This document shows positions 1-64,000 of a stretch of 64,000 nt of DNA, piece by piece. The stretch spans positions 53-64,052 of the forward strand of contig JACRCW010000017.1 in the NCBI GenBank assembly GCA_016218805.1, given 5' to 3'. The notes under the pieces were generated by a model. It saw only the letters and a list, made by a program, of their open reading frames with translations. It made no database searches and was not told the DNA's origin. The position numbers and the translations under genes were made by a program. The stretch is from Deltaproteobacteria bacterium (GTDB taxonomy: Bacteria; Myxococcota; JACRCW01). How positions within the stretch are numbered: position 1 is the stretch's first letter; the number at the start of each line of letters is the position of its first letter.

Positions 1-99
1 ACCGCCAAAACACGCAACGTTCGATCTCTACACAATCCTATCGTACCAAATGCGCGAAATAATGCAACTTATTGTTTTCCGACTCCTAACCTCGACCCG

Positions 100-435
100 G
101 TGACCGGCGAACGACGGAGTGGCGCCAATCGGGGCGGCACCGACAAGGACTTGGCGATCGCCGGGATTGCGGTCGGTGGCGAAAGCGAGTGCCCCGATTC
201 AATCGCATTGCACGACCGGGAGAAGACGTGGGCGCACAGAAGGAAATCGCACCTCGACGAACCGTCCAGACACGCCCGCCGCCTGGGCCTGGATTCCAAG
301 GAGCGGAAGAGAATAGGGGCGGCCACCGTGCTCCCAAGCGGGCTTACCCTCGCGGAAACGCAGGCCTTGCTTGCGGCCGGGTACGTCGACGCCGAACGTC
401 GGCTTGCCGAACGTCGGGCGAGTAGCCGCGAGTAA
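100..435 (+). CDS. Hypothetical small protein (island cargo)
   Basis: The ORF has acceptable codon bias and no recognisable motif. Confidence 0.25.
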   Translation: MTGERRSGANRGGTDKDLAIAGIAVGGESECPDSIALHDREKTWAHRRKSHLDEPSRHARRLGLDSKERKRIGAATVLPSGLTLAETQALLAAGYVDAERRLAERRASSRE

Positions 436-532
436 TCGCGCCGCGGATCCATTACTCGCGGTTTTCGGGCTCCTGCGCGCGTGGTTGTCTGCATGCGCCG
501 GCACGCACCAAGCGCGCCGCGGAGACACGCCC

Positions 533-763
533 ATGACCAGCAACCCGCAGACCACGGACCGCGCCGCCCTCGTCGAGGCCGGGCTTATTTCAATCGAACA
601 GGCTTGCGAGCTGTCCTCGCTGGGACGGACCACGATCTACGCAGCGATGACGACGGGTGAACTGCGCTTCGCCCGGATCGGCCGCGCCCGCCGCATTCCC
701 CGCCGCGCACTGCTGGACTGGCTCGCGGCGCACGTCGTCGGCGGTGAGCAGTCCGCCGCCTGA
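533..763 (+). CDS. AlpA/excisionase-family HTH DNA-binding protein
   Basis: The motif LISIEQACELSSLGRTTIYAAMTTGELRFARIGRARRI is typical of HTH_17/AlpA/Xis proteins. The gene sits directly upstream of the primase, as in P4-like and PICI elements. Confidence 0.6.
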   Translation: MTSNPQTTDRAALVEAGLISIEQACELSSLGRTTIYAAMTTGELRFARIGRARRIPRRALLDWLAAHVVGGEQSAA

Positions 764-855
764 TCCCCGCAGCGCGCCAGCCTTTCGAATCCGGCAGCGC
801 GCAACCCTGCCAAAAGAAAAGGCGCGGGGACAAGCCGCGCCAGAGGACAACCCGC

Positions 856-2454
856 ATGGACACATCTACTACGACGACGACGACGACGGCGCCACCCGGA
901 CCCGACGCTGCGGGCCGCGTCCCGCGCGAATCACGCTCGCCAGCGGACGACCACGTGCACGCGGGCCCAGGAGGGCACCTCACCGATCTGGGCATTGCCG
1001 ACCGGCTTGTGCGTCGTCGTGGTGCGGACATGCGCCACTGCGCCGCGCGGGGGCAATGGCTCCTTTGGGACGGCCACCACTGGCAACCCGATCAACGCGG
1101 GTGCGCCATCCGCTTTGCCGCGGAAGAAGCGCGCGCCGCCACGACGGAGGCCGCCCGCTCTGGCGCTGACGCGAGGGTGCTCGCCGCCGCGAAGCGGCAG
1201 GAGGCGCACGGCCGCGTCTTGGGCGCGCTCGCCCTGGCCGCAGTGCACCCGCTGATCGCCGTGACCGCCGCGGATTTGGACGTGGACTCATGGCTGCTGA
1301 ACGTGCAAAACGGAACGCTGGACCTCCGCAGCGGCACCCTGCGGCCACACCGTCGTGACGACCTGCTCACGCACATGCTGCCCTTTGACTTCGACCCAGT
1401 GGCCCCGTGCGCGCGATGGGACCGCTTCCTCCACGAGGTCATGGACGGCCGGCAGGACTTGGTAGCCTTCCTCAGGCGCTGGTTTGGCTACTGCCTTACC
1501 GCGGACGTGCGCGAGCACGCGATGCTTTTCCTTGTCGGCGACGGGCGCAACGGGAAAGGCTGCCTCGTCGAAACGATCCAGCACGTGATGGGCCCGCGCT
1601 TGACGGGCGCCGCTCCCGAAGGCCTGTTGCTCCAGCAGCACGGCGCTCGCCACCCTGCTGACGTTCAGTTTCTCGCCGGCCGGCGCTTGATAGTCGCCAG
1701 CGAGGTTCCACAGGGTGCGGCGTTCAACGAGGAGCGAATCAAGAAGTTGACGGGGGGTGACACGTTGAACGCGCGTGGTATGCGGCAGGACTTCGCGGAC
1801 TTCACGCCCACGCACAAGATCGTCGTGCAGGCGAACCATCACCCGCGCGTGCGGGATCAATCGGCGGCGTTGTGGCGTCGCATGCGCGTGGTGCCCTTTG
1901 ACGTCTCGTTTGCTGGGCGCGAGGACCGCGGGCTGAAGGCCGCGTTGTGTGCGGAGGCGCCGGGGATCCTCGCGTGGCTGGTGGCAGGCTGCTTGGAATG
2001 GCAGAAGCACGGCCTGGGCGAGCCGCTGGCAGTGGCCCAGGCCACGGCCGGCTACCGGGCCGACGAGGACTTCCTTGGCCAGTGGTCGGCGGACTGGCAG
2101 TCGCGGTACCCGACGGCGGGGGAAACGAAAGCCGCGGACCTGCATGCCGACCTCCGGGCGTGGTGCGAACATCAAGGCGAGCACCCGCCGCGCCAGCGCG
2201 ACCTTGCCCGGGAACTCCACCGCCTGGGGTGGGTTCATCACCCAACGGCCCGGCCGGTCGCATGGAGCCCGCCGCAGTCTGCGCAGGCTGCGCAGTCTGA
2301 TTTGTATGACGCGGCTACACGCGCGCGTAAGGGCGTCAATGGGGAACAGACTGCGGCAGCCTGCGAGACTGCGGAAACCTGTCCGTCGGTGTCCGCTGGC
2401 GTCCAAACAGCCCCTCGCCCCTGGCCGGCCGATCCGGCGGAGGCCAAGGCATGA
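856..2454 (+). CDS. Phage/plasmid primase, P4 family, with C-terminal SF3 helicase/NTPase domain
   Basis: A Walker A motif (LFLVGDGRNGKG) is followed by a D5_N/primase-C-like region. At 532 aa it has the size and layout of P4 alpha-like primase-helicases. Confidence 0.8.
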   Translation: MDTSTTTTTTTAPPGPDAAGRVPRESRSPADDHVHAGPGGHLTDLGIADRLVRRRGADMRHCAARGQWLLWDGHHWQPDQRGCAIRFAAEEARAATTEAARSGADARVLAAAKRQEAHGRVLGALALAAVHPLIAVTAADLDVDSWLLNVQNGTLDLRSGTLRPHRRDDLLTHMLPFDFDPVAPCARWDRFLHEVMDGRQDLVAFLRRWFGYCLTADVREHAMLFLVGDGRNGKGCLVETIQHVMGPRLTGAAPEGLLLQQHGARHPADVQFLAGRRLIVASEVPQGAAFNEERIKKLTGGDTLNARGMRQDFADFTPTHKIVVQANHHPRVRDQSAALWRRMRVVPFDVSFAGREDRGLKAALCAEAPGILAWLVAGCLEWQKHGLGEPLAVAQATAGYRADEDFLGQWSADWQSRYPTAGETKAADLHADLRAWCEHQGEHPPRQRDLARELHRLGWVHHPTARPVAWSPPQSAQAAQSDLYDAATRARKGVNGEQTAAACETAETCPSVSAGVQTAPRPWPADPAEAKA

Positions 2455-2488
2455 GCGCTCCCTCCTCAGCGGACGTTGACCGCGACAA

Positions 2489-3082
2489 ATGACCGCGGAG
2501 GGGGAAGCAACGCGCGCGTCCAGCGATACGGATCGCCCCGCACCCGGGGCAGAAGGTGGCACCATGACGACCACAAGGAGCCGGAAACGGCCGCAAATGG
2601 CAGGACGGCAGACCCGCGCGTTGTCCGCGCTGCTGAGCCACCACACGGTGGTTGCCGCGGCACGCGCCGCAGGTGTGGGTGAGCGGACGCTCCGCAGGTG
2701 GCTAGCGAGCGACGCCGCGTTCCAAGCAGAGTACCGCGCCGCGCTCCGGGACCTGGCGTCCCAGATCGCGCTGCGCCCCGTCGTCGCGTCTGAGACGGCG
2801 CTGGACGTGCTGACTGCGGTGATGGAAGACCCGGGCACACCTGCTTCGGTTCGCGTTGCCGCGGCAGGGAAGGTCATCGACGCTGCGCTGCGCATCATTG
2901 AGAAGGACGGAACGCTGAACGCGCACGCTGACGGGGCCGCGACGGTGCCCGCGATCACCGGTGAGTTGTCGCCGGGTGTTGAGCCGCCAAGCGAAGCGGA
3001 CGCCCACGGCACGGACACAGGTGCGGTGCACCAGCTGCCGTTGAATCCCCTGCGCCGTAGCCGGGCAGGTGGTGCCGAATGA
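2489..3082 (+). CDS. HTH protein with terminase-small-subunit-like N-terminal motif (paralog 1)
   Basis: The motif TVVAAARAAGVGERTLRRWLASDAAFQAEYRAA matches the TerS N-terminal HTH pattern (A.AGYS..TA......L.). Its stop overlaps the start of paralog 2. Confidence 0.5.
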   Translation: MTAEGEATRASSDTDRPAPGAEGGTMTTTRSRKRPQMAGRQTRALSALLSHHTVVAAARAAGVGERTLRRWLASDAAFQAEYRAALRDLASQIALRPVVASETALDVLTAVMEDPGTPASVRVAAAGKVIDAALRIIEKDGTLNAHADGAATVPAITGELSPGVEPPSEADAHGTDTGAVHQLPLNPLRRSRAGGAE

Positions 3083-3480
3083 AGCCCAATGATCCCTCCC
3101 CACAGCTGCCCCGCCGGCAGGAAGCCGCCCTGATGGCGTTGCTGGAGAGCCCCACGCTGAACGCGGCCGCAGCGAAGGCCGGGTGCAGCAAAGCGACGCT
3201 GCGCCGCGGGTTGGCCGAGGAGGCGTTCCTGGCGGCCTACCGAGCGGCTCGGCGGGAACTGATGGGGCACACCGCGGCACGCCTCCAAGCAAGCGCTGCC
3301 GAGGCGCTGGACGCATTGCGGGCCATCATCGCGGACGCGGATGCGCCAGCCGCCGCACGCGTCACCGCAGCGCGCACCGTGCTGGAGATGGCGACACGCA
3401 CCGCGGAAACGGAAGAACTGAGTGAGCGCGTGGCAAAGCTTGAAGCTGCCGCGCTAGCGACGGAGGAAACATGGGCATGA
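3079..3480 (+). CDS. HTH protein, terminase-small-subunit-like (paralog 2)
   Basis: The motif TLNAAAAKAGCSKATLRRGLAEEAFLAAYRAARRE is a paralog of the upstream gene. The two overlap by ATGA. Confidence 0.5.
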   Translation: MKPNDPSPQLPRRQEAALMALLESPTLNAAAAKAGCSKATLRRGLAEEAFLAAYRAARRELMGHTAARLQASAAEALDALRAIIADADAPAAARVTAARTVLEMATRTAETEELSERVAKLEAAALATEETWA

Positions 3481-3689
3481 AACAGAGGGTAGAAGCGCTT
3501 GAGCGCCGCGCACCGAAACCACAGGCGCGGATCCACTACGTCGTCCGGAAGGCCGACGATGACGACACGTGCCCACATTGCGAGCGCGAACAAGCCACCG
3601 GGGTGCCGCCTGGCAAGGTTGTGCACCTCACGTGCATCCGTCGCCGGGCCAGCGAAGTGCCGGCACGGCCGCCCGACGAGCAAGGGTGA
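3471..3689 (+). CDS. Small protein with a CxxC motif (possible zinc-binding)
   Basis: The ORF is 72 aa with a coiled N-terminus and a CPHCE...LTC motif. Its start overlaps the end of the upstream gene. Confidence 0.35.
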   Translation: MGMKQRVEALERRAPKPQARIHYVVRKADDDDTCPHCEREQATGVPPGKVVHLTCIRRRASEVPARPPDEQG

Positions 3690-4147
3690 TCGCTGCCGTT
3701 CGCGGCGGACAACTCGCAGTCACGGCAGCGGCGCGCACCCTGGATCAGCGCTCGACCTCGCGCTGTGGGCATGCGGCATCCTCGGCCGCTTCCTTGGCCG
3801 CCTTGCGGGCTGCCTCTCCATTCTTTCCGGCTGCCTCCTCCGCCTTGCGGGTTTGCTTTCTGCTCAACCTGCGCCTCGCACACCTCTCGATCGCGCCCCG
3901 TGTTCTCCCGTGTCCGCCATGCACTGACATACGTCCCGGCAGAGGATCTCCGGTTCCGGTGCTGTGGACGCGGATGCAGCAAGTCAGGACCGGGGCAGGC
4001 GAGTCACCGCGGCCGAAGTAGACAAAAAGCACCATAGGGCTACAGTGAATGCTGGGCCGCCGGGGATGGCCGCTCAAGCTACGGCCTAGGTCGCTATCCC
4101 TCAAGTTCCGTCACCAGCCCCATGGGACGGATGCAACGAAGGGTACG

Positions 4148-4762
4148 ATGGCCACCGCTGCCGATGCTTCTGCGTTCCTCTTGGAGATTCAGCTCCAGCT
4201 GGACACGTACAAGCTTCACAAGTTGCTGTACTATGCACAAGGTTGGCACCTCGCGTGGTACGGCGAGCCCCTCTTCTCTGACAGGCTCGAGGCATGGGTG
4301 AACGGCCCGGTTGCGCCCGGCGTCTTCCATGAAACGCGCGGACTCCGCGAGGTGCGTGCGGTGCCGAGTGGAGACGGATACGCGCTTACTGAATGGCAAC
4401 AGCGCACCCTCCGCGAAGTGATGCGCGTGTACGGGGCTTTCTCTGGCGCGGACTTGGCCGAGCTCACCCATCAGGAGCCGCCGTGGAAAGCCGCCCGGGC
4501 AGGCCTTCCGCCTGATGCGAGATCAGACGCGGAAGTCGAACGTGCCGCCATGAAGCAGTTTTTTGCAGGCCTAGCCGCCATTGGAGAGGAAAAGGGGCGC
4601 ATTCCGCAAGGCGTAGTGGTTGGACTGCTGGCCTGGGCGAACATGAAGACCACCGAGCGAATGGACTTGGCACACCAAGACTTCGTCGACGCCGACGCGG
4701 ACGCCTATGCAAGGTGGATGAACGACGGCGGTGATGAGCCGTGGCCCGAACCGCGCGCCTGA
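4148..4762 (+). CDS. Panacea-domain (DUF4065, SocA/PanA-like) antitoxin-type protein
   Basis: The motif KLHKLLYYAQGWHLAWYGEPLFSDRLEAWVNGPV matches the Panacea-domain signature. The start was chosen at the internal Met. Confidence 0.7.
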   Translation: MATAADASAFLLEIQLQLDTYKLHKLLYYAQGWHLAWYGEPLFSDRLEAWVNGPVAPGVFHETRGLREVRAVPSGDGYALTEWQQRTLREVMRVYGAFSGADLAELTHQEPPWKAARAGLPPDARSDAEVERAAMKQFFAGLAAIGEEKGRIPQGVVVGLLAWANMKTTERMDLAHQDFVDADADAYARWMNDGGDEPWPEPRA

Positions 4763-5022
4763 GCAGGGCGTTCATCCGGCAATGCCACGACCTCAGGTGC
4801 CATGATCCCTCATGCGCTGTCGCCATTGCCCAGGTGGTGCGCGACCTCTGCGCATCCGAGCCTCTTCCCGGGGTGGGCGACACCCGTGCGTTGATGCCCC
4901 CGGTGGTGCACTGCCACGCACGTGCCCTCGAAACGCATTTTCGTTGGTTGCTCTACGAGTTCGATGACGAGCACGTTCACTTCCTTGGCATTAGCAGCAC
5001 CGACCCTTCGCCCAGGCAGTGA
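4741..5022 (+). CDS. ParE/RelE-fold toxin candidate, overlapping the Panacea gene
   Basis: A 22-nt overlap with the upstream gene is typical of toxin-antitoxin operons. The C-terminus RWLLYEFDDEHVHFLGI resembles the ParE/RelE (R.vYrVdde...V.iLrI.H) pattern, and codon bias is good. Confidence 0.4.
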   Translation: MARTARLSRAFIRQCHDLRCHDPSCAVAIAQVVRDLCASEPLPGVGDTRALMPPVVHCHARALETHFRWLLYEFDDEHVHFLGISSTDPSPRQ

Positions 5023-5549
5023 TTCCCTGGCTCCAAGCGGCTGGCGGATTCCCCGCCGCGCCCCGGGCGGGAAGCGCAGCCACGCCGCTGTTTCCTGCGC
5101 GTTGACGACGGCGGGCGTGCGCTTGTTTCCGCCGAGCGCGTGGACGCGGAGTTGGTGGACGATGTGGCGTCCCACGCAAGGTGAGACGTCGCCCGATGGG
5201 GACCCGCAGTCGCTGCCCGTCTATGCGCCGACAGTGACGGTGACCGCGTCGGGCGGCACCACTGCCTGAACGCCGCGCGCGTCTACGATTCGCACCCAGC
5301 CGAGGGCACCCCGTGCCAGCACTGCTATCTGGGCGCATCCGCGCGTGCGCGCCAGTTCCTCCAGGTGAAAATCTCCAGTGTGCGGATTGTTCCCGTCGGT
5401 CGGTCTGATGCGCCAAGCCAGGCACGGGTGAAGGCGTGCTCTTACCATCTGTCGTCGTCCTCTCTTGCGGGCGTTGCCGCAATCGGAATCCTACCTCGCC
5501 AGGCCTGAACAGCAAGAGGCGTCGATCAACTGGCCGCCCACGGTGCGCG

Positions 5550-6092
5550 CTACTTGACCACCTCCCGCTCGCGAGGCGTGGCGTTCTCTCCCTTGCGCTG
5601 GTCCTTCCACTTCTTGGCGCGTTCGCGTTCCACCTCCACCTCGCACACTTCCTGCTCCTGCCCGGTCTGGTCCATGCAAACCTTGACGTCATGATCGACC
5701 TGGGGTTCGTCGTCTTGGACCGGCGGCCGGTCGCTTCGGCGCTGGTAGTAGTCCGGGACCGGTGGTGCCTTCGGTGCGGTGAAGCGGGCGTCCAAACCGG
5801 TGTAGCCCAGCCGCACCAGCACGATGCCGATTCCGAGGACAGCGGCGCACGCCACGCACAAACCGACGAGCGCGGCGATGGGCAGGAGCCCCACGACCGC
5901 GCCGACGTAGGCTGTGGTGCCCACTGTTGGCGCCAAGGACACGGCAGCGGCAACCCCCACCAGCGCGCCGATGGCGGCGCCAGCCAAGCCTACCAGCCCT
6001 CCCGCGAGCCCGAATCCTCCCCACGTCGTGAACGCCGCGCCGAATGCCAGCTGCACCGCGGCCATTGCGACGTCGACTGATCCGGTCTCCAT
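5550..6092 (-). CDS. Glycine-zipper membrane protein with a charged C-terminal tail
   Basis: The N-terminus contains GGFGLAGGLVGLAGAAIGALVGVAAAV, a 2TM glycine-zipper motif. The C-terminus is acidic and basic. The start was chosen at an internal Met. Confidence 0.5.
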   Translation of the reverse strand: METGSVDVAMAAVQLAFGAAFTTWGGFGLAGGLVGLAGAAIGALVGVAAAVSLAPTVGTTAYVGAVVGLLPIAALVGLCVACAAVLGIGIVLVRLGYTGLDARFTAPKAPPVPDYYQRRSDRPPVQDDEPQVDHDVKVCMDQTGQEQEVCEVEVERERAKKWKDQRKGENATPREREVVK

Positions 6093-6415
6093 GCTGACCC
6101 CCGAGGTTGAACGCGGCCGGATGCTGCCGCGGTTCCGCGCTCCCGTCGACGTGCCGCACGTGCGACGCATGCTGACGCTGGCAAACGCTGCGCGCCGCGG
6201 CGGCAAACGTGTCGCGCCGTTCTCCGCCTCGGGGCTGAACGGCCATTCACCCGCTCGGGAAACGCGCTGCATGACGTATCCCATCCCCACGCATTGCCAG
6301 TCTGTCACGTCGTGCCCTGCCCCGGCTGTTACGGCGGGAACCCGCTGTAACGGATCTTGCCCGGGCGTGTCGCTTTGTGGTTGACGATGGGACGCAGCGT
6401 AATACACTGGGACGC

Positions 6416-7096
6416 ATGGAAACCCGCACCGTTGCCTACATCCGCGTGTCCACCGACAAGCAGGCCGACAAGGGCGTGAGCCTGGAGGCCCAGCGGGCGA
6501 AGGTGGAGGCCTACGCCACCCTCTACGATCTGGACATCGTGGACGTGGTGGTGGACGCGGGCGTTTCCGCCAAGACGCTGGACCGGCCGGGGCTCAACCG
6601 TGCGCTGGGGATGCTCAAGTCCGGCGCGGCTGACGCGCTGCTGGTGGTGAAGCTGGACCGCCTCACCCGCAGCGTCGTGGACCTTGGGACGCTGGTGGAC
6701 GCCTACTTCGCGGCGGGCAAGTGGGCGCTTCTGTCCGTGGGTGAGCAGATCGACACCCGCAGCGCCGCGGGCCGTCTCGTCCTCAACGTGCTGGCCAGCG
6801 TGAGTCAGTGGGAGCGCGAAGCCATCGGGGAGCGCACCAGCGCGGCGATGCAGCACAAGGCGTCACAGGGCGAGTACACCGGCGGTGGGGCGCCGTACGG
6901 CTTCCGCGTGGCGGCGGACGGCGTGCACTTGGACGAGGAACCCGCGGAGCAAGCGGTGCTTGATGAAGCACGCGCCCTGCGCGCCGCGGGGTTGTCCCTG
7001 CGCGCGGTGGCGGCGGAACTGGATCGGTTGGGCATGCGGTCTCGCGTGGGAAGCCCCTTCGCCGCTGTGCAGGTGGCGCGGATGGTGGCGGCATGA
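6416..7096 (+). CDS. Serine recombinase (resolvase/invertase family)
   Basis: The N-terminus VAYIRVSTDKQ carries the catalytic Ser motif, and there is a resolvase fold with a C-terminal HTH. Confidence 0.85.
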   Translation: METRTVAYIRVSTDKQADKGVSLEAQRAKVEAYATLYDLDIVDVVVDAGVSAKTLDRPGLNRALGMLKSGAADALLVVKLDRLTRSVVDLGTLVDAYFAAGKWALLSVGEQIDTRSAAGRLVLNVLASVSQWEREAIGERTSAAMQHKASQGEYTGGGAPYGFRVAADGVHLDEEPAEQAVLDEARALRAAGLSLRAVAAELDRLGMRSRVGSPFAAVQVARMVAA

Positions 7097-7440
7097 CGGC
7101 GCGGCCGGTGGACCTGGACGCGGTGCGCGCGTCGCGGAAGCGCCTGCGCGCCCTGGCGGCGGCGCACCCGCAGCTGCGCGGCGAGCCCGGCGCGAACAAC
7201 GTGAGCGGATGGGAAGCAACCCTGGCGACGGAGGAAGCACGAATGGCGACGCAACAGGTTGGGATCAGGCTGCCGGAGGAACTGGTGGCGCGGCTGGACC
7301 AGCACGTTGAGCGGATGCGCGCGGCGCAGCCAGGCCTTGAGGTGACCCGCGCGGATGCTGTGCGGGTGCTCCTGACCAAGGCGCTGGACGCGGAGGGCGG
7401 CAAGCCCGCGGCAAGGACCAAGAAGGGGACCCGCCCATGA
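7093..7440 (+). CDS. Ribbon-helix-helix (CopG/Arc-like) DNA-binding protein
   Basis: The motif VGIRLPEELVARLDQHVERMR...TRADAVRVLLTKAL is RHH-like. It shares ATGA overlaps with both flanking recombinase genes. Confidence 0.6.
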   Translation: MTARPVDLDAVRASRKRLRALAAAHPQLRGEPGANNVSGWEATLATEEARMATQQVGIRLPEELVARLDQHVERMRAAQPGLEVTRADAVRVLLTKALDAEGGKPAARTKKGTRP

Positions 7441-8570
7441 CCCGCGCGCGGCGTGGGCGCGGCGAAGGCGGCGTCTACCAGCGCCCGGACGGACTTTGGT
7501 CTGCGCAGCTGTCGCTTGGGTACGACGGGAACGGCGGTCGCCTCCGCCGCACGCTCTACGGGCAGTCCAAGCGGGACGTGCAAGCGAAACTGCGCGCCCT
7601 TCAGACGGACGCTGACGTGGGAACGCTTGTCGCCCCGGAGCGGCTCACCGTTTCGCAGTTTCTGTCGCGGTGGCTGGACTCGGCCAAGCAGACGATCCGG
7701 GCGACAACCGCTGCGCGGTACCGCGCCCTCATCCGCGTCAGCGTGGGCCCGCACATCGGCGGCATTCCTGTGCAGAAGCTCCAGCCGCTGCAGGTCCAGG
7801 CGCTCTACGCCAAGCTGGAAGCTGCGGGGCTCGCGCCCTCAACACGTCGTCAGGTGCACGCCATTCTGCACCGTGCGTTTGCCCAGGCGGTCCGGTGGGG
7901 GAACATGGTCCGCAATCCCTGTGACGCCGTGGACAAGCCACGCGTGCCCAAGCACCGGGTTGACGCACTGAAGCCAGAGGAGGTGGCGAAGCTCGCGGAG
8001 GCTGCCAGCGGGGACCGCCTCGCGGCGCTGTACGTGCTCGCCCTCTCAACGGGGATGCGGCAGGGCGAACTGCTGGGCTTGCAGTGGTCGGACGTGGATC
8101 TCCCTGGGCGCGCCGTTGTCGTGCGGCACTCGCTGGAGGAAATCGCGGGCAAGCTGCGCCTGTCCGAAACCAAGTCCGGGAAGGTGCGTCGCGTTGACCT
8201 GGACGCGCACACCGTGGATGCGCTGCGGGAGCACCGGAAGCGCATGCTGGCGGAGGGTCACCCGGGGCCCTGGGTCTTCCCGGACACGGAGGGGAACCCG
8301 CTGCGCAAGTCCAACCTCGTCCGCCGGTCCTTCAAGCCGCTGCTGAAGCGCGCCGGGCTGCCGGACATCCGCTTCCACGACCTGCGCCACGCGGCTGCCA
8401 CGCTGATGCTCCTGCAGGGCGTCAACCCGAAGGTGGTCCAGGAGCGCCTTGGGCATGCGCAGCTAACCATCACGCTGGACGTCTATGGTCACGTCCTGCC
8501 CACCATGCAGGCCGACGCGGTGGCGAAGATGGACGCCTTTTGGCGGAGCGCGGCAGTTACTACTGCCTAA
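7437..8570 (+). CDS. Tyrosine integrase (phage integrase family)
   Basis: The protein has an N-terminal SAM-like domain and a C-terminal catalytic domain with R...HDLRHAAATLML...Y. It reads towards the tRNA fragment. Confidence 0.9.
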   Translation: MTRARRGRGEGGVYQRPDGLWSAQLSLGYDGNGGRLRRTLYGQSKRDVQAKLRALQTDADVGTLVAPERLTVSQFLSRWLDSAKQTIRATTAARYRALIRVSVGPHIGGIPVQKLQPLQVQALYAKLEAAGLAPSTRRQVHAILHRAFAQAVRWGNMVRNPCDAVDKPRVPKHRVDALKPEEVAKLAEAASGDRLAALYVLALSTGMRQGELLGLQWSDVDLPGRAVVVRHSLEEIAGKLRLSETKSGKVRRVDLDAHTVDALREHRKRMLAEGHPGPWVFPDTEGNPLRKSNLVRRSFKPLLKRAGLPDIRFHDLRHAAATLMLLQGVNPKVVQERLGHAQLTITLDVYGHVLPTMQADAVAKMDAFWRSAAVTTA

Positions 8571-8693
8571 CTACTGCCAATGGGGCGGAAAGTGGCGAAC
8601 CGCGGCGGTTGGTGGCGGATGCGTGGCCCGTCCGGTTGACGTCGTCAGCGAACGCGTGCGGCCGTCCGCGGCAGAAAGCGGAAACCCGCCCGT

Positions 8694-8740
8694 TCGGACT
8701 CATAATCCCTAGGTCGGCGGTTCGATTCCGCCCCCCGCTA
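8694..8740 (+). other. Partial tRNA 3' fragment (anticodon loop CTCATAA with CAT, T-arm GGCGG-TTCGATT-CCGCC, acceptor 3' strand). Candidate att core of the island.
   Basis: The T-arm is canonical, but no matching 5' acceptor or D-arm could be found, so this is not a complete tRNA. Integrating elements produce exactly this kind of partial 3' copy. Confidence 0.45.
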
Positions 8741-9085
8741 CACAGGAATCCATCGCATCCAGGTTCAATGCAGTCGCCGCGCCGGGGCCAGCCCGGGGCG
8801 GTGACCTTTCATCCGCACGCGGGTTGGGTTGCCCGCGGTTCTCACGGCGGGCGGAACCCAACGCCGCGCTTCATTCACCATGAAATCCCGGTGGCGGCTT
8901 CTCATGCCTTCTGCTAGTTTCACCCCATTCGCCGCGGGCTCGTGGGCAGACCGCTCCAGCGTGGCGACGGAAAGGGGACCGATCATGCGTGCCGCCGCCA
9001 TCACGTACGCCGTGACCGCCCCGTCCGTTCGCTCCTGAGCGTCGACGGAAACCTGCAAGGAAAGCCGTAGAGCGGGCGCCACAGA

Positions 9086-9520
9086 GTGGTGCCCCGCGGA
9101 GTGTTTCCAACAATGGGTTCCCACCAGAAACGGCCGGAGCGTCCGCTCCCGGCTGACGCCGTCCATGATGACGACGGCGTCGATCCCCGTGTGTATTTCT
9201 CGCGTGAATCACACCGCCGGAGTGTCCGGCGGGACGGGCAGGTGTGCGCCACTGCCTTTCGCGTGCTTTCCCTGGTGCTGGACGGTGAGGTCCAGGACCC
9301 CGTCCTGGGAGATTGCGCTGTTGACGAAGTCACGGTGGACGGCGGAGGAAAGCTGCGCGTGCGCATCCGGGTGCCAGATGCGGCCCGCGTGGCAGAGGCC
9401 CGGGAGCGGCTGCGTCGCCTGGAGGGGTGGCTGCGGTCCGCTGTGGCCGCGGCGCTGGTCCGCAAACGGGCCCCGGTGCTGGCGTTTGACGTGGTGCCCC
9501 AAAGCGGGGTGGCGCCATGA
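9086..9520 (+). CDS. Hypothetical protein upstream of and overlapping rtcB
   Basis: Codon bias is good from about 9240 onwards. The stop overlaps the rtcB start. No motif was recognised, and the protein does not look like archease. Confidence 0.4.
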   Translation: MVPRGVFPTMGSHQKRPERPLPADAVHDDDGVDPRVYFSRESHRRSVRRDGQVCATAFRVLSLVLDGEVQDPVLGDCAVDEVTVDGGGKLRVRIRVPDAARVAEARERLRRLEGWLRSAVAAALVRKRAPVLAFDVVPQSGVAP

Positions 9521-10638
9521 GCGCGGAGCAGCATGTCTGGGCATGCGCTCCCTTGCCGGACGACGTGCAGCGCGCGCTGGAACTCATCCGCAACACGGAG
9601 GGCGTGTGCCACGTGGCGGTCATGCCGGACGTCCACCGTGCCGAAGACGTCTGCGTGGGAACCGTGGTGGGCACCGCCGACGTGGTCATTCCCGCCGCCG
9701 TCGGAGCGGACATCGGTTGCGGGATGGCGGCGATCCGGTTTGACGTGGATGCCGGATGCATCCGCGACGAACGCACCGCCGCGCGCGTTCTTGCGTTGCT
9801 CAACGCGCGGGTCCCCGGTCTGCACCACGCATCACGCTCCCGCCCCGTCCTCCCGCCTGAGGTGCTGGCAGCGGAGCTGAGCCACGCGTCGCTCCGCAAG
9901 CAGGCGCAAAGAGACGGGGTGCTGGAGTTCGGCACGCTGGGGCGCGGCAACCACTTCCTGGAGTTGCAGGCTGACGACGATGGCCTGCTGTGGCTGATGG
10001 TGCACAGCGGATCCCGCGCCATGGGACCGGAGATCCTCCGTCACCATCTGGCGGCGAGCCGGATGACCACCACCGGGCTGCGCGTCATCAACGCCGGCGC
10101 AGCGGAACCTTATCTGCAGGACGTCCGGTGGGCGCTGGCGTACGCGCATCACAGCCGGGCGTACATGCTCCAGGTGGTCACGGACATCCTGGGTTCCCTC
10201 GTCGGGGCCGCGGCAGACCCGGCCACGCTGATCACCTGCGAGCACAACCATGTGCGACAAGAGGAGCACCGGGGCCGGTTGCTGTGGGTGCATCGCAAGG
10301 GCGCCATGTTCGCGGGAGCCGGGGTGGCTGGCGTCATCCCCGGCTCCATGGGGTCCTCAAGCTTCCACGTCCAGGGACGCGGGTGTGAGGACGCGTTGTG
10401 CTCAAGCTCCCACGGCGCGGGCCGGGCCATGAGCCGCAGCCAGGCACGGCGGGCCGTCACCCTCCGCGCGCTGGAGGACCAGCTGCGGGGCGTGCACTTT
10501 GACCACCGTCTGGCCCTGCGCCTGCGGGATGAAGCGCCCGCCGCCTACAAGGACATCTCCGCCGTCATGCGCGCGCAACGCGAGTTGGTGCGCGTGGTCC
10601 GGAGGCTGCGACCGCTGCTCAGCTACAAGGCCGCCTAG
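9517..10638 (+). CDS. rtcB: RNA 3'-phosphate/5'-OH ligase RtcB
   Basis: The RtcB metal-binding blocks HVAVMPDVH, GNHF, CEHNH and HGAGR are all present. Confidence 0.85.
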   Translation: MSAEQHVWACAPLPDDVQRALELIRNTEGVCHVAVMPDVHRAEDVCVGTVVGTADVVIPAAVGADIGCGMAAIRFDVDAGCIRDERTAARVLALLNARVPGLHHASRSRPVLPPEVLAAELSHASLRKQAQRDGVLEFGTLGRGNHFLELQADDDGLLWLMVHSGSRAMGPEILRHHLAASRMTTTGLRVINAGAAEPYLQDVRWALAYAHHSRAYMLQVVTDILGSLVGAAADPATLITCEHNHVRQEEHRGRLLWVHRKGAMFAGAGVAGVIPGSMGSSSFHVQGRGCEDALCSSSHGAGRAMSRSQARRAVTLRALEDQLRGVHFDHRLALRLRDEAPAAYKDISAVMRAQRELVRVVRRLRPLLSYKAA

Positions 10639-10687
10639 CCAGCTTGGGGACGTGGTGACCCCCATCACGCGCCGCCGCAGGAAACGC

Positions 10688-10827
10688 GTCCGGATAGGGG
10701 GGACGGGCCTTCCGGATAGGGGGGAAGGCCATTCCGGATAGGGTTTGGGCCTTCCGGATAGGGGGGGAAGTGCTTCCGGATAGGGGGGGGACACGTTCCG
10801 GATAGGGGGGCCGCACCCTCCGGATGC
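10688..10827. repeat. Tandem direct-repeat array: 6-7 copies of TCCGGATAGGGGGG(G) at about 21-bp spacing
   Basis: The copies begin at 10689, 10711, 10732, 10752, 10774 and 10795, with a partial copy at 10820. The array lies between convergent gene ends (rtcB and the HEAT-like gene). Confidence 0.85.
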
Positions 10828-10885
10828 ATCCAGGCGCCAACCCGCGTGACCCGCATCACCCCACGCGCTCGGGCCCGCAGCGGCG

Positions 10886-12331
10886 TCACGGTCCCGCTTG
10901 CTGGGGCCAACTGCTGCGCGCGTCGGACCACCAGGCGCGCCACAACCGGGCCACGTCCCGGCGCTCGGCGCGGGTGGCTTTGGCGTCAAACACCATGGGC
11001 TGACCGGTCAACTGGTGCAGGTCACGCACCGCGGTGCGAGCCAAGTTGCCGTCCGTGCCATCCAGCGCGGCAATGAGCCAGTCAATCCGGGTGAGCGCGC
11101 CGGAGCGTGCGTACCAGCGCTGCCAGGCCCGCGCCGCCCGTCCGGCATCCTGGCAAGTGATCTTGGTCAAGGCGTCATGCGCCTCATCCCCCAGCGGGCC
11201 GGACAGCAGGCCAATGAGCGGTTTCACCCACGCGGCCTCGTGGATCAGTGCCGCGGCGCGCACGGCGGCAAGCTGCAACCGCTCATCGCCTGACGCGGCA
11301 CCTTGGGCCAGCGCGGCAATCACGCTGCGCGCGGCGGCCGCCTGTTCAGGCCCGCGCGCGGTCATCTGCCCCAACATGTTCGCGGCCGCGTAGGCAATGC
11401 GCGGCTCGTCGTCGGCAAGGAACTGCGCGCACAGGACGGCCACGGCAGGCAGACGGGTCTGGTCAGCCATCAGCACCGCCACGAACCTGGCGGAGCGGTC
11501 CGCGTGCCCCACCCCCGCGGCCACCGCCAGCACGGCGGCGTCTTCGCCCAGGCGGCCCAGCGCGTGGGCCACGGCGCTCAACTCCGCCACGGTCCGGCGC
11601 GGGGCGTCATCCACAAACACATCCCGCAGCAACCGGCCCGGGAAGCGGCGCAACAGTTCGGCGGCGGCGCAGCCGCGGTGCGCCAGCAACCGGCTGGCCA
11701 GCGCTTCCGGGTCCGCGTTCCCCGCGGCAAGGCGTTCCACCAGCGGACCCAGTTCCGGGTCCACCGGCGTGGCCACCAGGCGGGCGACGCACGCGCGCAA
11801 TTCGTCCGCGTCCAGGTGCGGAGCCTGCTCCAGCAGCGCGTCCAACTCGGCCGGCGCAGTGCGCGGCCCTGCGGGCACCGCGTCAGGCTGGTCCCATGCG
11901 GGCGGTGGCGGCGGTGGTGGTGGCGGCGGTGGTGGTGACAGCGGTGGTGGTGACAGCGGTGGCGGTGACGGCGGCGGCGGCGGCGGTGATGGCGGCGGTG
12001 GCGGCGGCGTGGCGGGGGACCGGGGAGGCGGCCCGAGTGCTGCGGGAGGCGGGCCGTCCAGCATGGCGCGTACCTGCTGCGTGAACTCCGCCGGCGCGTT
12101 GGAGATGAGGACCATGGCCACGCCTTCCCGGACGGACAGGACCTTGCCCTGCACCTCCGCCTGGGGAGCTTCCGCAGACAACGCAAACCGCAGCTTGAGA
12201 AACCCCCGGGCGGCCGGCGACCCGCGCACGGGGATGGGCCCGGCGTCGATTCTGCTCATGAACGCAGCCAGCGCCTCGCGGTTGGGAAACCGCACGACAC
12301 CCTGCTCATCCATCTGCGGGAGGTCATCCAT
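10886..12331 (-). CDS. Proline-rich linker protein with a C-terminal HEAT/ARM-like alpha-helical repeat domain
   Basis: A long poly-Pro tract (PPPPPPSPPPPPPSPPPLSPPP...) is followed by helical repeats. The start was chosen at MDDLPQM; the longer ORF reaches 12487. Confidence 0.55.
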   Translation of the reverse strand: MDDLPQMDEQGVVRFPNREALAAFMSRIDAGPIPVRGSPAARGFLKLRFALSAEAPQAEVQGKVLSVREGVAMVLISNAPAEFTQQVRAMLDGPPPAALGPPPRSPATPPPPPPSPPPPPPSPPPLSPPPLSPPPPPPPPPPPPAWDQPDAVPAGPRTAPAELDALLEQAPHLDADELRACVARLVATPVDPELGPLVERLAAGNADPEALASRLLAHRGCAAAELLRRFPGRLLRDVFVDDAPRRTVAELSAVAHALGRLGEDAAVLAVAAGVGHADRSARFVAVLMADQTRLPAVAVLCAQFLADDEPRIAYAAANMLGQMTARGPEQAAAARSVIAALAQGAASGDERLQLAAVRAAALIHEAAWVKPLIGLLSGPLGDEAHDALTKITCQDAGRAARAWQRWYARSGALTRIDWLIAALDGTDGNLARTAVRDLHQLTGQPMVFDAKATRAERRDVARLWRAWWSDARSSWPQQAGP

Positions 12332-12625
12332 GGTTTCCGCCGTCGGTGTTTCTGCACACAGTACGTTGGGGCGCGGAATCCTGCCTGCCCTCCGGCGTTT
12401 CAGCAACGGGGCGCGTGGGTCCACGTCGTCCGGTGCGGGAAGGCGGCCGCGCCACCTTCTGTGCGAGCTGATACGCGCGGCCTGCACAGGCCATCCGTCC
12501 GTGAAGACGTCAAATCGCTGCGGGCATGGCTACAAAGTGGTTGAGACCCATTCGGCCGAGGCTCCGGGCGCCACGGCCGCCTGCACGGTCCAGCGGGTCG
12601 CAGCCATGGGCGGGGAGGTGCGCAC

Positions 12626-12745
12626 CACGCCAAGGCAGGAAGTGTCTCATTATTCGAGACACCGCTTCAGGCCTACACCCCAATCCCCGGCGTTGACCCG
12701 GCCACACGCGCCGGGGCCAACCCATGCCCGGAGGCGCCGGCCAGG
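12626..12745 (+). repeat. Copy C of a ~120-bp repeated intergenic element containing a 21-bp palindrome, GTGTCTCATTATTCGAGACAC
   Basis: The palindrome is at 12642-12662. Its flanks resemble the two copies at 32178-32482. Confidence 0.55.
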
Positions 12746-13046
12746 CGCGGAGTAGGAGGACGGGCAAATGGGCACGTCCATGAGCGGCTGAGCCGGGTGC
12801 CAGCACACGGCCCTGGCGCAGGCGTGCCTGACCCCGGGGATGCGTGTGATGCGCCACGCCGCGTCCTCAACCAGCGCCTGGACGCTGACCCGCAGATGGA
12901 TGGCACCTTCACGCGCAGGCTGCTGCAGGCCCACAAGCTGAACCACGGCATGGTGGGCAAATGGGTGTTGCACGACATCCAATGTTTGGCGCGCGCCGTG
13001 CGGGAGCGGACGCAAGCACAAGGAGTGTTGTGGCGCCCGGCCCGCG

Positions 13047-13862
13047 TCACTCCAGCCCGTGCGCCACGGCGGACCCCGCCGTCCACCCTCCCAGTCCCGC
13101 CAGCAACGGCCCCACCGCGGCGCCGCCCACCAGACCCAGCCCCACGGCCACCGCGGACATGAAGGCCAGGTTGAGCGAAAACCACCGCGCATAGGTCCAC
13201 GCGCCGCCGTTGGGCATCATCACCGCCAGGTACGCCCACGCTGCCACCGACGCCCACGGCAGGAACCCCGACAGGAACGCGAGCAGCACCCACGCAGGCG
13301 CGGTGACCACCACCGTCACCAGCGTGGCGGCGACGGGGTGGATCACGCGCGCCCGGGTCACACCGGCCGCGCGCCACCCCAGCACGCCGCCGACCACCAC
13401 GCCCACACCCACCAGGCCGGTGGCCACCAGCGCGGTGCCCAGTCCCAGCACCCAGCCCACCATGCCGATGACGACGCCGCCAAAGCAGGTGCCCGGCCAG
13501 CTTCCCTGCACCACCGGGTCACCACGGGACAGCGGGTAGACCGCGGCCATCACCGCCGCGGCCGTGCAACAGGTGCCCGCGGCAGGCACCCAGCACAGGC
13601 CACCGGGGAGCCCGCCCAGCGCCGCGCCAACCACACGCCACGGGCCGCCAGCCTCCGCTGGCTCTGGCTCCCGCGCGACCTCCAGCGGTTCCGTGTGGGC
13701 CGGCGCGGGAGCGGGGGCGGGCTGCTCCTCGTCCCGGGGGCGCGTTGGCGGCGGCGCCTGGGGCGTCAGCGGCGGCAACGGGGCAGCGGCGTCCGGCGGC
13801 GCCCAGTCACCGGGCGCGGGCAGCGGAGCCTGCGCCAGGACGCACAGCAGGAGCACCTGCAT
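13047..13862 (-). CDS. Hypothetical polytopic membrane protein
   Basis: There is a signal-like N-terminus (MQVLLLCVLAQAPLPAP), a Pro/Ala-rich linker and several Gly-rich transmembrane segments. The start overlaps the stop of the upstream DUF2330 gene by ATGA. Confidence 0.5.
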   Translation of the reverse strand: MQVLLLCVLAQAPLPAPGDWAPPDAAAPLPPLTPQAPPPTRPRDEEQPAPAPAPAHTEPLEVAREPEPAEAGGPWRVVGAALGGLPGGLCWVPAAGTCCTAAAVMAAVYPLSRGDPVVQGSWPGTCFGGVVIGMVGWVLGLGTALVATGLVGVGVVVGGVLGWRAAGVTRARVIHPVAATLVTVVVTAPAWVLLAFLSGFLPWASVAAWAYLAVMMPNGGAWTYARWFSLNLAFMSAVAVGLGLVGGAAVGPLLAGLGGWTAGSAVAHGLE

Positions 13863-15634
13863 CAGCAACCGCGCCGCCGCCGCCGGCCGACTACGACGAG
13901 CGCCAGCAGCGCAGCCGCCAGGGGGAAGTCCGCGCGCGGTTGGGCACACGTGCAGCGGCCGCGCGCCTGCACCGGGCGCTGGGAGTCGTTCCAACGCGCC
14001 AGGCGGGCGTCCACGGCGGCTTCGTTCTCCGTGAGCGGGACAATGTCGCCCTGCTGCGGGATGTCATCCACCCGCAGCGCCCACGGCATGGCGTCATCAA
14101 ACGCGGGCCAGCCGCCGTCCACGCGGGTCTCCACCCCACGCCCATCCGGCAGGTCCACGCGCTGGGTGCCGTCACAGTGTGCCCGGACCGTGGCCGTGCG
14201 GAGGTTGGCCACGGCGGGGAGATCGGCGCGTTCATGGAACTCCGGGTCCACCGTCATCTCGTCAGGCGAAATGGTGGTGAACAACCGGGTCAGGTAGGGG
14301 CGCGTGGCCACCAGCGCGGCGGCGCGGTCCGCCGGGCGCTGCACGCGGTCATCAAAGTCATGCCAGAACGCCACGTGGTCCCAGGCGGCGGGCACGGGGA
14401 ACGCGCCGGGGTTGCCCCAGTAGTCCGACTCGGCGATGCCGGTGGGCGGGGGCAGGTAGTCCAGCAGCAGCCCGCGCAGCAGCGGGTGGTAGAACGTACA
14501 ACTGCCATCCGGGGTCACCCCGGTCACGTTGGGCGGCGGGATGGCCGTCCCCTGGCACGACAACAGGCTGGACCGTCCCAGGTCCGCCAGGACCCCCGCC
14601 GGCGTGGAGCCCACCTGCGTGAGCGTGAGGGACCACCACGCGAAGCTGGCGCGTTGCACCACGCTGGAGGCCCCCGCGTACTCCGTGACAAAGCCCTGCC
14701 CGCCCGCGTTGGGGTCATCCACCGCGCGGCTGACCACGTCCCGGTAGTTGGCGCCGGCGTTGAGCCAGTCCACCCGCACCGGGTTCACCTCCACGTGGCG
14801 GTAGGTCCGCGGCACCACGCGGGCGTTGCCCAGGAAGAACACGCGCACGCCCATGTCCATGGCGGCCGCCACGGCGGTGAGGCGTAGGGGGACGCAGGGG
14901 ACGCCGTACTCGTAGCGCAGGACAATGGGGTGGATTTCATCCACGGCGGCGGTGCTCACCAGCTTGATGGCGGCAAACAGCGAGTTCTCCTCCGTGTACT
15001 GCCGGATGAGCGGCTCCGTGGACGGGGGCACCAGGTACTGGTTGTCCCGCAGCCACTGCAGCACCTCTTCCGCGCGGCTGGACTGCAGCACGGTGATGTC
15101 AAACGCGCCCACGCTGTCCCGCCACACCACGGTGGAGGAGGCGCCGGCGTCGGGCGGGAAGGCCGTGAGGTCCTCGCTCAGGGCGCACCCGGCGGGCGCC
15201 AGGGCCACCAGCAGCCACGGGGCAAGGGCCAACGCCACCAGCGGCACCGCCAGCAGCGCGGGGGACAGCAGCAGGTAGGGAATCATGTCCTCGGCGCAGG
15301 TGTCTCCCAGCCGGCGCTGCGCCACGTAGGCGGGCGCGGAGGCGCGGAGCAGTTCGCGGAACAGCAGGTCTGAACCCACGCGGAACTCCGGCACGGCGGG
15401 GATGGGCACCACCCACGCAAACCGCTGCGGCTCACCCTGGTACTGGATCTGGATATGCGCCTCCATGGCGGGGCCGTCCTGGACAAACAGGATGTTCTCA
15501 CCGGTCTGGTCCACCGGCATGGGCGGGCCGGCGGTGGCGCCGTCACAGAAGGTGCCGCCGCAGGCGTGCGCGGTGGCGGGTGCAACCACGTGGACCAGCG
15601 CGGCGAAAGCCGCCAGCGCGACAGGTGATTTCAT
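13862..15634 (-). CDS. DUF2330-like secreted protein with a MYXO-CTERM-type C-terminal sorting tail
   Basis: A signal peptide is followed by the ACGGTFCDG motif. The C-terminus is GRCTCAQP...LAAALLALVVVGRRRRRGC, i.e. Cys-containing, then a transmembrane segment, then an Arg cluster. Confidence 0.65.
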   Translation of the reverse strand: MKSPVALAAFAALVHVVAPATAHACGGTFCDGATAGPPMPVDQTGENILFVQDGPAMEAHIQIQYQGEPQRFAWVVPIPAVPEFRVGSDLLFRELLRASAPAYVAQRRLGDTCAEDMIPYLLLSPALLAVPLVALALAPWLLVALAPAGCALSEDLTAFPPDAGASSTVVWRDSVGAFDITVLQSSRAEEVLQWLRDNQYLVPPSTEPLIRQYTEENSLFAAIKLVSTAAVDEIHPIVLRYEYGVPCVPLRLTAVAAAMDMGVRVFFLGNARVVPRTYRHVEVNPVRVDWLNAGANYRDVVSRAVDDPNAGGQGFVTEYAGASSVVQRASFAWWSLTLTQVGSTPAGVLADLGRSSLLSCQGTAIPPPNVTGVTPDGSCTFYHPLLRGLLLDYLPPPTGIAESDYWGNPGAFPVPAAWDHVAFWHDFDDRVQRPADRAAALVATRPYLTRLFTTISPDEMTVDPEFHERADLPAVANLRTATVRAHCDGTQRVDLPDGRGVETRVDGGWPAFDDAMPWALRVDDIPQQGDIVPLTENEAAVDARLARWNDSQRPVQARGRCTCAQPRADFPLAAALLALVVVGRRRRRGC

Positions 15635-15751
15635 GAGCGCCCCCTGAAGTCTGCCCAACATAACGTCCGCGCGCGGCGGTGCACGGCCTTTGTGGGGTGC
15701 AGCGTTCATGAACACCGCCGGCGGGGCTCCCTGCGTCCGGGCGCCTCCGCC

Positions 15752-16534
15752 TCACATCCCGGCCAGCGCGTTCGCCAGCTCTGCGGCGTGGCTCTTCTGG
15801 ATGTTGTGACCGCCGATGGGCCAGCTCAGGCGCGGCCCGGCGGGCACAGCGGCCGCCAGCGCCCGGGCGATCTCCGGTTCAATGAACGGGTCATCCTCCG
15901 CAAACGCCACCAGCGTGGGCAGCCGGAGTTCGGCCACGGCGCGGTGCACCGGCTCAAACGAGAACACGCCCAGCACGCGCAGCGTCTGGGCCACCTCCTC
16001 CGGCGAGGTGCTGGCGGGGAAGCCCGACGCGCGGAAAGCGCGCTGCGCCACGCGCCGCAGCACCGGGCCGGCCACCGGCACATCCACCGCGCGGCCCATC
16101 CACGTGCGGCCGGCGGCGCGGCGCAGCAGGCGGTGCGGTGTCAGCCCCACGGACGCCAGCAGCCCCAGCGCGCGCACGCGCCCGGGCGCGCGGGACGCCG
16201 CCGCCAACGCCACGGGGCCGCCCATGGAATGGCCAATGAGCACCGCGTCCCGCAGTTCCAGCGCCTCCAGCGCGGCCACCACAAAGTCCGCGCGCGCGTC
16301 CACCGTGGTCGCCGCCAGCTCCGCCGGCGTCCCGCCAAACCCCGGCAGGTTGAGGCGCACAAACCGGCAGCGCGGCTCAAGGCCGGCCCCCAGGTGGCGG
16401 AAGTCCCGCGCGCTGCCGGGCATCCCGTGCACCGCCACCACGGCCGGGCCCTGCCCCACGTCCGTGTAGAAGAACCGCCCGCCGTGCACGGACGCGGTGC
16501 GCGGTTCTGGGTCGGACGGCGGACCGGGGTTCAT
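15752..16534 (-). CDS. Alpha/beta-fold hydrolase
   Basis: The nucleophile elbow GHSMGG and the HGMPGS motif are present. The start coordinate is uncertain by about 1 nt. Confidence 0.8.
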   Translation of the reverse strand: MNPGPPSDPEPRTASVHGGRFFYTDVGQGPAVVAVHGMPGSARDFRHLGAGLEPRCRFVRLNLPGFGGTPAELAATTVDARADFVVAALEALELRDAVLIGHSMGGPVALAAASRAPGRVRALGLLASVGLTPHRLLRRAAGRTWMGRAVDVPVAGPVLRRVAQRAFRASGFPASTSPEEVAQTLRVLGVFSFEPVHRAVAELRLPTLVAFAEDDPFIEPEIARALAAAVPAGPRLSWPIGGHNIQKSHAAELANALAGM

Positions 16535-16992
16535 GCGTCGGCACCACGCGTCAGGGCGCGCCATCCACGCGGATGGCAGCTGTCACCTCGGAGTCCGGTG
16601 GCGCCCCCGCCGGGGCCAGCGTAGTCAATCCACCCGCGGAACATGACGGTGGGGCGCTCCGCCATCAGCGGCGCGGTACCGTCATCCTCGATTTCAACGT
16701 GGACGCTCGTCCGGCACTCCTGTCCGAGGGCGCACCCCTCAAAGATGTTCCAACGGTGTTCCATGATGACGTGCCCCGACGACATTTCGCAGCCGACAGC
16801 GTTCTGCGAACACGCAAACGTGCGCAGCCCGCCGTCAACCGCGACGGCCTGCAATGGCACCACCTGTCCGCCGACCTGGCCCAGCCCCACAGCCGTGACT
16901 GTTCCAGAGAACGAGCAGCGACCTGTTTCTGGCCACAGCAGTTCGATGATGAGTCCAACTTCGATGCGCTCGGCAACGCCGGTCGTATGCAT
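16531..16992 (-). CDS. Hypothetical protein (locally lower GC). It may be the frameshifted body of a small lipoprotein whose MKKLRL signal lies in another frame at about 17089.
   Basis: The ORF has moderate codon bias. An adjacent out-of-frame ORF encodes MKKLRLWLGV... (a signal-like sequence). Confidence 0.25.
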   Translation of the reverse strand: MHTTGVAERIEVGLIIELLWPETGRCSFSGTVTAVGLGQVGGQVVPLQAVAVDGGLRTFACSQNAVGCEMSSGHVIMEHRWNIFEGCALGQECRTSVHVEIEDDGTAPLMAERPTVMFRGWIDYAGPGGGATGLRGDSCHPRGWRALTRGADA

Positions 16993-17085
16993 TCGTCAGC
17001 CCGCAGGCGAATCCCGCTCCAACGGAAACACTCAGCCAATGCTCACCACCAGGCATTGGGACGCCCAGCCACAACCTGAGTTTCT

Positions 17086-17862
17086 TCATGGCGGTCCGCC
17101 GTCCGCACCTTCGCACCTGTAGACGTTGGACTGGCCCTGGACGGTGAGTCCGGCGTCCGTCACTTGAGGGTACACCGAATACGGCAAACGGTTCGGAACC
17201 CGGGTGCGTGACGCTGCTGCTTCCTCCTTGGCCTTCTCCAACCTAAGAGCCCAACGGCGGCAACAACGGTCCCCGAGCAAGTCCACTTGCAAGTCCCTCC
17301 CCGCTGCCGACCCACCTTCCATGTATGCCCATGCGTTGGGCCAGATCACCTGGAAATCGGCGAGATACTTCCCGGTGTCGTCTACGACCAACAAGCCTCC
17401 GTTCGCCGACGCGTTTCCCATGACGGACTGGAACGCGACGGGGAGCCCCACGGAAACTCCACACACAGGGTCGCTCGCACGAGCCTCGAAGCGCAGGGCG
17501 AATACCACACGGGGTTGCTCCCCCCTGGTGAACTCCATGATCGACGCCCAAGTTTGGGCGGGCGCAATGAGGATCTTGGATGCCAGGGCACCCATCCATA
17601 GGTCCTCCGGCTGCACTTCCAACATCTCTCCAGTGCCATTCCAATACGGCATTCCATCTTCGCGCCACGACGCTGGACAACTCTCGGCTTCAGGGCACGC
17701 ACCCACAAAGGCCAGACGACCAACGCCCACCGCGTTGGCCCGATCAAGATCCTCAGCGTCATGAAACACGGTTGAGTCCGGAGGCCGTATCGTCTCCGTG
17801 CAACTCAGCGCGGCGCAGAGGCACGCGGCTACCACGGGTTGTCGGCGGAGAATCCAACGCAT
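17086..17862 (-). CDS. Hypothetical secreted/lipoprotein
   Basis: The signal and lipobox MRWILRRQPVVAACLCAALSC are present. The start was chosen downstream of the repeat array, which the longer ORF reads through. Confidence 0.5.
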   Translation of the reverse strand: MRWILRRQPVVAACLCAALSCTETIRPPDSTVFHDAEDLDRANAVGVGRLAFVGACPEAESCPASWREDGMPYWNGTGEMLEVQPEDLWMGALASKILIAPAQTWASIMEFTRGEQPRVVFALRFEARASDPVCGVSVGLPVAFQSVMGNASANGGLLVVDDTGKYLADFQVIWPNAWAYMEGGSAAGRDLQVDLLGDRCCRRWALRLEKAKEEAAASRTRVPNRLPYSVYPQVTDAGLTVQGQSNVYRCEGADGGPP

Positions 17863-17974
17863 TTGAAACGCCCTCCCGCCCTTTCTGCGGCGAGCATGAT
17901 GACGAGGAATTGCCTCTGTCAACAGCCTGCGGTGCAAGTAGGAGCCGTTTGAACCCGTCGAACGCCACCCCATC

Positions 17975-18192
17975 AGGCGTCCAGCGGTACCGGAGCAGGC
18001 GTCCGATTGTACCGAAGCAGGCGTCCACCGCTGCCGGAGCGGGCGTCCGGCGGTACCCAAGCAGGCGTCCAGCGGTACCCGAGCAGGCGTCCAGCGAACC
18101 CGAGCAGGCGTCCAGCGGAACCCGAGCAGGCGTCCAGCAGTGCCGGACCGGGCGTACGCTGTTGCCCGAGCAGGCGTCCACCTCCGGAGCCA
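17975..18192. repeat. Tandem array of about 10 copies of a 21-22-bp unit, CAGGCGTCCAGCGGTACCCGAG
   Basis: Copies start at about 17975, 17997, 18018, 18040, 18062, 18084, 18105, 18127, 18149 and 18171. The array sits in a divergent intergenic region. Confidence 0.85.
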
Positions 18193-18301
18193 CGCTCCAA
18201 CCGCCCCGGGTTTGCGGCTCCCCGCGGTGGCCCCACCCAATGAACGCCCGTGACCAAATCCTGTTCCCCTCAGCGGCCTCCTGGACCAGGGCCGCTATCA
18301 C

Positions 18302-18946
18302 GTGACGCTGACGACTGAGAAGGCCGACCAGCTTGCGAAGTTTGGGTTCACGCCGGACCACCGTGCGCGCATGGAGGAGATCCTGAAGAAGATCGGCACC
18401 GACCGCGCGGAGGCGACTGACAAGCGTGCCCGGTCACAAAGCAACACCAAGACGGAGCGCGAAGCCCTGTCCGATGTGAAGGCCCTGAAGCGAAAGCTCC
18501 TCAGCGCCGCCGACGACCTCGCGACCGACGCAGTGATGAACGAGGACGACCGCAAGGCGCTCAATGCGGGCCGCAAGCTTGCGCGGTCCACCACGCTGCA
18601 CTCCGCGTATCTCACCAAGGTCCGCGGCGTGGTGGAGCGCCATTCCGCCGCGCTCAAGCCGCTCATGGGCGGCGAGCGGGATCCCCTGACGTGGCTGGAT
18701 GATGTGAAGAAGGCGCTTGATTCGGCCCAGAGCACGCAGGAGTTGTCGGTGGCCTCGCTGCCCACGGAGACCGCCGAGGTCTACGAGAGCAAGGGCGAGT
18801 TGCTCACGCTCATTGAGAAGGCGAACCGTGCTGGGTGTCGCGCGTATGACGGCGATGCGCGCACCATTGGGTTGTTCAACAAGGACCTCATCCTCCGCGC
18901 GGTGGCCAACCGCGCGGTAGCGGCCCCCAAGCCCCTCCCTGCCTGA
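18302..18946 (+). CDS. Hypothetical protein
   Basis: The ORF has good codon bias and is predicted to be helical. No motif was recognised. Confidence 0.5.
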   Translation: MTLTTEKADQLAKFGFTPDHRARMEEILKKIGTDRAEATDKRARSQSNTKTEREALSDVKALKRKLLSAADDLATDAVMNEDDRKALNAGRKLARSTTLHSAYLTKVRGVVERHSAALKPLMGGERDPLTWLDDVKKALDSAQSTQELSVASLPTETAEVYESKGELLTLIEKANRAGCRAYDGDARTIGLFNKDLILRAVANRAVAAPKPLPA

Positions 18947-19449
18947 GCCGACGGAAGGTCACCCTTTGACTCGAGTTTCGCCGTTTTTCAGGCTGGGCGG
19001 GCGTTCCGGGCCGGCTTGCGGCAGTCCGCAGGGACAGATTTGCTCATGTTTGTGGGGCCGGGGTCTCTGCCGGCCGCCGACCCATGGCTGCACAGCGCAA
19101 CAGCCCGCCACCAACCGGGGTGGTTTCCCGCGGTATTGAGTGCCCAGGCGCTGTACCGCAGTTGAGGGTGGTGTGGGGTCGGGGCGCCGCGCTGGCATGC
19201 GCCTGCGGCCGGCAGGGATGCCGGCCCCACAAACACCTGACTGGGCACCGGGCATGAGTGCTGGGCTCAGACTCGGGTCTTACCGGCGTGATGTTCATCT
19301 CTGTCGTCGTTGACGTTGGTTGGGAGTGGGCTGCTATGGACGGTTGGGTGCCCCGTGTGGCGCGGCTCAGAAACTCCGCAACACCGCGAGGAACCGCGCC
19401 AAAGCCCCTCCCAAAACGGCGAAACGCGAGTTTGACGCCGGCGCTGCGC

Positions 19450-22400
19450 TCAGGTGCCGCCGTCCGCCGGGCAGGTGCCACCGTCCGCGCGCTGGCAGAA
19501 GCGCGCCCGCACCTGGAGGGTCTCCACGGCCACCGCCCCGCCGTCCGCGTCCACCGCCCGCACCTGCACGGCCACCGCGGGAGCGCCGCCCGGCAGGCGG
19601 ACCGTGTGCCGTGCGGGTTGGGGCACCGTGCCAGACGCCAGCGGCTGCCAACTGCCCGCGGCGGGTCCCACGGACTGCCACGCGTGGAGGCTGCCGGCAG
19701 GCACCCCCGCGTCCGAGGACTGGTCAACGTCCACCGCGACTTCGCGCAGGTGGGCGGTGGACAGGTGGGCCTCCGACAGGGGGGCCCCCAACGTCAGGCT
19801 CCCCGCCGGGTGGCGGGGGCTTTCCAGGATCCACGTGCCTTCCGAGTTGCCGCTGGGACCTGACGCGGACAGCGCCAACACGCCGCCGGCCACGGGGTCA
19901 TAGGCCGCGCCTACCACGCCCTCCAGCGCCAGGGGCCGCGGCGCCAGCGGCAGGGCGCGGAAGTGCAACGCGGCGCCGTCCCAGGTGACCTCCAGGGACG
20001 GCACCGCCGTTCCGCCGCGCGGGTCCATCGCGGACGTGCTGTCACCGCCCACCACCACCAGCGCCTGCCGCACCGGGTCATACGCCAGGGTGTGATTGGC
20101 ACGCGCCGGCGGGGCGTCCACCACGGGAGTGGCGTTCACCCAGCGGTGCGTGCCCGGGTCCAACAGCCACGCGTCCGCCAGCGGGCCGGTGTCGCCCAGG
20201 CCGCCGTACAGCACCACGGCGCGGGCCTCCGCAAAGTACGCCATGGCGGCGGCGCGTCGCGGTGGCGGCCGTGTGGGCGAATCACCCGACACGTCACTCC
20301 ACAGCGCCAGCGCAGCGTTGCGGTTGAAAGTGAGCGTGGTGTCCAGGAGTGTGCCGCTGCCGTTGGCGCCGCCAAACAGGAAGGTGGTGGACGGAAAGCC
20401 GGTGGCGTCCACCAGGGCCAGCGCACCGTCCGCGCGTCCCGGGTTGGGCCCCAGCAGGCAGGCGCCCGCCACATTCAGCCCGTTGGCGTCCAGCGTGGCG
20501 TACCCGCACAGCATCAACGTGCTGGTGGGTCCCACCAGCACGGCTTCCACGCTGTCAGTCTCCGGCGGCACGGCCCCCATGGTCAGGCCCAACGGGTAGT
20601 TGTTGAGCAGGTTCAACATGGAGGACGACGTGGTCCACGCGCCGGCGCTGCCGCGCCAGAGCTGCACGGCGCCGCTGGAGTCCTGCACCACGGCAACGGG
20701 CGCGGACCTCCCCATGACCATCAACACGCGGCCGCCTGCGGGCGCGCGCAGCGGCGCGGGGGTCACCTCCGCCCAGCCGGGTGCCTCGCTCCAGGCCCAC
20801 AGGGTGCGGCGCGTGCAGGTTTCACCCGGGAGGGCCTCACAGCCGGCCAGCAGCAGCCGCCCCACCAGTGCGCCGTCCGCGCGCCAGCCGCGGTGCGGGT
20901 CCAGGAACCCGGCCGCCGCGGGCTGTGGTCCCGGCGTCACGGACGTGGCCACGGTGGACCAGGTGCCCGCCCGCAGCCGGGAGAGCGTGTCCGCCGTGGC
21001 GCTGCCGCCGTAGAGCAGCAGGTCCCCGTTGGACGGGTCCACCACCATCAGGTGCCCGCTGCGGGCCGGGGCCGCGCCCGCCGTCCCCACCGCCGCGAAA
21101 CTGACGCCGTCAAAACGCCACAGGTCGGCCAGCGGCGTGCCGGCCGCGGAGGTCCCGCCGTGGACCAGCACCGTGCCGGTGGCCGGCTCCCAGGCGCCGG
21201 CCGCCCCACGCCGCGCGGACAGGGTGGCCCCCGGCACGGCGCGCCACGCGTACCCGTTCCACTCCCACGTGCTGGTGCTGAAGGTGGCCGGCGGTTGGGC
21301 GCAATCCCGCACGCCGCCCACCAGCACCACGGCGCCCCGGCCGGGGTCCGCCACCAGGGTCGCCTGGGCGCGGCCTTCGGGCGCGGCTTCCAGGGCAAAG
21401 GCCGCACCGTCCCAGCGCCACACGTACGGCAGCGCGTCATTCCCCCCGCCGCAGCCGCCATAGAACATCACGCCACCACCCACCGGGTCGTACGCGGCCG
21501 CCACGCCGCGCAGGCCGACGGGGAGGTCACCGCGCAGCTCGGGGAAGCGCCAGCTGGAACCGTCATACTCCGCCACCTGGGCGCTGCTGCCCGCCCACGC
21601 CAGCAGCACCAGCCGGTCACGTGCGGGGTCATACGCGCCGGCCATGTCCGCGGACGCCAGCGGTGTCCCGTCCGGCACTTCCACCACACGCCACTGCGTG
21701 CCACCGGACATCACCAGCGCCCCGTCCGCCGCGCCCGCCAGCCGCGGGTGCCCCGCCCCGGGCGTCACGCCCCAGGACCCGCCCGTGTCCACGGGCAGCG
21801 GGTGCGGCGGCCAGGCCCCGCTCTGCCAGACCACCGGCGCGGCACCCCGCGTCGGGACCACGGTCTCCACGTCCAGCTCGGTGTGCTGCAGGGGCACCGG
21901 CGTGGACTCGTTGCCGGCCTCATCCACGGCGGTGACCAGCACGCCGCGCCCTTCCATGCCGGTCCACACGGGGCTGCTGGACTGCCAGGCCCCCGCCCGG
22001 TCCTCCCACCCCACCTGCGACAGCAACCGCGGGGCGGAACCCAGCGGGCCCGCGTCGGCTTCGGCGGTCACCGGCCAGTCCCAGAAGCGCAGCAGGCGCA
22101 CGTGCGCCCCCGCCGGGAACCCAAAGTCCTGCGGCCCCAGGTCCACCCGGGCGGCGCCCAGCCCGGTGCTGCCCACCACGCTGAACACCGCGCTGCCGGT
22201 GACCTCGCTGTAGCGCTCCCCGGGGACCGTCACCGGCCCTCCACCCGGCTCCGGACCGCCGCCGCCTGTGGGGCCCAGGCCGCCCGTGGTGGTGCCGGCG
22301 TCCGCGTCAGCGGGCAGCCCGGGCAGGGTGACCGCGCTGACTGGCGTGTAGTGCTTGGCGGTGGGCTGCCGCAGCAGCGCCACGTTGTGCTGCCGCACCT

Positions 22401-24798
22401 GCAGCTGCGGCGCGCGGGCGCGGACGTGCAGCACCGGGGCGGCCAGGCCACCGTCACGGTCATTGGGGTTGCCCGCCAGGTCGGTCAGCTCCGGGTACAG
22501 CGCGTAGTCCCCGGTGGGCGCACTCCCGGCGACGGCGCGGAACATCACCAGGTAGGTGCTTTCGCCCGCCGACGGGTCCGCCACAAAACGGATGGCGCCG
22601 CCGTCCCTGCCGCGTGCCACCAGGGCGGGCCCCGCGTCCCCGGCGGCAAACACCGGCTCATTGGCCACCAGCACCGCCAGCACCTCCGTGTCCGGCCGTG
22701 CCGCCGTCACGTCCTGCACGGGGTTGTCCGGCGCGGGCAGGTACAGCAGTTCCGCCACGGGCAGCGTGGGTGCCGCCAGGTCATACGGGACGGTGGCCAC
22801 CGCCGTGGTGCGGTTTCCGGCGGGGTCGCGCAGGGTGACCTCCAGGGACACAAAGCCCTGCGGCAGGTCAGCCCGGATGCCGGTGCTGCAGGACCAGTCC
22901 GCACCGGTGGCCGTGCAGGTCATGGCGTCACCTTCAAAGCGCGCCTCCGCCACGTTGGCCGCGTCCAGGTTGCCACCCGGGGCGTCCAACGCCTGGAAGG
23001 TGGCGGTGAGCTGACCGCCGGCCCGTTCCGCCGGGCCAATCCGCGCCGGGGCCACCTGCAGCCCGCTGATGGCCGGGGCCTGCCCGTCCACCACAAAGTC
23101 CGGCAGCTGGGTCAGCGCCGTGACGTTTCCCGCGCGGTCCGCGAACAGCATGGTATCCGCCGCCAGCGTCCACACGCCGTCCAGCGCGCCCTCCGGCACC
23201 TCAAACGTCCACTGCCCAAAGCTGCCTGACACCGACGCCACCACGGGGTGCCGCACGCCCGCGGGGTCCAACAACTGCGGCTGCACCGCGGCGAACTCAA
23301 CCGGTTCGTCCGCGTAGGCGGACAGGAACACCGTCATGCCGGGCCGCACCAGCGCCGGCTGCAGGTCCGGCACCACGCCCGGCGCCCGCTTGTCCACGAC
23401 GATGTTGCGGAACGGGACGAACTCGCCGGTGCGGCCCGACTCGTCCATGAGGTCCACCCGCACGGGTGCTTCGCCATCCGGAATGTCCGCGGTCACCGTC
23501 ACCTCACCGGTGCAGTCCGTGCGGGTGGCGTCCGTGCACGTGGGTCCTCCGTCCGGGGAGAACGGCGTGTCCCGCAGGCGCATGGCGGGGGGCGCGGCCA
23601 GAGGTTTGTTGGCGGTGACGCGCAGGCGCAGCGTGACGCCGGCGTTCACCAGGTGGCTCCCGCCGTCCGCGGTGATGCCCAGCGTGCCGCCGTCAGCCAG
23701 CACGCGGCCCAGGCTGGCGGTCTCCAACTGCACCGCGTCCGGGTCCCGCCGCACCGTGCCCACGTCCACGGACACGCGGTTGTCCGCCAGGTCCGCAAAG
23801 GCCACGCGCGCCGTGTAGGTGGTTCCCAGCGCCAGGGTCCCGGCCGCCGCCCGCGAGCGGAACAGGAAGGTGGACGTGGCCAGCCCCACCGGCCCTTCCA
23901 CGAGGTCAAACGCCCACGCCGGGTCCTCCACCAGGGTCACGGACGCGGTGGGCAGCGCGCGCTCGTCCACGGTGAACTCCACCGTGACAAACGCGGTGTC
24001 CGCCGCCAGTGACGGGGTCACGTGCGCTTCCGGTGACCCGTCCGGTTCCAGGGCCAGCGCGGGCGGCTGCAGGTCCAGCACCACGTCGGTGGACACGGTG
24101 CGGGACGCGTAGCCTTCGTCATCCACAAACCGGGCGAACACCCGCCGCCGGCAGACGTTGGGGGCCGCACACGGGGTGGACAGGCCCACGTCCAGGTTCC
24201 ATGGGATGGCTTGGTCCGCCGTGCCGCTCAGTTCCACCCGCCGCGTGCGGGGCACCGCCGCGTCCCCGTCATCCGGGAAGGTGGACACGTTGCTGAGGCG
24301 GACGTACCGGCCCACCGGTTGCCTGACGAGCAGGGTGACATCCGCGGAGCCCACCACCCCTTCGGACGACACCACGCCAATGGCCCCGTCGTCGGGATCG
24401 GGTGACGGGCGCAGGCGGACGCGCACGTCCACCGGCTCGTCGCGGACGCCGGGTTTGAGGGAAAACGGCGCCGAAATCCCGTAGTAGACGACAGGTGCGG
24501 AGAAGTCCTCGGCTCCACGGAACTCCACGCTGACCACCAGGCCATCACCGTTGTCCACGTTCTTGAAGTCCAGCTGCATGCCGGGGCCGTAGCGCACCGG
24601 CCCCACCGTGCGGACGTCGCTGTCGCGCGTGACGCGGCCCACAATCCACAGCACCTCGTCGGGGGAAGGGCGTTGGGACTCCCAGGTGAAGTGCACCCGG
24701 AACGTGCCCCCGCGCGACGTGCCCGGCCACTGCCAGCCGGAGCACGCCACCAGGGCGGACGCGGCGCACATCAGGACGACGCGTGTCTTCATGGCCAC
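19450..24798 (-). CDS. Giant (1782 aa) secreted lipoprotein with beta-propeller (Kelch/galactose-oxidase-like) and Ig-like repeat regions
   Basis: There is a lipoprotein signal (LVACSG), repeated Gly/Trp-rich blade-like segments, and a start 4 bp after the stop of the upstream PEGA gene. Confidence 0.75.
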   Translation of the reverse strand: MAMKTRVVLMCAASALVACSGWQWPGTSRGGTFRVHFTWESQRPSPDEVLWIVGRVTRDSDVRTVGPVRYGPGMQLDFKNVDNGDGLVVSVEFRGAEDFSAPVVYYGISAPFSLKPGVRDEPVDVRVRLRPSPDPDDGAIGVVSSEGVVGSADVTLLVRQPVGRYVRLSNVSTFPDDGDAAVPRTRRVELSGTADQAIPWNLDVGLSTPCAAPNVCRRRVFARFVDDEGYASRTVSTDVVLDLQPPALALEPDGSPEAHVTPSLAADTAFVTVEFTVDERALPTASVTLVEDPAWAFDLVEGPVGLATSTFLFRSRAAAGTLALGTTYTARVAFADLADNRVSVDVGTVRRDPDAVQLETASLGRVLADGGTLGITADGGSHLVNAGVTLRLRVTANKPLAAPPAMRLRDTPFSPDGGPTCTDATRTDCTGEVTVTADIPDGEAPVRVDLMDESGRTGEFVPFRNIVVDKRAPGVVPDLQPALVRPGMTVFLSAYADEPVEFAAVQPQLLDPAGVRHPVVASVSGSFGQWTFEVPEGALDGVWTLAADTMLFADRAGNVTALTQLPDFVVDGQAPAISGLQVAPARIGPAERAGGQLTATFQALDAPGGNLDAANVAEARFEGDAMTCTATGADWSCSTGIRADLPQGFVSLEVTLRDPAGNRTTAVATVPYDLAAPTLPVAELLYLPAPDNPVQDVTAARPDTEVLAVLVANEPVFAAGDAGPALVARGRDGGAIRFVADPSAGESTYLVMFRAVAGSAPTGDYALYPELTDLAGNPNDRDGGLAAPVLHVRARAPQLQVRQHNVALLRQPTAKHYTPVSAVTLPGLPADADAGTTTGGLGPTGGGGPEPGGGPVTVPGERYSEVTGSAVFSVVGSTGLGAARVDLGPQDFGFPAGAHVRLLRFWDWPVTAEADAGPLGSAPRLLSQVGWEDRAGAWQSSSPVWTGMEGRGVLVTAVDEAGNESTPVPLQHTELDVETVVPTRGAAPVVWQSGAWPPHPLPVDTGGSWGVTPGAGHPRLAGAADGALVMSGGTQWRVVEVPDGTPLASADMAGAYDPARDRLVLLAWAGSSAQVAEYDGSSWRFPELRGDLPVGLRGVAAAYDPVGGGVMFYGGCGGGNDALPYVWRWDGAAFALEAAPEGRAQATLVADPGRGAVVLVGGVRDCAQPPATFSTSTWEWNGYAWRAVPGATLSARRGAAGAWEPATGTVLVHGGTSAAGTPLADLWRFDGVSFAAVGTAGAAPARSGHLMVVDPSNGDLLLYGGSATADTLSRLRAGTWSTVATSVTPGPQPAAAGFLDPHRGWRADGALVGRLLLAGCEALPGETCTRRTLWAWSEAPGWAEVTPAPLRAPAGGRVLMVMGRSAPVAVVQDSSGAVQLWRGSAGAWTTSSSMLNLLNNYPLGLTMGAVPPETDSVEAVLVGPTSTLMLCGYATLDANGLNVAGACLLGPNPGRADGALALVDATGFPSTTFLFGGANGSGTLLDTTLTFNRNAALALWSDVSGDSPTRPPPRRAAAMAYFAEARAVVLYGGLGDTGPLADAWLLDPGTHRWVNATPVVDAPPARANHTLAYDPVRQALVVVGGDSTSAMDPRGGTAVPSLEVTWDGAALHFRALPLAPRPLALEGVVGAAYDPVAGGVLALSASGPSGNSEGTWILESPRHPAGSLTLGAPLSEAHLSTAHLREVAVDVDQSSDAGVPAGSLHAWQSVGPAAGSWQPLASGTVPQPARHTVRLPGGAPAVAVQVRAVDADGGAVAVETLQVRARFCQRADGGTCPADGGT

Positions 24799-24804
24799 CT
24801 CAAC

Positions 24805-26250
24805 TCAGTCGATTGTCGCCGCGCCGCTGCCGGGCGGCGGCGGCGCCTGCGTCAGACGGTAGACCGCGAACGCGCCCACCGCACCCGCCACCACCAGCCC
24901 GACGAGCGCGGACACCACCACCGCGCCGGCCACACCCACCGACGCCCACACCTGCCAGCGCTGGTACCAGCGCAGCGGCACCGGGATGAGCTCCACCCAC
25001 AGGGCCGTTGTTTCGGCCGGGTCCACGTAGATGTCTGACGTGTAGTCCTGGAAACCGCGGCGCTGCAGCAGCAGCGTGTGCATCCCCGCCGGCACCCCCG
25101 CCAGCGGCTTCATGGGCAGCGTGCCGCGCGCTTCGCCGTCCAGCGTGAGCGCTGCGCCCTCCTGCGCGCTGCTGACCACAAGCGTGCCCGGCAGCTGCCC
25201 CTCCAGGCCCAGCAGCCGCCGCCCGGCGTGCCGCACCGCCCGGATGAGCTGGTCCTCCGGGCCGGAGAACGCCTCCGTGACGCGGTTCTCCACGCGCGTC
25301 CCCGCCACAGAAATCAGCCGCAGCGTCACAATGTGGCTCCCCGCCAGCCGGCCAATGTTCCCCGCCACCAGCTTCTCCACGCCCAGCGCGCCGCCAATCT
25401 CCGCCAGGCACGACGCGTCGTCGCACCCCAGCTGCAGCTTGTCCGCCTGCAACTGCAACAGCGCCTGGATGTCATCCCGGCTGATGACGGACGCTCCCGG
25501 CGCGCGCTTGAGCTCCGCGGACAACACCTGCGTGAGGCTCTGCGCCACGTCCACGCCCAGCCCCGCGGGCACCAGGTCCAGGACCGCCAAGGACACCGCC
25601 TTGCCGCCCGTGTCCCAGCGCTGCACGGCCCGCTCCTCGGCCCCGCCCAGCATGCGCGGCACCACGCGGCCCAGCTCGGTGGCCAGCTCGCGCGGGCCAC
25701 GCACGGTGATGGACTCACGCGCCTCCACCGTGCCGTCCGCGGCGCGCAGCAGTGACAGCGACGCGGTGAGCTGCGTCCCCACCCGCCCCACCGACCCGTT
25801 GAGCACCTTCTCCACCCCCGCGCCCGACGCCAGCTGCGCCGTGCAACTGGGACCGCCCGCGCAGCCCATCAGTTCGCGCGCGCGCTCTGCGCCCATCAGC
25901 TGCCGCACGTCCTCCAACGTGATCACGGAGTAGCGGCCCGCCCCGTGGGCCGCCTGCGCCACCAGCTGCGTGGCCTGCACACCCAGGTCCGCGGATACCC
26001 CCTGCGCGCGGAAATCCGTCACCAGCAGGCGCGGCAGCACCCGCGGCGCCGCAACAGACGGCGCGGGGGCGGGTGCCGGCGGCAGGGACGGCGCGGCGGG
26101 CTCCACGGCGGCCGCGGCAGGGGCGGCGGGAACGGGCGCGGCACGGTCCGGCCGCCGGCGCGCAGGCGCGGCGCTGGCGTCCACCGCGCACAGCCCCATG
26201 ACGGCGACCAGCAACGCGCCCCGGGCGGAGGGTTTGGAACACCTATCCAT
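24805..26250 (-). CDS. PEGA-domain membrane protein with a duplicated Cys-containing module
   Basis: The protein has a signal peptide, two paralogous modules (LMGCAGGPSCTAQLASGAGVEKV and LQLGCDDASCLAEIGGALGVEKL), a PEGA-like RRGFQDYTSDIYV segment and a C-terminal transmembrane segment. Confidence 0.65.
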   Translation of the reverse strand: MDRCSKPSARGALLVAVMGLCAVDASAAPARRRPDRAAPVPAAPAAAAVEPAAPSLPPAPAPAPSVAAPRVLPRLLVTDFRAQGVSADLGVQATQLVAQAAHGAGRYSVITLEDVRQLMGAERARELMGCAGGPSCTAQLASGAGVEKVLNGSVGRVGTQLTASLSLLRAADGTVEARESITVRGPRELATELGRVVPRMLGGAEERAVQRWDTGGKAVSLAVLDLVPAGLGVDVAQSLTQVLSAELKRAPGASVISRDDIQALLQLQADKLQLGCDDASCLAEIGGALGVEKLVAGNIGRLAGSHIVTLRLISVAGTRVENRVTEAFSGPEDQLIRAVRHAGRRLLGLEGQLPGTLVVSSAQEGAALTLDGEARGTLPMKPLAGVPAGMHTLLLQRRGFQDYTSDIYVDPAETTALWVELIPVPLRWYQRWQVWASVGVAGAVVVSALVGLVVAGAVGAFAVYRLTQAPPPPGSGAATID

Positions 26251-26318
26251 GCACCGCTCCATCTACCACGGGCCCCAAGCTTCCGGCGTGGCCGGGGCCT
26301 GCGGTACGTTGCCGGCGC

Positions 26319-26786
26319 ATGAGCGAGCTGCAACGGCGCTACTCCCCGGACGAGGTCCGCACCATCCTGGGGCGCGCCCTGAAGGTGGAGAACCACGACG
26401 GCAGCGTGTCCCTGGAGGAGCTGCGGGCGACGGCGCGCGAGCTGGGCATCCACCCGGACGCCATTGACCACGCCGTGGCCGAGCACGACGCCGCGGCGCT
26501 GCTGGCGGCGGCACGCATGGAGTTCCGCGGCCTGCGCCGCCAGCGCCTGGCGCGCGCCGTGGCCACCTGGGCGGCCGGAGCGGTGGGCCTGGGCGCACTG
26601 GACCTGCTGCAGGGCGGCGCCCTGGAGTGGGCGCCGCTGCCGGTGTGCCTGTGGGGCATGCTGGTCCTGTTCCGCATGGCACGCACCGTGTTCATGACCA
26701 CGGAGGATGAAGAAGTGGGCGCGCACAAGATGCTGCTGGAACGGACCCGGCGGCAGGAGAAGCTGCTCGCTGCCCGGCGGGATTGA
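26319..26786 (+). CDS. Hypothetical small membrane protein
   Basis: It is divergent from the PEGA operon, has two predicted transmembrane segments and good codon bias. Confidence 0.45.
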   Translation: MSELQRRYSPDEVRTILGRALKVENHDGSVSLEELRATARELGIHPDAIDHAVAEHDAAALLAAARMEFRGLRRQRLARAVATWAAGAVGLGALDLLQGGALEWAPLPVCLWGMLVLFRMARTVFMTTEDEEVGAHKMLLERTRRQEKLLAARRD

Positions 26787-26907
26787 CCGCGCGCACCGTG
26801 ACCCCAGGCCACCGCCCCCCACCCGACGAGCCGTCCCGGCTCGTCGACCTCCCCCCGCAAGCGGGGGGAGGGACACGGGGTGGCGGAGGGACTAGAAGGC
26901 ACGGCCC

Positions 26908-28269
26908 ATGTCCACCCCCGCCGTTGAATCCTCCGCCGCCACCTGGACCTTCCCGCGCGCGTTCTGGGTCGCCAACGTCATCGAACTGTTCGAACGCGCC
27001 GCCTACTACGGCACCTTCATCGCCCTCAGCATCTTCCTCACCGAGCGCGTCGGCTTCACCGACGTCGAGGCGGGCTGGATTGGCGGCATCTTCTCCTCCG
27101 GCATCTACCTGCTGCCGTTTGCCACCGGCGCCGCGGCGGACCGCATGGGGTTCCGCACTGCCCTGCTGCTGGCCTTTGCCCTGCTGGCCTGCGGCTACGC
27201 GGGCCTGGCGCTGCTGCCCAGCAAGCTGTTCGTGCCCTTCTCGCTGGTCGTCATCGCCCTGGGCGGCAGCTTTGTGAAGCCCATCATCACCGGAACGGTG
27301 GCGCGCACTTCGGACCTGGCCAACCGCGCCCGCGCGTTCAGCATCTTCTACATGCTGGTCAACATTGGCAGCTTCTCCGGCAAGACCGTGGCCAAGCCCG
27401 TCCGCGCTGAACTGGGCGTGGGCATGGTCCCGCTGTACTCCGCCGGCGCGGCGCTCATTGCCCTGGTGCTGGTGGCCCTGCTGTACCGCCCGCCGGAAAC
27501 CACGGAGAAGAAGGTGCAGCGCCTGGCGGACACCCTGCGCGACATGCTCACCGTCCTGTCCAACGGCCGCTTCCTGGCGCTGGTGCTCATCACGTCCGGC
27601 TTCTGGGCCATCCAGGGCCAGCTGTACGCCTCCATGCCCAAGTACGTCATCCGCCTCGTCGGCGAGGCCGCCAGCCCGGAGTGGTACGCCAACGTCAACC
27701 CGCTGGTGGTGGTGTGCCTGGTGGTGCCCATCACGCAGCTGGTGAAACGCTTTGCGCCGGTCACCTCCATCACCGTGGCCCTCACGCTCATTCCGTGCTC
27801 TGCGCTGGTGATGGCGTTCGCGTCCACCGGGCAGGCCAACTTCATGCTGTTTGGCCAGGCGCTGCACCCCATCACCGTCATGATGCTGCTGGGCATTGCG
27901 CTGCAGGGGCTGGCCGAATGCTTCCTGTCGCCGCGCTACCTGGAGTTCGCGTCGCGCCAGGCACCCAAGGGCCAGGAGGGGCTGTACATGGGGTACAGCA
28001 ACCTCAACACGTTCTTTGCCTGGCTGTTCGGGTTCATCATCTCCGGCTACCTGCTGCAGGCGTTCTGCCCGGACCCCAAGACGCTGTCCGCGGCGGCGCA
28101 GGCGCAGCGGCTGGCGTCGTTGGCGGGGAACGGCCCCATGCCGGCCGAGTACGCGCACGCGCACTACCTGTGGTTTGCCTTCAGCGCGGTGGGGGTCACC
28201 GCGCTCATTGCGCTGCTGGTGTTCCGCGCGGTGACGCGGCGCCAGGACGAGGCTGCAGCAGCCCAGTGA
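26908..28269 (+). CDS. Major facilitator superfamily (MFS) transporter, POT/PTR2 (di/tripeptide) family-like
   Basis: The N-terminal FERAAYYGTF motif matches the POT ExxERFxYY signature, and about 12 transmembrane segments are predicted. Confidence 0.75.
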   Translation: MSTPAVESSAATWTFPRAFWVANVIELFERAAYYGTFIALSIFLTERVGFTDVEAGWIGGIFSSGIYLLPFATGAAADRMGFRTALLLAFALLACGYAGLALLPSKLFVPFSLVVIALGGSFVKPIITGTVARTSDLANRARAFSIFYMLVNIGSFSGKTVAKPVRAELGVGMVPLYSAGAALIALVLVALLYRPPETTEKKVQRLADTLRDMLTVLSNGRFLALVLITSGFWAIQGQLYASMPKYVIRLVGEAASPEWYANVNPLVVVCLVVPITQLVKRFAPVTSITVALTLIPCSALVMAFASTGQANFMLFGQALHPITVMMLLGIALQGLAECFLSPRYLEFASRQAPKGQEGLYMGYSNLNTFFAWLFGFIISGYLLQAFCPDPKTLSAAAQAQRLASLAGNGPMPAEYAHAHYLWFAFSAVGVTALIALLVFRAVTRRQDEAAAAQ

Positions 28270-29062
28270 TCCACAGCGTCCCGCCCAGCAGCACCAGGCC
28301 CAGCACCATGCCGCCCAGCAGCGCGGCCACCCGCACCCCCACCGACGGGCCGCGCGCCACCGGCCGGGCCGCCGCGGTGCCGTCTGCCTGCACGGTGTAT
28401 CCGCGGCTGCGCAGGTAGACGGCCATGTCCTGCACCAGCCCGGCATAGCCAGCGGCATCCAGGGGCACCGCCGTGGCGGTGCGCGCGCGGTGCATGCGGT
28501 CCAGCTCGCCGTGTCCGCGCAGGCGCGCGTAGCGGTGCGGCACGTCAATGAACCCGCACACCAGGCTGCGGAACCCGCGCTCCACCGGGATGAGCAGCAC
28601 GCTCTGCCGCGCCACCCGGCCCACACCCGGCGTGTCCACCTCCAGCGCCTGGATGCGCGGCGCGCGTTTCACATCCCCACCCACCGTGCGGCCGGTGAAC
28701 GCGCTGGCAAACGCCGCCGCCATGCTGCCCGCGCGGTTCACCACCTCCGTGAGCTGCGGCTCCGGCCCGTCACCGGCGGCGGCGGACGGCTGCAGCGCCG
28801 CGCCGGGCGCCCCAAAGTCCGCAAACAGCACGCCGTGGTCCGGGTCATCCTCCGTGCTGGCGTGGGCGGGGTCCACCGGCGGAACCGGAAGGAACGGTGA
28901 GGGTCCGGTGACCACGGTGTCCGGGCGCGGCAGCGGGAGCGACTGGACGCGGGCGGTGCGCGGCCGGATGGGCGCGGGCGGGGCTTCGCGGTCCAGCGGC
29001 TCCTGCACCGTCGCCACGTCGGCGTCGTCAAAGCCTCCGGCCGGTCTTGGGGGCGGGCCCAT
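28205..29062 (-). CDS. Hypothetical protein with a Pro-rich N-terminus and a C-terminal transmembrane segment
   Basis: Codon bias is good. It lies 40 nt downstream of the XerD-like gene, and its 3' end overlaps the convergent transporter gene by about 65 nt. Confidence 0.4.
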   Translation of the reverse strand: MGPPPRPAGGFDDADVATVQEPLDREAPPAPIRPRTARVQSLPLPRPDTVVTGPSPFLPVPPVDPAHASTEDDPDHGVLFADFGAPGAALQPSAAAGDGPEPQLTEVVNRAGSMAAAFASAFTGRTVGGDVKRAPRIQALEVDTPGVGRVARQSVLLIPVERGFRSLVCGFIDVPHRYARLRGHGELDRMHRARTATAVPLDAAGYAGLVQDMAVYLRSRGYTVQADGTAAARPVARGPSVGVRVAALLGGMVLGLVLLGGTLWITGLLQPRPGAASPRGTPAAQ

Positions 29063-29101
29063 GGGCGGACGGCACTGGAAAACCGCGCAGGTGTCAAACG
29101 G

Positions 29102-30001
29102 CTAGGCCCGGGGGTGGTGCTCCCGGTAGATGGCCTGCAGGCGGGCGCGGTTCACGTGCGTGTAGATCTCCGTCGTGGAGAGGTCCGCGTGGCCCAGCAT
29201 GGCCTGCACCGCGCGCAGGTCCGCCCCGTTCTCCACCAGGTGGGTGGCAAAGCTGTGCCGCAGCTTGTGCGGTGACAGGTGTTTGCGGATGCCCGCCGCC
29301 AGCGCGTGCCGCTTGACGATCTTCCAGATGCCCTGCCGCGTCAGCACCTTCCCTGACGGGTGCGGGAACAGCACGTCCGACGGGCGACTGCGCAGCAACT
29401 CCGGCCGCGGGCCGGCCAGGTAGCTCTCCAGCGTGGTGCGCGCGCGCGCGCCCAGCGGCACCACGCGCTCCTTGCGCCCCTTGCCACGCGCCAGCAGGAA
29501 CCCGCGCTGCAGGTCCACGTCGTCCAGGCGCAGTCCCACCACTTCGCTCACGCGCAGGCCGGTGGCGTACATCAGCTCCAGCATGGCGGTGTCCCGCCAC
29601 GCGCGCGGGTCCCTGGTCCCCGGCGCGGCCAGCAGTGCGTCCACTTCGCGCGTGTCCAGGAACTCCGGCAGCTTCTTCACCATCCGCGGCCGGTCCACGT
29701 CGGCGGCGGGGTTTTGCTGCAAGTACCGCTCGCGCACCAGGAACTTGAACAGCATGCGCACCGCGGACAGCGTCCGGGCCTGGGAGCGGACGTTCAGCCC
29801 CGCCCGCCCCAGTGACGCCATGAACCCCGCCACGTGCGCGCCCGTCACCTGCGCCGCATCCGTGACGCCGTCCTGGCGCAGGAACGCGTCCAGCTTCTGC
29901 AGGTCCCCCGCGTACGCGGACGCCGTCAGCGGGCTGAGGTTCCGCTCCACCCGGATGTGCTCCAGGAAACTGTCCGCGGCGTCCGCCAGCAGCAGTGACA
30001 C
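29102..30001 (-). CDS. xerD: Tyrosine recombinase XerC/XerD family
   Basis: The protein is about 299 aa. The N-terminus LLADAADSFLEHIRVERNLSPLTASAY is typical of Xer recombinases, and the C-terminal catalytic R..H..Y residues are present. Confidence 0.8.
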   Translation of the reverse strand: MSLLLADAADSFLEHIRVERNLSPLTASAYAGDLQKLDAFLRQDGVTDAAQVTGAHVAGFMASLGRAGLNVRSQARTLSAVRMLFKFLVRERYLQQNPAADVDRPRMVKKLPEFLDTREVDALLAAPGTRDPRAWRDTAMLELMYATGLRVSEVVGLRLDDVDLQRGFLLARGKGRKERVVPLGARARTTLESYLAGPRPELLRSRPSDVLFPHPSGKVLTRQGIWKIVKRHALAAGIRKHLSPHKLRHSFATHLVENGADLRAVQAMLGHADLSTTEIYTHVNRARLQAIYREHHPRA

Positions 30002-30016
30002 GTGCGGCCTCCGGGC

Positions 30017-32018
30017 TCAGCGGGCCAGCGCCTGCCGTTCTTCCACAAAGTTGCGCACGCCCTGCACAATCCCGTCCGCCAGCCGGTCCTGGTACTTGGG
30101 GCTGCCCAGGCGCTGCTCCTCCATCTTGTTGGACACAAACGAACTCTCCAGCAGGATGGCCGGCATCTTGGCCCCGATGAGCACGTAGAACAGCGCGTGC
30201 TTCACGCCCAGGTCCTTCACCTGCCCGTAGTTCTCGCGCAGTTCGCCCACCACGTTGGCCTGCACCAGCTTGGAGAGGCGCACGCTGTCATCCACGTTGG
30301 ACTTCATGGCCAGGTCCGCCAGGATGAACTGCAGGTCGCTGATGGAGCGCTCGCTGGTCTTGTTTTCGCGTGCGGCCAGGCGGATGGCGTAGTTGTCGTC
30401 GGTAATGTTCAGGTAGTACGTCTCCACCCCGTAGATGCGCCGGTTGGGATTGCTGTTGCAGTGGATGGAGATGAACAGGTCCGCGTGCGCCCGGTTGGCA
30501 ATCAGCGTGCGCTCCTCCAGCGGGATGAACACGTCCTTGTCCCGCGTGAGGATGACCTCCATCTTCAGGTCCTTGCGCAGGCGCTCAGCCACCTTCCGGG
30601 CAATCCGCAGCGTCACGTCCTTCTCCCGCACGCCGGAGGGGCCAATGGCGCCGGGGTCCTCGCCGCCGTGGCCCGCGTCAATGACCACGCGGCGCACCTT
30701 GAGGCCCGTCTGCGCGGAGATGGACAGGCTCGGGCGTTCGTCGAACTCCTTGGCCAGCGTCTTCACGTCATCCAGCGTGGGCGCCGCGTCACCCTTGCCC
30801 GCGTCCGGGACCCCGGGGTGCGCCACCAGCTCCAGGGTCACCGGCGGGGCGGGCGTGTCGTCGGCGCGCGCGGATTCGGTGGGGTCCGCGGGCGGCGGGG
30901 GCGGCGGGGGCTCCACCCCCGGCGCCGCGCTGGCCAGCAGTTGCGGCCGCTCCGCGGGGGTGCCCAGCGTGATGAGGACGCGGCGGTTGCCGGCATCATA
31001 CGCGGCGGCGCCGGGCACACCCGGCTTGAGTTCAAAGACCACGCGGACGGTGTTCGCGTCGAACTGCGCCGCCCGCGCCGCCAGCACCCGGGCATCCTTG
31101 TGCGCCTTGAGCACCTTGTGCGCCGCCCCGGCCAGCGCCGGGCGGATGTCCACGTAGAAGCGCGCCGGCACGTTCTTGCCCGCGGGCGCCACACCGGTGG
31201 CCAGCGTGACGGCGGCGGCAACGTCCAGCGCCACCTCGGTGCGGGGCCCCTTGGCCGCCAGGCGCACCGCGCGGATGGGCTGCGGCTCGTCGGGGGCCTC
31301 GGCGGCGTCGGACTCGGCGGGCTTGTCCGCCGCCGGCGCGTCGGCCGCGCGGGTCCCTGCGTCACGCGCACCCTCCGCAAACTTCTCCAGGATGTCGTGC
31401 AGGCGTGCCCGGGACGCGGTGTCCTCTTCCATCGCGGCGGGCTTTTCGGACTTGTCCACGTGCGTGCGCGGCGCGGCCGGCTCCGCCCGGGCCACGCGCT
31501 CCGGCGCCTTCTCCCTGCGGGGCGCGGGTTTCTCGGCCGGCGGTTCAGGGAGGCGCGCCAGCAGCTCCGTCACCGCGCGCGCCTGGTCCCCCTTGGGATG
31601 GTCCTTCCGGGCGCGCTGCAGCAGCGCGCGCGCGCCCTCCAGGTCCCCCTTGCGTGCGGCCAGCATGCGCGCGGCGCGCAGCAGCGCGTCGTCCGCCAGG
31701 GACGAGCGCGGGAACTGCTCCGCCATGCTCACATTGAGCTTGATGGCCTGCTCCAGGTCCGCCGCCAGGCCGGACGCCTGGGACAGGTCCTCCGCCACCG
31801 TGGCGGCGAAGTAGGCGCACTCCTCGGCCTTGTCCGACTTCTGCCTGGCGGCCGCCGTGAGCTTCTGGATGAGCTTCTCGTAGGGGACGCGTTGCTGCTT
31901 GCGCGCTTTGTCGGCGCGCAGCTCGGCGTACGCCTTCTTGGATTCGGCAAACACGCCCTCACCCGCCGCGGGCGTGGCGGCCAGGACAACCAGTGAAAGG
32001 ACGAGCGCGTGGACCATG
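30017..32018 (-). CDS. N-acetylmuramoyl-L-alanine amidase (AmiC-like) with N-terminal TPR-like and Pro-rich regions
   Basis: The C-terminal Amidase_3 motifs VIDAGHGGEDPGA...SIHCNS are present. A signal peptide begins at MVHALVLSLVVLAA. Confidence 0.8.
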
Positions 32019-32177
32019 GCGTGTGTGTGCGTGGCTCCGGCCGGCGGCCTGTTGCTCCGCCATGCTCCCGTTGACTCCGGCAGAAGGCAAGAAAACGGCC
32101 AATGCAAGGCGCCAGGGAAGGTGGTGATCAGGCCGTGACGCGGTGCGCCAGCGCGTCTACCCGAGCCCCGCAGGGGC

Positions 32178-32302
32178 GTGGCACCCCGTGTCCGTCCGGA
32201 GTGTCTCACTTAGTGAGACACCTCGGAGCCAAGCGACAGTGCGCGCCCGCCGGTAGCGCCGTCAGCCGGACGCCCCTTTCCAAGCCCTACCCGACCCATG
32301 CC
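32178..32302 (+). repeat. Copy A of the ~120-bp palindrome-bearing repeated element
   Basis: It begins with GTGGCACCCC. The palindrome GTGTCTCACTTAGTGAGACAC is at 32201-32221. Confidence 0.7.
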
Positions 32303-32349
32303 GGTTGGCGACCCATTTCTCGGGGTTTGGCAATGGCATTGGCGAGGCG

Positions 32350-32482
32350 GTGGCACCCCGAAATGCCCCCGGAAGTGTCTCATTTAGTGAGACACTTCGG
32401 AGCCAAGAGACAGTGCGCGCCCGCCGGTGGCGTCGTCAGCCGGACGCCCCTTCCAAGCCCAACCCTACCCATGGCTGCGGGT
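32350..32482 (+). repeat. Copy B of the ~120-bp palindrome-bearing repeated element
   Basis: It begins with GTGGCACCCC. The palindrome GTGTCTCATTTAGTGAGACAC is at 32375-32395. The core is more than 85% identical to copy A. Confidence 0.7.
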
Positions 32483-32509
32483 GAGCCATGTATCGGGGGC
32501 CTGGTGGGG

Positions 32510-33040
32510 TCAGTAGTGCAGCAGTGCGTCCACCGGGGCTTCGCCGAGCAGCCGGCGGCCGCCCAGCGCATCCAGCTCAATGACGAACATGTACCCCACC
32601 ACCTTGCCGCCGGCCTGGGCCACGAGGTCTCCGGACGCGCGGGCAGTGCCGCCGGTGGCCAGCAGGTCATCCACGATGACCACGCGGGTGCCGGGCCGGA
32701 TGGCGTCATGGTGGATTTCCAGGGAGTCCTTCCCGTACTCCTTGGTGTACTCAACCTTGAGCGTGCGGCGGGGCAGCTTGCCCGGCTTGCGCACCGGTGC
32801 AAAACCAACGCGCAACTTGAGCGCCAACGGCGCACCAAACAGGAACCCGCGGCTCTCCATCCCCACCACCAGCGCCGGCGGCCCGCCCGCCAGCGCCAGG
32901 CAGCGCGCGTGCAGGTGGTCAATGACCTGGTGGAACGCCGCCGCGTCATCCAGCACGGGCGTGATGTCCCGGAACATGATGCCGGGCTGCGGGAAGTCCG
33001 GAATGGCGGCCACCAGCGACTGGATGCGGGAGATGTCCAT
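32510..33040 (-). CDS. apt: Adenine phosphoribosyltransferase
   Basis: The PRPP-binding motif VVIVDDLLATGGTA is present, and overall similarity to Apt is clear. Confidence 0.85.
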   Translation of the reverse strand: MDISRIQSLVAAIPDFPQPGIMFRDITPVLDDAAAFHQVIDHLHARCLALAGGPPALVVGMESRGFLFGAPLALKLRVGFAPVRKPGKLPRRTLKVEYTKEYGKDSLEIHHDAIRPGTRVVIVDDLLATGGTARASGDLVAQAGGKVVGYMFVIELDALGGRRLLGEAPVDALLHY

Positions 33041-33141
33041 GGCGGGTCCCTGTAGCAGACGACCCCGGGGACCGGGCACGGCCGCGGACCGACCTCCGGC
33101 CCCTTCCCCGCGCGATCCCCGCTTGTGTATGTTCCCGCGCC

Positions 33142-34317
33142 GTGCACTTCCAGAACTGTCCCGTCTGCTTCAGACCCGTCGACGTGCGTATCTACGTGAC
33201 GGGGCAGAAGGCACGCTGCACGACGTGCGGGAACAAGTTTGTGGTGGAGCGCAGCGGGCCGGGGCGCAATTCGCTCGACGGCACGCAGTCCGAGAAGACG
33301 CGCAAGGGCACCCCGGCCGCCACGCCCGCGGTGTCATCACCGGAGACGCGGCCGGACCGGCGCGCCGGCTCCCCGCCCCTGCCGGCCACGCCGCCGCCGC
33401 AACCGCCCGCGCCGCCGCCGGCCCCGGCTGCCCCCACGCCGGACACCACGCAGGCCGGGCCCGCGCCCGCCGCGTCCCCGGCGCCCATCATTCCCGGCTA
33501 CACCAGGGTGGAGATGCTGGGCCAGGGGGCCATGGGCAGCGTGTGGAAGGCGCGCGAAGACGCCAGCGGTGACCCCGTGGCCATCAAGATCCTGGTGGAG
33601 CACCTGGCCAAGTCCAATGACTTCATCCTCCGCTTTGACCGTGAAGCGAAGGCGATGGAGGCGGTGAAACACCCGTACGTGGTGCGCATGAAGGCGCGCG
33701 GGAGCCACAGCGGGCTGCACTTCATTGTCATGGAGTACGTGGACGGGCAGCCCATCCGGCGCGAGATGGAGCGCACCAACATGCCGGCGGCGCGGGCGGT
33801 GGCCATCTGCCGGCGGGTGGCGCGCGGCCTGGAGGCGGCGCACAAGGTGGGCATAGTGCACCGGGACCTCAAGCCGGAGAACGTGCTGCTGTCCGCCACG
33901 GGGGAGATCAAGATTGTGGACTTTGGGCTGGCGGCCCTGTTCAGCGAGCTGGACCCCGCGCCCAACCTCACGCGCAGCCGCATCACCATGGGCACGTGGA
34001 ACTACATGGCGCCCGAACAGCGGACGGATGCCAAGCGCGTGGACCGGCGCGCGGACATCTACAGCCTGGGGGTCATGCTGTTTGAGATGCTCACGCGCCA
34101 GACGGTGCAGGGGCGGTTCCTGCTGCCGGTGGAGCGCGGCATGGCGCTGCCACCGCTGGTGGATGAGATTCTCCGCAAGGCGCTCTCCAATGAGGCGAGC
34201 CAGCGGCACCAGAGCGCGGCGGAGCTGGACACGGAGCTGGCGCAACTGGAGAAGGAACTGCAGGCGCCCGCGCAGCCGGATGACCCGTCCAAGCGGCGGT
34301 GGTGGCCGTTTGCGTGA
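33142..34317 (+). CDS. Ser/Thr protein kinase with an N-terminal zinc-ribbon and a Pro-rich linker
   Basis: The N-terminus has CPVC...CTTC. The kinase motifs GQGAMGSVWKA, AIK, HRDLKPENVLL and DFGLA are all present. Confidence 0.85.
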   Translation: MHFQNCPVCFRPVDVRIYVTGQKARCTTCGNKFVVERSGPGRNSLDGTQSEKTRKGTPAATPAVSSPETRPDRRAGSPPLPATPPPQPPAPPPAPAAPTPDTTQAGPAPAASPAPIIPGYTRVEMLGQGAMGSVWKAREDASGDPVAIKILVEHLAKSNDFILRFDREAKAMEAVKHPYVVRMKARGSHSGLHFIVMEYVDGQPIRREMERTNMPAARAVAICRRVARGLEAAHKVGIVHRDLKPENVLLSATGEIKIVDFGLAALFSELDPAPNLTRSRITMGTWNYMAPEQRTDAKRVDRRADIYSLGVMLFEMLTRQTVQGRFLLPVERGMALPPLVDEILRKALSNEASQRHQSAAELDTELAQLEKELQAPAQPDDPSKRRWWPFA

Positions 34318-34526
34318 ATGGGGCGTGGCGACGGGTTGCGCCGGCGGCCGCCGTCACCTGCTGACGGCGTCAGGAAACGGAAATGAACAGCCCGATCATG
34401 TCGAGAGATGTCGAAGCGGCGAGGCCTGCACTCGCCACGGACGGTGACGACGTAGTCCGATCGGATCTTTGCGGCGGCCACAGGTGCCGCCGCTACCACC
34501 ATTGACCGGGTTGGTTTTCCAAGTCC

Positions 34527-35003
34527 TCAGTGCGCCTCAGGAGCGGGCGCCGCCGCCTCCGGCGCGCGGTTGTTCCCGCGGAAGGTGCGCGCCTCCCAGA
34601 GGCGCTGGGGCACTTCAGCCGTCTTGGCGGGGCGGAAGGTGCCGCGCCCGCCCAGGCGCTTCACCATCTCCTCTGCCAGTCCCAACGCGGCGCGGTCCAG
34701 CGTGGCGCCCGTCCCCAGGCACTCCGCCACCACGTAGAGCCGCAACGTCTTCTCCGCCGCGACCACCGCGTGGTACCGCAGCGACCCCGCGCACACGTGC
34801 GGGCGGGACTGCCAGTCGCCCAGGGCGAACCCGTCACGGCTGTCCAGCACGTCCGGCGCGAGGCCGCGTTCCACCACCAGCGCGTGCCAGGCGGCCAGCG
34901 CCTTGACCGGGGTGACTTCCGCGGGGAGGTCCACGGCGGCGGCGCCGTATTGGAAGTCCGGGGGTGGTGCGGCGGCAAGGAGCAACAGGAGGGAAGCCAG
35001 CAT
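34527..35003 (-). CDS. Hypothetical secreted protein
   Basis: There is a signal peptide (MLASLLLLLAAAPPP) and good codon bias. Confidence 0.45.
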   Translation of the reverse strand: MLASLLLLLAAAPPPDFQYGAAAVDLPAEVTPVKALAAWHALVVERGLAPDVLDSRDGFALGDWQSRPHVCAGSLRYHAVVAAEKTLRLYVVAECLGTGATLDRAALGLAEEMVKRLGGRGTFRPAKTAEVPQRLWEARTFRGNNRAPEAAAPAPEAH

Positions 35004-35036
35004 GGATGCAACGGTGACCACCGCCCCCGCGGTGCG

Positions 35037-35728
35037 TCAACCCCGCGCCGCGGTCCCCAGCCCCAGCTCGACGTAGGAGCGCCGTACGTACAGGGCATCC
35101 AGCGTGGCCAGCGGCGGCGGTGAGGCCAGGCCCGGCAACGCGATTTCCGCCAGCGCCCCCGCCGCGGGGAACGCGTTGTGCCATCTCACGACGACGGAAC
35201 CGAGGGCCGGGTAACGCGCCCACCCGTCCCCCGCGCCCAGCGTGGCGTGCAGCGGGGCGGTCTCCGCGGCCCACGCCTCCGGGGCGGTGACCACGGGCCC
35301 GTGGAGGAGTTCATCCGCCGCCGCGTCCGTGCCCAGCCGGTACACGGCCGCGTAGACCTGTCCCTTGCGCGCATCCAGCGCGGCGGCCACCACGGTGCCC
35401 GGCGCGGCCCGGGTGGACCGCGCCAGCGCCTGCAGCGTGGCCACGCCCACCAGCGGCTTTCCCCACCCCAGCGCCAGACCCTTCATCGTCGCCAGCGCGG
35501 TGCGCAGCCCCGTGAAGCTGCCCGGCCCCAGCGCCACCACCAGCGCGTCACACGCCACCGGCGCCACTCCGGCCCGGCGTGCCACGTCGTCAATCATGGG
35601 CAGGATGGCGGCGCCGTGCGCGTGGTGCGCATCCGCCGCGTCCTCCGCCAACGGCGTGGCCCCGCGGCACAGCGCCACCAGCAGCACGGGGCTGCCGGCG
35701 TCCACGCACAACAGCAGGGGTTGCGCGC

Positions 35729-35732
<4 letters not shown>
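35037..35732 (-). CDS. tsaB: tRNA threonylcarbamoyladenosine biosynthesis protein TsaB (YeaZ)
   Basis: The GPGSFTGLR motif is present, and the protein shows the inactive Kae1/TsaD-paralog fold. Confidence 0.75.
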
Positions 35733-37462
<1,730 letters not shown>

Positions 37463-37523
37463 GGCGTGTTCCCCGCCGGAGGTTGTCGGACGCGCACGCC
37501 CGGTTGCACAACGGTCAATCGGA

Positions 37524-38006
37524 CTACTTCACCAGCCGGAGGTGCCCGCGCCGCGGTGGTGACGGTGCCGGCTCGCCCTCCCCTGCGGGGAGCGGCGCGG
37601 GATCCGGCACCGGGTGCAGCGGCGCCTTGTCCCGGGGCGGCCCTGCGGGCTCGGCCAGCTCGTCCGCCCCGTCCAGGAGTTCCGGCGGGATGTCCTCCGG
37701 CCACAGCAGCTCCTTGTGGGTGGCCTGGCTGAGCATCCCAAACACCGCGCGCCACGGGATGATGCACCGGTAGGGCACGCCGCCAAAGCTGAGCACCGCG
37801 GTCATGCCGTCCTCCTCCACCTCCAGCGGACGGGGAAAACGGCGGGACACGTTGAGCCGCAGGTTGGGGTTCCCGCGCAGCGCCCGCGGGACGTCCACCC
37901 CGGGCGCGCGCGCGTCCAGGTAGACCATCGTGATGCCATCTTCGAGCAGCTGGTTGAGCGCGTCGCGCTTGGTCAGCGGCTGGATCAGCGGGCCCGCCAT
38001 GTCCAT
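37524..38006 (-). CDS. sspB: ClpXP adaptor SspB (stringent starvation protein B) family
   Basis: The SspB core LRGNPNLRLNVSRRFPRPLEVEEDGMTAVLSFGGVPYRCIIPWRAVFGM is present. The start was chosen at MDMAGP. Confidence 0.6.
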   Translation of the reverse strand: MDMAGPLIQPLTKRDALNQLLEDGITMVYLDARAPGVDVPRALRGNPNLRLNVSRRFPRPLEVEEDGMTAVLSFGGVPYRCIIPWRAVFGMLSQATHKELLWPEDIPPELLDGADELAEPAGPPRDKAPLHPVPDPAPLPAGEGEPAPSPPRRGHLRLVK

Positions 38007-38160
38007 CCCATGATGCCGGTTGGCGTTGTGCCGGATCAAGCCGTCCCGCGGATCTGCGTTTCCCCCTCCCGCGCGGGGCGGTGCCTGCGTGTTGCCGGGG
38101 AGAAGAAGCTGACCGCCGCGTGATGCCGCCGCGAGCGCCGGAGGGGATAGCCTTTGCCTC

Positions 38161-38590
38161 ATGGGCAGATCGAAACACCGTGAGGAGAAGCGCACGGAGG
38201 CAGGCCGGGCAGCGGCGCTGCTCACGCCTGCCCAGCGCCTCCGCCAAGCCGTGGAACTTTCAGACCTGTGCCTGGAACTGCGCGCGGCGGCACGCAAGGC
38301 TGGCGACCATGACGATGAAGACGGCTCTGATGGACGACACGCCGCTGCGGGTCCTGGGGCCTGAGGACCTCCTCGTGCTGAAGGTCCGGGCCGGTGGAGC
38401 ACAGGATCGCGTCGACGCCCGTGCGCTGATGGCGCTCCCGCTCGACGAGGATCGGGTGCAGGCCATGGCCACCCGCGCGCCTGACGAAGAAGCTGGCGGC
38501 CTGGCGGCGCTCAACGTCTCCGCGCTGAAGGTCCGGGCCTTCAGGCGAGCGGTGACGCCGCCACCGCCACCCGCGCTGTTGTGGGCCTAA
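38161..38590 (+). pseudogene. Apparent frameshifted small gene. The N-terminal part (38161-38364) is in one frame and the C-terminal part (about 38312-38590) is in the frame shifted by -2/+1.
   Basis: Each half looks protein-like only in its own frame (EAGRAAALLTPAQRLRQAVELSDLCLELRAAARKAG, then TALMDDTPLRVLGPEDLLVLKVRAGGAQDRVDARALMAL). The two overlap by about 50 nt. Confidence 0.3.
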
Positions 38591-39981
38591 TCCACCGGCC
38601 ACTGCACCGGTTGGGGGACGGCGTCGTTGGGGCCCGCTGGCCGGCCAAGCGCGCCGGACTGGTTGCCCCCCCAGCAATACACACCCGCGTCCGCCACCCG
38701 CGCGCACGAAAAGCCACCGCCAGCCACGACGTCCACCACGTTGGTGAGGGTGGGCACTTCCGCGGGGGCCGGAAGGGTGGCGGGACCCTCTTGCCCGCAC
38801 TGCTTCTGGCCGTTGTCCCCCCAGCACACGACGCGCCCAGTGGTTGTGACCACGCACGCGTGCGAGCCACCCGCAGCCACCCGCCGAGCAGCCACGCCAG
38901 GAATCAGGAGGGCGCCGGCGGGTGGCCCCGCATCTTCGCGGGCAAGCTGCTTTCGGTCGTTGGCTCCCCAGCAGTACACCTGAGTCCCCTTGAGCACGCA
39001 GGTGAAGTTGGCACCGGCAGCAATCGCGTCGGCGCCACCCGCGGTCGGTACGTCCAGTGGCGTGTCAAACTGCCCGGTGTCGGTCTCGTTCACCTGGTGG
39101 TTGCCGTTGGCACCCCAGCATTCAACGCTTCCCTGCGGCCGCCGCAGGCACGCATGCGAGGCGCCGTTCACAACGTCCTGGTACCCCGTGCCGGCCACGT
39201 GATGGGGGAGGGGAAAGGCTCCAACCGGTATGACCGCGCCAGCTCCCCAACAGTACACGCCGCTGGCCTGCGCCAGGACACAGCTTGCCAGGCCACCGCC
39301 ACCCAACGCTGTCACGCCGGCCAGGGGCTGCAGACTTGGCTGGACGACCACGGTGGCCACGGTGGTGTCCACTCCGCACTGGCCAACCTGGTTGCCGCCC
39401 CAACACAGCACGCCGCCGTCGGCGGCTGTGGCGCACGTGTGCTGGCCCGCCGCACTTTGCAGCGTCCCGCCCTGCAGTCCGGGAACTTCAGTGGGCCGCG
39501 GCTCAACCCCAGAGGCTGCGTTGGGTCCAACCTGATTCAGCTGGTTGGCTCCCCAGCAATAGAGCTTGCCGTCACCGGTGCGCGCACACGTCTGACCGGC
39601 ACCCGCGGTCATGGCCACCACGCACCGGCCTTCATGGCAGGCGTGCACAGAGGTGGCCCCCGCAGATGAGGACGGCGCGGCGGCGCGGCTGGATGAGACG
39701 CCCTGATGAGAGCCAGAGGACGCCACCGACGCTGACAACGCCGCCGCGGACGATGACGTGGCTACCGGTCCGCTGGCGGACGCGGGCTGGGAAGAGCTGC
39801 CGGGCGCGGAAGCGCCTGAGGAACTGCTGCTGCTGGCCGCATTCACGCATTGGCTGGCCACACAGGACTCCTGAGGCCGGCAATCCGCGTTGCTGACACA
39901 GGCGTAGCGGTCCCAGGGATTGGCGAGGCAGCCCGCAAGCGCCGCGCAGACGACAACCAGCAGCGACACGGCGCGCATCAT
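38587..39981 (-). CDS. RCC1/BLIP-II repeat lipoprotein
   Basis: There is a lipoprotein signal (VVVCAALAGC), a Ser-rich linker and repeated C.VKGD/YCWG.N..GQ.G blades. Confidence 0.8.
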   Translation of the reverse strand: MMRAVSLLVVVCAALAGCLANPWDRYACVSNADCRPQESCVASQCVNAASSSSSSGASAPGSSSQPASASGPVATSSSAAALSASVASSGSHQGVSSSRAAAPSSSAGATSVHACHEGRCVVAMTAGAGQTCARTGDGKLYCWGANQLNQVGPNAASGVEPRPTEVPGLQGGTLQSAAGQHTCATAADGGVLCWGGNQVGQCGVDTTVATVVVQPSLQPLAGVTALGGGGLASCVLAQASGVYCWGAGAVIPVGAFPLPHHVAGTGYQDVVNGASHACLRRPQGSVECWGANGNHQVNETDTGQFDTPLDVPTAGGADAIAAGANFTCVLKGTQVYCWGANDRKQLAREDAGPPAGALLIPGVAARRVAAGGSHACVVTTTGRVVCWGDNGQKQCGQEGPATLPAPAEVPTLTNVVDVVAGGGFSCARVADAGVYCWGGNQSGALGRPAGPNDAVPQPVQWPVD

Positions 39982-40790
39982 GGCAGCCACCATGACGCCG
40001 CCAGCGCGGCCGCGGCCCCCGCCAACGCCAGGACACCCAGCACCCACAGCGCGGCGGCACTGACCCCCGCCGCGTCACCCAGCACGGCCACACCCAGCGG
40101 CACGCCGTGACGGCGCTGGGTTGGCGTGGACCAGTCCCCGTTGCTGAGGTCCACGGCCACCAAACCCGCCGCCACAACGCTTGCGCCCGCCGCCAGCAAC
40201 CAGGTCCCCACCCCCACCGCGCCCAGGCCCGCGGCACTCAGACGAAGCACCATGGGAGCGGCCGAGCTGGTCCGGACTTCAGCGGGTGCAGCCTTGACGG
40301 GGAGGGCGGGCGCTTGCTGCCGTTCATCGCGCATGAGTTCCCGGGCCACGGCACCCATGTCCTCCAGGACGGCGCTGGCGTCCCGGTCCGGAAAGCGCCG
40401 CACTGACCGCCGGAGGATCCTGGCATCCCGGGAGCGCACCCGGGACAGACTCAGGAAATACCCGCTCCCAACGACGCCCAGGCTCCCCAGCACGATCTGA
40501 TCGCGGTCCAGCGCGTTGGCAATCTCCACGGCGCAACTGACGGACTCACACCCGGCGGCCTGACGGACGGTCTCCTGGGCCATGGTGGTCTCCAGCTCGC
40601 GGAAGCTCACCAGCTGGTAGGCGGGCTGTCGTCCCGCCTCCGCCACCAGCGCGGCAGTGACCTGCTCACACAGGTCCCTGGTGGCGCCGTCGCGCGGTTC
40701 AATGGGGAGCACCAGGACAGTGGTGGGCCGCCACGGCGTTGGAGCGGCTTGAATCACCCCCACTGCCAGCAAAGCGACGACCCATAACAT
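39978..40790 (-). CDS. Membrane-anchored protein with the same Cys-containing module as the PEGA protein (paralogous)
   Basis: The module ELETTMAQETVRQAAGCESVSCAVEIANALDRDQIVLGSLGVVGSGYFLSL matches the 24805-26250 modules. A signal peptide and C-terminal transmembrane helices are present. The stop overlaps the RCC1 start by ATGA. Confidence 0.5.
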   Translation of the reverse strand: MLWVVALLAVGVIQAAPTPWRPTTVLVLPIEPRDGATRDLCEQVTAALVAEAGRQPAYQLVSFRELETTMAQETVRQAAGCESVSCAVEIANALDRDQIVLGSLGVVGSGYFLSLSRVRSRDARILRRSVRRFPDRDASAVLEDMGAVARELMRDERQQAPALPVKAAPAEVRTSSAAPMVLRLSAAGLGAVGVGTWLLAAGASVVAAGLVAVDLSNGDWSTPTQRRHGVPLGVAVLGDAAGVSAAALWVLGVLALAGAAAALAASWWLP

Positions 40791-41031
40791 GCAGGGACAT
40801 TGCCGGGGCGCGACGCCCACGGTCAATGCGGAAAAGCTGCGGGTGACCGCAGCGGCGCGGGCATCAAGCCCCCGCACGAGGGCTGCAAGCACACGCAGCA
40901 GAGCCTCCATGCGTCCCGCCAGCGGAAGCCGGGCCGCCGGATCAAGCCGCCCCACGGATCCGCATTTCTCCCTCCCGCGCGGCGCGGCGCTCGGCTACAT
41001 CGTCTGCCCCTCCGCCCGCACAGGAGATCGC

Positions 41032-44000
41032 ATGGCCCGCGACTTTGCCCATCTGCACCTGCACACGCAGTACTCGTTTCTCGACGGCGCCATCCGCGTG
41101 AAGGACCTGGTCAAGGCGGTCAAGGCGCAGGGCATGGCGTCGGTAGCCGTCACGGACCACGGCAACATGTTTGGCGCGGTGGACTTCTACAAGCAGGCCA
41201 AGGAGGCGGGCATCAAGCCCATCCTGGGGTGCGAAGTCTACGTCGCCACCAAGGGCCGCTTTGAGAAGTCTCAGCGCGACAGCAACCACCTGGTCCTGCT
41301 GGCGGAGACCGAGGAGGGCTACCACAACCTCAAGAAGCTGGTGACGGCGGGCTACACGGAGGGCTTCTATTACGACCCGCGCGTCGACAAGGAGCTGCTC
41401 AAGCAGCACTCCAAGGGCATCATCGCGCTGACCGCGTGCCTGGGTGGTGAGGTGGGCCGCAAATTTGCGCGCAGCTATTCGCAGAACGATCCCACGCTGC
41501 GCGACGAGGCCAAGAAGGCGGCGACGGAGTACCGCGACATCTTTGGACCGCAGAACTTCTTCCTGGAGGTGCAGCCCAACGGCGTGCCCATGCAGGACAA
41601 GGTCAACGCGCACCTGGCCGAACTGTCCAAGGACCTGGGGCTGGGCCTCATTGCCACCAACGACTGCCACTACGTGGACCGCAAGGACGCGCGCGCGCAG
41701 GACATCCTGATGTGCATCCGGCAGGGCAAGGCGTTTGATGACCCCAAGCGCCACCGCCACGAGACGGACGCGTTCTACATCCGCAACGGCGACGAGATGT
41801 TTGACCTGCTCAAGACGCAGTACGCGGAGGGTTACGAAAACGCGCTGAAAGTGGCTGAGCGCTGCAAGGTGGAACTCAAGCTGGGCAAGTACTTCCTCCC
41901 GCCGTTCCCGTTCCCGGAGGGCTTCAAGGACGAGGCGGACTACGTGGCGGAGCTGTCCCGCAAGGGCCTGGAGCGCCGCTTCCGCGAGATGTCCCGCAAG
42001 GTGGACGAGGACGCGTACCGCGCGCGCTTGCAGTTGGAGCTGGGCGTCATCGTCAAGATGGGGTTCTCCGGGTACTTCCTCATCGTCCAGGACTTCATCA
42101 ACTGGGCCAAGCAGAACGGCATCCCCGTGGGGCCGGGCCGTGGCTCGGGCGCCGGGAGCATTGTGGCGTACGCGCTGCGCATCACGGACCTGGACCCGCT
42201 TCCGTACAACCTCCTGTTTGAGCGCTTCCTCAACCCGGAGCGCGTGTCCATGCCGGACTTTGACGTGGATTTCTGCCAGGCGCGCCGCGGCGAGGTGATT
42301 GACTACGTCACCCAGCGTTACGGCCAGGAACGCGTGGGCCAGATTGCGACGTACGCGGCGCTGAACGCCAAGAGCGTGGTGAAGGACGTGGCGCGCGTGC
42401 TGGGCGTGCCGTTTGCCGAGGTGAACGAGCTCACCAAGCTCATCCCCGCCATGGTGGAGGATCCCAAGAACCCCGGCGAGAAGAAGAAGGCCACGCTGGA
42501 GGACGCGCTGCGCGTGGAGCCCAAGCTGTCCGCCATCCAGGAGGAGAAGCCCATCTACAAGGAGATCATGACCAACGCGCTCACGCTGGAGGGCCTGTAC
42601 CGCCAGGCCGGGATCCACGCGGGTGGCGTCGTCATTGGGCAGGAGCCGCTCAACCACTACACGCCGCTGTTCAAGGGCGCCGGCGGCGAACAGGTCACGC
42701 AGTACAACATGGACAAGGTGGCTGACGTTGGGCTGGTGAAGTTTGACTTCCTGGGCCTCAAGACGCTGGACGTCATTGACCACGCGGAGAAGCTGGTGAA
42801 CGCGCGCATCCGTTCGGAGAACGCGCGCCCCCAGGCGGAGCGCGACGCCGCGCGCGCGAAGCACCCGCACGCACGCACGACCCAGGGCGACATCCCGCTG
42901 CTCAACGTCACGCTGCTGGAGCTGGGTGACCCGGACACGTACAAGCTCGTGGCCTCCGGCGCGACGGTGGGCGTGTTCCAGTGCGAGTCCTCCGGCTTCC
43001 AGGAGCTGATGAAGAAACTCAAGCCGGACCGCTTTGAGGACATCATTGCCGCCGTGGCGCTGTACCGGCCGGGTCCCATGAAGGCGGGCATGGTGGATGA
43101 CTTCGTGGACCGCAAGCACGGGCGGCAGAAGGTGGAGTTCCTGCACCCCATGCTGGAAGGCGTGCTCAAGCCCACCTACGGCACCATCGTCTACCAGGAA
43201 CAGGTGATGCAGATTGCCCAGGTGCTCTGCGGCTACACGCTGGGCGGCGCGGACCTCCTCCGCCGCGCCATGGGCAAGAAAGACGCCGCCAAGATGGCCA
43301 AGGAGCGCGGCAAGTTTGTGGAAGGCGCGGTGCACAACGGCGTCAACGCCGACCAGGCGGGGAACATCTTTGACCTGGTGGAGAAGTTTGCCGGGTACGG
43401 GTTCAACAAGAGCCATTCCGCGGCGTACGCGCTGGTCACCTACCAGACCGCGTATCTGAAGGCGCATTACCCGCTGGAGTTCATGGCGGCCCTGCTGACC
43501 ACGGAAATGGGCTCCACGGACAACGTGGTGAAGTACATTGCCGAAGCGCGCAGCATGGGCATGAAGGTGCTGCCACCGTGCGTGAATGAAGGCCAGCGCG
43601 ACTTTGCAGTGATCTACGGCGAGCCGCCGGCCATCCGGTTTGGCCTGGGCGCCATCAAGGGCATGGGTGACGCCGCCATTGGCGCGGTGCTGGAGGCGCG
43701 GCAGCAGGGCGGCGCGTTCAAGAACCTCTTTGACTTCTGCGAGCGCGTGCCCATGCAGAAGGTGAACAAGAAGGCGCTGGAGGTGCTGGTGAAGAGCGGC
43801 GCGATGGACTCGTTTGGCCGCCCCCGCAACCAGCTGTTCCAGTCCATGGACCGCGCGGTGGAGGCGGCGCAGTCCACGCAGCGCGACCAGGAGGTGGGGC
43901 AGTTTGGGCTCTTTGGAGCGCTTACCTTTGCCGCGTCCATGAATGCCGAGCAGTACCCCGACGTGCCGGAGTGGATGGAGAAGCAGCGGCTGGAGTTTGA

Positions 44001-44628
44001 GAAGGAGGCGATTGGTTTCTACCTGACGGGTCACCCGCTGTGGCGCTTCCAGGCGGACATGAACCGGCTGGGGAGCGCCAGCATTGGCAGCCTGGGGGAC
44101 CGCGGGCACCTGGCGGAGGTGGGCATTGCCGGCGTGGTGGTGGCGCTGAAGGAGCGGCTGACCAAGGACGGCAACCGCTGGGCCGCGGTGACGCTGGAGG
44201 ATCTGTCCGGGCAGGTGGAGGTGCTGGTGTTCTCCAAGGCGTACGCCGCCGCGGAAGCGCTGCTGAAGAAGGACGAGCCGGTCTACATGAAGGGCCGCGT
44301 GCTGGTGGAGGAGGGTGCGGACGAGAACGCGGAACCGGCCGTCAAGGTGCGCTGCGAGGAGGTGAAGAGCCTGGCGGACATCCGGGCCGCGCAGGCGCGC
44401 CGCATCCTGGTGCACGTCAAGCCGGACGACGCGGAGCGCAACCTGCGCGCGCTGCACAAGCTGGCCGGGGAGTTCACGGGGCCGTGCTCCCTGCGGCTGC
44501 AGCTGTTCATCCCGAATGAAGGCTACGTGGTCCTGGACACGGATCCCGCGTTCAAGGTGTCTCCCGCCGACGAATTTGTGCAGCGGGCAGAGCAGATCCT
44601 GGGGCGGGGGTCCGTGGAGGTCCTGTGA
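41032..44628 (+). CDS. dnaE: DNA polymerase III alpha subunit
   Basis: The N-terminal PHP domain starts FAHLHLHTQYSFLDGA. The polymerase core, OB fold and full length are all present. Confidence 0.95.
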   Translation: MARDFAHLHLHTQYSFLDGAIRVKDLVKAVKAQGMASVAVTDHGNMFGAVDFYKQAKEAGIKPILGCEVYVATKGRFEKSQRDSNHLVLLAETEEGYHNLKKLVTAGYTEGFYYDPRVDKELLKQHSKGIIALTACLGGEVGRKFARSYSQNDPTLRDEAKKAATEYRDIFGPQNFFLEVQPNGVPMQDKVNAHLAELSKDLGLGLIATNDCHYVDRKDARAQDILMCIRQGKAFDDPKRHRHETDAFYIRNGDEMFDLLKTQYAEGYENALKVAERCKVELKLGKYFLPPFPFPEGFKDEADYVAELSRKGLERRFREMSRKVDEDAYRARLQLELGVIVKMGFSGYFLIVQDFINWAKQNGIPVGPGRGSGAGSIVAYALRITDLDPLPYNLLFERFLNPERVSMPDFDVDFCQARRGEVIDYVTQRYGQERVGQIATYAALNAKSVVKDVARVLGVPFAEVNELTKLIPAMVEDPKNPGEKKKATLEDALRVEPKLSAIQEEKPIYKEIMTNALTLEGLYRQAGIHAGGVVIGQEPLNHYTPLFKGAGGEQVTQYNMDKVADVGLVKFDFLGLKTLDVIDHAEKLVNARIRSENARPQAERDAARAKHPHARTTQGDIPLLNVTLLELGDPDTYKLVASGATVGVFQCESSGFQELMKKLKPDRFEDIIAAVALYRPGPMKAGMVDDFVDRKHGRQKVEFLHPMLEGVLKPTYGTIVYQEQVMQIAQVLCGYTLGGADLLRRAMGKKDAAKMAKERGKFVEGAVHNGVNADQAGNIFDLVEKFAGYGFNKSHSAAYALVTYQTAYLKAHYPLEFMAALLTTEMGSTDNVVKYIAEARSMGMKVLPPCVNEGQRDFAVIYGEPPAIRFGLGAIKGMGDAAIGAVLEARQQGGAFKNLFDFCERVPMQKVNKKALEVLVKSGAMDSFGRPRNQLFQSMDRAVEAAQSTQRDQEVGQFGLFGALTFAASMNAEQYPDVPEWMEKQRLEFEKEAIGFYLTGHPLWRFQADMNRLGSASIGSLGDRGHLAEVGIAGVVVALKERLTKDGNRWAAVTLEDLSGQVEVLVFSKAYAAAEALLKKDEPVYMKGRVLVEEGADENAEPAVKVRCEEVKSLADIRAAQARRILVHVKPDDAERNLRALHKLAGEFTGPCSLRLQLFIPNEGYVVLDTDPAFKVSPADEFVQRAEQILGRGSVEVL

Positions 44629-45794
44629 CGGCGACCGATCTGGCCCGGCTGGAGGGAGCCGCAGCCGCCATTGTGGGCGCGGTGCTGGGTGACGTGTTGG
44701 GACGGCCGGTGACGGGGCTGCCGCCCGCGCATGCCACCGCGCGGCTGGCGTCGTCAGACGCGTCCATCAGCATTGCCGCGCCGCCTCCCGCGGAAGATGA
44801 GCCCATGCGCGAGGCGCTGCCGGGTACGCCGTCCGCTGCGACGATGCTGGGCCTGGTGCTGCTGGAAGCGGCGAAGCTCAGCCCCGCGGACGCGGTGGAG
44901 GACGTGCTGCGGCGCGTGCACGGGACGGGGTTTGCACGCGGGCGACGGCAGCACGGCGCGCTGACCGGGCCGTCCCCCGTGGTGGTGAAGACGCTGCGGG
45001 ACTTTGCAGCATCTACGCACGCGCTGTCCTGCGCGGGGGATGCGCCGGATGCGACCATGTTGCTCCCCGCGCTGATGTTGGGTGCGTGCGGGACGCCCCT
45101 GGAGCGCGCGGCGCTGCTGTTGCGCGCGGTCAACCGCAACCCCATCACGCTGAGCGCGGCGGTGACGCTGTCAGAGGTCACGCGTTCCGTGGTGGCGCGG
45201 GAGACCACGCCGGAGTCACTGCTGCGCGCGGCGCGGCAATCTGAGGAGCGCGTGCTGGCGAGCCTGCGCGCGTTGCCGGGCACGCTGGCAGGCCCACCGG
45301 AGATGGGACACGGCGCGATGGCCATGTCGCTGGCGCGCGCGCAGTCTGCGCAGTCGGGGACGGAGGCGTTGCTGCCGCTGTCGCACGACGCGTCCGCGGC
45401 GCCGGAGATTGTGCTGTCCAGTGTATTGGGCGCGCTGGCCACCGAGCCGGCGCAACTGGCGCGGCAGGTGGCGCTGGTGCTCCGTCACGGTGGTGCGGCG
45501 TTTGCGGCGGCGGGCGTTCTGGTGGGGCTGCACGGCGCGCTGATGGGGCTGCGGGACGTGCCGCTGGGCTGGATGGCGGCGTTGCGGCACGCGGCGCCGC
45601 TGCTGGCGTTTGCGCGTGCAGCGGTGGGTGATGAGCGGCTGCCGTTTCCGGCGGCGGACCTCAACTGGGCGTGGGCGCGGGATGAGTTCGCGTTCCGCGA
45701 CGAGCGCGACACGGCGCGCCGGACGTCGGTGGTGCCGGGGAGGTCGGTGCAACTGGGTCTGTTTGGAGAGCTGGCGTCCAAGGGAGGACGTTAG
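44625..45794 (+). CDS. ADP-ribosylglycohydrolase-family protein. Its GTG start overlaps the dnaE stop.
   Basis: The N-terminal motif AIVGAVLGDVLGRPVTG is typical of ADP-ribosylglycohydrolases (DraG-like). Confidence 0.55.
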   Translation: MTATDLARLEGAAAAIVGAVLGDVLGRPVTGLPPAHATARLASSDASISIAAPPPAEDEPMREALPGTPSAATMLGLVLLEAAKLSPADAVEDVLRRVHGTGFARGRRQHGALTGPSPVVVKTLRDFAASTHALSCAGDAPDATMLLPALMLGACGTPLERAALLLRAVNRNPITLSAAVTLSEVTRSVVARETTPESLLRAARQSEERVLASLRALPGTLAGPPEMGHGAMAMSLARAQSAQSGTEALLPLSHDASAAPEIVLSSVLGALATEPAQLARQVALVLRHGGAAFAAAGVLVGLHGALMGLRDVPLGWMAALRHAAPLLAFARAAVGDERLPFPAADLNWAWARDEFAFRDERDTARRTSVVPGRSVQLGLFGELASKGGR

Positions 45795-45799
45795 GCCGT

Positions 45800-46864
45800 T
45801 CAGGGTTCAATCTCCCAGACCCGATAGACCGACTGCGTCTGTGCCAGGCGAGTGTCGTCGGTGGCGCTGGGGTTGTACACGTTGAACGGCCGCTCACCGG
45901 TGCCACCGTTGGCAGCGTAATAGCGGAACACCAGCGTCTGCGGACCGGTGGTGGTGTGCCCGGAGAGGACCACCGTCGTCGGGTAGATGCGCGAATGGAT
46001 GGATGAGCTGGCCGAGTAGTTCACCGACTGCGCGACGACTTCCGTCCCGCTCCCCAGCTTCCACGCCTGGGTCATGGACCCGGAGGCGTCCCCGAACCCG
46101 GAGATGGTGCCTTCGATCAGCAGCAGGCTGGTGGGGGACTTCTTGTCGACGGTGAACGACTCCATCTGGTGGCTCGCGCTACCGGGCAACGCGCGCCGCG
46201 TGGAGTTGGCGTGCAGCGTGAGGTTGAGGATCTGCCAGTTCCAGTGACCGGTGAGCCGTCCGGCAATGTTCGCATCCCCGGCGATGTTTGTATTCCCGTC
46301 AACGTTGGCGTTACCCGCCACATCCAACCGGGCGGCGGGCGCGGTCTTCCCCACGCCCAGGTTGGCCCCCACGGTGAAGTCCTGTCCGGGCACCGCCTGC
46401 TTGGCGCTGAGCGCATAAGCCGCGCTGCCCACCTGCTGCGTTCCACCGAGCATCGTGTAATCGCCCTCGGCGGTGGCGTCGCACGCGCCGGTGGCGGAGA
46501 CGGAGCCGCCCGGCGCTGCGCCCACGCGGAGGAACAGGCTGGGCGCGTCCTCCACCTCCACGCTGAGCGGGTTGGCGGACCCCAGGCGCACACCAAAGGT
46601 CCCCGCCGCCACGAGGACCGCGCCCTGGCGCTCGGACCACAGCAGGCTGCCGGTGGGGGTTCCGCCCGCGTCCGCGGGGGCGCTCCACAACTGGAAGCAG
46701 AAGTCCGCTGTTCCGTTCACCGGTGCACCGTCACGCTCCAGGTAGCCCTGGTACGGCAGTGTTCCCCAGCTCTGCGCCGCCTGTTGCGCGGTGAGCGCGT
46801 ATCCACCGCCGGCCAGCGCCAGCAGCGCCACCACGTAACCCGCCACCAGCGTCCGCCTCTTCAC
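45800..46864 (-). CDS. Hypothetical secreted protein with repetitive NxDGN/IAG segments and a C1q-like-looking C-terminus
   Basis: A GTG start is preceded by a GGAGG ribosome-binding site. The signal is VKRRTLVAGYVVALLALAGG, and the repeats are VAGNANVDGNTNIAGDANIAG. Confidence 0.5.
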   Translation of the reverse strand: MKRRTLVAGYVVALLALAGGGYALTAQQAAQSWGTLPYQGYLERDGAPVNGTADFCFQLWSAPADAGGTPTGSLLWSERQGAVLVAAGTFGVRLGSANPLSVEVEDAPSLFLRVGAAPGGSVSATGACDATAEGDYTMLGGTQQVGSAAYALSAKQAVPGQDFTVGANLGVGKTAPAARLDVAGNANVDGNTNIAGDANIAGRLTGHWNWQILNLTLHANSTRRALPGSASHQMESFTVDKKSPTSLLLIEGTISGFGDASGSMTQAWKLGSGTEVVAQSVNYSASSSIHSRIYPTTVVLSGHTTTGPQTLVFRYYAANGGTGERPFNVYNPSATDDTRLAQTQSVYRVWEIEP

Positions 46865-46952
46865 GCCTGCCTCCTCGGTCCGTGCGACGACGACGCGTCG
46901 CGCACGCGTTTGAGGATGCTCCGCGCGGACCCGGTGCGTCCAGCGCGCCCGC

Positions 46953-48602
46953 TCAGCCGCGCCCGAGGTGACGCTTGTAGTGCGCAATCAGTCCGTTGGT
47001 GGACGCATCATGGCTGGTCACCGGTCCGGCCGCGCGCAGCTCCGGTTCAATCTTCTTGGCCAGCTGTTTGCCCAGCTCCACGCCCCACTGGTCAAAGCTG
47101 AAGACGTCCCACAGCACACCCTGCACAAAGATCTTGTGCTCATACAGGGCCACCAGCTTGCCCAGCATGCCCGGCGTCAGCTTGGGGAACATGATGGAGT
47201 TCGTGGGGCGGTTGCCGGGGAAGCACTTGTGCGGGAGCAGCGCGGCCAGTTTCTCGCCGGACAGTCCCTGGGCGGCCAGCTCAGCGCGCGCCTCGTCCTC
47301 GTTCTTGCCGCGCATCAGCGCTTCCGTCTGGGCCAGGAAGTTCGCCGTCAGCACCACGTGGTGATCCCCCATGGGGTAGTGACTCTCCACGGGGATGAGG
47401 AAGTCCGCCGGGATGAGCCGAGTGCCCTGGTGAATGAGCTGGTAGAACGCGTGCTGTCCGTTGGTGCCCGGCTCGCCCCACACAATGGGTCCGGTGGCGT
47501 AGTCGGTGATGGTCTGGCCGGACCGTGTCACGCGCTTGCCGTTGCTCTCCATGTCGCCCTGCTGGAAGTACGCGGCAAAGCGGTGCATGGACTGGTCATA
47601 CGGGAGGATGGCGTGCGTCTCCGCGCCAAAGAAGTTCCCGTACCACGCTCCCAGCAGCGCCAGGATGACGGGGAGGTTGTCCTCCAGCTTGGTGGTGCGG
47701 AAGTGCTCGTCCATCTCGTGGGCGCCGGTCAGCAGCTCTTCAAACCGGTCCATCCCCACGGTGACCGCAATGGACAGCCCAATGGCGCTCCACAGCGAAT
47801 ACCGCCCACCCACCCAATCCCAGAACCCGAACATGTTCTCCGTGTCGATGCCGAACCTGGCGACCTCCGCGGCGTTGGTGGAAATCGCCACAAAGTGCCG
47901 GGCCACGGCCGCCTCGCCGAGTTTCCCGACGAGCCACGCGCGCGCGCTGTGCGCGTTCAGCAGCGTTTCCTGCGTGGTGAACGTCTTGGAGGCCACCAGG
48001 AACAGCGTGGTCTCCGGGTCCAGTCCCTGGGCGGTCATCCCAAAATGCGCGCCATCCACGTTGGACACAAAGTGCGGCCGCAGGCCGTCCTGCCAGTACG
48101 GCTTGAGCGCCTGAGTGACCATGACGGGCCCCAGGTCACTCCCGCCAATGCCTATGTTGACGACGTCCGTGATGCGCTTGCCGGTGTGGCCCTTCCACGC
48201 GCCGCTGCGGACGCGCTCGGAGAAGGCGCGCATGCGCGCCAGCACGCCGTTCACCTCCGGCATCACGTCCTTCCCGTCGACGCGAACGGGCCGGTTGGAG
48301 CGGTTGCGCAGCGCCACGTGCAGCACCGCGCGGTCCTCCGTGCCGTTGATGCGCGCGCCGCCAAACATCCGGTCGCGCCAGTCCTCCACGCGCTGCTGGC
48401 GTGCCAGGTCCAGCAGCAGGCGGAAGGTCTCGTCCGTGATGCGGTTCTTGGAGAAGTCCAGCAGCAGGCCGCCCCACTGGCGGGAGAAGCGCGCAAAGCG
48501 CTGCGGGTCGTCGTGGAACAGCTCGCGCATGTGCCGGTGCTGCACCGCGGCGTGGTGCTGCGCCAGCGCGTGCCACGCCGGCGTTGACGTCAGACTCTCC
48601 AT
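46953..48602 (-). CDS. pgi: Glucose-6-phosphate isomerase
   Basis: The PGI signatures [10 protein letters not shown] and [11 protein letters not shown] are present. Confidence 0.9.
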
Positions 48603-48613
48603 GGTGTCCTCCC

Positions 48614-49663
48614 TCAGCCCTGCTTTGCGCGCGCTTCCAGTTCATCCACGCGTTTCTGGAGCTGCCGCAGGGTCTTCACGTGTTCATCCAGGTTCTGCGA
48701 ATGCAGGATCATGCGCGCCCACTGTCCGCGCGGGATGGCCGGCACGCCGGACCACGTCTCACCCGCGGGGATGCTGTGCATCGTCTGCGCGGCCGCGGCC
48801 AGCTTGGCGCCTTCGCCCACTGTGATGTGCCCCACCACGGCGGAGCAGCCTCCCAGCATCACGTTCTTCTCCAGCTTGGCGCTGCCGGCAATGGCGGAGT
48901 GACCCGAGATGATCACGTTCTCACCCAGCTGGACGTTGTGCGCAATCTGCACGTGGTTGTCTATCTTCACGTGCCCGCCGATGCGCGTCACCCCCAGCGC
49001 CGCGCGGTCAATGGTTGTGCACGCGCCAATCTCCACGTCATCCCCCACGTGCACCACGCCCACCTGGGGAATCTTCTCCGGCGTCCCGTCCGCGGACGGC
49101 GCAAACCCAAACCCGTCTGATCCCATCACGCAGCCCGGCTGCAGGATGGCGCGTGCGCCCACGCGGGTGCCGCGCATCAGGACCACGTGCGGGTAGACGG
49201 TGCAGTCCTCGCCCAGCTCCACGTCATCATCAATGAACGTATGCGGGTAGATCACCGTGCCGCGCCCGATGCGCGCGCGCCCCACGTACGCCAGCGGCAT
49301 GATGCACACGCCGTGTCCCAGCTCCGCCGCCGCGTCCACAAACGCCAGGCCGCTCACACCCGGCTCATGGGTGGGCGCGGGGTGCAGCACCTGCACCGCC
49401 TGCGCAAACGCCAGGTACGCGTTGGGCACAATCACCGCGGGGCACGGAAAGCGCGTGCGCTGGGACTCAAAGGTGCGCGCATCCGCCAGCACCGCGGCGG
49501 CGCGCGTGCCGTTGAGCTGGCCCATGTACTTGGGGTTGGCAATGAAGCTGATGGAGTCCGGCGTGGCGTCTTCCAGCGTCATCACGCGCGCCACGGACAG
49601 GTCCGCGGATGCAGGATCGGGCAGGGTGGCGCCGAGTTTGTCGGCGAGCTCGGCGAGGCGCAT
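48614..49663 (-). CDS. lpxD: UDP-3-O-acylglucosamine N-acyltransferase
   Basis: The LpxD N-terminus [12 protein letters not shown] is followed by left-handed beta-helix hexapeptide repeats. Confidence 0.9.
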
Positions 49664-49679
49664 GGGGCGTGCTCCGGGT

Positions 49680-50810
49680 TTACTGGGCGGCAGGCGCCGG
49701 GGCGGCCGCGGGCTGCGCGGGAGCGGCCTTGGGCGCGTTGCGGGCGTCCGCGGTCACCTGCGTGTCAAAGCGCACGGTGGGGCGGTCTTTGATCTCCGTA
49801 CGCGCATCACCACTCTCGTAGGCCACCACCTTCACGGCGGTGGTCTTGCCCTGCTCCACGGCAAAGGTGTGCGTGCTGCGGATCTTGAACTGCATGTCTG
49901 AGACAAACGCAAACACGCCCTGCCCCACGCCCTGGTAGACCACATTGACGTTGAGGGTGTGGTTGCCGGGCAGGATGTTGCCGTCAAACAGGTCAATCTG
50001 ATCCTTGCCCGCAAACGAGTCGCCCGTCGCGTCCACCTGGTCGCGGATGGAGGCACCGTCCAGGAAGATGTGTATTTCCCGCAACTGGAAGGATGAACCC
50101 ATCTCATTGCGGTAGACCATGTGCGCATGGCCGGAGCTTGTGGCGCCGGTGACGGCGGAATCCTGCAGCACCCCCAGCTTGCCGGAGACCTTGTCCAGGC
50201 GCTGGCCCAGCTCAGCCACGCGTTGCGCAATGGCCTCCAGCCGGGCCTCCTGCGCCTCCTCCGCGGTGAGCAGCTGCGTGCCTGCTGCGGCGGGCGCTGC
50301 CTTGGGCGGTTCTGCCGCGCGCGCGGCCTCGGCGGCGGGGTCCCGCAGCACGCTCTCCACCTTCAGGGCCGGCTTGTCCTTCAGCTCCGTGGTCACGTCG
50401 CCCTTCTCAAAGGCAACCGCGCGCACGGTGACTTCCTTGCCGCTCTCCAACTGCACGCTCTGCTGGCCCTTGAGTGTGAACGTGTAGCCCTTGAGGTAGC
50501 TGAACACGCCGTACCCGGTGCCCTGGTAGACCAGGCTGAAGTTGACCAGGTGGCCACCGGCGGGCAGCCCGCCCTCCTGCAGCACCACCTCCCCGCCGCT
50601 GTTCACCGCCGCATCCTGCGCAAAGGACTTGCTCTGCTGGTCCTTGCCGTCCACGGACCACTGCGCTTCCTGCAGCGCAAATGCGTTGGACAGCGTGCTG
50701 CGGATGACCAGCTTGTAACGCGCGTCGGCGGCGCCCTGCGCGCGCGCGGTGCCACCCGCCCCCAGCAGCCCCAGCGCGGCCATCGCGGCCGTCGTCACCG
50801 CCCTCTTCAT
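49680..50810 (-). CDS. Secreted protein with two beta-rich modules flanking a coiled-coil, in the position usually held by Skp/OmpH upstream of lpxD
   Basis: A signal peptide (MKRAVTTAAMAALGLLGAGGTARAQ) is present. The protein has an internal duplication and a central coiled-coil. Confidence 0.5.
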   Translation of the reverse strand: MKRAVTTAAMAALGLLGAGGTARAQGAADARYKLVIRSTLSNAFALQEAQWSVDGKDQQSKSFAQDAAVNSGGEVVLQEGGLPAGGHLVNFSLVYQGTGYGVFSYLKGYTFTLKGQQSVQLESGKEVTVRAVAFEKGDVTTELKDKPALKVESVLRDPAAEAARAAEPPKAAPAAAGTQLLTAEEAQEARLEAIAQRVAELGQRLDKVSGKLGVLQDSAVTGATSSGHAHMVYRNEMGSSFQLREIHIFLDGASIRDQVDATGDSFAGKDQIDLFDGNILPGNHTLNVNVVYQGVGQGVFAFVSDMQFKIRSTHTFAVEQGKTTAVKVVAYESGDARTEIKDRPTVRFDTQVTADARNAPKAAPAQPAAAPAPAAQ

Positions 50811-50860
50811 CGTCGCCTCCCTGAGCGAATCCTGCCCCCGTGCAGGTGGGCCGGCGGACA

Positions 50861-51700
<840 letters not shown>

Positions 51701-51783
51701 GCCCCGACGGTAGGGATCACCGGGGGCGGGGGCAAGCCGCGGGGCGTTGACGAGCGCGGGCGTGACCGCGAAGGATGCCGCGC

Positions 51784-52512
51784 ATGCGGCCCCTCCTCTC
51801 GTCGGTGGTCCTGGCATGGCTGGCGCTCGCTCCCGGCTGCCGGTCCCTTCCCATTGCGCCCGCCGGCGTGCGTGATGCGCTGGATGCCAAGTACGCGGGC
51901 GGTTACTTCACGTTGAAGCAGAGCATGTATTTTGGGCCGTTCTGGGACGCGCCGGATCTGGTGCTGCTGGATGCACGGCCGTTCCACTCCCTGAGCTACC
52001 TGGTGGTGGGCTCCCGGCCCGTGCCGCCGGGCACGGAGCACGGCATCATCCCCGCGGGAACGCGCGTTCGGGTGGAGAAGGTGGACCTGCCGTCATTGGG
52101 CTCCATGGCCGGGCGGCCCAACCTGTCCCCGCGCTACAACGGCTGGCTGCGGGTGCGCGTGAACCGGTTTGACACCTCCGCCCCCGGCTTCCGGGACGGG
52201 CTGCACGTGCTGGTGCTGCCGCTGGGGTTGACGGACCTGGGGGCGCTGGAGGGCGCCATCCAGCAGCTGCTGGGTGATGATGACGCGTTCAAGGCGTGGC
52301 TGGACGGCCGCACGCCGGAGATGCGCGCGGCCATTGCGGAGAAACGGCCGCGCGTGGGGATGCTGTACGAGGAGCTGGTGGCCGCGCTGGGCCCGCCGGA
52401 TGCGATGGTCTCCGACGTGGTGCCGGAGGGAAGGCGCGAGGTGGCGGAGTTCCCGCGCTACCAGGTGACGCTGGTGGAGAGCCTGGTGCGGGCCGTGGAA
52501 ACCCGGCCCTGA
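51784..52512 (+). CDS. Hypothetical lipoprotein
   Basis: The signal and lipobox LAWLALAPGC are present, and codon bias is good. Confidence 0.5.
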   Translation: MRPLLSSVVLAWLALAPGCRSLPIAPAGVRDALDAKYAGGYFTLKQSMYFGPFWDAPDLVLLDARPFHSLSYLVVGSRPVPPGTEHGIIPAGTRVRVEKVDLPSLGSMAGRPNLSPRYNGWLRVRVNRFDTSAPGFRDGLHVLVLPLGLTDLGALEGAIQQLLGDDDAFKAWLDGRTPEMRAAIAEKRPRVGMLYEELVAALGPPDAMVSDVVPEGRREVAEFPRYQVTLVESLVRAVETRP

Positions 52513-52517
52513 CGGCG

Positions 52518-52970
52518 TCAGGCGGCGGTGGCTTCCCGCACCGCGCAGACCAGCCGGTCCAGGTCCACCGGCTTGTCCAGCACGGACGCGCCCAGGCGGT
52601 CGCCTTCGCGGTGGATCCAGTCCTCGCCAAAACCGGTGATGAGGAACACCGGGACGCTCCAGTTGCTTTCACGCAGCTCCGCCAGGACGTCCAGGCCGGT
52701 GCGGCCGGGCATGCGCACGTCAGAAACCACGGCGTCAAACGGCCGGTGCAGGTCATCCGTCTGGGCGGCGTGGGAGAGCTGGTGCCACAACTCGCGGCCG
52801 GTCTTCACCGTGACCACCTCAAACCCGCGGCGCTGGAACTCCTCGGTCAGCATGGCGCGCATGGCGTCGTCGTCCTCGGCCACCAGCACGCGCGCGCGGC
52901 GCAGCGCCATGACGGCGTCCTTCAGCGTGTAGTGCCGCGCGTTGCCTTCGTCCGCATTGACCCGGTTCAT
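52518..52970 (-). CDS. Stand-alone response regulator receiver (CheY-like)
   Basis: It has the acidic pocket (VLVAEDDD) and the DAVVSDVRMPGRTG phospho-acceptor context. Confidence 0.75.
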   Translation of the reverse strand: MNRVNADEGNARHYTLKDAVMALRRARVLVAEDDDAMRAMLTEEFQRRGFEVVTVKTGRELWHQLSHAAQTDDLHRPFDAVVSDVRMPGRTGLDVLAELRESNWSVPVFLITGFGEDWIHREGDRLGASVLDKPVDLDRLVCAVREATAA

Positions 52971-53146
52971 GGACCACCTCCGGGCCGGCTCCCGAGCACC
53001 CACCGTGCCAGGACACCGCCGGGCACCGCGCCCGGTTGCCGCGGCCGCGTGGTGCGTGGCGACGAGAAACCGGGACCCTTGGCGCGGCTTGCGGCCGTGG
53101 TCTGCTGCGTGGGCGCGCGCGTGGCGGAATGCCACGCGGGGCACCT

Positions 53147-54454
53147 TCAGGGGGACAATGCCTCAATCACGACGTCACGCCCGGCGCGGGCCATGGATTC
53201 CAGTTCTTCGTGCCGCGCGCGCAGGCGTGCGTCCCGCGTGTCCCCGGCCAGCCGTGCGATGCGGATGCCCTTGTCCAGCACGGTGCGCACGGCAACGCGG
53301 GCGCGGGTGGCGGTGAAGAAGTGGTGGCCAAACCGGCGCAGGCGGCGTTCGTCAACAAGAACGCCAAGACCCGGGGCGGTGGGCAGTTCCAGCGTGCCGC
53401 GGTCATGCGTCCAGCAGGCCTGCAGGATCCCGTCGCGTCCCTCCGGGGTCCACCCGGGCGGGTTGTACGGGTACTCCAAAAGCGTGTCCTGGCGGAACGG
53501 GCTGGCCGCGTGCAGCTGCAGGTTGATGGCAAACCCCACGCCGTTGGTCCACGTGTGCGGCGTGTACCGCGCCCCGGCCTCTTTCACGCGCTGGATGATG
53601 CGCCAGGTGTCCGCAATGCCGCCGGTGAACACGGCGTCGGGCTGGTAGACGTCGTAACAACGCTTCTCCAGCATGACGCGGAACTCGGGCAGGCCCTGGT
53701 TGTTCAGTTCGCCCCCGGCCACGTCAATCTCCGTGGCCTCCCGCAGCGCGGCCAGCGCGTCGTAGTCATCCATGGGCAGCGGTTCCTCCACCCATGCCAG
53801 GCCGGCCTGGTGGGCGGCGTCACAGAACGCGCGGGCGCGCGGCAGGTCCCAGCACGGGGCGTCCGCCACCACGGCCACGCGCCACGCCTGGTTGGCGTCC
53901 ACGCCCAGCACCACCGCATCACCCACGGCGCGGCGCGTGTCCCGCACCTGCGCCACGTCCTCCGCCAGCGTGGCGGCGTGCACGCGCAGCTTCACGGCGG
54001 TGAATCCCTCCGCCAGGCGCGCTTCCACCTCCCGGATGCGCTCCGGGGCCTGCTTCACTTCGCCGGTGGACGCGTACAGGCGCACCTTCCCCGGCTGCCC
54101 GCCCAGCAGTTCATACACGGGCTTGCCGCGCGCCTTGCCCACCACGTCCCAGCACGCGGGCTCCAGCCACCCCACGCGCATGCCCAGATACCCCATCTCG
54201 CGAATGCGCTGGCGGATGGAGGGGATGTCATCCGCGCGCTCGCCCAGCAGGTAGGGGCCCAGCAGGCTGCCCAGGCCTTCCCGCTCCCGTCCCAGCGCGG
54301 CGCCGGCGGTCCATCCCTGGAGACCGGAGGCGGTGGTGACGCGCGCCAGCGTGAAGCGGTTCTCCGTCTGGGGAAAGCCCGGAATCCAGGACGGCCAGAA
54401 GATGTCCGGGAGCGGAATGCTGACGTGCCAGAGGTCAATCCGCGTGATGCGCAT
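53147..54454 (-). CDS. Enolase-superfamily enzyme (mandelate racemase / muconate lactonizing enzyme family)
   Basis: It has the MR/MLE N-terminal capping domain and C-terminal barrel. Metal-ligand contexts include VKLRV, LGVDANQAW and EEPLP. Confidence 0.7.
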   Translation of the reverse strand: MRITRIDLWHVSIPLPDIFWPSWIPGFPQTENRFTLARVTTASGLQGWTAGAALGREREGLGSLLGPYLLGERADDIPSIRQRIREMGYLGMRVGWLEPACWDVVGKARGKPVYELLGGQPGKVRLYASTGEVKQAPERIREVEARLAEGFTAVKLRVHAATLAEDVAQVRDTRRAVGDAVVLGVDANQAWRVAVVADAPCWDLPRARAFCDAAHQAGLAWVEEPLPMDDYDALAALREATEIDVAGGELNNQGLPEFRVMLEKRCYDVYQPDAVFTGGIADTWRIIQRVKEAGARYTPHTWTNGVGFAINLQLHAASPFRQDTLLEYPYNPPGWTPEGRDGILQACWTHDRGTLELPTAPGLGVLVDERRLRRFGHHFFTATRARVAVRTVLDKGIRIARLAGDTRDARLRARHEELESMARAGRDVVIEALSP

Positions 54455-54455
54455 G

Positions 54456-55829
54456 TCAGGCGTCGTCACCGGTGCCCATGCCCCAGCGTTCCAACTTCCG
54501 GTACAGCGTCTTGCGGTCCAGGCCCAGCACGCGTGACGCCATGGTCTTGTTGTTCCCCACGGCCTCCAGCACGCGCAGGATGTACCGCTTCTCAACCTCT
54601 TCCATGGGAACAAGTTCCGAAGGATCCTGCGCCGCCACCAGCACGTGGGAGGCGCGGTAGTCGCGGATCTTCTCGGGCAGGTCATCCACGGTGATGCGGT
54701 CAAACCGGGTGAGCGCCACCGCGCGTTCCATGCAGTTCTGCAGTTCCCGCACGTTGCCGGGCCAGTGGTAGGTCAGCAGCTTCTCCGCCGCGGGGCCCAG
54801 GATTCCCACCACGTTCTTGCTGGCGCGGCCGGCAAACACGTCAATGAAGTGCTGCGCCAGCAGGAGCACGTCGCTGCCGCGGGCGCGCAGCGGCGGCAGC
54901 TCCACCTTGATGACATTGAGCCGGTAATAGAGGTCCTCCCGGAAGCGCTTCTCTTCCAGCAGGCCCTCCAGGTCGCGGTTGGTGGCGGCAATGATGCGCA
55001 CGTCCACGGCCACCTCGGTGTCCGCGCCCACGGGGCGGACCACGCGCTCCTGCAGCACGCGCAGCAGCTTGGGCTGCGTGCCCATGGGCATCTCGCCAAT
55101 CTCGTCAAGAAACAGGGTGCCCTGGTGCGCCTGCAGGAACAGCCCCGCGCGCGCGGTGCGCGCGTCGGTGAAGGCGCCACGCGCATGGCCGAACAACTCA
55201 CTCTCCAGCAGCGTCTCCGGCATGGCCGCGCAGTTGATGGCCACAAACGGGCCGGCCTTCCGGCGCGACCGCGCGTGCAGCGCGCGCGCCACCAGTTCCT
55301 TGCCGGTGCCGCTCTCGCCGGTGACCAGCACGGTGGTCTCCGAGTCCGCAATGCGGTCCAGCAGGTCGTAGACGGTGCGCATGGCGGGGCTGGCGCCCAG
55401 CAGCTCGCCAAACTGGCGCCCCTCACTGACGGCGGCGCGCAGGCGCTTCACCTCCTGGGACAGCGCGCGGTGCTTGACGGCGCGGTCCAGCGTGAGGGCC
55501 AGCTGCGCCACTTCCAGCGGCTTGGTGATGAAGTCATACGCGCCCACGCGGATGGCGCCCACCGCGGTTTCCAGGCTGCCAAACGCGGTGATGACCACCA
55601 CCGGCGTGTCCGGCCGGTTCTGCACAATGCGCTCACACAGCTGCAGGCCGTTGACGCCCTTCATGTTGAGGTCCGTGACCACGGCGTCGTAGTCGTCCGC
55701 CAGCGCCTGTTGCAGCGCCGCTTCCCCGGACGTGCGCCAGTCCACCTGGAAGCCGCGGCGGCTGAGCCCGGCCTCCAGCATCTGGCACATGCTCTCGTCG
55801 TCGTCGACCACCAGGATACGTGCGGCCAT
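54456..55829 (-). CDS. Sigma-54-dependent response regulator (NtrC family enhancer-binding protein)
   Basis: A receiver domain (ILVVDDD) is followed by an AAA+ sigma-54 interaction domain (GESGTGKELVARALH, GAFTDA, ESELFGH) and a C-terminal Fis-type HTH. Confidence 0.9.
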   Translation of the reverse strand: MAARILVVDDDESMCQMLEAGLSRRGFQVDWRTSGEAALQQALADDYDAVVTDLNMKGVNGLQLCERIVQNRPDTPVVVITAFGSLETAVGAIRVGAYDFITKPLEVAQLALTLDRAVKHRALSQEVKRLRAAVSEGRQFGELLGASPAMRTVYDLLDRIADSETTVLVTGESGTGKELVARALHARSRRKAGPFVAINCAAMPETLLESELFGHARGAFTDARTARAGLFLQAHQGTLFLDEIGEMPMGTQPKLLRVLQERVVRPVGADTEVAVDVRIIAATNRDLEGLLEEKRFREDLYYRLNVIKVELPPLRARGSDVLLLAQHFIDVFAGRASKNVVGILGPAAEKLLTYHWPGNVRELQNCMERAVALTRFDRITVDDLPEKIRDYRASHVLVAAQDPSELVPMEEVEKRYILRVLEAVGNNKTMASRVLGLDRKTLYRKLERWGMGTGDDA

Positions 55830-55898
55830 GGCGCCTTCCGCGGAACGTGTTGCGCCCGCGCTCCTAACAACGGCCCGCGGTGCACTCAAGGCGCGGTG

Positions 55899-57362
55899 TC
55901 AGGACCGCGGCAGGAACACGCTGAAGGTGCTGCCCTGCCCCGGCTGGCTGTGCACCGTGATCCACCCGCCGTGCTCGCGGACAATGCCATACGCAACGGA
56001 CAGGCCCAGCCCCGTGCCCTCACCCACGTCCTTGGTCGTGTAGAACGGCTCAAAAATCCGGCCCAGGTCCTCCGGCCGGATGCCGTGCCCGGAATCCGTG
56101 ACGTCAATGCGGAGGTACGCTCCGGGCTGCGCGTCCTCGCCCGGCGGCGGCGTGGCCTGCACCGGGTGCACGGTCACCACCAGGGTCCCGCCGCTTTCCG
56201 GCGTGGCCTGGATGGCGTTCACCGCCAGGTTGGTGAGCACCTGCTGGATCTGGTTGGCGTCCACCTCCACCGGCGGCAGGTCCTCCGGGCCCTCCACGGC
56301 GGTGGCCACCTGCCGCTTCTGCGCCATGGGTCTGAGGAGTTGGAGTGTCTGCCGCGCCAGGGTGAGCACGGACACCGGCGCCTTCTGCGGCCCGCGCCGC
56401 CGCGCAAAGTCCAACAGCTGGCGGATGATCTTGGTGATGCGCTCAGACTGCTCCACAATGATGCGCGCGTTGACCTGCGCCTCCTCCGGCGTGCACCCCG
56501 GGTCCTGGATCATCCGCGCGCGGCCCGCCACCACGTTGAGCGGCGTCCCCAGTTCATGCGCAATGCCGCTGGCCAGCTTGCCCACCGTCATCAGGCGGTC
56601 CGCGTGGCGCAGCGCCTCCAGCGCCTGGATGCGCGCCTGCGTCTCGCGCTCAATGCTGTCCTGCGCCTCAGACAGGCGGTCGCTCATGGCGTTCATCTCG
56701 TGCGCCAGCTCGCCAATCTCGTCGTCCTGGGTCAGCTCCAGGCGGCCGGTCAGCTCCCCCTCGCCAATGCGCCGCGCGCGCTCCGCCAGCCGCCGCATGG
56801 GCCGCCCCACGAAGTACACGCCCACCAGCAGCGCGACCAGCCCGCTCACCAGCGCCATGGCTCCCGTCGTGATGCCCAGGCGGATCACCGTCTCGCGCAG
56901 GAACTCGCGGGGGGGCGCCAGGGATTCTGACAGCTCCAGCGCGCCGGGCGGCAGCGGGTCCAGCATGATCGGGATGTAGACGTACGCGCGGCTCTCGCCC
57001 TTGGCGTCGGGATCGCTCAGCCAGGACACTTCCTCGCCGCGCGCCACGCGCCGCAGGTAGCGCGGGCGCAGCAGCGGGTGGTGCGGGTCACCCTCCGGGG
57101 CGGAAAGGGACACCCAGCGGATCCGCACGCGCCGGTGCATCTCCTCGTCGTATTCCAGCACCTGCATGGCCAGGACCTGGCCCTCGCGCTGCCACAGGCG
57201 CACCAGCGCCGGCTTCAGTGCCCGGCCAATGATGCGCAGGTCGTCAATCACGTCCTCTTCCAGCGCGGTCTCCTCGCGCGCCACCTCAAAGAACGCGTGC
57301 ACGCCCAGCACACCCCAGATGCCCAGCAGCAGCGTGAGTGTCAGCTTCCGCGCCAGCTTCAT
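55899..57362 (-). CDS. Sensor histidine kinase (HAMP, HisKA and HATPase domains)
   Basis: The protein has N-terminal transmembrane segments. Motifs are the H-box HELGTPLNVV, the N-box LTNLAVNAIQAT and the G-boxes DSGHGI / GTGLGLS. Confidence 0.85.
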   Translation of the reverse strand: MKLARKLTLTLLLGIWGVLGVHAFFEVAREETALEEDVIDDLRIIGRALKPALVRLWQREGQVLAMQVLEYDEEMHRRVRIRWVSLSAPEGDPHHPLLRPRYLRRVARGEEVSWLSDPDAKGESRAYVYIPIMLDPLPPGALELSESLAPPREFLRETVIRLGITTGAMALVSGLVALLVGVYFVGRPMRRLAERARRIGEGELTGRLELTQDDEIGELAHEMNAMSDRLSEAQDSIERETQARIQALEALRHADRLMTVGKLASGIAHELGTPLNVVAGRARMIQDPGCTPEEAQVNARIIVEQSERITKIIRQLLDFARRRGPQKAPVSVLTLARQTLQLLRPMAQKRQVATAVEGPEDLPPVEVDANQIQQVLTNLAVNAIQATPESGGTLVVTVHPVQATPPPGEDAQPGAYLRIDVTDSGHGIRPEDLGRIFEPFYTTKDVGEGTGLGLSVAYGIVREHGGWITVHSQPGQGSTFSVFLPRS

Positions 57363-57474
57363 TCCACCACCTCGGGCCGCCCGTGCTGAGCCAGGACCGT
57401 GCCACTCCCGGCCCGCCGGCACCATCCTCCGCAACGCTCGCCTCAGACCACCCCGCGGCGGTAGGTCTTGAGCC

Positions 57475-57933
57475 ATGGACGGTGCGCTGCGCGTCACAGA
57501 GCAAGCCCGCGCGGACCTGCTGCGCCACGCCGCGGCCGCCTACCCGCGTGAAGCCTGCGGCCTGCTGGCCGGTCCGCCCGCCCCCGCGCCCGCGGATTGC
57601 TACCTGCCGCTCCCCAACCGCCACGCCGGCGCCCATGCGTTCTCCGTCGACGATGCGGCCCACGTGCGCGCGCTGCTGGCACTGCGGCGCGCGCACCGCC
57701 AGGCGCGCGCGTTCTGCCACTCGCACCCGGATGCGCCGGCGGTTCCCTCGGCCCGTGACCTGGCCGGCGCGCTGCTTGGCGGGGAACCGGCGTTTCCCGG
57801 CGTGGACCACGTCATCGTCACGGTGAACCGCGGCCAGAGCACGGACGCGCGCGCGTGGCGGCTGCGGGATGGCGCGTTCCACGCCGTCGCGTTGTCCGCC
57901 GCCGGGGAGGTCCCATGCTCGCCGCGCTGCTGA
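57475..57933 (+). CDS. JAMM/MPN+ metalloprotease-family protein
   Basis: The Glu residue (EACGLLAG) and the full H-x-H-x7-S-x2-D motif (HSHPDAPAVPSARD) are present. Confidence 0.75.
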   Translation: MDGALRVTEQARADLLRHAAAAYPREACGLLAGPPAPAPADCYLPLPNRHAGAHAFSVDDAAHVRALLALRRAHRQARAFCHSHPDAPAVPSARDLAGALLGGEPAFPGVDHVIVTVNRGQSTDARAWRLRDGAFHAVALSAAGEVPCSPRC

Positions 57934-58655
57934 TGGTCATGGCGGTGGCGCCGGCGCAGCTGTGTGAGGCTTCCGCGCTGCCGGACCCCGCCGCGCTGCT
58001 GGACGCTCCCACCGCGGACATTTCTGACCAGGACGCGGACGTGGCGCGGCGGCGGGCGCTGCTGGCCGCGGCGTTTGGCCTGGCCCCGTGGGGTGGCGCC
58101 GTGGTGGTGGGCGGTGCCGCCACGGCCGCGCTGTGCGGGCTGGGTTTCGGCGGGTGCCTGACCGCGTGGTCACGGTCGTTCCAGGGCCAGGCTGGTGCCG
58201 GGCTGTCCAACGTGGAGTGGGCCGCGTTGGTGGCGGGCCTGGCCGGTTTGGTCACCGCCACCATGACGCTGATCCTGCTCCCGCTGGCCGGGCCCGTCGC
58301 CATCAGCGCCGCGCACGGGAGACGCGCCGGGTCGGTCATCGGGTTGCTGTGGTGGGTGGCCACCGTTGCGCCCGCGCTGCTGTCCATCCCGCTGGGCCTG
58401 CTGGCGGGCGTGGCGGCCACCGGCGTGCTGGGGTTGGGCGGCTGCCTGATGATGACGGACGCCAACACCCGCGGCGCCCGGCGCGAATCCGTCTGGTCCT
58501 TGTGGTCCGTCGGCGCCGGCCTGGGGGCCAGTCTGTGGGCGGTGGCGTTGGCGCAGTTTGCGCTGCCCGCGGTGCTGCACGCCGGGCTGGCCTGGTACCT
58601 GGCTCCCCGGGAGACCCACCTGGCCGGATCGTTTCCCGCCGCGGCCCCGGAGTGA
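57915..58655 (+). CDS. Hypothetical polytopic membrane protein (Gly/Ala-rich transmembrane segments). Its start overlaps the JAMM gene.
   Basis: The start MLAALLMVMAV overlaps the JAMM gene by 19 nt. Several hydrophobic helices are predicted. Confidence 0.45.
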   Translation: MLAALLMVMAVAPAQLCEASALPDPAALLDAPTADISDQDADVARRRALLAAAFGLAPWGGAVVVGGAATAALCGLGFGGCLTAWSRSFQGQAGAGLSNVEWAALVAGLAGLVTATMTLILLPLAGPVAISAAHGRRAGSVIGLLWWVATVAPALLSIPLGLLAGVAATGVLGLGGCLMMTDANTRGARRESVWSLWSVGAGLGASLWAVALAQFALPAVLHAGLAWYLAPRETHLAGSFPAAAPE

Positions 58656-58730
58656 CCCGTGGTGGACGCCGCGCATGGACGCACGCCGGGCGTTCACCTA
58701 CCGTCGTGGGAGGACGCAGAGGAAACCCGC

Positions 58731-59567
58731 ATGGCCCACGCAACGCCCCACATTCACGACGCCACCGCGCTGGCGCACCGCCTGGAGGACGCGTGCCGCG
58801 CACTGGAAAGCGCGGTGGTGGCCTACTCGGGTGGGGTGGACAGCGCGGTGGTGCTGGCGGCGGCGCACCGCGTGCTGGGGCAGCGCATGGTGGGCCTGAT
58901 GGCGCTGAGCCCCAGCTTCCCGTCCTGGGAGTTGGCGGACGCGCAGGCGCAGGCCGGCGCGGTGGGCGCCGAACTGGTGGTGGCGCGCACGGATGAGCTG
59001 TCCAACCCGCGCTACGCGGCCAACACCGGGGACCGCTGCTACTTCTGCAAGTCCGCATTGTTTGACGCGTGCGAACGCGCGCGTACGGAGCGCGGCTTCC
59101 GCGCCATTGCGTACGGCGCCAACCTGGATGACCTGGGTGACGACCGCCCCGGGCACCTGGCCGCGCGGGAACGGGGCATTGCCTCCCCGCTCATTGACGC
59201 GGGATTGAACAAGGCCGCGGTCCGCCGCGTGGCGGCGCACTACGGCCTGTCCAGCGCGGACAAGCCGGCGCTGGCCTGCCTGTCCAGCCGGTTTCCCACG
59301 GGGACCCCCATTGACGCGGAGCGCCTGGCCCGGGTGGGACAGGCCGAACGCGTGCTGGTGGACCTGGGCTTCCGCCGCGTGCGCGTCCGTTTCCACGACG
59401 AGCTGGCCCGCATTGAGGTGGACCCTGAAGACCTGCCGCGCCTGCTGCAGCCCGCCACCCGGGCGCTCGCCGTGGCGGGCGTGCGCGCCGCCGGCTTCCG
59501 GCACGTCACCGTGGACCTGGAAGGCTACCGGATGGGCGGCGCCAACCGCCTGACCGTGCTGTCCTGA
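58731..59567 (+). CDS. PP-loop ATP pyrophosphatase, LarE / TIGR00268-like
   Basis: The PP-loop SGGVDS is present, as is the Cys cluster GDRCYFCKSALFDAC, typical of LarE-like and TtuA-like sulfur-transferases. Confidence 0.7.
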   Translation: MAHATPHIHDATALAHRLEDACRALESAVVAYSGGVDSAVVLAAAHRVLGQRMVGLMALSPSFPSWELADAQAQAGAVGAELVVARTDELSNPRYAANTGDRCYFCKSALFDACERARTERGFRAIAYGANLDDLGDDRPGHLAARERGIASPLIDAGLNKAAVRRVAAHYGLSSADKPALACLSSRFPTGTPIDAERLARVGQAERVLVDLGFRRVRVRFHDELARIEVDPEDLPRLLQPATRALAVAGVRAAGFRHVTVDLEGYRMGGANRLTVLS

Positions 59568-59672
59568 CGCGCAGGGCCAAACCCGTTCTCCGTACGCGCG
59601 TGCGGGCGTGCGCGTCCGGCTTGCAGTAAGGTCGGCACGGTGCGGCCCCCTGGCGGGCCATGGAGCGTTTCC

Positions 59673-62489
59673 ATGTTTGGTTCCTCCCGGCGTGACAGGT
59701 GGCTCTGGCTTGGTGTGGCGCTGCTTGGCGTGGTGCGCTGTTCCGGCGGCACGGGGTGTTCCTGCCTGGCCCCGCTGGAGGGGCCGTTCCCGGAGGACCG
59801 CAAGAGCCGCCAGGTGATCCAGGCGCGCGTGACGCCGGAGGGGTTCAGCTTCATCGGCCAGAAGGTGCCCACCATCGTCGGCGCCATGGTCAGCACGGAC
59901 TGCACGGGCCTCTCCGGCGTCAACTGCCCGGCGGCGTATTCGTGCTCCTGCCCAACGGGACAGACCTGCCAGAGCTGCGCCGCGTCCAACCCGTTCTGCA
60001 CGCTGGCCAATCCCAAGGTGTGCCTGCCCACCAACGGCCAGATGCCCGCGGCACCCACCATTGGCCTGCGCATCCCCAAGCTGGGGACGGAGGAACCGGA
60101 CCCCGGCGCGGACGAGGTGGACGAGTATGACGTGTGCAATTCGGACACGTTCCTGTCCTGGGACAACTGCCAGCTGTACGCCAAGATCAAGAGCGCCACC
60201 ATCCGGCCCAAGGCGGGCTCCACGACGGAACTGGAGCTCACCGCGACCATTGACCTGCAGACGCCGGACCGCCCCAACGGCATCCGCATCCGCTACGAGA
60301 AGAACCCCACGTGGCTGTGGCCGCAGATCCGCTGCACGCTGTACACGCGCCTGAGCGGGAACACGTCGCTGCCGCTGACCAAGACGGTGACCGGCACGCT
60401 CGCCGTCGGGCGGGACGCGCGCACAGACCGCATGACGCTGGGGGTGGCCTCGCTGGATATCCCCATCCAGGGCAGTGACCTCGCCGTGGAGCGGGAATCC
60501 GGGGATGAGATTGAGTGCGCGGTGCTGGACTTTGACTTCGTCAAGGACCTGTTGGTGGGCCAGCTGAAGGGGCAGATCGTGGACGCCGCGCGTAACGCCA
60601 TCGACGGCGTGTTGGAGCCGCTCACCACGCAGGCGTGTGACCCGGACCTCACCACCTACCAATGCCCGCGCCTGGCCAACGGCGAACAGACCGTGTGCGT
60701 GCGGTCGGACAAGAAGTGCCACTTCGCCTCGGGCGCGCAGGAGCCCATCCCCGGGCTGCTGGGGATGGAAGGGTCCCTGGACCTCTCCGGCGCCATGCCG
60801 GACCTGCTCACGCTGCCGGGCTCCGTGCAGTTCACCACGTACGCCGGTGGCACCCGCGCCAGCGGCACCACCAGCGTGTACACCGCGGCCGGTGGGCTCA
60901 ACGTGGGCCTGGTGGGCGGGGCCATGGCGCCACAGAACCCGTGCGTGGCACCGCGCAACCGCAGCACCTCCACCATTGCGGACTTCACCTGGCAGTCCAC
61001 CGTTGCCCCGGCGTCTGGCGGCCCGGCGCTGCCGTATCACGCGGGGTTTGTCATTCATGAGCGGCTGATGGAGGAGTTGCTGGGTGAAGCGTACGGCGGC
61101 GGCCTGCTGTGCCAGGAGCTGTCCAGCCGCAAGATCGGCCTCATCAACAGCGGGCTCATTGGCCTGCTGCTGGGAGAAGGCACCACCGTGGGCGAGCTCA
61201 CCATGGAAAGCCGCGCGCGCCCGGTCATCATGGAGCTGCACCCGCGCGGCATCCCGGAAGCGCAGTACGGCCTGGGCACCACGGCGTTGGACCCCAATGA
61301 CCCCACGCGCACCATCCTGGATGAACCGCTGCTCACGCTGTTTGTGCCGGACCTGGACATCGACATGTACACCCTCGTCGACGACCGCTACATCCGGCTC
61401 ATCACCCTGCAGTTGGACCTGCGCATTGGCCTGGGCTTGGAGATCAACCAGCAGAACCAGGTGCACCTGATTGCGGACCCGGTGGACCGCTGGATGACCA
61501 ACGTGCGCGTGCGCAACGCGGACATCCTCAACCAGACGCCGGAGGCCATTGCGCAGGCGGTGCCGGAGCTGCTGGGCGCGTTTCTGCCGCAATTCGCTCC
61601 CAGCCTGGACCAGGTGTTTGACCTGCCGGCCATGAGCGGGTTTGTGCTGGATCAGGTGCGCTTTGTGGGCCAGAAGGCCACGGGCACCAACACCGCGTAT
61701 GACAAGCCGCGCTATGAATTCCTGGGAATCTTCTCCAACCTCGGTTTTGATCCCACGCAGGCCAGCGCGGAGCGCATTGTGGTGGAGACGCGCGCGGAAC
61801 TGGCGGAACTGGTGCTGCCCGCCCCGGAGCGCATGCACGCATCCCTGGGCGCGGCGCGCGAGCACGTGGCCGCGGTGCTGTCCGTGGACGAGAAGGGCCC
61901 GGGCGGCAAGCTGTTGGAGCACAGCTACCGCGTGGACGGTGGCTTTTGGCGTCCTTACCGGCCCGGTGCGGTGCTGCGCGTGGCCGATCCGGAGCTGAAC
62001 CTGCAGGGGTGGCACGTGGTGGAAGTGCGCTCGCGCCTGGCCGGGATTCCGGAGTCCCTGGACCCCACGCCGGTGGAAGTGCCCGTGCTGTCGGACGTGG
62101 AACCGCCGCTGCTGGAGGCCAGCCGAACGGGCCGCACGCTGGAGATCACCGTTGTGGACCGCGTGAGCGAATCTGAACGCATGACGGTGGAAGTGACGGT
62201 CCCCGGCGGCGGGTCCCTGAGCATCCCCGGCGCCGAGACGCGGACGCTGGACCTGGGGCCGGAGGTCCCGGAGGACGCGCGGCTGGTGGTCACGGCGCGG
62301 GACCAGGCGGGGCACACCGCGCGCGTGGAGCTGGGCCGCGTTGTGCCGGAGCTGGGACCCATCCTCCGCCCCGTGGAGGACGCCGCTCCCGTGACGGATG
62401 CCCAGGGTTGCAGCGGCGCGGCCGCACCGGTGGAAGCCGCGCTGGCGCTCCTGGTCCTGCTGCTGCGCCGCCGTCACTCCGCGCGCTGA
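59673..62489 (+). CDS. Large secreted lipoprotein (938 aa) with a Cys-rich N-terminal region and a MYXO-CTERM-type sorting tail
   Basis: There is a signal peptide with lipobox (VVRCSGG). The C-terminus is DAQGCSGAAAPVEAALALLVLLLRRRHSAR. The opposite-strand 1303-aa ORF was judged spurious. Confidence 0.75.
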   Translation: MFGSSRRDRWLWLGVALLGVVRCSGGTGCSCLAPLEGPFPEDRKSRQVIQARVTPEGFSFIGQKVPTIVGAMVSTDCTGLSGVNCPAAYSCSCPTGQTCQSCAASNPFCTLANPKVCLPTNGQMPAAPTIGLRIPKLGTEEPDPGADEVDEYDVCNSDTFLSWDNCQLYAKIKSATIRPKAGSTTELELTATIDLQTPDRPNGIRIRYEKNPTWLWPQIRCTLYTRLSGNTSLPLTKTVTGTLAVGRDARTDRMTLGVASLDIPIQGSDLAVERESGDEIECAVLDFDFVKDLLVGQLKGQIVDAARNAIDGVLEPLTTQACDPDLTTYQCPRLANGEQTVCVRSDKKCHFASGAQEPIPGLLGMEGSLDLSGAMPDLLTLPGSVQFTTYAGGTRASGTTSVYTAAGGLNVGLVGGAMAPQNPCVAPRNRSTSTIADFTWQSTVAPASGGPALPYHAGFVIHERLMEELLGEAYGGGLLCQELSSRKIGLINSGLIGLLLGEGTTVGELTMESRARPVIMELHPRGIPEAQYGLGTTALDPNDPTRTILDEPLLTLFVPDLDIDMYTLVDDRYIRLITLQLDLRIGLGLEINQQNQVHLIADPVDRWMTNVRVRNADILNQTPEAIAQAVPELLGAFLPQFAPSLDQVFDLPAMSGFVLDQVRFVGQKATGTNTAYDKPRYEFLGIFSNLGFDPTQASAERIVVETRAELAELVLPAPERMHASLGAAREHVAAVLSVDEKGPGGKLLEHSYRVDGGFWRPYRPGAVLRVADPELNLQGWHVVEVRSRLAGIPESLDPTPVEVPVLSDVEPPLLEASRTGRTLEITVVDRVSESERMTVEVTVPGGGSLSIPGAETRTLDLGPEVPEDARLVVTARDQAGHTARVELGRVVPELGPILRPVEDAAPVTDAQGCSGAAAPVEAALALLVLLLRRRHSAR

Positions 62490-62621
62490 AACGCGCGCGT
62501 CCCCGCCCAAGCACCGGCTGCCGCAGTGCGTCAGCCCCATTGACAGCGCGGCTCCTCCGTGGGAGCCAGCGCGCGCTTTTTGACGAGGCGGACGGCCTCT
62601 CCCACGCACCTGGAGGAACCC

Positions 62622-63368
62622 GTGAAAATCCTGGTCACCGTCAAGCGGGTGATGGACTACAACGTCAAACCCAAAGTCAAACCGGATGGCAGTGGCGTCG
62701 TCACGGACGGCGTCAACATGATCGTGAACCCGTTCGACGAGATCGCGGTTGAGGAGTCCCTGAAGCTCAAGGAGAAGAACGGCGGCGAGGTGGTGGTGCT
62801 CTCCATTGGCACCAAGGACACCACCACGCAGATCCGCGCGGCGCTGGCCATGGGCGCGGACCGCGGCATCCTGGTGCTGGCGGACGGCAGCGTGGACCCG
62901 GACGCGGCGGCACGGCTCATCAAGGCCGTGTATGAGCAGGAGAAGCCGGACCTGGTGGTGCTGGGCAAGCAGGCCATTGATGACGACAGCAGCCAGGCCG
63001 GCCAGCTGTTGGCCGAGTACCTGGGCCTCCCGCAGGCGACGTTTGCCTCCAAGGTGGACGTGGCGGGCAAGACCGTCACCGTCACGCGCGAGGTGGACGG
63101 CGGCCTGGAGACCATCTCCTTTGACATGCCCGGCGTGGTGACGGCGGACCTGCGGCTCAACACGCCGCGGTACGCGTCACTCCCCGGCATCATGAAGGCC
63201 AAGAAGAAGGAGGTGAAGGAATTCACGCCGGCGGCGCTGGGCGTGGACATTGCCCCCAAGGTGAAGGTCCTCAAGCTTGAGGAGCCCAAGGCGCGCCAGG
63301 CCGGCCAGAAGGTGCCGGACGTGGCCACGCTCGTCGGGAAGCTGCGCAACGAGGCCAAGGCCCTCTGA
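62622..63368 (+). CDS. etfB: Electron transfer flavoprotein beta subunit
   Basis: The GTG start gives VKILVTVKRVMDYNVK, and the protein matches EtfB along its whole length. Confidence 0.85.
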   Translation: MKILVTVKRVMDYNVKPKVKPDGSGVVTDGVNMIVNPFDEIAVEESLKLKEKNGGEVVVLSIGTKDTTTQIRAALAMGADRGILVLADGSVDPDAAARLIKAVYEQEKPDLVVLGKQAIDDDSSQAGQLLAEYLGLPQATFASKVDVAGKTVTVTREVDGGLETISFDMPGVVTADLRLNTPRYASLPGIMKAKKKEVKEFTPAALGVDIAPKVKVLKLEEPKARQAGQKVPDVATLVGKLRNEAKAL

Positions 63369-63385
63369 GAGGCTGGGAGAACAAC

Positions 63386-64000
63386 ATGGCAACGGTGCTT
63401 GTGATTGCAGAGCAGGCGGGCGGGAAGGTCAAGAAGGCGTCCCTGGCGGCCATCACCGCGGGGCAGCAGCTCGCCAAGGGCGGCGCGATGCACATCGGCG
63501 TGCTGGGTGAGAACCCGGCGGACGCCGCGGCGTCGCTGCTGGGGTACGGCGCGGCCAAGGTGCACGCGGCGGCGCATGCCGGCCTGGCGCACTATCTGGC
63601 CGAGCCGTTCGCCAAGGTGGTGGCTGACCTGGCCAAGGCCAACGGCGCCACGCACGTGGTGCTGCCCGCCACGGCGCAGGGCAAGGACGTGGCGCCGCGC
63701 ATTGCGGCGCGGCTGGGCGCGGGCATGGCGTCGGACATCTCGGCGGTGGTGGATGACAAGACGTTCAAGCGGCCCATGTGGGCGGGCAACGTCGTGGGCG
63801 CGGTGGAGATCACCACGGCGGTGAAGGTGGTGACGGTGCGCGTGAGCGAGTTCGCGGCCGCCGCGGCCGGCGCCGCGGCGGGCGAGGTGGCGAAGTTTGC
63901 CGCGGACCCGGGGACGCCCAAGGCAAAGTTCATCAAGTTTGAGGAAGTGAAGAGCGCGCGGCCGGAGCTGACGGAGGCGTCCATCATTGTGTCTGGTGGC
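63386..64000 (+). CDS. etfA: Electron transfer flavoprotein alpha subunit (3'-truncated by the window end)
   Basis: The N-terminus MATVLVIAEQAGGKVKKASLAAITAG matches the EtfA N-terminal domain. The ORF runs to the window edge. Confidence 0.85.
   Translation, partial: MATVLVIAEQAGGKVKKASLAAITAGQQLAKGGAMHIGVLGENPADAAASLLGYGAAKVHAAAHAGLAHYLAEPFAKVVADLAKANGATHVVLPATAQGKDVAPRIAARLGAGMASDISAVVDDKTFKRPMWAGNVVGAVEITTAVKVVTVRVSEFAAAAAGAAAGEVAKFAADPGTPKAKFIKFEEVKSARPELTEASIIVSGG

What the first reader, a model, noticed from the sequence alone, without database searches (positions are those of the whole stretch)
1..8745. Phage-satellite-like integrative island in a myxobacterial chromosome
The island looks like a primase/replication module plus TerS-like HTH paralogs without a terminase large subunit or structural genes. 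It also carries three site-specific recombination genes in one overlapping operon (serine recombinase - RHH - tyrosine integrase) next to an att-like tRNA 3' fragment. That layout is what P4-like and PICI-like satellites look like, and such elements are barely described in Myxococcales. The mixed serine/tyrosine recombinase operon is itself unusual.
Basis: partly seen in the sequence, partly recalled or inferred. Interest (0 to 1): 0.75.

Follow-up and report, generated by a model that had tools for sequence, protein, structure and literature searches.

The report
tRNA-Met island with twin small terminases
A mobile island sits at the end of a tRNA-Met gene in an uncultured bacterium's chromosome; it carries its own excision, replication and two phage DNA-packaging "small terminase"-like genes but no capsid, tail or large-terminase genes in the part we can see, so it is most likely a PICI-like phage parasite (satellite), though this is not proven.

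Summary
The described features are in the sequence. On the + strand lie an excisionase-family HTH gene (533-763) and a D5_N/SF3 helicase (856-2454), which has no primase domain. Next come two translationally coupled TerS-like paralogs (2489-3082, 3079-3480) plus a 72-aa Zn-ribbon gene, then a Panacea antitoxin-type gene. An ATGA-overlapped operon follows: short serine recombinase, RHH protein, tyrosine integrase (6416-8570). The island ends in a 50-nt tRNA-Met(CAU) 3' fragment (8696-8745).

The TerS call holds. Family members hit only TerS PHROGs and TerS PDB entries. In two unrelated phage contigs a homolog overlaps the large-terminase gene.

In five other contexts homologs sit alone in small islands, three of them next to tRNA genes. 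One is a complete 11.7-kb island with no structural genes.

Caveats:
- The intact tRNA and left end are not in the window, which probably starts at a contig end. Structural genes further left cannot be excluded.
- No close relative genome exists for an empty-site comparison.
- "Myxobacterial" is unverified; NCBI names the MAG "Deltaproteobacteria bacterium".
- The RHH protein is not a recombinase.

Verdict: a real integrative island, probably a PICI-like satellite (about 0.5). It is a new variant of a known kind and of moderate interest.

The parts
383..461 (.). Non-coding repeats upstream of the first gene: two exact 12-nt direct repeats GCCGAACGTCGG (391-402, 406-417) and a 36-nt imperfect palindrome (426-461). 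Candidate operator, origin or arm-type sites; function inferred only.
   Evidence: sequence
533..763 (+). Excisionase-family HTH protein (76 aa; NCBI MBI5493750.1). By position it is the AlpA/Xis analogue at the head of the replication-packaging gene string.
   Evidence: Pfam HTH_17 1.2e-11; TIGR01764 'excise' 5.6e-12, above cut-off; PHROG 66 excisionase/regulator
856..2454 (+). D5_N + SF3 helicase (532 aa), a 'P4-family primase C-terminal' type. It has no primase catalytic domain. Presumed replication initiator/helicase.
   Evidence: Pfam D5_N 3e-32 and DUF5906; TIGR01613 8.6e-78; it matches only the C-terminal half of primase PHROGs; 32-36% identity to phage primase/helicases
2489..3082 (+). 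TerS-like paralog 1 (197 aa from ATG 2489; NCBI and Logan aa from ATG 2564; MBI5493752.1, HY904_01930).
   Evidence: PHROG 4044/3218/1482 TerS, 3e-8 to 5e-4; Pfam Sf6_terminase 0.037; homologs overlap TerL in phage contigs
3079..3480 (+). TerS-like paralog 2 (133 aa). Its start overlaps the stop of paralog 1 (ATGA).
   Evidence: 49% identity to paralog 1. AF2 model pLDDT 91.5: three-helix HTH plus two long helices. Foldseek top hit 2ao9. Family profile's top PDB hits are TerS. 43% identity to the positional TerS of L010.
3471..3689 (+). 72-aa CxxC...HxxC Zn-ribbon-like protein, overlapping the end of paralog 2 by 10 nt. It is conserved next to the TerS-like pair in locus L056.
   Evidence: 40% identity to the 79-aa ORF between the two TerS-like genes of L056
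4049..4762 (+). SocA/Panacea-domain protein (antitoxin-type). The real start may be ATG 4148.
   Evidence: Pfam SocA_Panacea 2.5e-19; PHROG 1281 6.8e-32; promoter-like site 4019-4046
4741..5022 (+). Possible partner toxin (93 aa), overlapping the end of the Panacea gene. Weak evidence; not called in the Logan gene set.
   Evidence: Pfam YoeB_toxin 0.045 only; a RelE/ParE-like C-terminal motif seen by eye
5550..6272 (-). 240-aa membrane protein with two long hydrophobic stretches. It is the only minus-strand gene. Cargo of unknown function.
   Evidence: no Pfam, PHROG or PADLOC hit
6416..7096 (+). Short serine recombinase (226 aa from ATG 6416; 239 aa from GTG 6377). It has the catalytic domain plus the first ~50 residues of a large-serine-recombinase 'recombinase' domain. 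No zinc-ribbon or coiled-coil domain.
   Evidence: Pfam Resolvase 1.6e-36; CcrB positions 8-227 of 542, 5e-31; TP901-1 integrase catalytic domain 2.6e-23; promoter-like site 6381-6408; similar length in L015 (231 aa) and L057 (236 aa, 41% identity)
7093..7440 (+). RHH (CopG-type) DNA-binding protein (115 aa), ATGA-overlapped with both neighbours. Candidate directionality factor or repressor.
   Evidence: Pfam RHH_1 4e-4, at the cut-off; PHROG 4738 transcriptional repressor 4.5e-6; junctions
7437..8570 (+). Tyrosine integrase (377 aa; MBI5493758.1).
   Evidence: Pfam Phage_integrase 2.7e-30, Phage_int_SAM_3, Phage_int_M; large family with 6027 hits at E<=1e-30
8560..8695 (+). Presumed P arm between the integrase gene and the att core. 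It contains a direct repeat CTACTGCC (8560-8567, 8571-8578).
   Evidence: role inferred
8696..8745 (+). tRNA-Met(CAU) 3' fragment (anticodon loop to acceptor 3' end, plus 3 nt). Presumed att core at the right junction (attR).
   Evidence: the k=31 Logan contig L009 starts exactly at 8716, so the assembly graph branches at the last 30-mer of the fragment

Best explanation
This is the right-hand 8.7 kb, possibly nearly all, of a site-specific integrative island inserted in the 3' half of a tRNA-Met(CAU) gene. It most likely lives as a PICI-like phage satellite.

Proposed cycle (all steps inferred):
1. A helper phage triggers expression of the excisionase-family HTH protein.
2. That protein, with the tyrosine integrase and probably the integrase-overlapping RHH protein, excises the island by recombination between the tRNA-derived repeats.
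3. The D5_N/SF3 helicase drives replication of the circle. It uses host priming, because no primase domain is present.
4. The short serine recombinase resolves multimers or provides a second recombination activity.
5. The coupled TerS-like pair, with the small Zn-ribbon protein, binds the island's own packaging site. It recruits the helper's large terminase, so island DNA is packed into helper capsids.
6. After transfer the integrase re-inserts the island at tRNA-Met and restores the tRNA.

The Panacea/toxin pair and the membrane protein are stabilising or anti-phage cargo. What is shown: gene content, gene couplings, the tRNA fragment, the homologies and the comparative contexts. Every functional step is inferred.
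For: Integration:
- The integrase reads into a 50-nt tRNA-Met 3' fragment.
- GC3 is 0.81 in the island against 0.90 in the chromosome.
- The sequence to the right is ordinary chromosome: RtcB, DnaE, RecN, PGI.
- The k=31 assembly graph branches exactly at the end of the fragment.

TerS identity:
- 12 of 17 family members hit TerS PHROGs, and no other annotated PHROG function appears.
- The family profile's top PDB hits are TerS: 7joq, Sf6 gp1 and 6w7t.
- The confident AF2 model shows an HTH plus a two-helix hairpin, and its Foldseek top hit is 2ao9.
- Homolog P0002 (42-43% identical) overlaps TerL in phage contigs L010-L014.
- A second homolog overlaps a Terminase_3 TerL in phage record MT836267.1.

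Satellite-like layout:
- No TerL follows the TerS-like genes here.
- The same is true in L015, a complete 11.66-kb island bounded by 19-bp tRNA-Leu repeats, with a resolvase, HTH_17 and an integrase.
- It is also true in L056, which carries both paralogs plus the Zn-ribbon gene at 56/56/40% identity.
- It is also true in L057, L060-63 and L064, the last abutting tRNA-Phe.
- The gene string HTH/AlpA-like, replication, TerS, and the visible size (8.7 kb, 11-12 genes) fit the published PICI description. That description gives five core functions, a 9.5 kb median and 15 proteins (PMC10085698).
Against: - The left end is unseen, so TerL or structural genes could lie beyond position 1.
- An integrase relative (54% identical) sits at the same end of a real prophage that has a GpA-type TerL (L058).
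- The family is very large: 24,721 clusters at 50% identity. Many top hits are single proteins with two tandem modules, which is not a known TerS format and could point to a regulator.
- No capsid-remodelling gene, helper phage, pac site or excision evidence was found.
- No homolog was found in IMG/VR with the one pattern tried.
Confidence: 0.5

Rival explanations
1. It is the integrase-proximal end of a full-size (or decaying) temperate prophage. The terminase large subunit and the head, tail and lysis genes lie to the left of the window, and the TerS-like genes are the phage's own.
For: - The left boundary and the intact tRNA are not in the window.
- The window probably begins at a contig end. 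This is inferred from the independent k=31 contig breaking at window position 60.
- Integrase relative L058 sits in a prophage with Prim-Pol, ParB-methylase and GpA TerL within 10 kb, in the same orientation.
Against: - In both phage contexts of this family the TerS gene overlaps TerL. Here the TerS pair is followed by a 72-aa gene, a 360-nt gap and a Panacea gene.
- About 530 nt of non-coding DNA precede the first gene.
- L015 is a complete 11.7-kb island of similar content without structural genes.
Confidence: 0.2
2. It is an autonomous integrative (possibly mobilisable or merely cryptic) island with no phage dependence. The 'TerS-like' proteins are HTH DNA-binding regulators or replication/partition accessories that only share ancestry with small terminases.
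For: - Pfam gives only generic or transposase-type HTH hits for most members.
- The family is huge and mostly unannotated.
- Fused two-module proteins are common among top hits.
- Five of the seven distinct contexts sampled lack TerL.
Against: - The only annotated PHROG functions hit are TerS or terminase.
- TerS structures lead the PDB hits ahead of TetR-type HTH proteins.
- Homologs hold the TerS position in two phages.
- No relaxase, coupling protein or other transfer gene was seen in the visible part.
- A lone TerS is the hallmark of the PICI type (PMC10085698).
Confidence: 0.2
3. It is a defective remnant of a mobile element, fixed in the chromosome and no longer mobile.
For: - Only a tRNA fragment is seen, not a whole tRNA.
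- The stretch 4763-5549 is poorly coding and of lower GC.
- The serine recombinase looks like a truncated large serine recombinase.
Against: - All core ORFs are intact and translationally coupled.
- The short recombinase length is conserved in L015 and L057, so it is not a recent truncation.
- Only one SNP separates two independent assemblies over 7.6 kb.
- The assembly graph branches at the att end.
Confidence: 0.1

Closest known systems
PICI (phage-inducible chromosomal islands, e.g. SaPIs and the E. coli/Pasteurella PICIs), as defined in PMC10085698
   Same: It is a site-specific integrase island of about 9 kb. It has an AlpA/MerR-like HTH regulator at the head of a replication gene, followed by its own small-terminase gene(s). 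The visible part has no TerL, tail or lysis genes. Accessory or defence cargo follows the terS genes.
   Different: - No capsid-morphogenesis gene.
- Two coupled TerS paralogs plus a Zn-ribbon gene instead of one terS.
- The replication protein lacks a primase domain.
- The integrase lies at the far end, co-oriented and read toward att, inside an operon with a serine recombinase and an RHH protein.
- The host is an uncultured 'Deltaproteobacteria' MAG, whereas more than 99.9% of catalogued PICIs are in Proteobacteria or Firmicutes.
- No helper phage or induction data exist.
PICMI (phage-inducible chromosomal minimalist islands of Vibrionaceae; PMC10803314)
   Same: It has the minimal core of integrase, AlpA-type HTH and a P4-type primase/helicase-family replication gene. 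A small gene overlaps the integrase gene by ATGA, as 'iolg' does in PICMI, where that gene is required for excision.
   Different: - PICMIs carry no terminase gene and package as concatemers.
- They are about 6 kb and defined in Vibrionaceae.
- The overlapping gene here is an RHH protein that lies upstream of int, and it is itself overlapped by a serine recombinase gene.
P4-like satellites
   Same: Integrase, an AlpA-like HTH protein and a D5_N/P4-family helicase module. Integration at a tRNA gene (P4's tRNA target is recalled from memory).
   Different: - No Psu, Sid or Delta homolog.
- The integrase lacks the P4-type Arm-DNA-bind_3 domain.
- P4 has no TerS and uses cos sites (from memory).
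Phage small terminase subunits (Sf6 gp1, PDB 7joq and 6w7t TerS; B. cereus prophage protein 2ao9)
   Same: An N-terminal three-helix HTH followed by a two-helix hairpin of the oligomerisation type. These are the top profile and fold hits. Homologs sit directly upstream of TerL in two phage contigs.
   Different: - Sequence similarity is remote (E about 0.006-0.04 against PDB).
- No TerL is adjacent here.
- The proteins occur as a paralog pair, and elsewhere as fused tandem modules.
- No Pfam or NCBIfam model covers the family.

Membership tests
PICI (PMC10085698 definition) | Integrase | tested here: met
   Tyrosine integrase 7437-8570, Pfam Phage_integrase 2.7e-30
PICI (PMC10085698 definition) | Regulation module homologous to alpA, merR or stl | tested here: inconclusive
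   533-763 is HTH_17 / TIGR01764 excisionase family. It is not a hit to Phage_AlpA PF05930. Its position ahead of the replication gene matches alpA.
PICI (PMC10085698 definition) | Primase-replicase module | tested here: met
   D5_N + P4-family primase C-terminal helicase. Caveat: the primase catalytic domain is absent.
PICI (PMC10085698 definition) | Capsid-morphogenesis gene | tested here: not met
   No Pfam or PHROG head/capsid hit in any ORF of 1-8745. This component is also missing from many accepted PICIs (Type B).
PICI (PMC10085698 definition) | Small terminase subunit without a large terminase | tested here: met
   Two TerS-like genes and no TerL in the visible part. Remote homology is backed by position in phages.
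PICI (PMC10085698 definition) | No tail, holin, portal or connector genes in the element | tested here: inconclusive
   None in 1-8745, but the left end of the element is outside the window.
PICI (PMC10085698 definition) | Helper-phage-induced excision, replication and packaging | not testable with these tools
   Needs reads, lysates or experiments.
P4-like satellite | Psu, Sid, Delta (capsid-size and transactivation genes) | tested here: not met
   No such hits in Pfam or PHROGs.
P4-like satellite | P4-type integrase and alpha primase-helicase | tested here: not met
   The integrase has Phage_int_SAM_3 and not Arm-DNA-bind_3. Only the helicase half of an alpha-like protein is present.
PICMI (PMC10803314) | int + integrase-overlapping gene + alpA + prim, with no packaging genes, in Vibrionaceae | tested here: not met
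   Analogues of all four core genes are present. But the island carries TerS-like genes and comes from a different phylum-level lineage.
tRNA-integrated genomic island | Integrase plus a tRNA 3' fragment as one of two direct repeats, the other inside an intact tRNA gene | tested here: inconclusive
   The integrase and the 50-nt tRNA-Met fragment are present. The second copy is not in the window. The graph branch at 8716-8745 is indirect support.
Small terminase subunit (TerS) | N-terminal HTH plus helical oligomerisation core | tested here: met
   AF2 model pLDDT 91.5: helices 12-23, 27-34 and 38-46, then 48-85 and 91-132. Foldseek top hit 2ao9. TerS lead the PDB profile hits.
Small terminase subunit (TerS) | Ring oligomer that binds pac DNA and activates TerL | not testable with these tools
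   Biochemistry or multimer modelling is required.
Large serine recombinase (integrase type) | Catalytic domain + recombinase domain + zinc-ribbon/coiled-coil domain (about 450-600 aa) | tested here: not met
   Only 226-239 aa. It matches CcrB positions 8-227 of 542 and the TP901-1 catalytic domain. The Pfam Recombinase domain match is only 1-49 of 102, at E 0.071.
Panacea (PanA) toxin-antitoxin pair | Panacea-domain antitoxin with an adjacent toxin gene | tested here: inconclusive
   The Panacea domain is clear (2.5e-19). The overlapping 93-aa ORF has only a YoeB_toxin hit at 0.045 and no PADLOC hit.

The most novel reading that the evidence does not exclude
The twin TerS-like genes belong to a very large protein family with no Pfam or NCBIfam model (about 12,660 clusters at E<=1e-10). 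Its members occur as single genes, coupled gene pairs or fused two-module proteins. The reading is that this family marks an undescribed, widespread class of tRNA-integrated phage satellites in poorly cultured phyla. The database names of the nearest integrase and RtcB homologs suggest Planctomycetota, Chloroflexota and Myxococcota-like lineages. In this class a hetero-oligomeric or pseudo-dimeric small terminase would redirect a helper phage's large terminase.
Probability: 0.25. Interest if true: 0.7.

Novelty: new variant of a known kind. Interest (0 to 1): 0.45.

Why it matters
Catalogued phage satellites come almost entirely from Proteobacteria and Firmicutes. If this island is a satellite, PICI-type parasitism extends to an uncultured high-GC 'deltaproteobacterial' lineage.

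It would also supply a concrete marker for finding more such elements in metagenomes. The marker is a lone or twin TerS-like gene of a large unannotated family, usually followed by a small ORF and often next to a tRNA gene.

The paired or fused TerS format is a testable structural question: do these proteins form hetero-oligomeric terminase rings? The serine recombinase-RHH-integrase operon is a tidy case for studying how two recombinase types cooperate in one small element.

If it is only the end of a prophage, the finding is ordinary.

Tried and rejected
- Second copy of the tRNA fragment in the window: none, with up to 3 mismatches.
- Fetching sequence left of position 1: exact-protein look-ups returned only short Logan contigs (L001 = window 60-7702, L009 = 8716-10761).
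- Genome contigs and metagenome-contig scans with the helicase: best relatives are 43-44% identical, none carries the TerS-like genes, and the source genome is absent.
- Empty-site comparison through RtcB homologs: the closest are only 54-60% identical, so no usable relative exists.
- Integrase relatives (L058, L059) integrate elsewhere, not at tRNA-Met.
- IMG/VR scan with the TerS-like alignment: the single pattern gave no confirmed relative.
- Megablast of the island against GenBank phages and PLSDB plasmids: no match. tblastn of paralog 2 against phages: no match.
- PADLOC defence models: nothing meaningful.
- Rfam: only a sub-threshold ryfA hit inside the RtcB gene, judged spurious.
- Invertible-segment idea for the serine recombinase: no convincing inverted repeats in 3600-6500.
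- Shared arm-type motifs between the left non-coding region and the P arm: none of 10 nt or more.


Full report
**Observation**

The window is high-GC DNA (about 70%). From about 9.5 kb rightward it is ordinary chromosome: RtcB, a DUF2330 protein, DnaE, RecN, PGI, an amidase and a histidine kinase. Chromosomal genes have GC3 of about 0.90. The genes in 533-8570 average 0.81, which fits foreign origin.

ARAGORN finds no tRNA gene anywhere in the 64 kb. Positions 8696-8745 nevertheless read as the 3' half of a tRNA-Met(CAU): anticodon loop CTCATAA, variable loop, T arm GGCGG-TTCGATT-CCGCC and acceptor strand CCCCGCT-A. Aligned with a tRNA-Met found in another locus, 8692-8742 is 38/51 identical, while the 32 nt upstream are at background level, 10/32. 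The fragment is unique in the window.

**Source of the window**

Exact-sequence look-ups show the window comes from an NCBI metagenome-assembled genome named 'Deltaproteobacteria bacterium'. Relevant identifiers are locus tag HY904_01930 for paralog 1, proteins MBI5493750.1/52.1/58.1, a contig of 91,956 nt, and run SRR12113407. The myxobacterial label is not verified. The nearest homologs of the flanking RtcB and of the integrase are only 54-60% identical and carry Planctomycetota, Chloroflexota or 'Deltaproteobacteria' names.

**Anatomy (all + strand unless noted)**

- 533-763: excisionase-family HTH (Pfam HTH_17, TIGR01764).
- 856-2454: D5_N + DUF5906 / P4-family 'primase C-terminal' SF3 helicase. 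It aligns only to the C-terminal half of phage primase profiles, and D5_N starts at residue 48, so there is no primase domain.
- 2489-3082 and 3079-3480: two HTH paralogs, 49% identical over 74 aa, joined by an ATGA overlap.
- 3471-3689: a 72-aa CxxC...HxxC protein overlapping the second paralog by 10 nt.
- 4049-4762: after a roughly 360-nt gap, a SocA/Panacea-domain protein (2.5e-19). An overlapping 93-aa ORF is at best weakly toxin-like (YoeB 0.045).
- 5550-6272 (-): a 240-aa membrane protein with no family hit.
- 6416-8570: a tightly coupled operon.
  - A short serine recombinase (226-239 aa). Its best matches are the N-terminal parts of large serine recombinases: CcrB 8-227 of 542 and the TP901-1 catalytic domain.
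  - An RHH protein.
  - A tyrosine integrase.
  - Both junctions are ATGA overlaps.
- Upstream of the first gene, about 530 nt are non-coding and carry two exact 12-nt direct repeats and a 36-nt palindrome.

**Boundaries**

For a + strand tRNA, the displaced 3' fragment marks the right junction, and the intact gene must lie to the left of the element. It is not in the window, so the left end is unseen.

Two independent observations bear on this. First, the k=31 Logan contig L009 begins exactly at 8716. Its first 30 nt are the last 30 nt of the tRNA fragment. The assembly graph therefore branches precisely where an att repeat would end. That is expected if the same sequence also occurs in an intact tRNA-Met, an empty site or an excised circle. 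It could also be explained by any second identical tRNA-Met gene in the sample.

Second, the Logan contig covering the island (L001, one SNP in 7.6 kb) breaks at window position 60. A break this close to a randomly chosen window start would be unlikely. I therefore infer that the window starts at the end of the MAG contig. If so, the left junction is missing from the public contig as well. This is an inference, not a result.

**Are the HTH paralogs small terminases?**

Pfam alone gives only generic HTH hits and a weak Sf6_terminase match. Evidence beyond Pfam:

- Paralog 1 hits three TerS PHROGs, down to 3e-8.
- Across 17 family members, the only annotated PHROG functions hit are 'terminase small subunit' or 'terminase'. 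Up to 12 of 17 members match a single TerS family.
- A profile of the family finds TerS chains first in the PDB (7joq, Sf6 gp1, 6w7t; E 0.006-0.04), ahead of TetR-type HTH proteins.
- The AlphaFold model of paralog 2 is confident (pLDDT 91.5). It shows a three-helix HTH followed by two long helices.
- The Foldseek top hit is 2ao9, a B. cereus prophage protein (prob 1.0, E 0.04). From memory, this protein is regarded as a nonameric small terminase.

Position is the most telling evidence. The closest non-self homolog (P0002, 42-43% identical to both paralogs) overlaps the start of a Terminase_6 large subunit in five related phage-like contigs, arranged integrase, TerS, TerL and a 501-aa ORF. In GenBank phage record MT836267.1, a 117-aa homolog overlaps a Terminase_3 large subunit. 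The family therefore includes genuine positional small terminases.

**Comparative contexts**

In the other contexts sampled, homologs are not followed by TerL and sit among small genes.

- L015 is a complete 11.66-kb island. It is bounded by 19-bp direct repeats of the tRNA-Leu 3' end. It carries an HTH_36 Rep-like gene, one TerS-like gene, a 231-aa resolvase, HTH_17 and an integrase overlapping the tRNA, and it has no structural genes.
- L056 carries orthologues of both paralogs (56% identity each) and of the Zn-ribbon protein (40%), in the order paralog 2, Zn, paralog 1. The triplet is therefore a conserved module.
- L057 has a TerS-like gene, a 77-aa gene and a 236-aa resolvase that is 41% identical to the window's.
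- L060-63 and L064 are further small-gene contexts. L064 ends about 200 nt from the 3' end of tRNA-Phe.

An exhaustive profile search shows the family is very large:

| E-value cut-off | Clusters at 50% identity |
|---|---|
| 1e-3 | 24,721 |
| 1e-10 | 12,660 |

About 43 of the best 150 hits are single proteins with two tandem modules. Neither paralog matches any NCBIfam model, and the family gets only generic HTH or weak terminase matches in Pfam.

Helicase relatives (at most 44% identical) lie in integrase islands, two of them at tRNA-Met, but without TerS-like genes. The integrase family is huge. It serves both a real prophage (L058, with GpA TerL) and a defence island (L059).

**Interpretation**

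That this is an integrative island is close to certain. The best reading is a PICI-like satellite with self-encoded excision/integration, replication and packaging specificity, and no visible TerL or virion genes. The visible size and gene count (8.7 kb, 11-12 genes) match the published PICI median of 9.5 kb and 15 proteins. Four of the five PICI core functions are present (PMC10085698).

The RHH gene's ATGA overlap with int recalls the 'iolg' gene of PICMIs, which is needed for excision (PMC10803314). The short serine recombinase recurs at a conserved length in L015 and L057. It is therefore a functional short form, most plausibly a multimer resolvase. I found no inverted repeats that would suggest an invertible segment.

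I put this reading at about 0.5. The rivals are:

| Rival | Confidence | Main basis |
|---|---|---|
| Integrase end of a prophage whose structural genes lie left of the window | 0.2 | Left end unseen; L058 precedent |
| Phage-independent island whose TerS-like proteins are regulators | 0.2 | Fused tandem modules and the family's size |
| Inert remnant | 0.1 | Only a tRNA fragment is seen; argued against by intact coupled ORFs |

**Comparison and novelty**

It is not P4-like: there is no Psu, Sid or Delta, and the integrase is not P4-type. It is not a PICMI, because it has TerS-like genes and comes from a different lineage. It is not a cfPICI, because no capsid genes are visible.

It works like a PICI but departs from the family in several ways:
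- gene order, with the integrase at the far end in an operon with a serine recombinase and an RHH protein;
- twin TerS genes plus a Zn-ribbon gene;
- a helicase without a primase domain;
- the host lineage.

Two full-text searches found no description of satellites in myxobacteria or of this architecture. I rate it a new variant of a known kind. Its interest is moderate and would rise if the left end proves short and the TerS-like family turns out to mark a broad satellite class.

Noticed in passing
proteins P0262-P0407, sequences: The TerS-like module (about 125 aa: HTH plus two helices) defines a very large family, 24,721 clusters at E<=1e-3. Pfam gives the sampled members only generic HTH or weak terminase hits, and the window's two paralogs hit no NCBIfam model. 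About 43 of the 150 best hits are 260-350-aa proteins with two tandem modules, and one 909-aa protein has 11 matched stretches.
   Followed up: partly
L015:8070-19747: A complete 11.66-kb island bounded by 19-bp direct repeats of the tRNA-Leu(CAG) 3' end. It carries an HTH_36 Rep-like gene, one TerS-like gene, an ion-channel gene, a 231-aa resolvase, HTH_17 and an integrase whose 3' end overlaps the tRNA. It has no structural genes.
   Followed up: partly
L008:1-45 and 12359-12403: A 12.4-kb Hyphomonas MAG contig encoding a helicase relative starts with a 45-nt tRNA 3'-end sequence that recurs 8 nt before its end. This suggests an island flanked by att repeats, or a circular or tandem assembly.
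   Followed up: partly
window 10689-10825: A tandem array of a 22-nt G-rich unit (TCCGGATAGGGGGGAAGGGCCT, about 5.6 copies) lies in the intergenic region just downstream of RtcB. The Logan contig L009 ends inside it.
   Followed up: no
window 16500-18500 (array at 17967-18180): A low-GC patch (0.62-0.65 against about 0.71) contains a 22-nt tandem repeat (ACCCGAGCAGGCGTCCAGCGGT, about 9.8 copies). The period is not a multiple of three. Neighbouring ORFs (16531-16992 on the - strand, 18302-18946 on the + strand) have no Pfam hit. This may be another foreign insertion.
   Followed up: no
window 7673-7702 and 60-89: The k=31 Logan contig covering the island ends at these 30-mers, one inside the integrase gene and one in the left non-coding region. 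That implies the metagenome holds another sequence sharing these stretches, perhaps a related island variant with the same ends and a different interior.
   Followed up: no
window 10886-12487 (-), repeat at 11901-12015: A 533-aa protein with a long proline-rich tract (PPPPS/PPLS repeats, encoded by a 15-nt GGC-rich tandem repeat) and a weak HEAT-repeat hit. It is chromosomal and unrelated to the island.
   Followed up: no
window 9682-9792: A sub-threshold Rfam ryfA match (25.8 bits against a gathering score of 80) lies inside the RtcB coding sequence. Judged spurious.
   Followed up: yes
L064:1612-2059: Four tRNA genes (Phe, Gly, Ala, Leu) on the minus strand were mis-called as a 164-aa ORF in the source gene set. 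A small island carrying a lone TerS-like gene ends about 200 nt from the tRNA-Phe 3' end, with rpsO and a 610-aa gene cut by the contig end (not scanned here, presumably pnp) beyond.
   Followed up: partly

Follow-up and report, generated by a model that had tools for sequence, protein, structure and literature searches.

Two small-terminase-like paralogs and a 72-aa partner gene in a probable phage satellite of a Deltaproteobacteria genome

Three co-directional, overlapping open reading frames were found in the window, i.e., the whole stretch of 64,000 nt that was analyzed, and their arrangement was as an earlier note on this sequence had described it (Table 1). ORF1 and ORF2 overlap by 4 nt, the ATG of ORF2 and the stop codon of ORF1 forming an ATGA motif, and the overlap of ORF2 and ORF3 comprises 10 nt. 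The small CxxC protein reported to overlap the second paralog is likewise present, as ORF3.

The start site of ORF1 had to be revised. It had been placed at position 2489, which would lead to a protein of 197 aa. The GC contents of the three codon positions are 0.72/0.76/0.68 from 2489 to 2563, without a coding pattern, whereas from 2564 to 3082 they are 0.73/0.58/0.77, which is a coding pattern. In addition, a ribosome-binding site, GAAGGTGG, precedes the ATG at 2564, and the NCBI record likewise begins the gene at this position. For these three reasons ORF1 most likely extends from 2564 to 3082, and the upstream start is unlikely. For ORF2, the NCBI record has a start at 3133, but the N-termini of homologs, which contain an RQxxAIxALL motif, and the codon-position GC support the start at 3079. 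ORF3 is without annotation in the NCBI record (Logan source only). It has a GGAGGA motif 5 nt upstream, and its codon-position GC of 0.75/0.51/0.74 is a coding pattern. Fusion of ORF2 and ORF3 by a -1 frameshift was considered and rejected, because a canonical slippery heptamer is missing from the overlap and a separate GGAGGA site precedes ORF3.

Table 1. Features of the island, with positions in the window
Feature	Position	Strand	Remarks
AlpA/excisionase-type HTH protein, 76 aa	533-763	+	PF12728 HTH_17, E=1.2e-11; phrog_66 excisionase/regulator
P4-family primase C-terminal/D5-like helicase	856-2454	+	D5_N 3e-32; DUF5906; TIGR01613 primase_Cterm 8.6e-78; PHROG DNA primase 6e-114
ORF1, TerS-like paralog A, 172 aa	2564-3082	+	ATG start at 2564
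ORF2, TerS-like paralog B, 133 aa	3079-3480	+	
ORF3, 72-aa partner protein	3471-3689	+	
SocA/Panacea-domain antitoxin (accessory cargo)	4049-4762	+	PF13274 2.5e-19
Candidate toxin, 93 aa	4741-5022	+	overlaps the antitoxin; faint YoeB-like match, E=0.045
Small serine recombinase	6416-7096	+	Resolvase 1.6e-36
RHH protein	7093-7440	+	RHH_1 4e-4
Tyrosine integrase	7437-8570	+	Phage_integrase PF00589 2.7e-30
Truncated tRNA-Met(CAU)-like sequence	8677-8740	+	anticodon arm, T arm and 3' acceptor; no D arm

The trio is part of an island that comprises at least 8.7 kb of the window; the remainder of the window consists of host chromosome. The left boundary of the island lies outside the window, and the Logan contig of the same sample extends no farther left, so that some structural genes might have escaped detection. 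The genes for the serine recombinase, the RHH protein, and the integrase form a recombination operon (6416-8570), in which they are joined by ATGA overlaps. The tRNA-Met-like fragment beside the integrase is the remnant of the right attachment site of the island. It reached 18.9 bits with the Rfam tRNA model, compared to a gathering score of 29, and ARAGORN did not call a tRNA at this site. The core of its T arm occurs once in the window, and neither a second att copy nor an intact tRNA was found there. The direct repeats within the island look like chance matches.

A TerL-like gene was found neither in the island nor in the whole 64-kb window. In the 8.7 kb of the island that are visible, searches with PHROGs and Pfam did not yield matches to genes for capsid, tail, or lysis proteins, and no gene for capsid size control or for another form of hijacking was identified in the island. 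A megablast comparison of the island with phage genomes gave no match, and neither did PADLOC for the toxin-antitoxin cargo (4049-5022).

The claim that ORF1 and ORF2 are paralogs was confirmed, with a similarity well past chance: BLASTP aligned them with 49% identity over 74 aa (E=2e-12), and the identity in the core of about 100 columns is 45%. The terminase-small-subunit-like motif that had been noted was also borne out. ORF1 matches TerS families of PHROGs (phrog_4044, E=3e-8), and ORF2 does so weakly (E 0.02-0.04). The other searches with the individual proteins did not yield uniform results. All Pfam matches of ORF1 stayed under the curated cut-offs (Sf6_terminase, 14.5 versus 27 bits), the Pfam scan of ORF2 gave no match, and NCBIfam had no match for either protein. 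For the trio as a whole, NCBIfam and PADLOC returned nothing useful, only a faint mad1 HTH match (E=0.003). When ORF1 and ORF2 were searched as single sequences against the sequences of the PDB, no meaningful match was obtained, and sequence/profile searches against the PDB were marginal, with Sf6 gp1 at E ~0.01 and TetR-type regulators close behind.

A profile of the family, on the other hand, matched 27,097 clusters at E<=1e-3. A word-indexed homology search had given 21 and 12 matches, as if the family were rare, and this turned out to be a sensitivity artefact. In individual scans of family members, 52 of 56 matched phrog_2538 'terminase small subunit' (<=1e-3) and 32 of 56 matched PF13022 (phBC6A51 type). 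These profiles place ORF1 and ORF2 in a large family of TerS proteins, of the Sf6-gp1/phBC6A51 type, which comprises about 27,000 clusters. In the HTH of ORF2, a Gly replaces the near-invariant Trp of the family, and its C-terminus is the 'RVxxLE' coiled-coil end of the family. In the ORF1-type proteins of the window and of the related island L008 (see below), the RLxxLE end is replaced by a shared tail, PxITxxLSxGxxPPSExD.

The AF2 model of ORF2 (pLDDT 94.6) consists of an HTH and two long helices, residues 48-85 and 91-132, with pLDDT values >95. The model of ORF1 has the same core, with helices 14-49 (HTH), 51-88, and 94-125. It is followed by an acidic, Pro-rich tail of about 47 aa, which is predicted to be disordered (pLDDT<55) and occupies the place of the coiled-coil end. 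Comparison with TerS structures by Foldseek, as the earlier note had suggested, showed that the best 14 PDB matches of the ORF2 model are the TerS proteins 2AO9, PaP3, and NV1, with the entries 2AO9, 6W7T, and 7JOQ among the best matches; the matches in BFVD are mostly named TerS. Structures of Rpp, Ppi, and Gpi were absent among the best 50 PDB matches of ORF2. The matches were not confined to unrelated HTH families without phage association, the outcome that had been named in advance as speaking against the idea. TerS proteins have been described to contain an HTH, a helical-hairpin oligomerization core, and a stalk extension in about 15-21 kDa (PMC9611059). An N-terminal HTH and a central helical hairpin with stalk extension are also predicted by the models of ORF1 and ORF2.

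Next to the family and the fold, the gene neighborhoods of homologs were informative. The L008 island contains orthologs of all three genes in permuted order, with identities of 56% for ORF1, 57% for ORF2 (protein P0006), and 41% for ORF3 (E=3e-9), the last of which adjoins the TerS genes. As the identities between orthologs are higher than that between the paralogs, the duplication is an old one, and neither copy has been lost since. TerL-less islands that carry this module were found at four loci (L005, L007 from Desulfotomaculum, L008, and L009), and the arrangement without TerL was encountered again in Firmicutes, Planctomycetes, Acidobacteria, and satellites of Streptococcus. Of the 35 INPHARED records matched by the family member P0058, 31 are Streptococcus satellite prophages, in which the gene order is integrase, repressor, primase, TerS-like gene, and then a small overlapping or abutting ORF.

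Other homologs reside in phage contigs directly upstream of TerL (L001-4, L022, L037, and L042). P0002 precedes a Terminase_6N gene and the homolog at L022 a Terminase_6C gene. In two uncultured phage contigs, two TerS modules are fused in one protein (P0183 at L037, P0186 at L042) and overlap the TerL gene by 4 nt; no description of such fused double-TerS proteins was found in the literature searched. The possibility that the two domains of the fused proteins represent the ORF1 type and the ORF2 type was rejected, as both are ORF2-like, and these duplications were independent of the ORF1/ORF2 split. Two loci with lone genes (L012 and L015) and one with an IS630-type transposase HTH (L016) were uninformative.

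ORF3 has no family in Pfam, PHROGs, or NCBIfam, and database searches revealed no homologs; its relatives were recognized only by their position beside TerS-like genes. It has an N-terminal helix (KQRVEALERR), followed by a beta-like segment and a putative zinc knuckle, CPHC...HLTC, with the residues C34-P-H-C37 and H52-x-x-C55 (CxxC...HxxC). In most TerL-less islands a small gene lies directly 3' of the TerS-like gene, usually overlapping it, and encodes the same N-terminal helix. In 11 of 16 downstream neighbors, the N-terminal region contains the motif R[ILVM]xx[LIVM]E, compared to 1% of background ORFs, and of the loci that were examined only once the motif had been fixed, four have it (L026, L028, L029, and L031). 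The strict motif fails in the small ORFs of Streptococcus. The conserved feature of the third genes is the N-terminal helix and not the CxxC motif, after which the earlier note had named the protein.

The set of mini-proteins defined by position was aligned by hhalign with the C-terminal tails of the fused phage TerS proteins, and a weak similarity was obtained (P=1.2e-4, probability 55%). An equivalence of these tails with the CxxC-only mini-proteins was rejected, as 19 columns were aligned with a probability of 3%, which is not significant. The idea that the mini-protein mimics TerL was also abandoned, because the N-termini of the TerL proteins at L001 and L022 lack the helix motif.

The island was compared with the core set of phage-inducible chromosomal islands (PICIs) used by SatelliteFinder (PMC10085698), judged here from matches in Pfam, PHROGs, and NCBIfam. 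An integrase, an AlpA-type regulator (plus the RHH protein), a primase-replicase, and a small terminase homolog are present. The capsid-morphogenesis gene is missing (none of the island ORFs matched head or capsid families of PHROGs or Pfam); it is also absent from certain bona fide PICIs, for example SaPIs. With four of the five core parts present, the element would be classed as 'Type B'. The definition further forbids genes for tail, holin, and TerL and expects a size of about 10 kb; none of these genes was found in the 8.7 kb that lie within the window, the left end being outside it. Adjacency to TerL, a class feature of TerS, is absent in the island of this genome and present at homolog loci.

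Taken together, it is probable that the trio is the DNA-packaging specificity module of a small integrated PICI-like phage satellite. This reading is based on the fold, the family profile, the position of homologs next to TerL, the Streptococcus satellites, and the TerL-less context of the island. The earlier proposal of a satellite-type packaging module made of TerS-like paralogs has thus gained computational support from fold, profile, and homolog contexts. One of its arguments has to be given up, however: a tandem duplication alone does not mark a satellite, because double TerS proteins also occur in fused form upstream of TerL in phage contigs.

We infer that the most likely function of the trio is that of a heteromeric TerS that redirects the TerL of a helper phage. 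A specific arrangement can be proposed tentatively, in which ORF1 would contribute the canonical DNA-reading HTH, ORF2 the coiled-coil stalk, and ORF3 a trans-encoded helix and zinc-knuckle end facing TerL. As diverged TerS paralogs, ORF1 and ORF2 would each read the packaging site of the element with their HTH, and their helical hairpins would build the TerS ring. The N-terminal amphipathic helix of ORF3 probably docks on the coiled-coil end of ORF2. The beta/zinc-knuckle part of ORF3 probably provides, in trans, the stalk/C-terminal portion of TerS, the side that is turned toward the large terminase in well-studied TerS proteins. The three proteins would be kept in proportion by translational coupling via the ATGA and the 10-nt overlap. 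Upon infection by a putative helper phage, the integrase and the Xis/AlpA-like HTH protein would excise the island, the P4-type primase-helicase would replicate it, and the complex of the three proteins would mark the island DNA and recruit TerL and the capsids of the helper.

A division of labor with interference is a less likely possibility. ORF2 and ORF3 alone would then be the working TerS of the satellite, and ORF1 would poison or reprogram the TerS ring or the TerL of the helper; this is a refinement of the satellite reading and not an alternative to it. The distinct, disordered tail of ORF1, the lack of a coiled-coil end, and its canonical HTH would fit such an interference, and there are precedents in satellites, namely Rpp of E. 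coli PICIs, Ppi of SaPIs, and Gpi of PLE. Rpp mimics the DNA-binding domain of TerS and forms hetero-complexes (PMC6739421), and satellite proteins that block TerS or TerL of the helper are known (PMC11417361). Nevertheless, the model of ORF1 retains the full oligomerization hairpin, and the phage fusions of two complete TerS modules beside TerL argue for co-assembly rather than antagonism.

A role unrelated to packaging, in which the two HTH proteins would regulate transcription or excision of an integrative and possibly mobilizable element and ORF3 would be a small co-regulator, is unlikely. The similarity to the TerS PHROGs does not end with the HTH but runs through the helical hairpin, and homologs occupy the exact position of TerS upstream of TerL. 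Furthermore, the AlpA/Xis-like protein and the RHH protein already provide the island with regulators apart from the trio, and no transposase catalytic domain adjoins the genes. Least likely of all is that the genes are left over from the terminase region of a decaying prophage that lost TerL and the structural genes, and have no current function: a TerS without TerL is the expected leftover of a deletion, ORF2 has lost a near-invariant HTH residue, and the tRNA at the end of the island is only a fragment, but the three ORFs are intact, coupled, and have a coding GC pattern, the trio with both paralogs has been kept at 41-57% identity in another island, the TerL-less layout recurs in other taxa, and the genes for integration and replication are intact.

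The preferred reading, a satellite packaging module, can be compared with several known systems. The TerS proteins of Sf6 (gp1), phBC6A51 (PDB 2AO9, PF13022/PF20901), and PaP3/NV1 are the best structural and profile matches of ORF1 and ORF2, and they share the size of 14-18 kDa, the HTH, the hairpin core, and the helical extension. In contrast to these systems, the island has no adjoining TerL and two diverged paralogs instead of one gene, and ORF2 lacks the flexible C-terminal moiety and is followed by the separate 72-aa gene. The characterized TerS proteins are all homo-oligomers (PMC9611059).

PICI/SaPI satellites have the same integrase, AlpA-type regulator, primase-replicase, and TerS homolog, also lack structural and lysis genes, and carry the same kind of accessory toxin-antitoxin cargo after the terS region. 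The present island differs in that all genes are co-directional with the integrase at the far end (a circularly permuted order), the searches revealed no gene for capsid morphogenesis, and a serine recombinase, a second TerS paralog, and the mini-protein are additional components. It comes from a Deltaproteobacteria MAG, which is not among the taxa of the PICI catalogues. The Streptococcus 'Javan' satellites (PMC6813308) contain the same TerS-like family, in their case as an unannotated gene near the 3' end. As in ORF3, their small ORF codes for a basic amphipathic helix at the start and a beta segment after it, and toxin-antitoxin cargo lies downstream. They differ by a single TerS-like gene with only about 35% identity to ORF2, the absence of CxxC in the small ORF, divergent integrase and repressor genes (the canonical PICI order), and Firmicutes hosts.

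The closest functional precedent is the Gpi-GpsA-GpsB module of PLE from Vibrio cholerae, likewise three small adjacent satellite genes, whose products together decide whose DNA is packaged by the TerL of the helper (PMC11417361). This likeness is an analogy only; Gpi is an inhibitor of TerL and GpsA and GpsB are not known as TerS homologs. The fused double-TerS proteins P0183 and P0186 comprise the same three parts as the trio, two TerS-like modules and a helix-and-beta tail, in the terminase position. However, they are single polypeptides beside TerL, do not contain CxxC, and have two modules of the ORF2 type.

A small terminase of its own is a known route by which a satellite steals the packaging motor of a phage, and TerS-carrying satellites have so far been catalogued mainly in Proteobacteria (chiefly enterobacteria) and Firmicutes. 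With the present locus, a high-GC Deltaproteobacteria MAG is added to this range, and related islands occur in Planctomycetes, Acidobacteria, and Desulfotomaculum. Two features have not been described for terminases. The TerS module has been duplicated repeatedly, the copies being adjacent genes or parts of one fused chain next to TerL, and a conserved small partner gene comes directly after terS, usually overlapping it, in TerL-less islands. If the three-component arrangement is true, the small overlapping gene that follows terS in many satellites, among them those of Streptococcus, would be an unrecognized and widespread third packaging component, which in some phages would be fused in cis to a double TerS, and the rule that TerS is a homo-oligomer encoded by one gene would be broken. 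Co-assembly of the three proteins would make this the first heteromeric TerS, and a TerS gene followed by an overlapping 'R-V-x-x-L-E' mini-gene without TerL would then be a satellite marker for unexplored phyla.

Three overlapping ORFs, all in the same direction, were found at 2489–3689 of the window, which has a G+C content of about 70%. An earlier note had described them as tandem HTH paralogs with a TerS-like motif followed by a 72-aa CxxC protein, and this arrangement was confirmed, with ORF1 and ORF2 clearly paralogous (49% identity across 74 aa, E = 2e-12). The start of ORF1 had to be revised. A start at 2489 is unlikely because the high-low-high pattern of codon-position GC is absent in codons 2489–2563 and present from 2564 on, GAAGGTGG precedes the ATG at 2564, and the NCBI protein starts at the same ATG. 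The ATG of ORF2 overlaps the ORF1 stop codon as ATGA. This coupling is hidden in the NCBI annotation, which starts ORF2 at 3133, 18 codons too late; the 18 additional codons have coding composition and contain an "RQxxAIxALL" segment that is conserved among homologs. ORF3 shares 10 nt with the end of ORF2; GGAGGA lies 5 nt before its start, its GC pattern is that of coding sequence, and it contains C34-P-H-C37 and H52-x-x-C55. It is uncalled in the NCBI annotation and present only in the Logan assembly.

Features of the window, including the trio and its island
Feature	Position	Strand	Remark
ORF	100–435	+	
HTH_17 (AlpA/Xis type)	533–763	+	
P4-family primase C-terminus / D5 helicase	856–2454	+	TIGR01613, 8.6e-78
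Trio (ORF1, ORF2, ORF3)	2564–3689	+	
ORF1	2564–3082	+	172 aa
ORF2	3079–3480	+	133 aa
ORF3	3471–3689	+	72 aa
SocA/Panacea antitoxin	4049–4762	+	Pfam 2.5e-19
ORF overlapping SocA/Panacea gene	4741–5022	+	93 aa; faint YoeB-like match, E = 0.045
Unknown ORF	5550–6272	−	240 aa
Small serine recombinase	6416–7096	+	226 aa
RHH protein	7093–7440	+	
Tyrosine integrase	7437–8570	+	
Truncated tRNA-Met(CAU)-like sequence	8677–8740		just after integrase
Kelch/Big_13 host protein	19450–24798	−	1,782 aa

The trio lies in a chromosomal island of at least 8.7 kb. Capsid, portal, tail, lysis and TerL families had no match among the island ORFs, TerL queries across the 64 kb found nothing, and outside the island the window is ordinary chromosome, with genes such as those for RtcB, DnaE and PGI and a RecN-like gene. 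The tRNA-like fragment comprises the anticodon arm, T arm and 3′ acceptor without the D arm and looks like an att remnant; its Rfam score of 18.9 bits is below threshold, and ARAGORN makes no call. Its core occurs only once within the 64-kb window, and therefore the left end of the island lies outside the window; the sample's Logan assembly extends no further to the left.

Several other features of the window were recorded. The 93-aa ORF beside the SocA/Panacea gene had no PADLOC match, and the pair (4049–5022) is probably cargo of the PanA toxin-antitoxin type whose toxin is unclassified. The serine recombinase, RHH and integrase genes form an operon in which an ATGA overlap links each gene to the next. 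At loci L005, L009 and L028, too, small Resolvase-domain recombinases adjoin TerS-like genes, and that of L028 closely resembles, by eye, the recombinase of the window. The start of the primase-helicase gene (856–900) encodes a threonine run, MDTSTTTTTTTAPP, from ACG repeats at about 866–891, possibly a slippage-prone tract. The 240-aa ORF and the ORF at 100–435 have coding-like codon-position GC and no Pfam or PHROGs match; the former, also negative in NCBIfam and PADLOC, is Gly/Ala-rich by eye and may be a membrane protein. The host protein with a Kelch beta-propeller and Big_13 Ig-like domains, beside a PEGA-domain protein, is unrelated to the island.

In single-sequence Pfam searches, ORF1 matched sub-threshold generic HTH families and Sf6_terminase (E = 0.037), and ORF2 had no match; in PHROGs, ORF1 fell into TerS families (phrog_4044, 3e-8), as did ORF2 weakly; NCBIfam and PDB sequence searches were empty. 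A word-indexed protein search found only 21 relatives of ORF1 and 12 of ORF2. A full profile search with HMMER against 1.84 billion representatives yielded 27,097 proteins at E ≤ 1e-3 (14,288 at ≤ 1e-10), and therefore the family is large. When 56 members were scanned singly, phrog_2538 "terminase small subunit" was matched by 52, phrog_7344 by 44, phrog_3218 by 41, and Pfam PF13022 (phBC6A51 type) by 32. The best match of the family profile among PDB sequences was Sf6 gp1 TerS, at an E value of only about 0.01, and TetR-type regulators scored nearly as well.

The AlphaFold2 model of ORF2 (pLDDT 94.6) shows an HTH of three helices and, after it, two long helices, 48–85 and 91–132. In the ORF1 model (mean pLDDT 77.5, >90 for most of the core), the HTH is the same, with helices 51–88 and 94–125 and a disordered tail, 126–172; a common tail of ORF1-type proteins, PxITxxLSxGxxPPSExD, replaces the "DLxxRLxxLE" end of the family. 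Both predicted architectures agree with the TerS fold and match its general plan of HTH, helical-hairpin core, stalk and flexible C-terminus (PMC9611059). The 14 best Foldseek matches in the PDB included 2AO9, PaP3 TerS and NV1 TerS, with probabilities up to 1.0 and modest E values of 0.015–0.4; 2AO9 is the structure of the phBC6A51 protein, which PMC11331095 regards as a small terminase. BFVD matches were largely named "terminase small subunit" (best E 1.3e-5, TM 0.73).

The genomic position of homologs backs the TerS reading independently. In four phage contigs, the gene of P0002, a homolog 42% identical to ORF1, lies immediately before a Terminase_6N/6C gene, and the homolog at L022 precedes a Terminase_6C protein. 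In a tblastn search of 50,697 annotated phage records, the family member P0058 matched 35, of which 31 were "Streptococcus satellite phage Javan..." elements (described in PMC6813308).

Neighbourhood conservation was likewise found. TerL-less islands with a family member recur in Desulfotomaculum copahuensis, metagenomic contigs (L005, L008, L009), MAGs (Bryobacterales, Phycisphaerae, Vicinamibacterales, Deltaproteobacteria) and Streptococcus satellites. The D. copahuensis island (L007), flanked by housekeeping genes, has the order int, HTH_3, HTH_17, primase, TerS-like gene, 58-aa ORF, 101-aa ORF; the Streptococcus satellites have the canonical order, int(−), repressor(−), cro-like, primase, TerS-like gene, small ORF, TA cargo. 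L008 has orthologs of the full trio, namely of ORF1 (1514–1963; 56% identity, E = 9e-49), ORF2 (P0006; 57%, E = 2e-28) and ORF3 (1288–1527; 41%, E = 3e-9), in the order ORF2-ORF3-ORF1 behind an unrelated upstream gene. The ORF1/ORF2 duplication predates the split of the two islands, with both copies maintained, because in the core alignment orthologous pairs are 55–59% identical, versus 44–48% for cross-pairs.

Searches with ORF3 found no database homologs, and Pfam, PHROGs and NCBIfam have no family for it. Genes after TerS-like genes in islands, mostly overlapping the TerS end, repeatedly start with an ORF3-like amphipathic helix: MGMKQRVEALERR in ORF3, MALKQRVEALERR (L008), KIKQRITTLEEK (L007), ERLKRLERR (L009), RVRRLEQ (L011), RINHLEK (L012), RISKLEA (L014, followed by two more such ORFs), RRLKELED (L028), RIERLEAQ (L029), RVRALERR (L031) and RRLQALERV (L021). 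The motif [RK][ILVM]xx[LIVM]E within the first 30 residues was present in 11 of 16 downstream neighbours versus 30 of 3,040 background ORFs of the same loci; the binomial value of 4e-19 is inflated, as some of the cases counted had served to define the motif. Among metagenome loci inspected once the motif was fixed, four downstream neighbours were positive (L026, L028, L029, L031). The small ORFs of Streptococcus satellites have a looser helix (KKRVDKLRRL, LLKKIEELKK, IKKHIARLDEL), after which come a Gly linker and then a hydrophobic strand that ends in D-G; in ORF3 the succession is the same (...ARIHYVVRKADDDD). CxxC, part of the earlier description, is not general in the third gene and was found only in the window, L008, L014, L013 and L005. 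In the Phycisphaerae MAG (L014, 10438–11065), three mini-ORFs stand in tandem after a single TerS-like gene, and all three have an R[IL]xxLE start and two CxxC pairs (4-Cys zinc ribbons), an amplified version of ORF3. In an IMG/VR UViG (L021, 5828–8419), a TerS-like gene, the 90-aa RRLQALERV ORF and an HNH endonuclease gene (PF01844, 1.5e-10) lie together beside an integrase; this resembles the HNH-terminase association of HK97-like cos phages and cfPICIs.

About 40 of the best 150 profile matches are proteins of 260–455 aa with two complete TerS-like modules each, 33–57% identical to each other. A one-to-one mapping of these modules onto ORF1 and ORF2 was rejected; because both are ORF2-like, the TerS module has been duplicated repeatedly and independently in this family. 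In one fused subfamily, the chain continues into a C-terminal tail, "IGRNLHQRLQRLK..(G)..IRxxLVHAxDGRxAG...VW..PP". Two tailed proteins of 334–348 aa, P0183 (L037, 1218–3634; Terminase_3/Terminase_6C gene) and P0186 (L042, 1277–2889), are encoded with a 4-nt overlap with the TerL gene; the TerLs are 81% identical, and the two loci are related phages rather than independent lineages. The joining of two modules and a tail in a single polypeptide encoded at the terminase position is "Rosetta-stone" evidence of such parts working together. In hhalign, the positional mini-protein set aligned with the fused tails through helix and strand over 40 columns (P = 1.2e-4, probability 55%); with the CxxC-only set, only the helix aligned, not significantly. 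Support for homology between ORF3 and the tail is only moderate.

Taken together, the data show an integrase/primase island that lacks TerL and encodes, in translationally coupled genes, two paralogs with a TerS fold and a small partner, all three conserved. We infer that ORF1 and ORF2 would co-assemble into a TerS-type ring, that the ORF3 helix would pack on the coiled-coil end of ORF2, and that the beta/zinc part of ORF3 would provide the stalk or C-terminal moiety that faces TerL; island DNA would be recognised by this complex, which would also recruit the TerL of a helper phage. In lambda and P22, the TerS C-terminus binds TerL (PMC9611059). Compared with the PICI core set of De Sousa et al. 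(integrase, alpA/merR/stl regulator, primase-replicase, capsid morphogenesis, TerS; PMC10085698), the island has four of five components and lacks the capsid-morphogenesis gene.

ORF1 might also act as an Rpp- or Ppi-like interference factor, a variant inseparable from the co-assembly model on these data. SaPIs use their own TerS together with the Ppi inhibitor. Rpp mimics the TerS DNA-binding domain and forms a hetero-complex with the helper TerS (PMC6739421), and PLE packaging uses a three-gene Gpi/GpsA/GpsB module (PMC11417361). A decayed prophage remnant fits poorly, as the trio genes are intact, coupled and conserved, and the TerL-less layout recurs in distant phyla.

The trio is best classified as a TerS-based packaging module of a PICI-like satellite; in this respect the satellite-type packaging module proposed earlier was largely right. 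Related fused forms occur in phages. Unusual in this module are the two maintained TerS paralogs and the conserved, previously unannotated mini-gene partner, and a heteromeric three-part small terminase, if demonstrated, would raise the interest of the trio.

Follow-up and report, generated by a model that had tools for sequence, protein, structure and literature searches.

The toxin domains that adjoin Panacea in PanAT toxin-antitoxin pairs include ParE (Kurata et al. 2022, PMC8832971). Dataset S1 of that study lists at least four PanT clusters of the RelE/ParE type, all in antitoxin-then-toxin order and all marked 'notest': pT15/T14 (HigB-2/YoeB/ParE-like), pT31/T28, pT59/T48 (Txe/YoeB, Rickettsia), and pT70/T59 (RelE/ParE, haloarchaea). 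A search of the literature found no experimental validation of a Panacea protein paired with a RelE/ParE-type toxin. In Corynebacterium doosanense, two extra C-terminal helices (Phd-C) on the Panacea core of PanA neutralise the toxin Doc, the stabilised helices alone being sufficient, and Panacea has been proposed to act as a sensor (Ernits et al. 2023, PMC10440598). The Panacea domain is also found in the type VI system SocAB of Caulobacter, which gave the Pfam family its name. YefM-YoeB, RelBE, DinJ-YafQ, and ParDE, the familiar pairs with toxins of this superfamily, have antitoxins of the Phd/YefM, RelB, and ParD types, which are unrelated to the Panacea antitoxin candidate described here.

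We analysed a 64,000-nt stretch of contig JACRCW010000017.1 (hereafter the window), which derives from a 'Deltaproteobacteria' metagenome-assembled genome (MAG). The window contains two overlapping genes, panA and panT (Table 1). Like the PanAT pairs (PMC8832971), this locus combines a Panacea protein that lacks an N-terminal DNA-binding domain with a small RelE/ParE-superfamily partner, the antitoxin gene preceding the toxin gene with a short overlap. The original prediction had regarded a Panacea protein paired with a ParE-fold toxin as an uncommon combination; the clusters in Dataset S1 indicate that its rarity was overstated and that this type of pair has already been catalogued. Unlike those RelE/ParE-type PanT clusters, however, the window toxin candidate belongs to a different, very small family without a Pfam or CDD match that has so far come only from metagenomes and MAGs, its host is a 70% GC MAG, and the window PanA has an extra two-helix tail. 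The novelty lies in an additional toxin family without a Pfam domain and in the contrast that its antitoxins offer, some with Panacea and some lacking it. We consider it probable that panA and panT together constitute a type II toxin-antitoxin module of two genes, of the PanAT kind, which an integrative, phage-satellite-like island carries as cargo. The analysis establishes the gene structure, the domain identity, the predicted fold, the conservation of the family, and the synteny; toxicity, neutralisation, the neutralising part of PanA, and the biological role are inferred.

Table 1. Position of the panA-panT pair, its parts, and the surrounding features in the window
Feature	Position (nt)	Strand	Remarks
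HTH_17 excisionase-like gene	371-763		
D5_N primase-helicase	856-2454		
Small-terminase-like (TerS-like) gene	2489-3082		phrog_4044, E=3e-8
Sigma-70-like promoter candidate	4019..4046	+	TAGACA-16-TACAGT; about 100 nt upstream of panA; consensus match only
panA, Panacea-domain antitoxin candidate	4148..4762	+	204 aa; PF13274 match; AlphaFold2 model, pLDDT 92.7
PanA globular Panacea core	4148..4576	+	aa 1-143; pLDDT 97-98 over aa 1-140
PanA C-terminal extension	4577..4759	+	aa 144-204; loop, helix 154-180, helix 184-192, flexible end; pLDDT 62-80
panA/panT overlap	4741..4762	+	22 nt; 3' end of panA over 5' end of toxin gene
panT, RelE/ParE-fold toxin candidate	4741..5022	+	93 aa; GTG start; small Pfam-less family
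Membrane protein	5550-6407	-	285 aa; Gly/Ala-rich hydrophobic stretches
Serine recombinase	6377-7096		
RHH regulator	7093-7440		
Tyrosine integrase	7437-8570		
tRNA-Met-like 3' fragment	8690-8745	+	about 120 nt after integrase stop

Family and fold of the 93-aa protein

A word-index homologue search with the panT product returned zero matches, and phmmer, run exhaustively against 1.84 billion cluster representatives, recovered 16 homologues at E<1e-3 (best, 2.3e-10). These homologues were 65-114 aa long (14 of the 16 fell within 90-96 aa), and most aligned nearly end to end. A profile search added 26 further protein clusters; none of these homologues and clusters had been named by function or carried a Pfam domain. 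Nearly all members originated from metagenome assemblies, and the family had no match in the phage, plasmid, and IMG/VR collections. Six columns of the family alignment (A1) were invariant (L42, P43, D47, P54, W69, and P89).

The AlphaFold2 model of the panT product (pLDDT 92, pTM 0.82; alignment of 18 sequences) had the topology beta-alpha-alpha-beta-beta-beta-beta, which is the characteristic RelE/ParE fold of an N-terminal strand, two helices, and an antiparallel sheet of at least three strands. Foldseek comparison with the PDB returned almost exclusively toxins of the RelE/ParE superfamily (YoeB, YafQ, Mycobacterium tuberculosis RelE2/RelK, HP0894, and ParE) at TM scores of 0.65-0.72. The original prediction had anticipated this fold from a ParE/RelE-like C-terminus, and the stretch in question, YEFDDEHVHFLGI, was present and made up the final two beta-strands in the model. 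At the sequence level, the panT product scored 14.2 bits against PF06769 YoeB_toxin (cut-off, 27; E=0.045), two of the 18 family members had below-threshold matches to ParE_toxin (best E, 0.023) and two to YoeB_toxin, and YoeB chains in the PDB matched the panT product at an E value of about 1, yet over the full length. These sub-threshold matches all point to one superfamily. Thus the superfamily fold implied by the label 'ParE' was borne out; since membership in PF05016 or PF06769 was not reached at the gathering score, however, 'RelE/ParE superfamily' is the better designation.

Ranking by fold does not separate ParE from the RelE/YoeB mRNases. The catalytic residues of YoeB (Glu46, Arg65, His83, and Tyr84) are not conserved in the toxin family. 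In an HMM alignment to YoeB, the column equivalent to Glu46 was variable (R/P/A/E/D), and the Arg65 column held Leu in the family consensus and Arg68 in the window copy. Moreover, the C-terminal His-Tyr of YoeB was absent from the family, which ends instead in a PPVPxDE tail. As for the target, we tentatively place ParE-like stoichiometric gyrase poisoning first, followed by ribosome-dependent mRNA cleavage, for which the toxin would be a non-canonical mRNase, and then by some other activity; each of the three is possible, and none is favoured with confidence.

The window copy is atypical of its family in several respects. Members of the family are basic (their median pI is 10.2), and the window copy has a near-neutral pI of 6.6 and is rich in His and Cys (7 and 5 residues, respectively; 12 of 93). 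Its C-terminus reads DPSPRQ and is without the usual PPVP. Because of its atypical pI and missing PPVP tail, the window toxin could be attenuated. The near-neutral pI and the richness in Cys and His could also indicate that the protein has kept the RelE/ParE fold and lost toxin function, having degenerated or been repurposed as a regulator or adaptor, in which case the two genes would form no functional toxin-antitoxin system; the same reading is consistent with the below-threshold Pfam toxin matches (E 0.02-0.05), the variable Glu46-equivalent column, and the fact that none of the six invariant columns is a RelE/YoeB catalytic position. However, ParE toxins likewise lack the catalytic residues, panT is intact and full length and encodes every family-invariant residue, and in every context seen, the order of the genes and the overlap with a partner of the antitoxin type were strictly preserved. 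We consider a loss of toxin function unlikely and favour a toxin, its toxicity and its neutralisation by PanA being assumed from the fold and the gene layout.

Within the window copy, a CH-x3-CH-x3-C pattern (CHDLRCHDPSC) occupies residues 15-25 (4783-4815) in helices 1-2, and an HCH run lies on a strand at residues 57-59 (4909-4917). The former is absent from the other family members, and HCH occurs otherwise only in L001/P0112. This Cys/His pattern might be a sign of sensitivity to metals or to redox state.

Panacea domain and gene arrangement

PanA matched the Pfam family PF13274 SocA_Panacea (DUF4065) over profile positions 1-113 of 113 (E=1.7e-19, 71.2 bits; cut-off, 25.7) and phrog_1281 (E=1.2e-31). 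An identical protein (P0001) is annotated as 'DUF4065 domain-containing protein' in the MAG Deltaproteobacteria bacterium, on a contig of 91,956 bp. Both the Panacea signature that the original prediction had recognised in the motif KLHKLLYYAQGW and the 22-nt overlap of this ORF with the downstream one agreed with our profile search and coordinates. The conserved columns of PanA (K25, L27, Y29, Q31, W33, G53, P54, E110, and W113) were all located inside the globular core of the AlphaFold2 model (alignment of 65 sequences), and residues 1-142 were the sole part matched by most relatives. No structural neighbour of the PanA model was found in the PDB.

The name of the Pfam family, which derives from SocA, and a partial match to the NCBIfam model SocA_antitoxin (E=4.2e-10) would be compatible with PanA acting in a SocAB-like (type VI) manner, as an adaptor for proteolysis that delivers the toxin to ClpXP instead of sequestering it. 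However, PanA scored only 39.6 bits against the SocA equivalog (NF047745; cut-off, 190), and the match was confined to residues 15-62, within the shared Panacea N-terminus. The partner of PanA, with its predicted RelE/ParE fold, is moreover a toxin candidate of an unrelated type; SocB is not known to belong to the RelE/ParE superfamily. Those PanAT pairs that have been validated form stable complexes (PMC8832971). An adaptor role for PanA is very improbable, and we retain direct binding of the toxin by PanA as the preferred reading.

The panA frame extends from ATG 4148 to a stop codon at 4760-4762, and the panT frame extends from GTG 4741 to a stop codon at 5020-5022. We placed the start of panA at ATG 4148 rather than at 4049, the start of the longest ORF, because its homologues begin with MA(K/T)AAD and an AAGGG Shine-Dalgarno-like motif is located 4 nt upstream. 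Similarly, the start codon of panT was fixed by the N-terminus MARTARL common to its homologues (MARTARLSRAF in the window, compared with MARTARLTPRF in P0099 and MARTPRLSRRF in P0100). Homologous PanA/toxin pairs overlap by 16, 16, and 4 nt, and translational coupling of panA and panT is likely. The promoter candidate upstream of panA was the sole consensus match in 3600-5600 (mean of 0.1 in shuffles). We looked for a third conserved gene beside the PanA/toxin pairs and found none.

Codon-position GC supported the panA and panT frames, the toxin frame being lowest at position 2; since an antisense ORF (4810-5175) has the same low-GC position 2, composition alone is not decisive for panT, and it is codon-position GC together with the 16 homologues and the pLDDT 92 model that marks panT as more than a chance ORF. 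Although long spurious ORFs abound in high-GC DNA such as this (70% GC) and the word-index search had found no homologue, a chance ORF, or an antisense ORF as the real gene, is ruled out by the 16 + 26 homologues with matching length and conserved N-terminus, the independent calling of the gene on other contigs, the confidently modelled fold, and the lack of a family match for the antisense ORF.

A Pfam search of the ORFs at 4810-5175 (-), 5221-5448 (-), and 4922-5269 (+) yielded nothing; neither these ORFs nor the one at 4991-5953 (-) had a family match, and all four were regarded as spurious. The approximately 530 nt downstream of the toxin gene (5023-5550) showed a codon-position GC bias in phase with the toxin frame or its antisense and held no ORF with a family match; this signal may represent the remains of a gene or an artefact of composition.

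Setting of the pair within the island

No capsid or tail genes were present in the island (371-8570), and its gene content resembles that of a PICI-type phage satellite rather than that of a prophage. The toxin-antitoxin region has the lowest GC content of the island (62.5-63.5%). Between the module and the serine recombinase gene, the 285-aa protein encoded on the opposite strand has transmembrane-like segments and matched neither Pfam nor PHROG; it is another cargo gene. Downstream of the integrase gene, the tRNA-like fragment carries the anticodon-loop-like motif CTCATAA, whose CAT is Met-like; its T-arm, GGCGGTTCGATTCCGCC, is perfect and precedes CCCCGCTACA. Neither ARAGORN nor Rfam called a tRNA at this position, and no complete tRNA was found in the window. 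The fragment is probably an incomplete copy of the tRNA located at one of the island's attachment sites; the left end of the island and matching attachment-site repeats were not found within the window.

If PanA were lost or inactivated, the freed toxin would arrest growth, and this arrest would stabilise the island and could also abort phage infection. Neither protein was matched by any PADLOC-DB family at E<=1, and an anti-phage role of the module is only an analogy.

Tail of PanA and exchange of antitoxins

Like the PanA of C. doosanense (PMC10440598), the window PanA is predicted to consist of a Panacea core and two C-terminal helices, although the toxin there is Fic/Doc and here RelE/ParE. 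Given this precedent of Phd-C helices neutralising Doc (Ernits et al. 2023), we favour a tail-mediated, or 'linear', neutralisation: PanA, with its globular Panacea domain and two-helix tail of about 60 residues, would bind the toxin directly, mainly via the tail, and the Panacea core would serve as a scaffold or sensor part. The tail, a putative neutralising element, showed no recognisable similarity to Phd-C or to antitoxins of solved structure. The tail sequence varied between PanA clades, and a C-terminal motif of roughly h-x-x-W-[LM]-x-x-G was common to the PanAs that pair with the window-toxin family (AYARWMNDGG in the window, STLRWLETG in the P0008/P0018 group, and VGSWLRGE in L005).

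The association of the toxin with Panacea homologues, as put forward in the original prediction, recurred in three metagenomic contigs (L001, L005, and L011), in which a member of the toxin family lies directly downstream of a Panacea gene with an overlap of 4-16 nt. The gene for P0002, the closest homologue of PanA (55% identity), overlaps by 16 nt the next gene, which encodes a 96-aa protein with 38% identity to the window toxin and the run MPPVVHCHAR in common with it, and the best toxin homologue (P0097) overlaps a preceding 199-aa Panacea protein by 16 nt. PanAs of the P0018 type precede an 88-aa member of the toxin family (60.6 bits to the family HMM) with a 4-nt overlap. For a more distant PanA (P0025), the next gene encodes 93 aa and carries a precomputed ParE_toxin (PF05016) match.

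Among 149 loci with PanA relatives, the window-toxin family was found downstream in only four, namely the window and these three contigs. The other downstream partners comprised an unnamed family of 125-160 aa (70 loci), Fic (16), Doc (14), PemK (1), and others; at 5 of the 149 loci, the partner was another small Pfam-less protein similar in size and layout to the window toxin. This variety of partners is the hyperpromiscuous pattern described for Panacea. The commonest partner, which occurs among L012-L163 in Actinomycetota, Acidobacteriota, and other phyla, has no Pfam match; an example, at 3518-4000 of L014, contains RLWGFIAAGVFYVLWWDADH. It may represent a PanT cluster from among the large, uncharacterised ones listed by Kurata et al.

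For most other members of the toxin family, the gene immediately before encodes not a Panacea protein but a Panacea-less one of 56-62 aa, with an overlap of 4-22 nt (L006-L008, L092/L093, and L094/L095), indicating that partners have been swapped. These putative stand-alone antitoxins have the motifs P-x-P-[ED]-D and ERG[ED] and a C-terminal helix, match nothing in Pfam or the PDB, and appear to be an undescribed family. Neither the PanA tails nor the stand-alone antitoxins had more than chance-level matches when searched as profiles against PDB sequences.

The C-termini of the stand-alone antitoxins (EELRRLAETGEWP and EELAEWERTGELP) resemble the tail motif of PanA, and their ERGE motif recurs in other PanA tails, such as DELERGEG in P0038 and P0028. 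An hhalign comparison of the stand-alone antitoxins with the 'ELERGEG'-type PanA tails was suggestive only (P=5e-4, probability 31%), and that with the window-type tails was not significant (P=0.036, probability 1.4%). A speculative reading, in our view rather unlikely, is that the PanA tail is a short antitoxin captured by fusion to Panacea, with Panacea as the sensor of a trigger; on a PICI-like satellite, the module would then be a phage-activated abortive-infection switch and not a plain addiction module. If true, such a capture would provide a natural 'before and after' pair for the sensor role proposed for Panacea. Apart from the contrast between its antitoxins, the pair is an ordinary toxin-antitoxin module that a mobile island carries as cargo. 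That the same toxin family is paired with a minimal putative antitoxin of about 60 aa in some loci and with Panacea plus a tail in others makes it a compact case for what Panacea adds, be it sensing, stability, or nothing.

Follow-up and report, generated by a model that had tools for sequence, protein, structure and literature searches.

Short direct-repeat arrays in bacteria

Iterons are short, phased direct repeats at replication origins: the R6K gamma origin has seven of 22 bp, pPS10 has four of 22 bp, and RK2 carries 17-mers at a period of 22–23 bp. The direct-repeat operators of LytTR and AraC/XylS regulators have a repeat period of 21 bp, and the bipartite binders that occupy 20–22 bp per protomer include iteron Rep monomers, AraC/XylS proteins and MuA/TnsB. 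A shorter unit is used by BldC, which assembles as cooperative head-to-tail multimers on direct-repeat operators of 9-bp units (PMC5859096).

The array described here, found in a 64-kb stretch of DNA (the window, by which we mean the whole stretch analyzed), belongs, as an orphan, among the direct-repeat arrays that occur between bacterial genes and are laid out like iterons. It resembles iterons in its 6–7 contiguous head-to-tail repeats of 22 bp, in which part is conserved as a core and the rest varies, and in the inverted repeat beside them, which takes up part of the repeat unit. With direct-repeat operators it shares a variable unit number and a conserved 9–14 bp element followed by a non-conserved spacer; such operators carry protein filaments on one DNA face, an arrangement with which the layout of the array is compatible, but they sit in promoters and usually have two to four units, whereas the array comes without promoter or adjacent regulator gene. 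Bacterial VNTRs (e.g., those of MIRU type) are likewise intergenic tandem units with block duplication and homopolymer length variation; their units, however, diverge evenly, whereas the array has 11 invariant positions and is strongly diverged at the rest. The REP/BIME elements of enterobacteria are, as here, extragenic short repeats at 3′ ends or between convergent genes, but REPs are imperfect palindromes with stable hairpins, occurring in hundreds per genome and in alternating orientation, whereas the array consists of direct repeats with an unremarkable fold at a single locus in 64 kb.

Anatomy of the array

The earlier note on this DNA had described a tandem G-run array with a period of about 21 bp between convergent genes. 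The array is present, at 10689–10825, by inspection of the sequence, by TRF, by comparison with shuffles and in a second assembly, and comprises six full head-to-tail units and one truncated unit (six and a half copies overall, with the first 11 bases of the 22-base unit constant; Table 1). Each unit reads TCCGGATAGGG, then a G-run, then a variable spacer of 6–8 nt. Start-to-start spacings of the units are 22, 22, 20, 22, 22 and 22 bp, which corrects the period to 22 bp with one interval of 20, and upholds the proposed phasing at about two helical turns. The G-runs of units 1–6 are 6, 6, 3+3, 7, 8 and 6 long, that of unit 3 being interrupted by TTT to read GGGTTTGGG, and the exact 14-mer TCCGGATAGGGGGG is present in five units. 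TRF scored a period of 22 (5.6 copies) at 126 and a period of 42 (80% matches) at 148.

Not one of 100 dinucleotide shuffles of the window held five or more matches to the 14-mer at up to two mismatches (shuffle mean 0.46). A wider occurrence of the 14-mer had been raised as a check, and across the 64-kb window we found no copies beyond the array, even at two mismatches; the 11-mer core, allowing up to one mismatch, likewise gave the six array copies only. An independent Logan assembly of run SRR12113407 matches the first 3.5 units at every base before it ends within the array, so that the array cannot be put down to an error of a single assembler. The array is non-coding: on the + strand every unit contributes a TAG and no frame stays open, and on the minus strand the ORFs that run through it are without a coding GC3 signal. 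The scan for sigma-70-like promoter sites returned 0 at the array locus, in line with the earlier placement of the array outside any recognizable promoter.

Table 1. Positions in the window of the array, its flanking features and the neighboring genes
Feature	Position	Strand	Sequence (core and G-run in units)	Spacer	Remarks
Mobile island	1 to ~8742				HTH_17 excisionase-like, P4-type primase with D5_N, HTH proteins, SocA/Panacea; further genes: serine recombinase, RHH protein, tyrosine integrase
tRNA-Met 3′ fragment	8696–8742				45 nt; directly after integrase stop
RbfA-like gene	9086–9520	+			overlaps rtcB
rtcB (RNA 3′-phosphate ligase)	9517–10638	+			Pfam RtcB E = 6e–76; stop 10636–10638
Left bracketing direct repeat	10655–10675	+	GTGACCCCCATCACGCGCCGC		imperfect, 21 nt
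Unit 1	10689–10710	+	TCCGGATAGGGGGG	ACGGGCCT	
Unit 2	10711–10732	+	TCCGGATAGGGGGG	AAGGCCAT	
Unit 3	10733–10752	+	core TCCGGATAGGG	TTTGGGCCT	20 nt
Unit 4	10753–10774	+	TCCGGATAGGGGGGG	AAGTGCT	
Unit 5	10775–10796	+	TCCGGATAGGGGGGGG	ACACGT	
Unit 6	10797–10818	+	TCCGGATAGGGGGG	CCGCACCC	
Unit 7 (truncated)	10819–10825		TCCGGAT only		without spacer
Truncated copy 7 plus perfect 10-bp palindrome	10819–10831	.	GGATGCATCC (palindrome)		palindrome 10822–10831
Right bracketing direct repeat	10846–10866	+	GTGACCCGCATCACCCCACGC		
HEAT-repeat gene	10886–12487	–			533 codons; stop 10886–10888; poly-Pro linker, C-terminal HEAT-like repeats

At its right end the array runs into a palindrome: copy 7 merges into GGATGCATCC, which reuses the GGAT of the repeat core. 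The 12-mer CCGGATGCATCC at the palindrome has one further occurrence within rtcB, at 9752, but the homology goes no further. Further out, the two bracketing 21-nt repeats (81% identity, 191 bp apart) flank the whole array. These might bound a small non-autonomous MITE-like insertion, or an integrated fragment, with an internal minisatellite (repeats at 10655 and 10846), a reading to which the weakly complementary segments at both ends, forming a long-range stem in the fold, also lend themselves; MITEs with internal minisatellites are known (PMC4596501). We nonetheless find such an insertion barely credible, given one copy in 64 kb and none in public collections, a target duplication of 14–21 bp that would be unusual for transposons, and inverted repeats that are only 72–83% complementary, GC-rich and possibly due to chance.

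Surrounding genes and the neighboring island

The source is an uncultured, poorly sampled deltaproteobacterial MAG, probably myxobacterial to judge by its gene content. The window has ~70% GC, and the array locus is chromosomal, at 67–71% GC. The convergent arrangement described earlier holds: the facing stops of rtcB and the HEAT-repeat gene are 247 bp apart, with the array roughly central between them, 50 nt from that of rtcB and 60 nt from that of the HEAT gene. NCBIfam RtcB families match the rtcB product below their cut-offs, and its best homologue in the protein database is 60% identical, no close relatives of the lineage being found. For the HEAT-repeat gene (GC3 = 0.82) the only detectable homologues are HEAT/MshEN proteins at ~31% identity, and a look-up of the protein with two alternative starts returned no record. 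Cumulative GC skew has a local maximum close to the array, at 12110, and this coincides with a switch in gene orientation.

To the left of these genes lies a mobile island whose P4-type primase is a primase/helicase. The stretch after its integrase reads as parts of a tRNA-Met (anticodon loop with CAT, variable loop, T-arm, 3′ acceptor strand), and ARAGORN found no complete tRNA within the window; from the sequence we infer that this fragment is a displaced att marking the right end of the island. Adjoining the integrase stop is an 11-bp direct repeat, T(A/T)ACTACTGCC in two copies, which differs from the array unit and is a likelier integrase arm-type site than the array. Arm-type sites would be short direct repeats inside the element and within about 150 bp of the att core, and we rejected them for the array itself because 2 kb separate it, on the outer side, from the att-like tRNA fragment and the island has its own 11-bp repeat. 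The overlapping RbfA-like/rtcB pair is kept in two distant RtcB homologues, indicating host-type DNA beyond the island, and since the island ends at the tRNA-Met fragment and is followed by this host-type pair, the array falls 2 kb outside the island. It is not an rtcB-associated element: the regions downstream of RtcB homologues differ and carry no such array, and of three such regions one has a plain hairpin, another an unrelated REP-like array of 83 bp, and the third a convergent gene.

Core constancy and growth of the array

The 11-nt core is unchanged in 6 of 6 units, and TCCGGAT in 7 of 7. Mismatches number 0 of 66 in the core versus 12 of 36 in the last six spacer positions (Fisher P = 9e–7), a contrast based on six units of one genome. 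The G-run is less protected than the core, being broken in unit 3 and otherwise 6–8 long; a longer run (7 or 8) is offset by a shorter spacer, and the 22-bp register is kept in five of the six intervals. Spacers are alike in pairs, those of units 1 and 3 (GGGCCT) and those of units 2 and 4 (AAGGCCAT, AAGTGCT). This likeness, and the fact that TRF scores period 42 above period 22, suggest that the array probably grew by tandem duplication of two-unit blocks, which then diverged.

Neutral drift, slippage or concerted evolution would not spare the core alone, which points to selection for recognition of TCCGGATAGGG; that is, the 11-nt core looks to be under constraint. The earlier note had offered a rule for calling the array an incidental repeat, two of whose terms are a 14-mer absent elsewhere and the lack of a structure signal, and on those terms this array would be one. 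The invariant core set against the diverged spacers nonetheless argues that it is something more.

One form of the incidental reading is a near-neutral minisatellite (VNTR), that is, a 22-bp unit expanded by replication slippage and merely tolerated in a promoter-free convergent gap. It would sit well with a single locus lacking relatives in the collections searched, with G-runs that vary in length as slippage-prone homopolymers would, and with a two-unit period (42 bp) that outscores the 22-bp one in TRF and so points to block duplication; there is no structure or terminator signal to account for, and another convergent gap (18946–19450) also has a repetitive, MITE-like element. Neutral or concerted evolution, however, treats positions alike, so that the distribution of mismatches between core and spacer would be unexpected, and the palindrome with the GGAT of the core would be left unexplained. 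We place the minisatellite on the unlikely side.

G-quadruplex potential, RNA structure and termination

The earlier note had also raised G-quadruplex formation. Like G-tract repeats that form G-quadruplexes (G4), the array has all six G-runs on the same strand, and its sustained G4Hunter score, a 137-nt mean of 1.0, is the maximum of the 64-kb window. Its tracts, however, are 14–16 nt apart, folding prefers Watson–Crick pairing, and one unit lost its G-run yet kept its core. A regular-expression scan of the array for the canonical motif (four G-tracts of at least 3, loops of 1–7 nt) found none, and the sole loose match, at 10741–10790, has loops of up to 15 nt. Peaks of the 25-nt G4Hunter score reach 1.6–1.72 in the array, and 71 regions of the window score at least 1.5. 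The gain from G4-aware RNAfold was –1.5 kcal/mol for the array versus a shuffle mean of –2.1. What survives of this potential is the sustained 137-nt mean; the canonical motif is absent, the 25-nt peaks, though above 1.5, are ordinary for so GC-rich a window, and G4-aware folding brings less than it does in shuffles. On sequence, G-quadruplex formation by the array would be a weak proposition.

A terminator-like element, proposed at the same time, fares differently on the two strands. Between 10600 and 10900 there is no hairpin followed by a U-tract, the sole terminator match in 9000–13000 being at 9065–9084. RNA fold z-scores versus dinucleotide shuffles were +0.93 for the + strand and –0.76 for the minus strand, and the only self-complementary element of the array unit is the hexamer TCCGGA. 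On the minus strand, the 3′ flank of the HEAT-repeat gene has a (C–G)/78 of 0.359, the highest of 43 gene flanks, and the array falls within the top 0.5% of all 78-nt windows in its excess of C over G; the 3′ flank of rtcB is the most G-rich of the 43. The minus-strand transcript, but not that of the + strand, has what a compositional rut test looks for, namely at least 70 nt that are C-rich, G-poor and weakly structured. In composition the array thus suits Rho loading on the minus-strand transcript only: the proposed terminator retains a Rho-type C-rich flank on that strand and loses both the intrinsic terminator and the RNA fold.

Such asymmetry would be natural in a directional RNA-level element of the 3′ UTR, in which an unstructured RNA with C-runs every 22 nt would load Rho on the HEAT side, G-tract structures in the RNA or the non-template strand would pause or terminate polymerase or protect the 3′ end on the rtcB side, or an RNA-binding protein would recognize the motif. 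The array does lie in the 3′ flank of both genes, and those flanks are the two that stand at the extremes of the 43, the one in C over G (0.359) and the other in G; the minus-strand RNA is weakly folded (z = –0.76), as Rho loading requires, and no 137-nt window in the 64 kb scores higher in G4Hunter. REP arrays between convergent E. coli genes offer a precedent, being described as partly Rho-dependent terminators and as mRNA stabilizers (bioRxiv 10.64898/2026.03.23.713779). For an RNA-level role, however, C-richness or G-tracts would suffice, so that the invariance of TCCGGATA is unexplained while the G-run of unit 3 breaks; nor is there a canonical G4, a G4-aware folding gain beyond that of shuffles, a match in Rfam, or anything similar downstream of the rtcB homologues. 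We regard an RNA-level element as unlikely.

Two more specific RNA candidates were rejected. A type III toxin–antitoxin (ToxI-like) repeat would be followed directly by a co-oriented endoribonuclease toxin gene, whereas no gene at all follows the array on either strand, as both neighbors end there; ToxI-like units are 34–45 nt in known families, compared with 22 nt in the array. Mimicry of the 16S rRNA 3′ end, a thought prompted by RbfA and RtcB, which together hint at ribosome repair, was dropped because the local alignment was no better than those of 156 of 500 shuffles.

Relation to replicons and mobile elements

Unlike iterons in a replicon, the array comes without initiator gene, DnaA box or AT-rich unwinding element and lies between convergent host genes. 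Among the flanking ORFs scanned there is no Rep or winged-helix initiator and no par gene, and although a palindrome is present by the array, no gene starts next to it. No DnaA box occurs within 700 bp of the array, the nearest 9-mer (one mismatch) being at 11607, within a gene, and the maximum AT content of any 40-nt window in 10000–11500 is 0.45. A DnaA-box cluster was likewise rejected, the reverse complement of the core agreeing with TTATCCACA at 6 of 9 positions only and no true boxes lying nearby.

The suggestion of an iteron in the earlier note therefore holds for repeat number and 22-bp geometry and breaks down for initiator, DnaA box, AT-rich region, mobile context and plasmid or phage match. 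An iteron-type origin or partition site of an integrated replicon, with an initiator or centromere-binding protein placing monomers on the repeats and a dimer on the inverted repeat, would account for 22-bp repeats with a conserved core next to a palindrome, which is the classical iteron layout, and an island coding for a P4-type primase/helicase, for recombinases and for an RHH protein lies 2 kb away. The island, however, ends at 8696–8742 and has its own 11-bp repeats, and the RbfA-like/rtcB pair intervenes; the array has neither rep or par gene nor DnaA box or AT-rich stretch, and no matches in plasmids, phages or viral contigs. This reading is already largely refuted by context, and we hold it very improbable.

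Other mobile-element and chromosome-maintenance candidates were also set aside: 1) a Tn7/Mu transposon end, since the core does not recur on the minus strand of the 64 kb and no DDE transposase was found among the annotated ORFs, 2) CRISPR, ruled out on architecture, and 3) an FtsK-orienting KOPS-like array or replication terminus, since there is no dif-like site and GGGNAGGG-type words are without clear polarity.

Search for relatives

An exact two-copy pattern scan of 185,579 species-representative genomes (GTDB, 596 Gb) returned nine loci, five of them coding repeats. Neither in these species genomes nor in JGI metagenomes did the scan find a comparable array; the two metagenomic loci were one duplicate of a coding match and one unrelated repeat-rich contig. 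The coding matches in the two-copy scans were Pro/Tyr-rich repeats. IMG/VR gave 0 for the two-copy pattern and 19 single matches, mostly coding, for the 15-mer. By blastn the array had no match in PLSDB or INPHARED, and the 2-kb region matched through rtcB only. No Rfam family matched the window or loci L004, L007 and L009, whether at the gathering score or at E ≤ 1, and the literature on the motif and on myxobacterial repeats yielded nothing specific.

The non-coding two-copy matches were isolated pairs of the 11-mer, at 20–22 bp spacing, in promoter regions of unrelated genomes. One, in Microbispora (L004/L008), lies between divergent genes; another, in a Polyangiaceae MAG (L007), is just upstream of an Fe–S oxidoreductase in a rubrerythrin/DUF3501/LysR cluster; a third, alphaproteobacterial (L009), is an isolated two-copy site in a promoter region. 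In both L004 and L007 the spacer contains CAGGG and the second copy is followed by GGGGTT. An OxyR/LysR-type operator, suggested by the context of L007, is no more than an unproven lead, as the CTAT dyad is missing from between the ATAG elements. By a rough estimate a handful of such sites would be expected by chance in 596 Gb, and we therefore treat these promoter sites as only a lead and not as homologues, their number being compatible with chance.

A possible protein-docking array

The reading that explains most features is that the array provides phased docking sites for one putative sequence-specific DNA-binding protein, acting as a roadblock or boundary or as a sink. The features in question are the invariant core with drifting spacers, the strict two-turn register, the half-site shared with the palindrome, and the lack of an RNA, coding or replicon signal. 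We hold this reading tentatively, at a probability of about 0.35, because our searches found no binder, second site or comparative support. Behind it we rank, from more to less likely, the tolerated minisatellite, the directional RNA-level element, the iteron or partition remnant and the MITE-like insertion. Pfam showed no DNA-binding domain in the genes scanned within ~5 kb on either side, island genes excepted; the space between two 3′ ends is an atypical place for regulator sites, and we know of no established class of natural protein-roadblock arrays at bacterial gene ends.

The putative protein would recognize TCCGGATAGGG(G) at six to seven sites, with one protomer per 22-bp unit, head to tail and roughly along one helix face. 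TCCGG and the G-run are centered ~9 bp apart, and the conserved 11–14 bp of the unit span two successive major grooves, a footprint typical of the bipartite binders named above. The palindrome GGATGCATCC could be a site of dimer-binding nucleation or of capping; copy 7 with the palindrome resembles the pairing of direct and inverted repeats in iteron and operator systems, an analogy of layout. Tandem duplication would expand the array, with selection retaining the core while the spacers drift. An occupied array might then form a roadblock or boundary and so curb read-through coming from either side, or alternatively serve as a titration sink for its binder; of these effects the roadblock or boundary seems the most plausible, because the array is placed where convergent units meet and there is no promoter. 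We infer, that is, a constraint acting through a DNA-binding protein, its protomer stoichiometry, and a roadblock or sink effect.

A bolder version of the docking reading is that a non-promoter array of high-affinity sites loads a head-to-tail filament, which would make it a bidirectional roadblock or insulator, or else a titration sink for a regulator. As a roadblock, the array would then play in a bacterium the part that repeated Reb1/TTF-I terminator boxes play in eukaryotic rDNA. We rate this filament version as quite unlikely.

A second array and implications

A second, unrelated 22-bp array occurs 7 kb from the first and upstream of an ORF, at 17965–18183; it has 10 units with an invariant GGCGTCC-centered core. 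The genome thus holds more than one phased 22-bp array, and the two together would suit a class of protein-binding arrays as well as a tendency of this lineage to form 22-bp minisatellites. If the filament version, as roadblock or sink, were true, the second array would hint at a lineage-specific family.

A single orphan locus leaves current views unchanged. In practice it can serve as a well-defined sequence on which to assay binding and termination. If the core is a docking site, the locus would be a natural multi-site binding array at gene ends and not at a promoter, and it would give a handle on how convergent transcription may be stopped in GC-rich bacteria without classical terminators, or on how regulator levels may be buffered.

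Mobile genes and recombinases in the window

Positions 1–8742 of the window are occupied by an integrated mobile island, whose left end lies outside the window and whose right end is a 3' fragment of a tRNA gene; no complete tRNA was found within the 64-kb window. Its genes are listed in the table. Two direct copies of the 11-bp sequence T(A/T)ACTACTGCC run across the integrase stop codon, probably as an arm-type site. Outside the island, a XerC/XerD-type tyrosine recombinase is surrounded by housekeeping genes (amidase, RecN, DnaE, Pgi, LpxD and DapF), and no dif-like site was found within the 64-kb window.

Coordinates of features in the window and at loci elsewhere
Feature	Coordinates	Strand	Remarks
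HTH_17 excisionase-like gene	533-763		island
P4-type primase	856-2454		island; D5_N domain
Two HTH proteins	2489-3480		island
SocA/Panacea antitoxin-like protein	4049-4762		island
Serine recombinase	6377-7096		island
RHH protein	7093-7440		island
Tyrosine integrase	7437-8570		island
T(A/T)ACTACTGCC x2	8557-8578
tRNA-Met(CAT) 3' fragment	8696-8742		island end; 45 nt
RbfA-like/rtcB pair	9086-10638
CCGGATGCATCC	9752-9763; 10820-10831
15-bp-period repeat	11901-12015
Low-GC segment	16600-18250
Second tandem array	17965-18183
ORF	18302-18946
Gap with MITE-like element	18947-19449
Terminal inverted repeats	18969-18987 / 19413-19431
Internal inverted repeat	19047-19116 / 19166-19235
XerC/XerD-type recombinase	29102-30001	-	299 aa; Phage_integrase + Phage_int_SAM_1
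TCCGGATAGGG(G) pair, Microbispora	L004 3726-3757; L008 1200-1231		upstream of ECF-type sigma-like gene
TCCGGATAGGG(G) pair, Polyangiaceae MAG	L007 2111-2142		directly upstream of Fe-S oxidoreductase
TCCGGATAGGG(G) pair, alphaproteobacterial MAG	L009 3833-3865		between divergent genes
RbfA-like/rtcB pairs	L013 2609-4119; L014 2390-3972		distant RtcB homologues
83-bp repeat	L014 4104-4414
12-14 bp repeats	L012 3500-3970

Other repeats in the window

A second tandem array, of 10 units with consensus GTACCcGAGCAGGCGTCCAgCG, shares the 22-bp period of the main array that lies between rtcB and the HEAT-repeat gene, but the two sequences are unrelated. GGCGT is invariant in 10/10 units, with the flanking C of GGCGTCC altered in one. 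The array had no match in viral contigs, nor had the ORF ∼120 nt downstream any match in Pfam or NCBIfam. In a segment of ∼1.6 kb, GC is 62–64% vs. 70% and no ORF carries the genome's GC3 coding signature; this segment may be decayed or acquired, or non-coding. A MITE-like palindromic element sits in the gap of a further pair of convergent genes, with 19-nt terminal inverted repeats (95% complementarity) and an internal inverted repeat of 70 nt.

Within the HEAT-repeat gene, a GGC/GGT-rich repeat of 15-bp period codes on the minus strand for a long poly-proline/serine linker, a low-complexity stretch that swamped the word-based homologue search with this gene. Two copies of the 12-mer CCGGATGCATCC, separated by 1.07 kb, lie inside rtcB and at the right end of the main array; both include the palindrome GGATGCATCC, and the two sites have no similarity outside the 12-mer.

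Repeats in other genomes and metagenomes

Two-copy direct repeats of TCCGGATAGGG(G), spaced 20–22 bp, occur in promoter regions of unrelated bacteria. The Fe-S oxidoreductase gene of the Polyangiaceae MAG adjoins rubrerythrin, DUF3501 and LysR genes, and spacer bases are partly common to the L004 and L007 pairs. These pairs may be an operator motif, or else chance occurrences. The metagenome contig Ga0114938_1011093 (L012), apparently non-coding, has dense G/C-rich tandem and palindromic repeats that include TCCGGATAGGGG-type units of period 12. After these comes a stretch of low GC.

On another metagenome contig, Ga0498930_0024032 from JGI (L014), an 83-bp unit is repeated 3.7 times ∼130 nt downstream of an rtcB homologue; with the hairpin CCCTCCCCCGGAGTACCGGGGGAGGG in every unit, it looks like a REP-like array of another lineage.

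Pairing of rtcB with an RbfA-like gene

In the window, an RbfA-like gene overlaps the rtcB start by 4 nt, and the same pairing recurs on two unrelated contigs (L013 and L014) whose RtcB homologues are only 57–60% identical. The window RtcB is near the 'release_rtcB' type in NCBIfam, scoring below the cut-off. By analogy with PrfH-RtcB, the two paired genes may form a module dedicated to 30S/16S rRNA repair.
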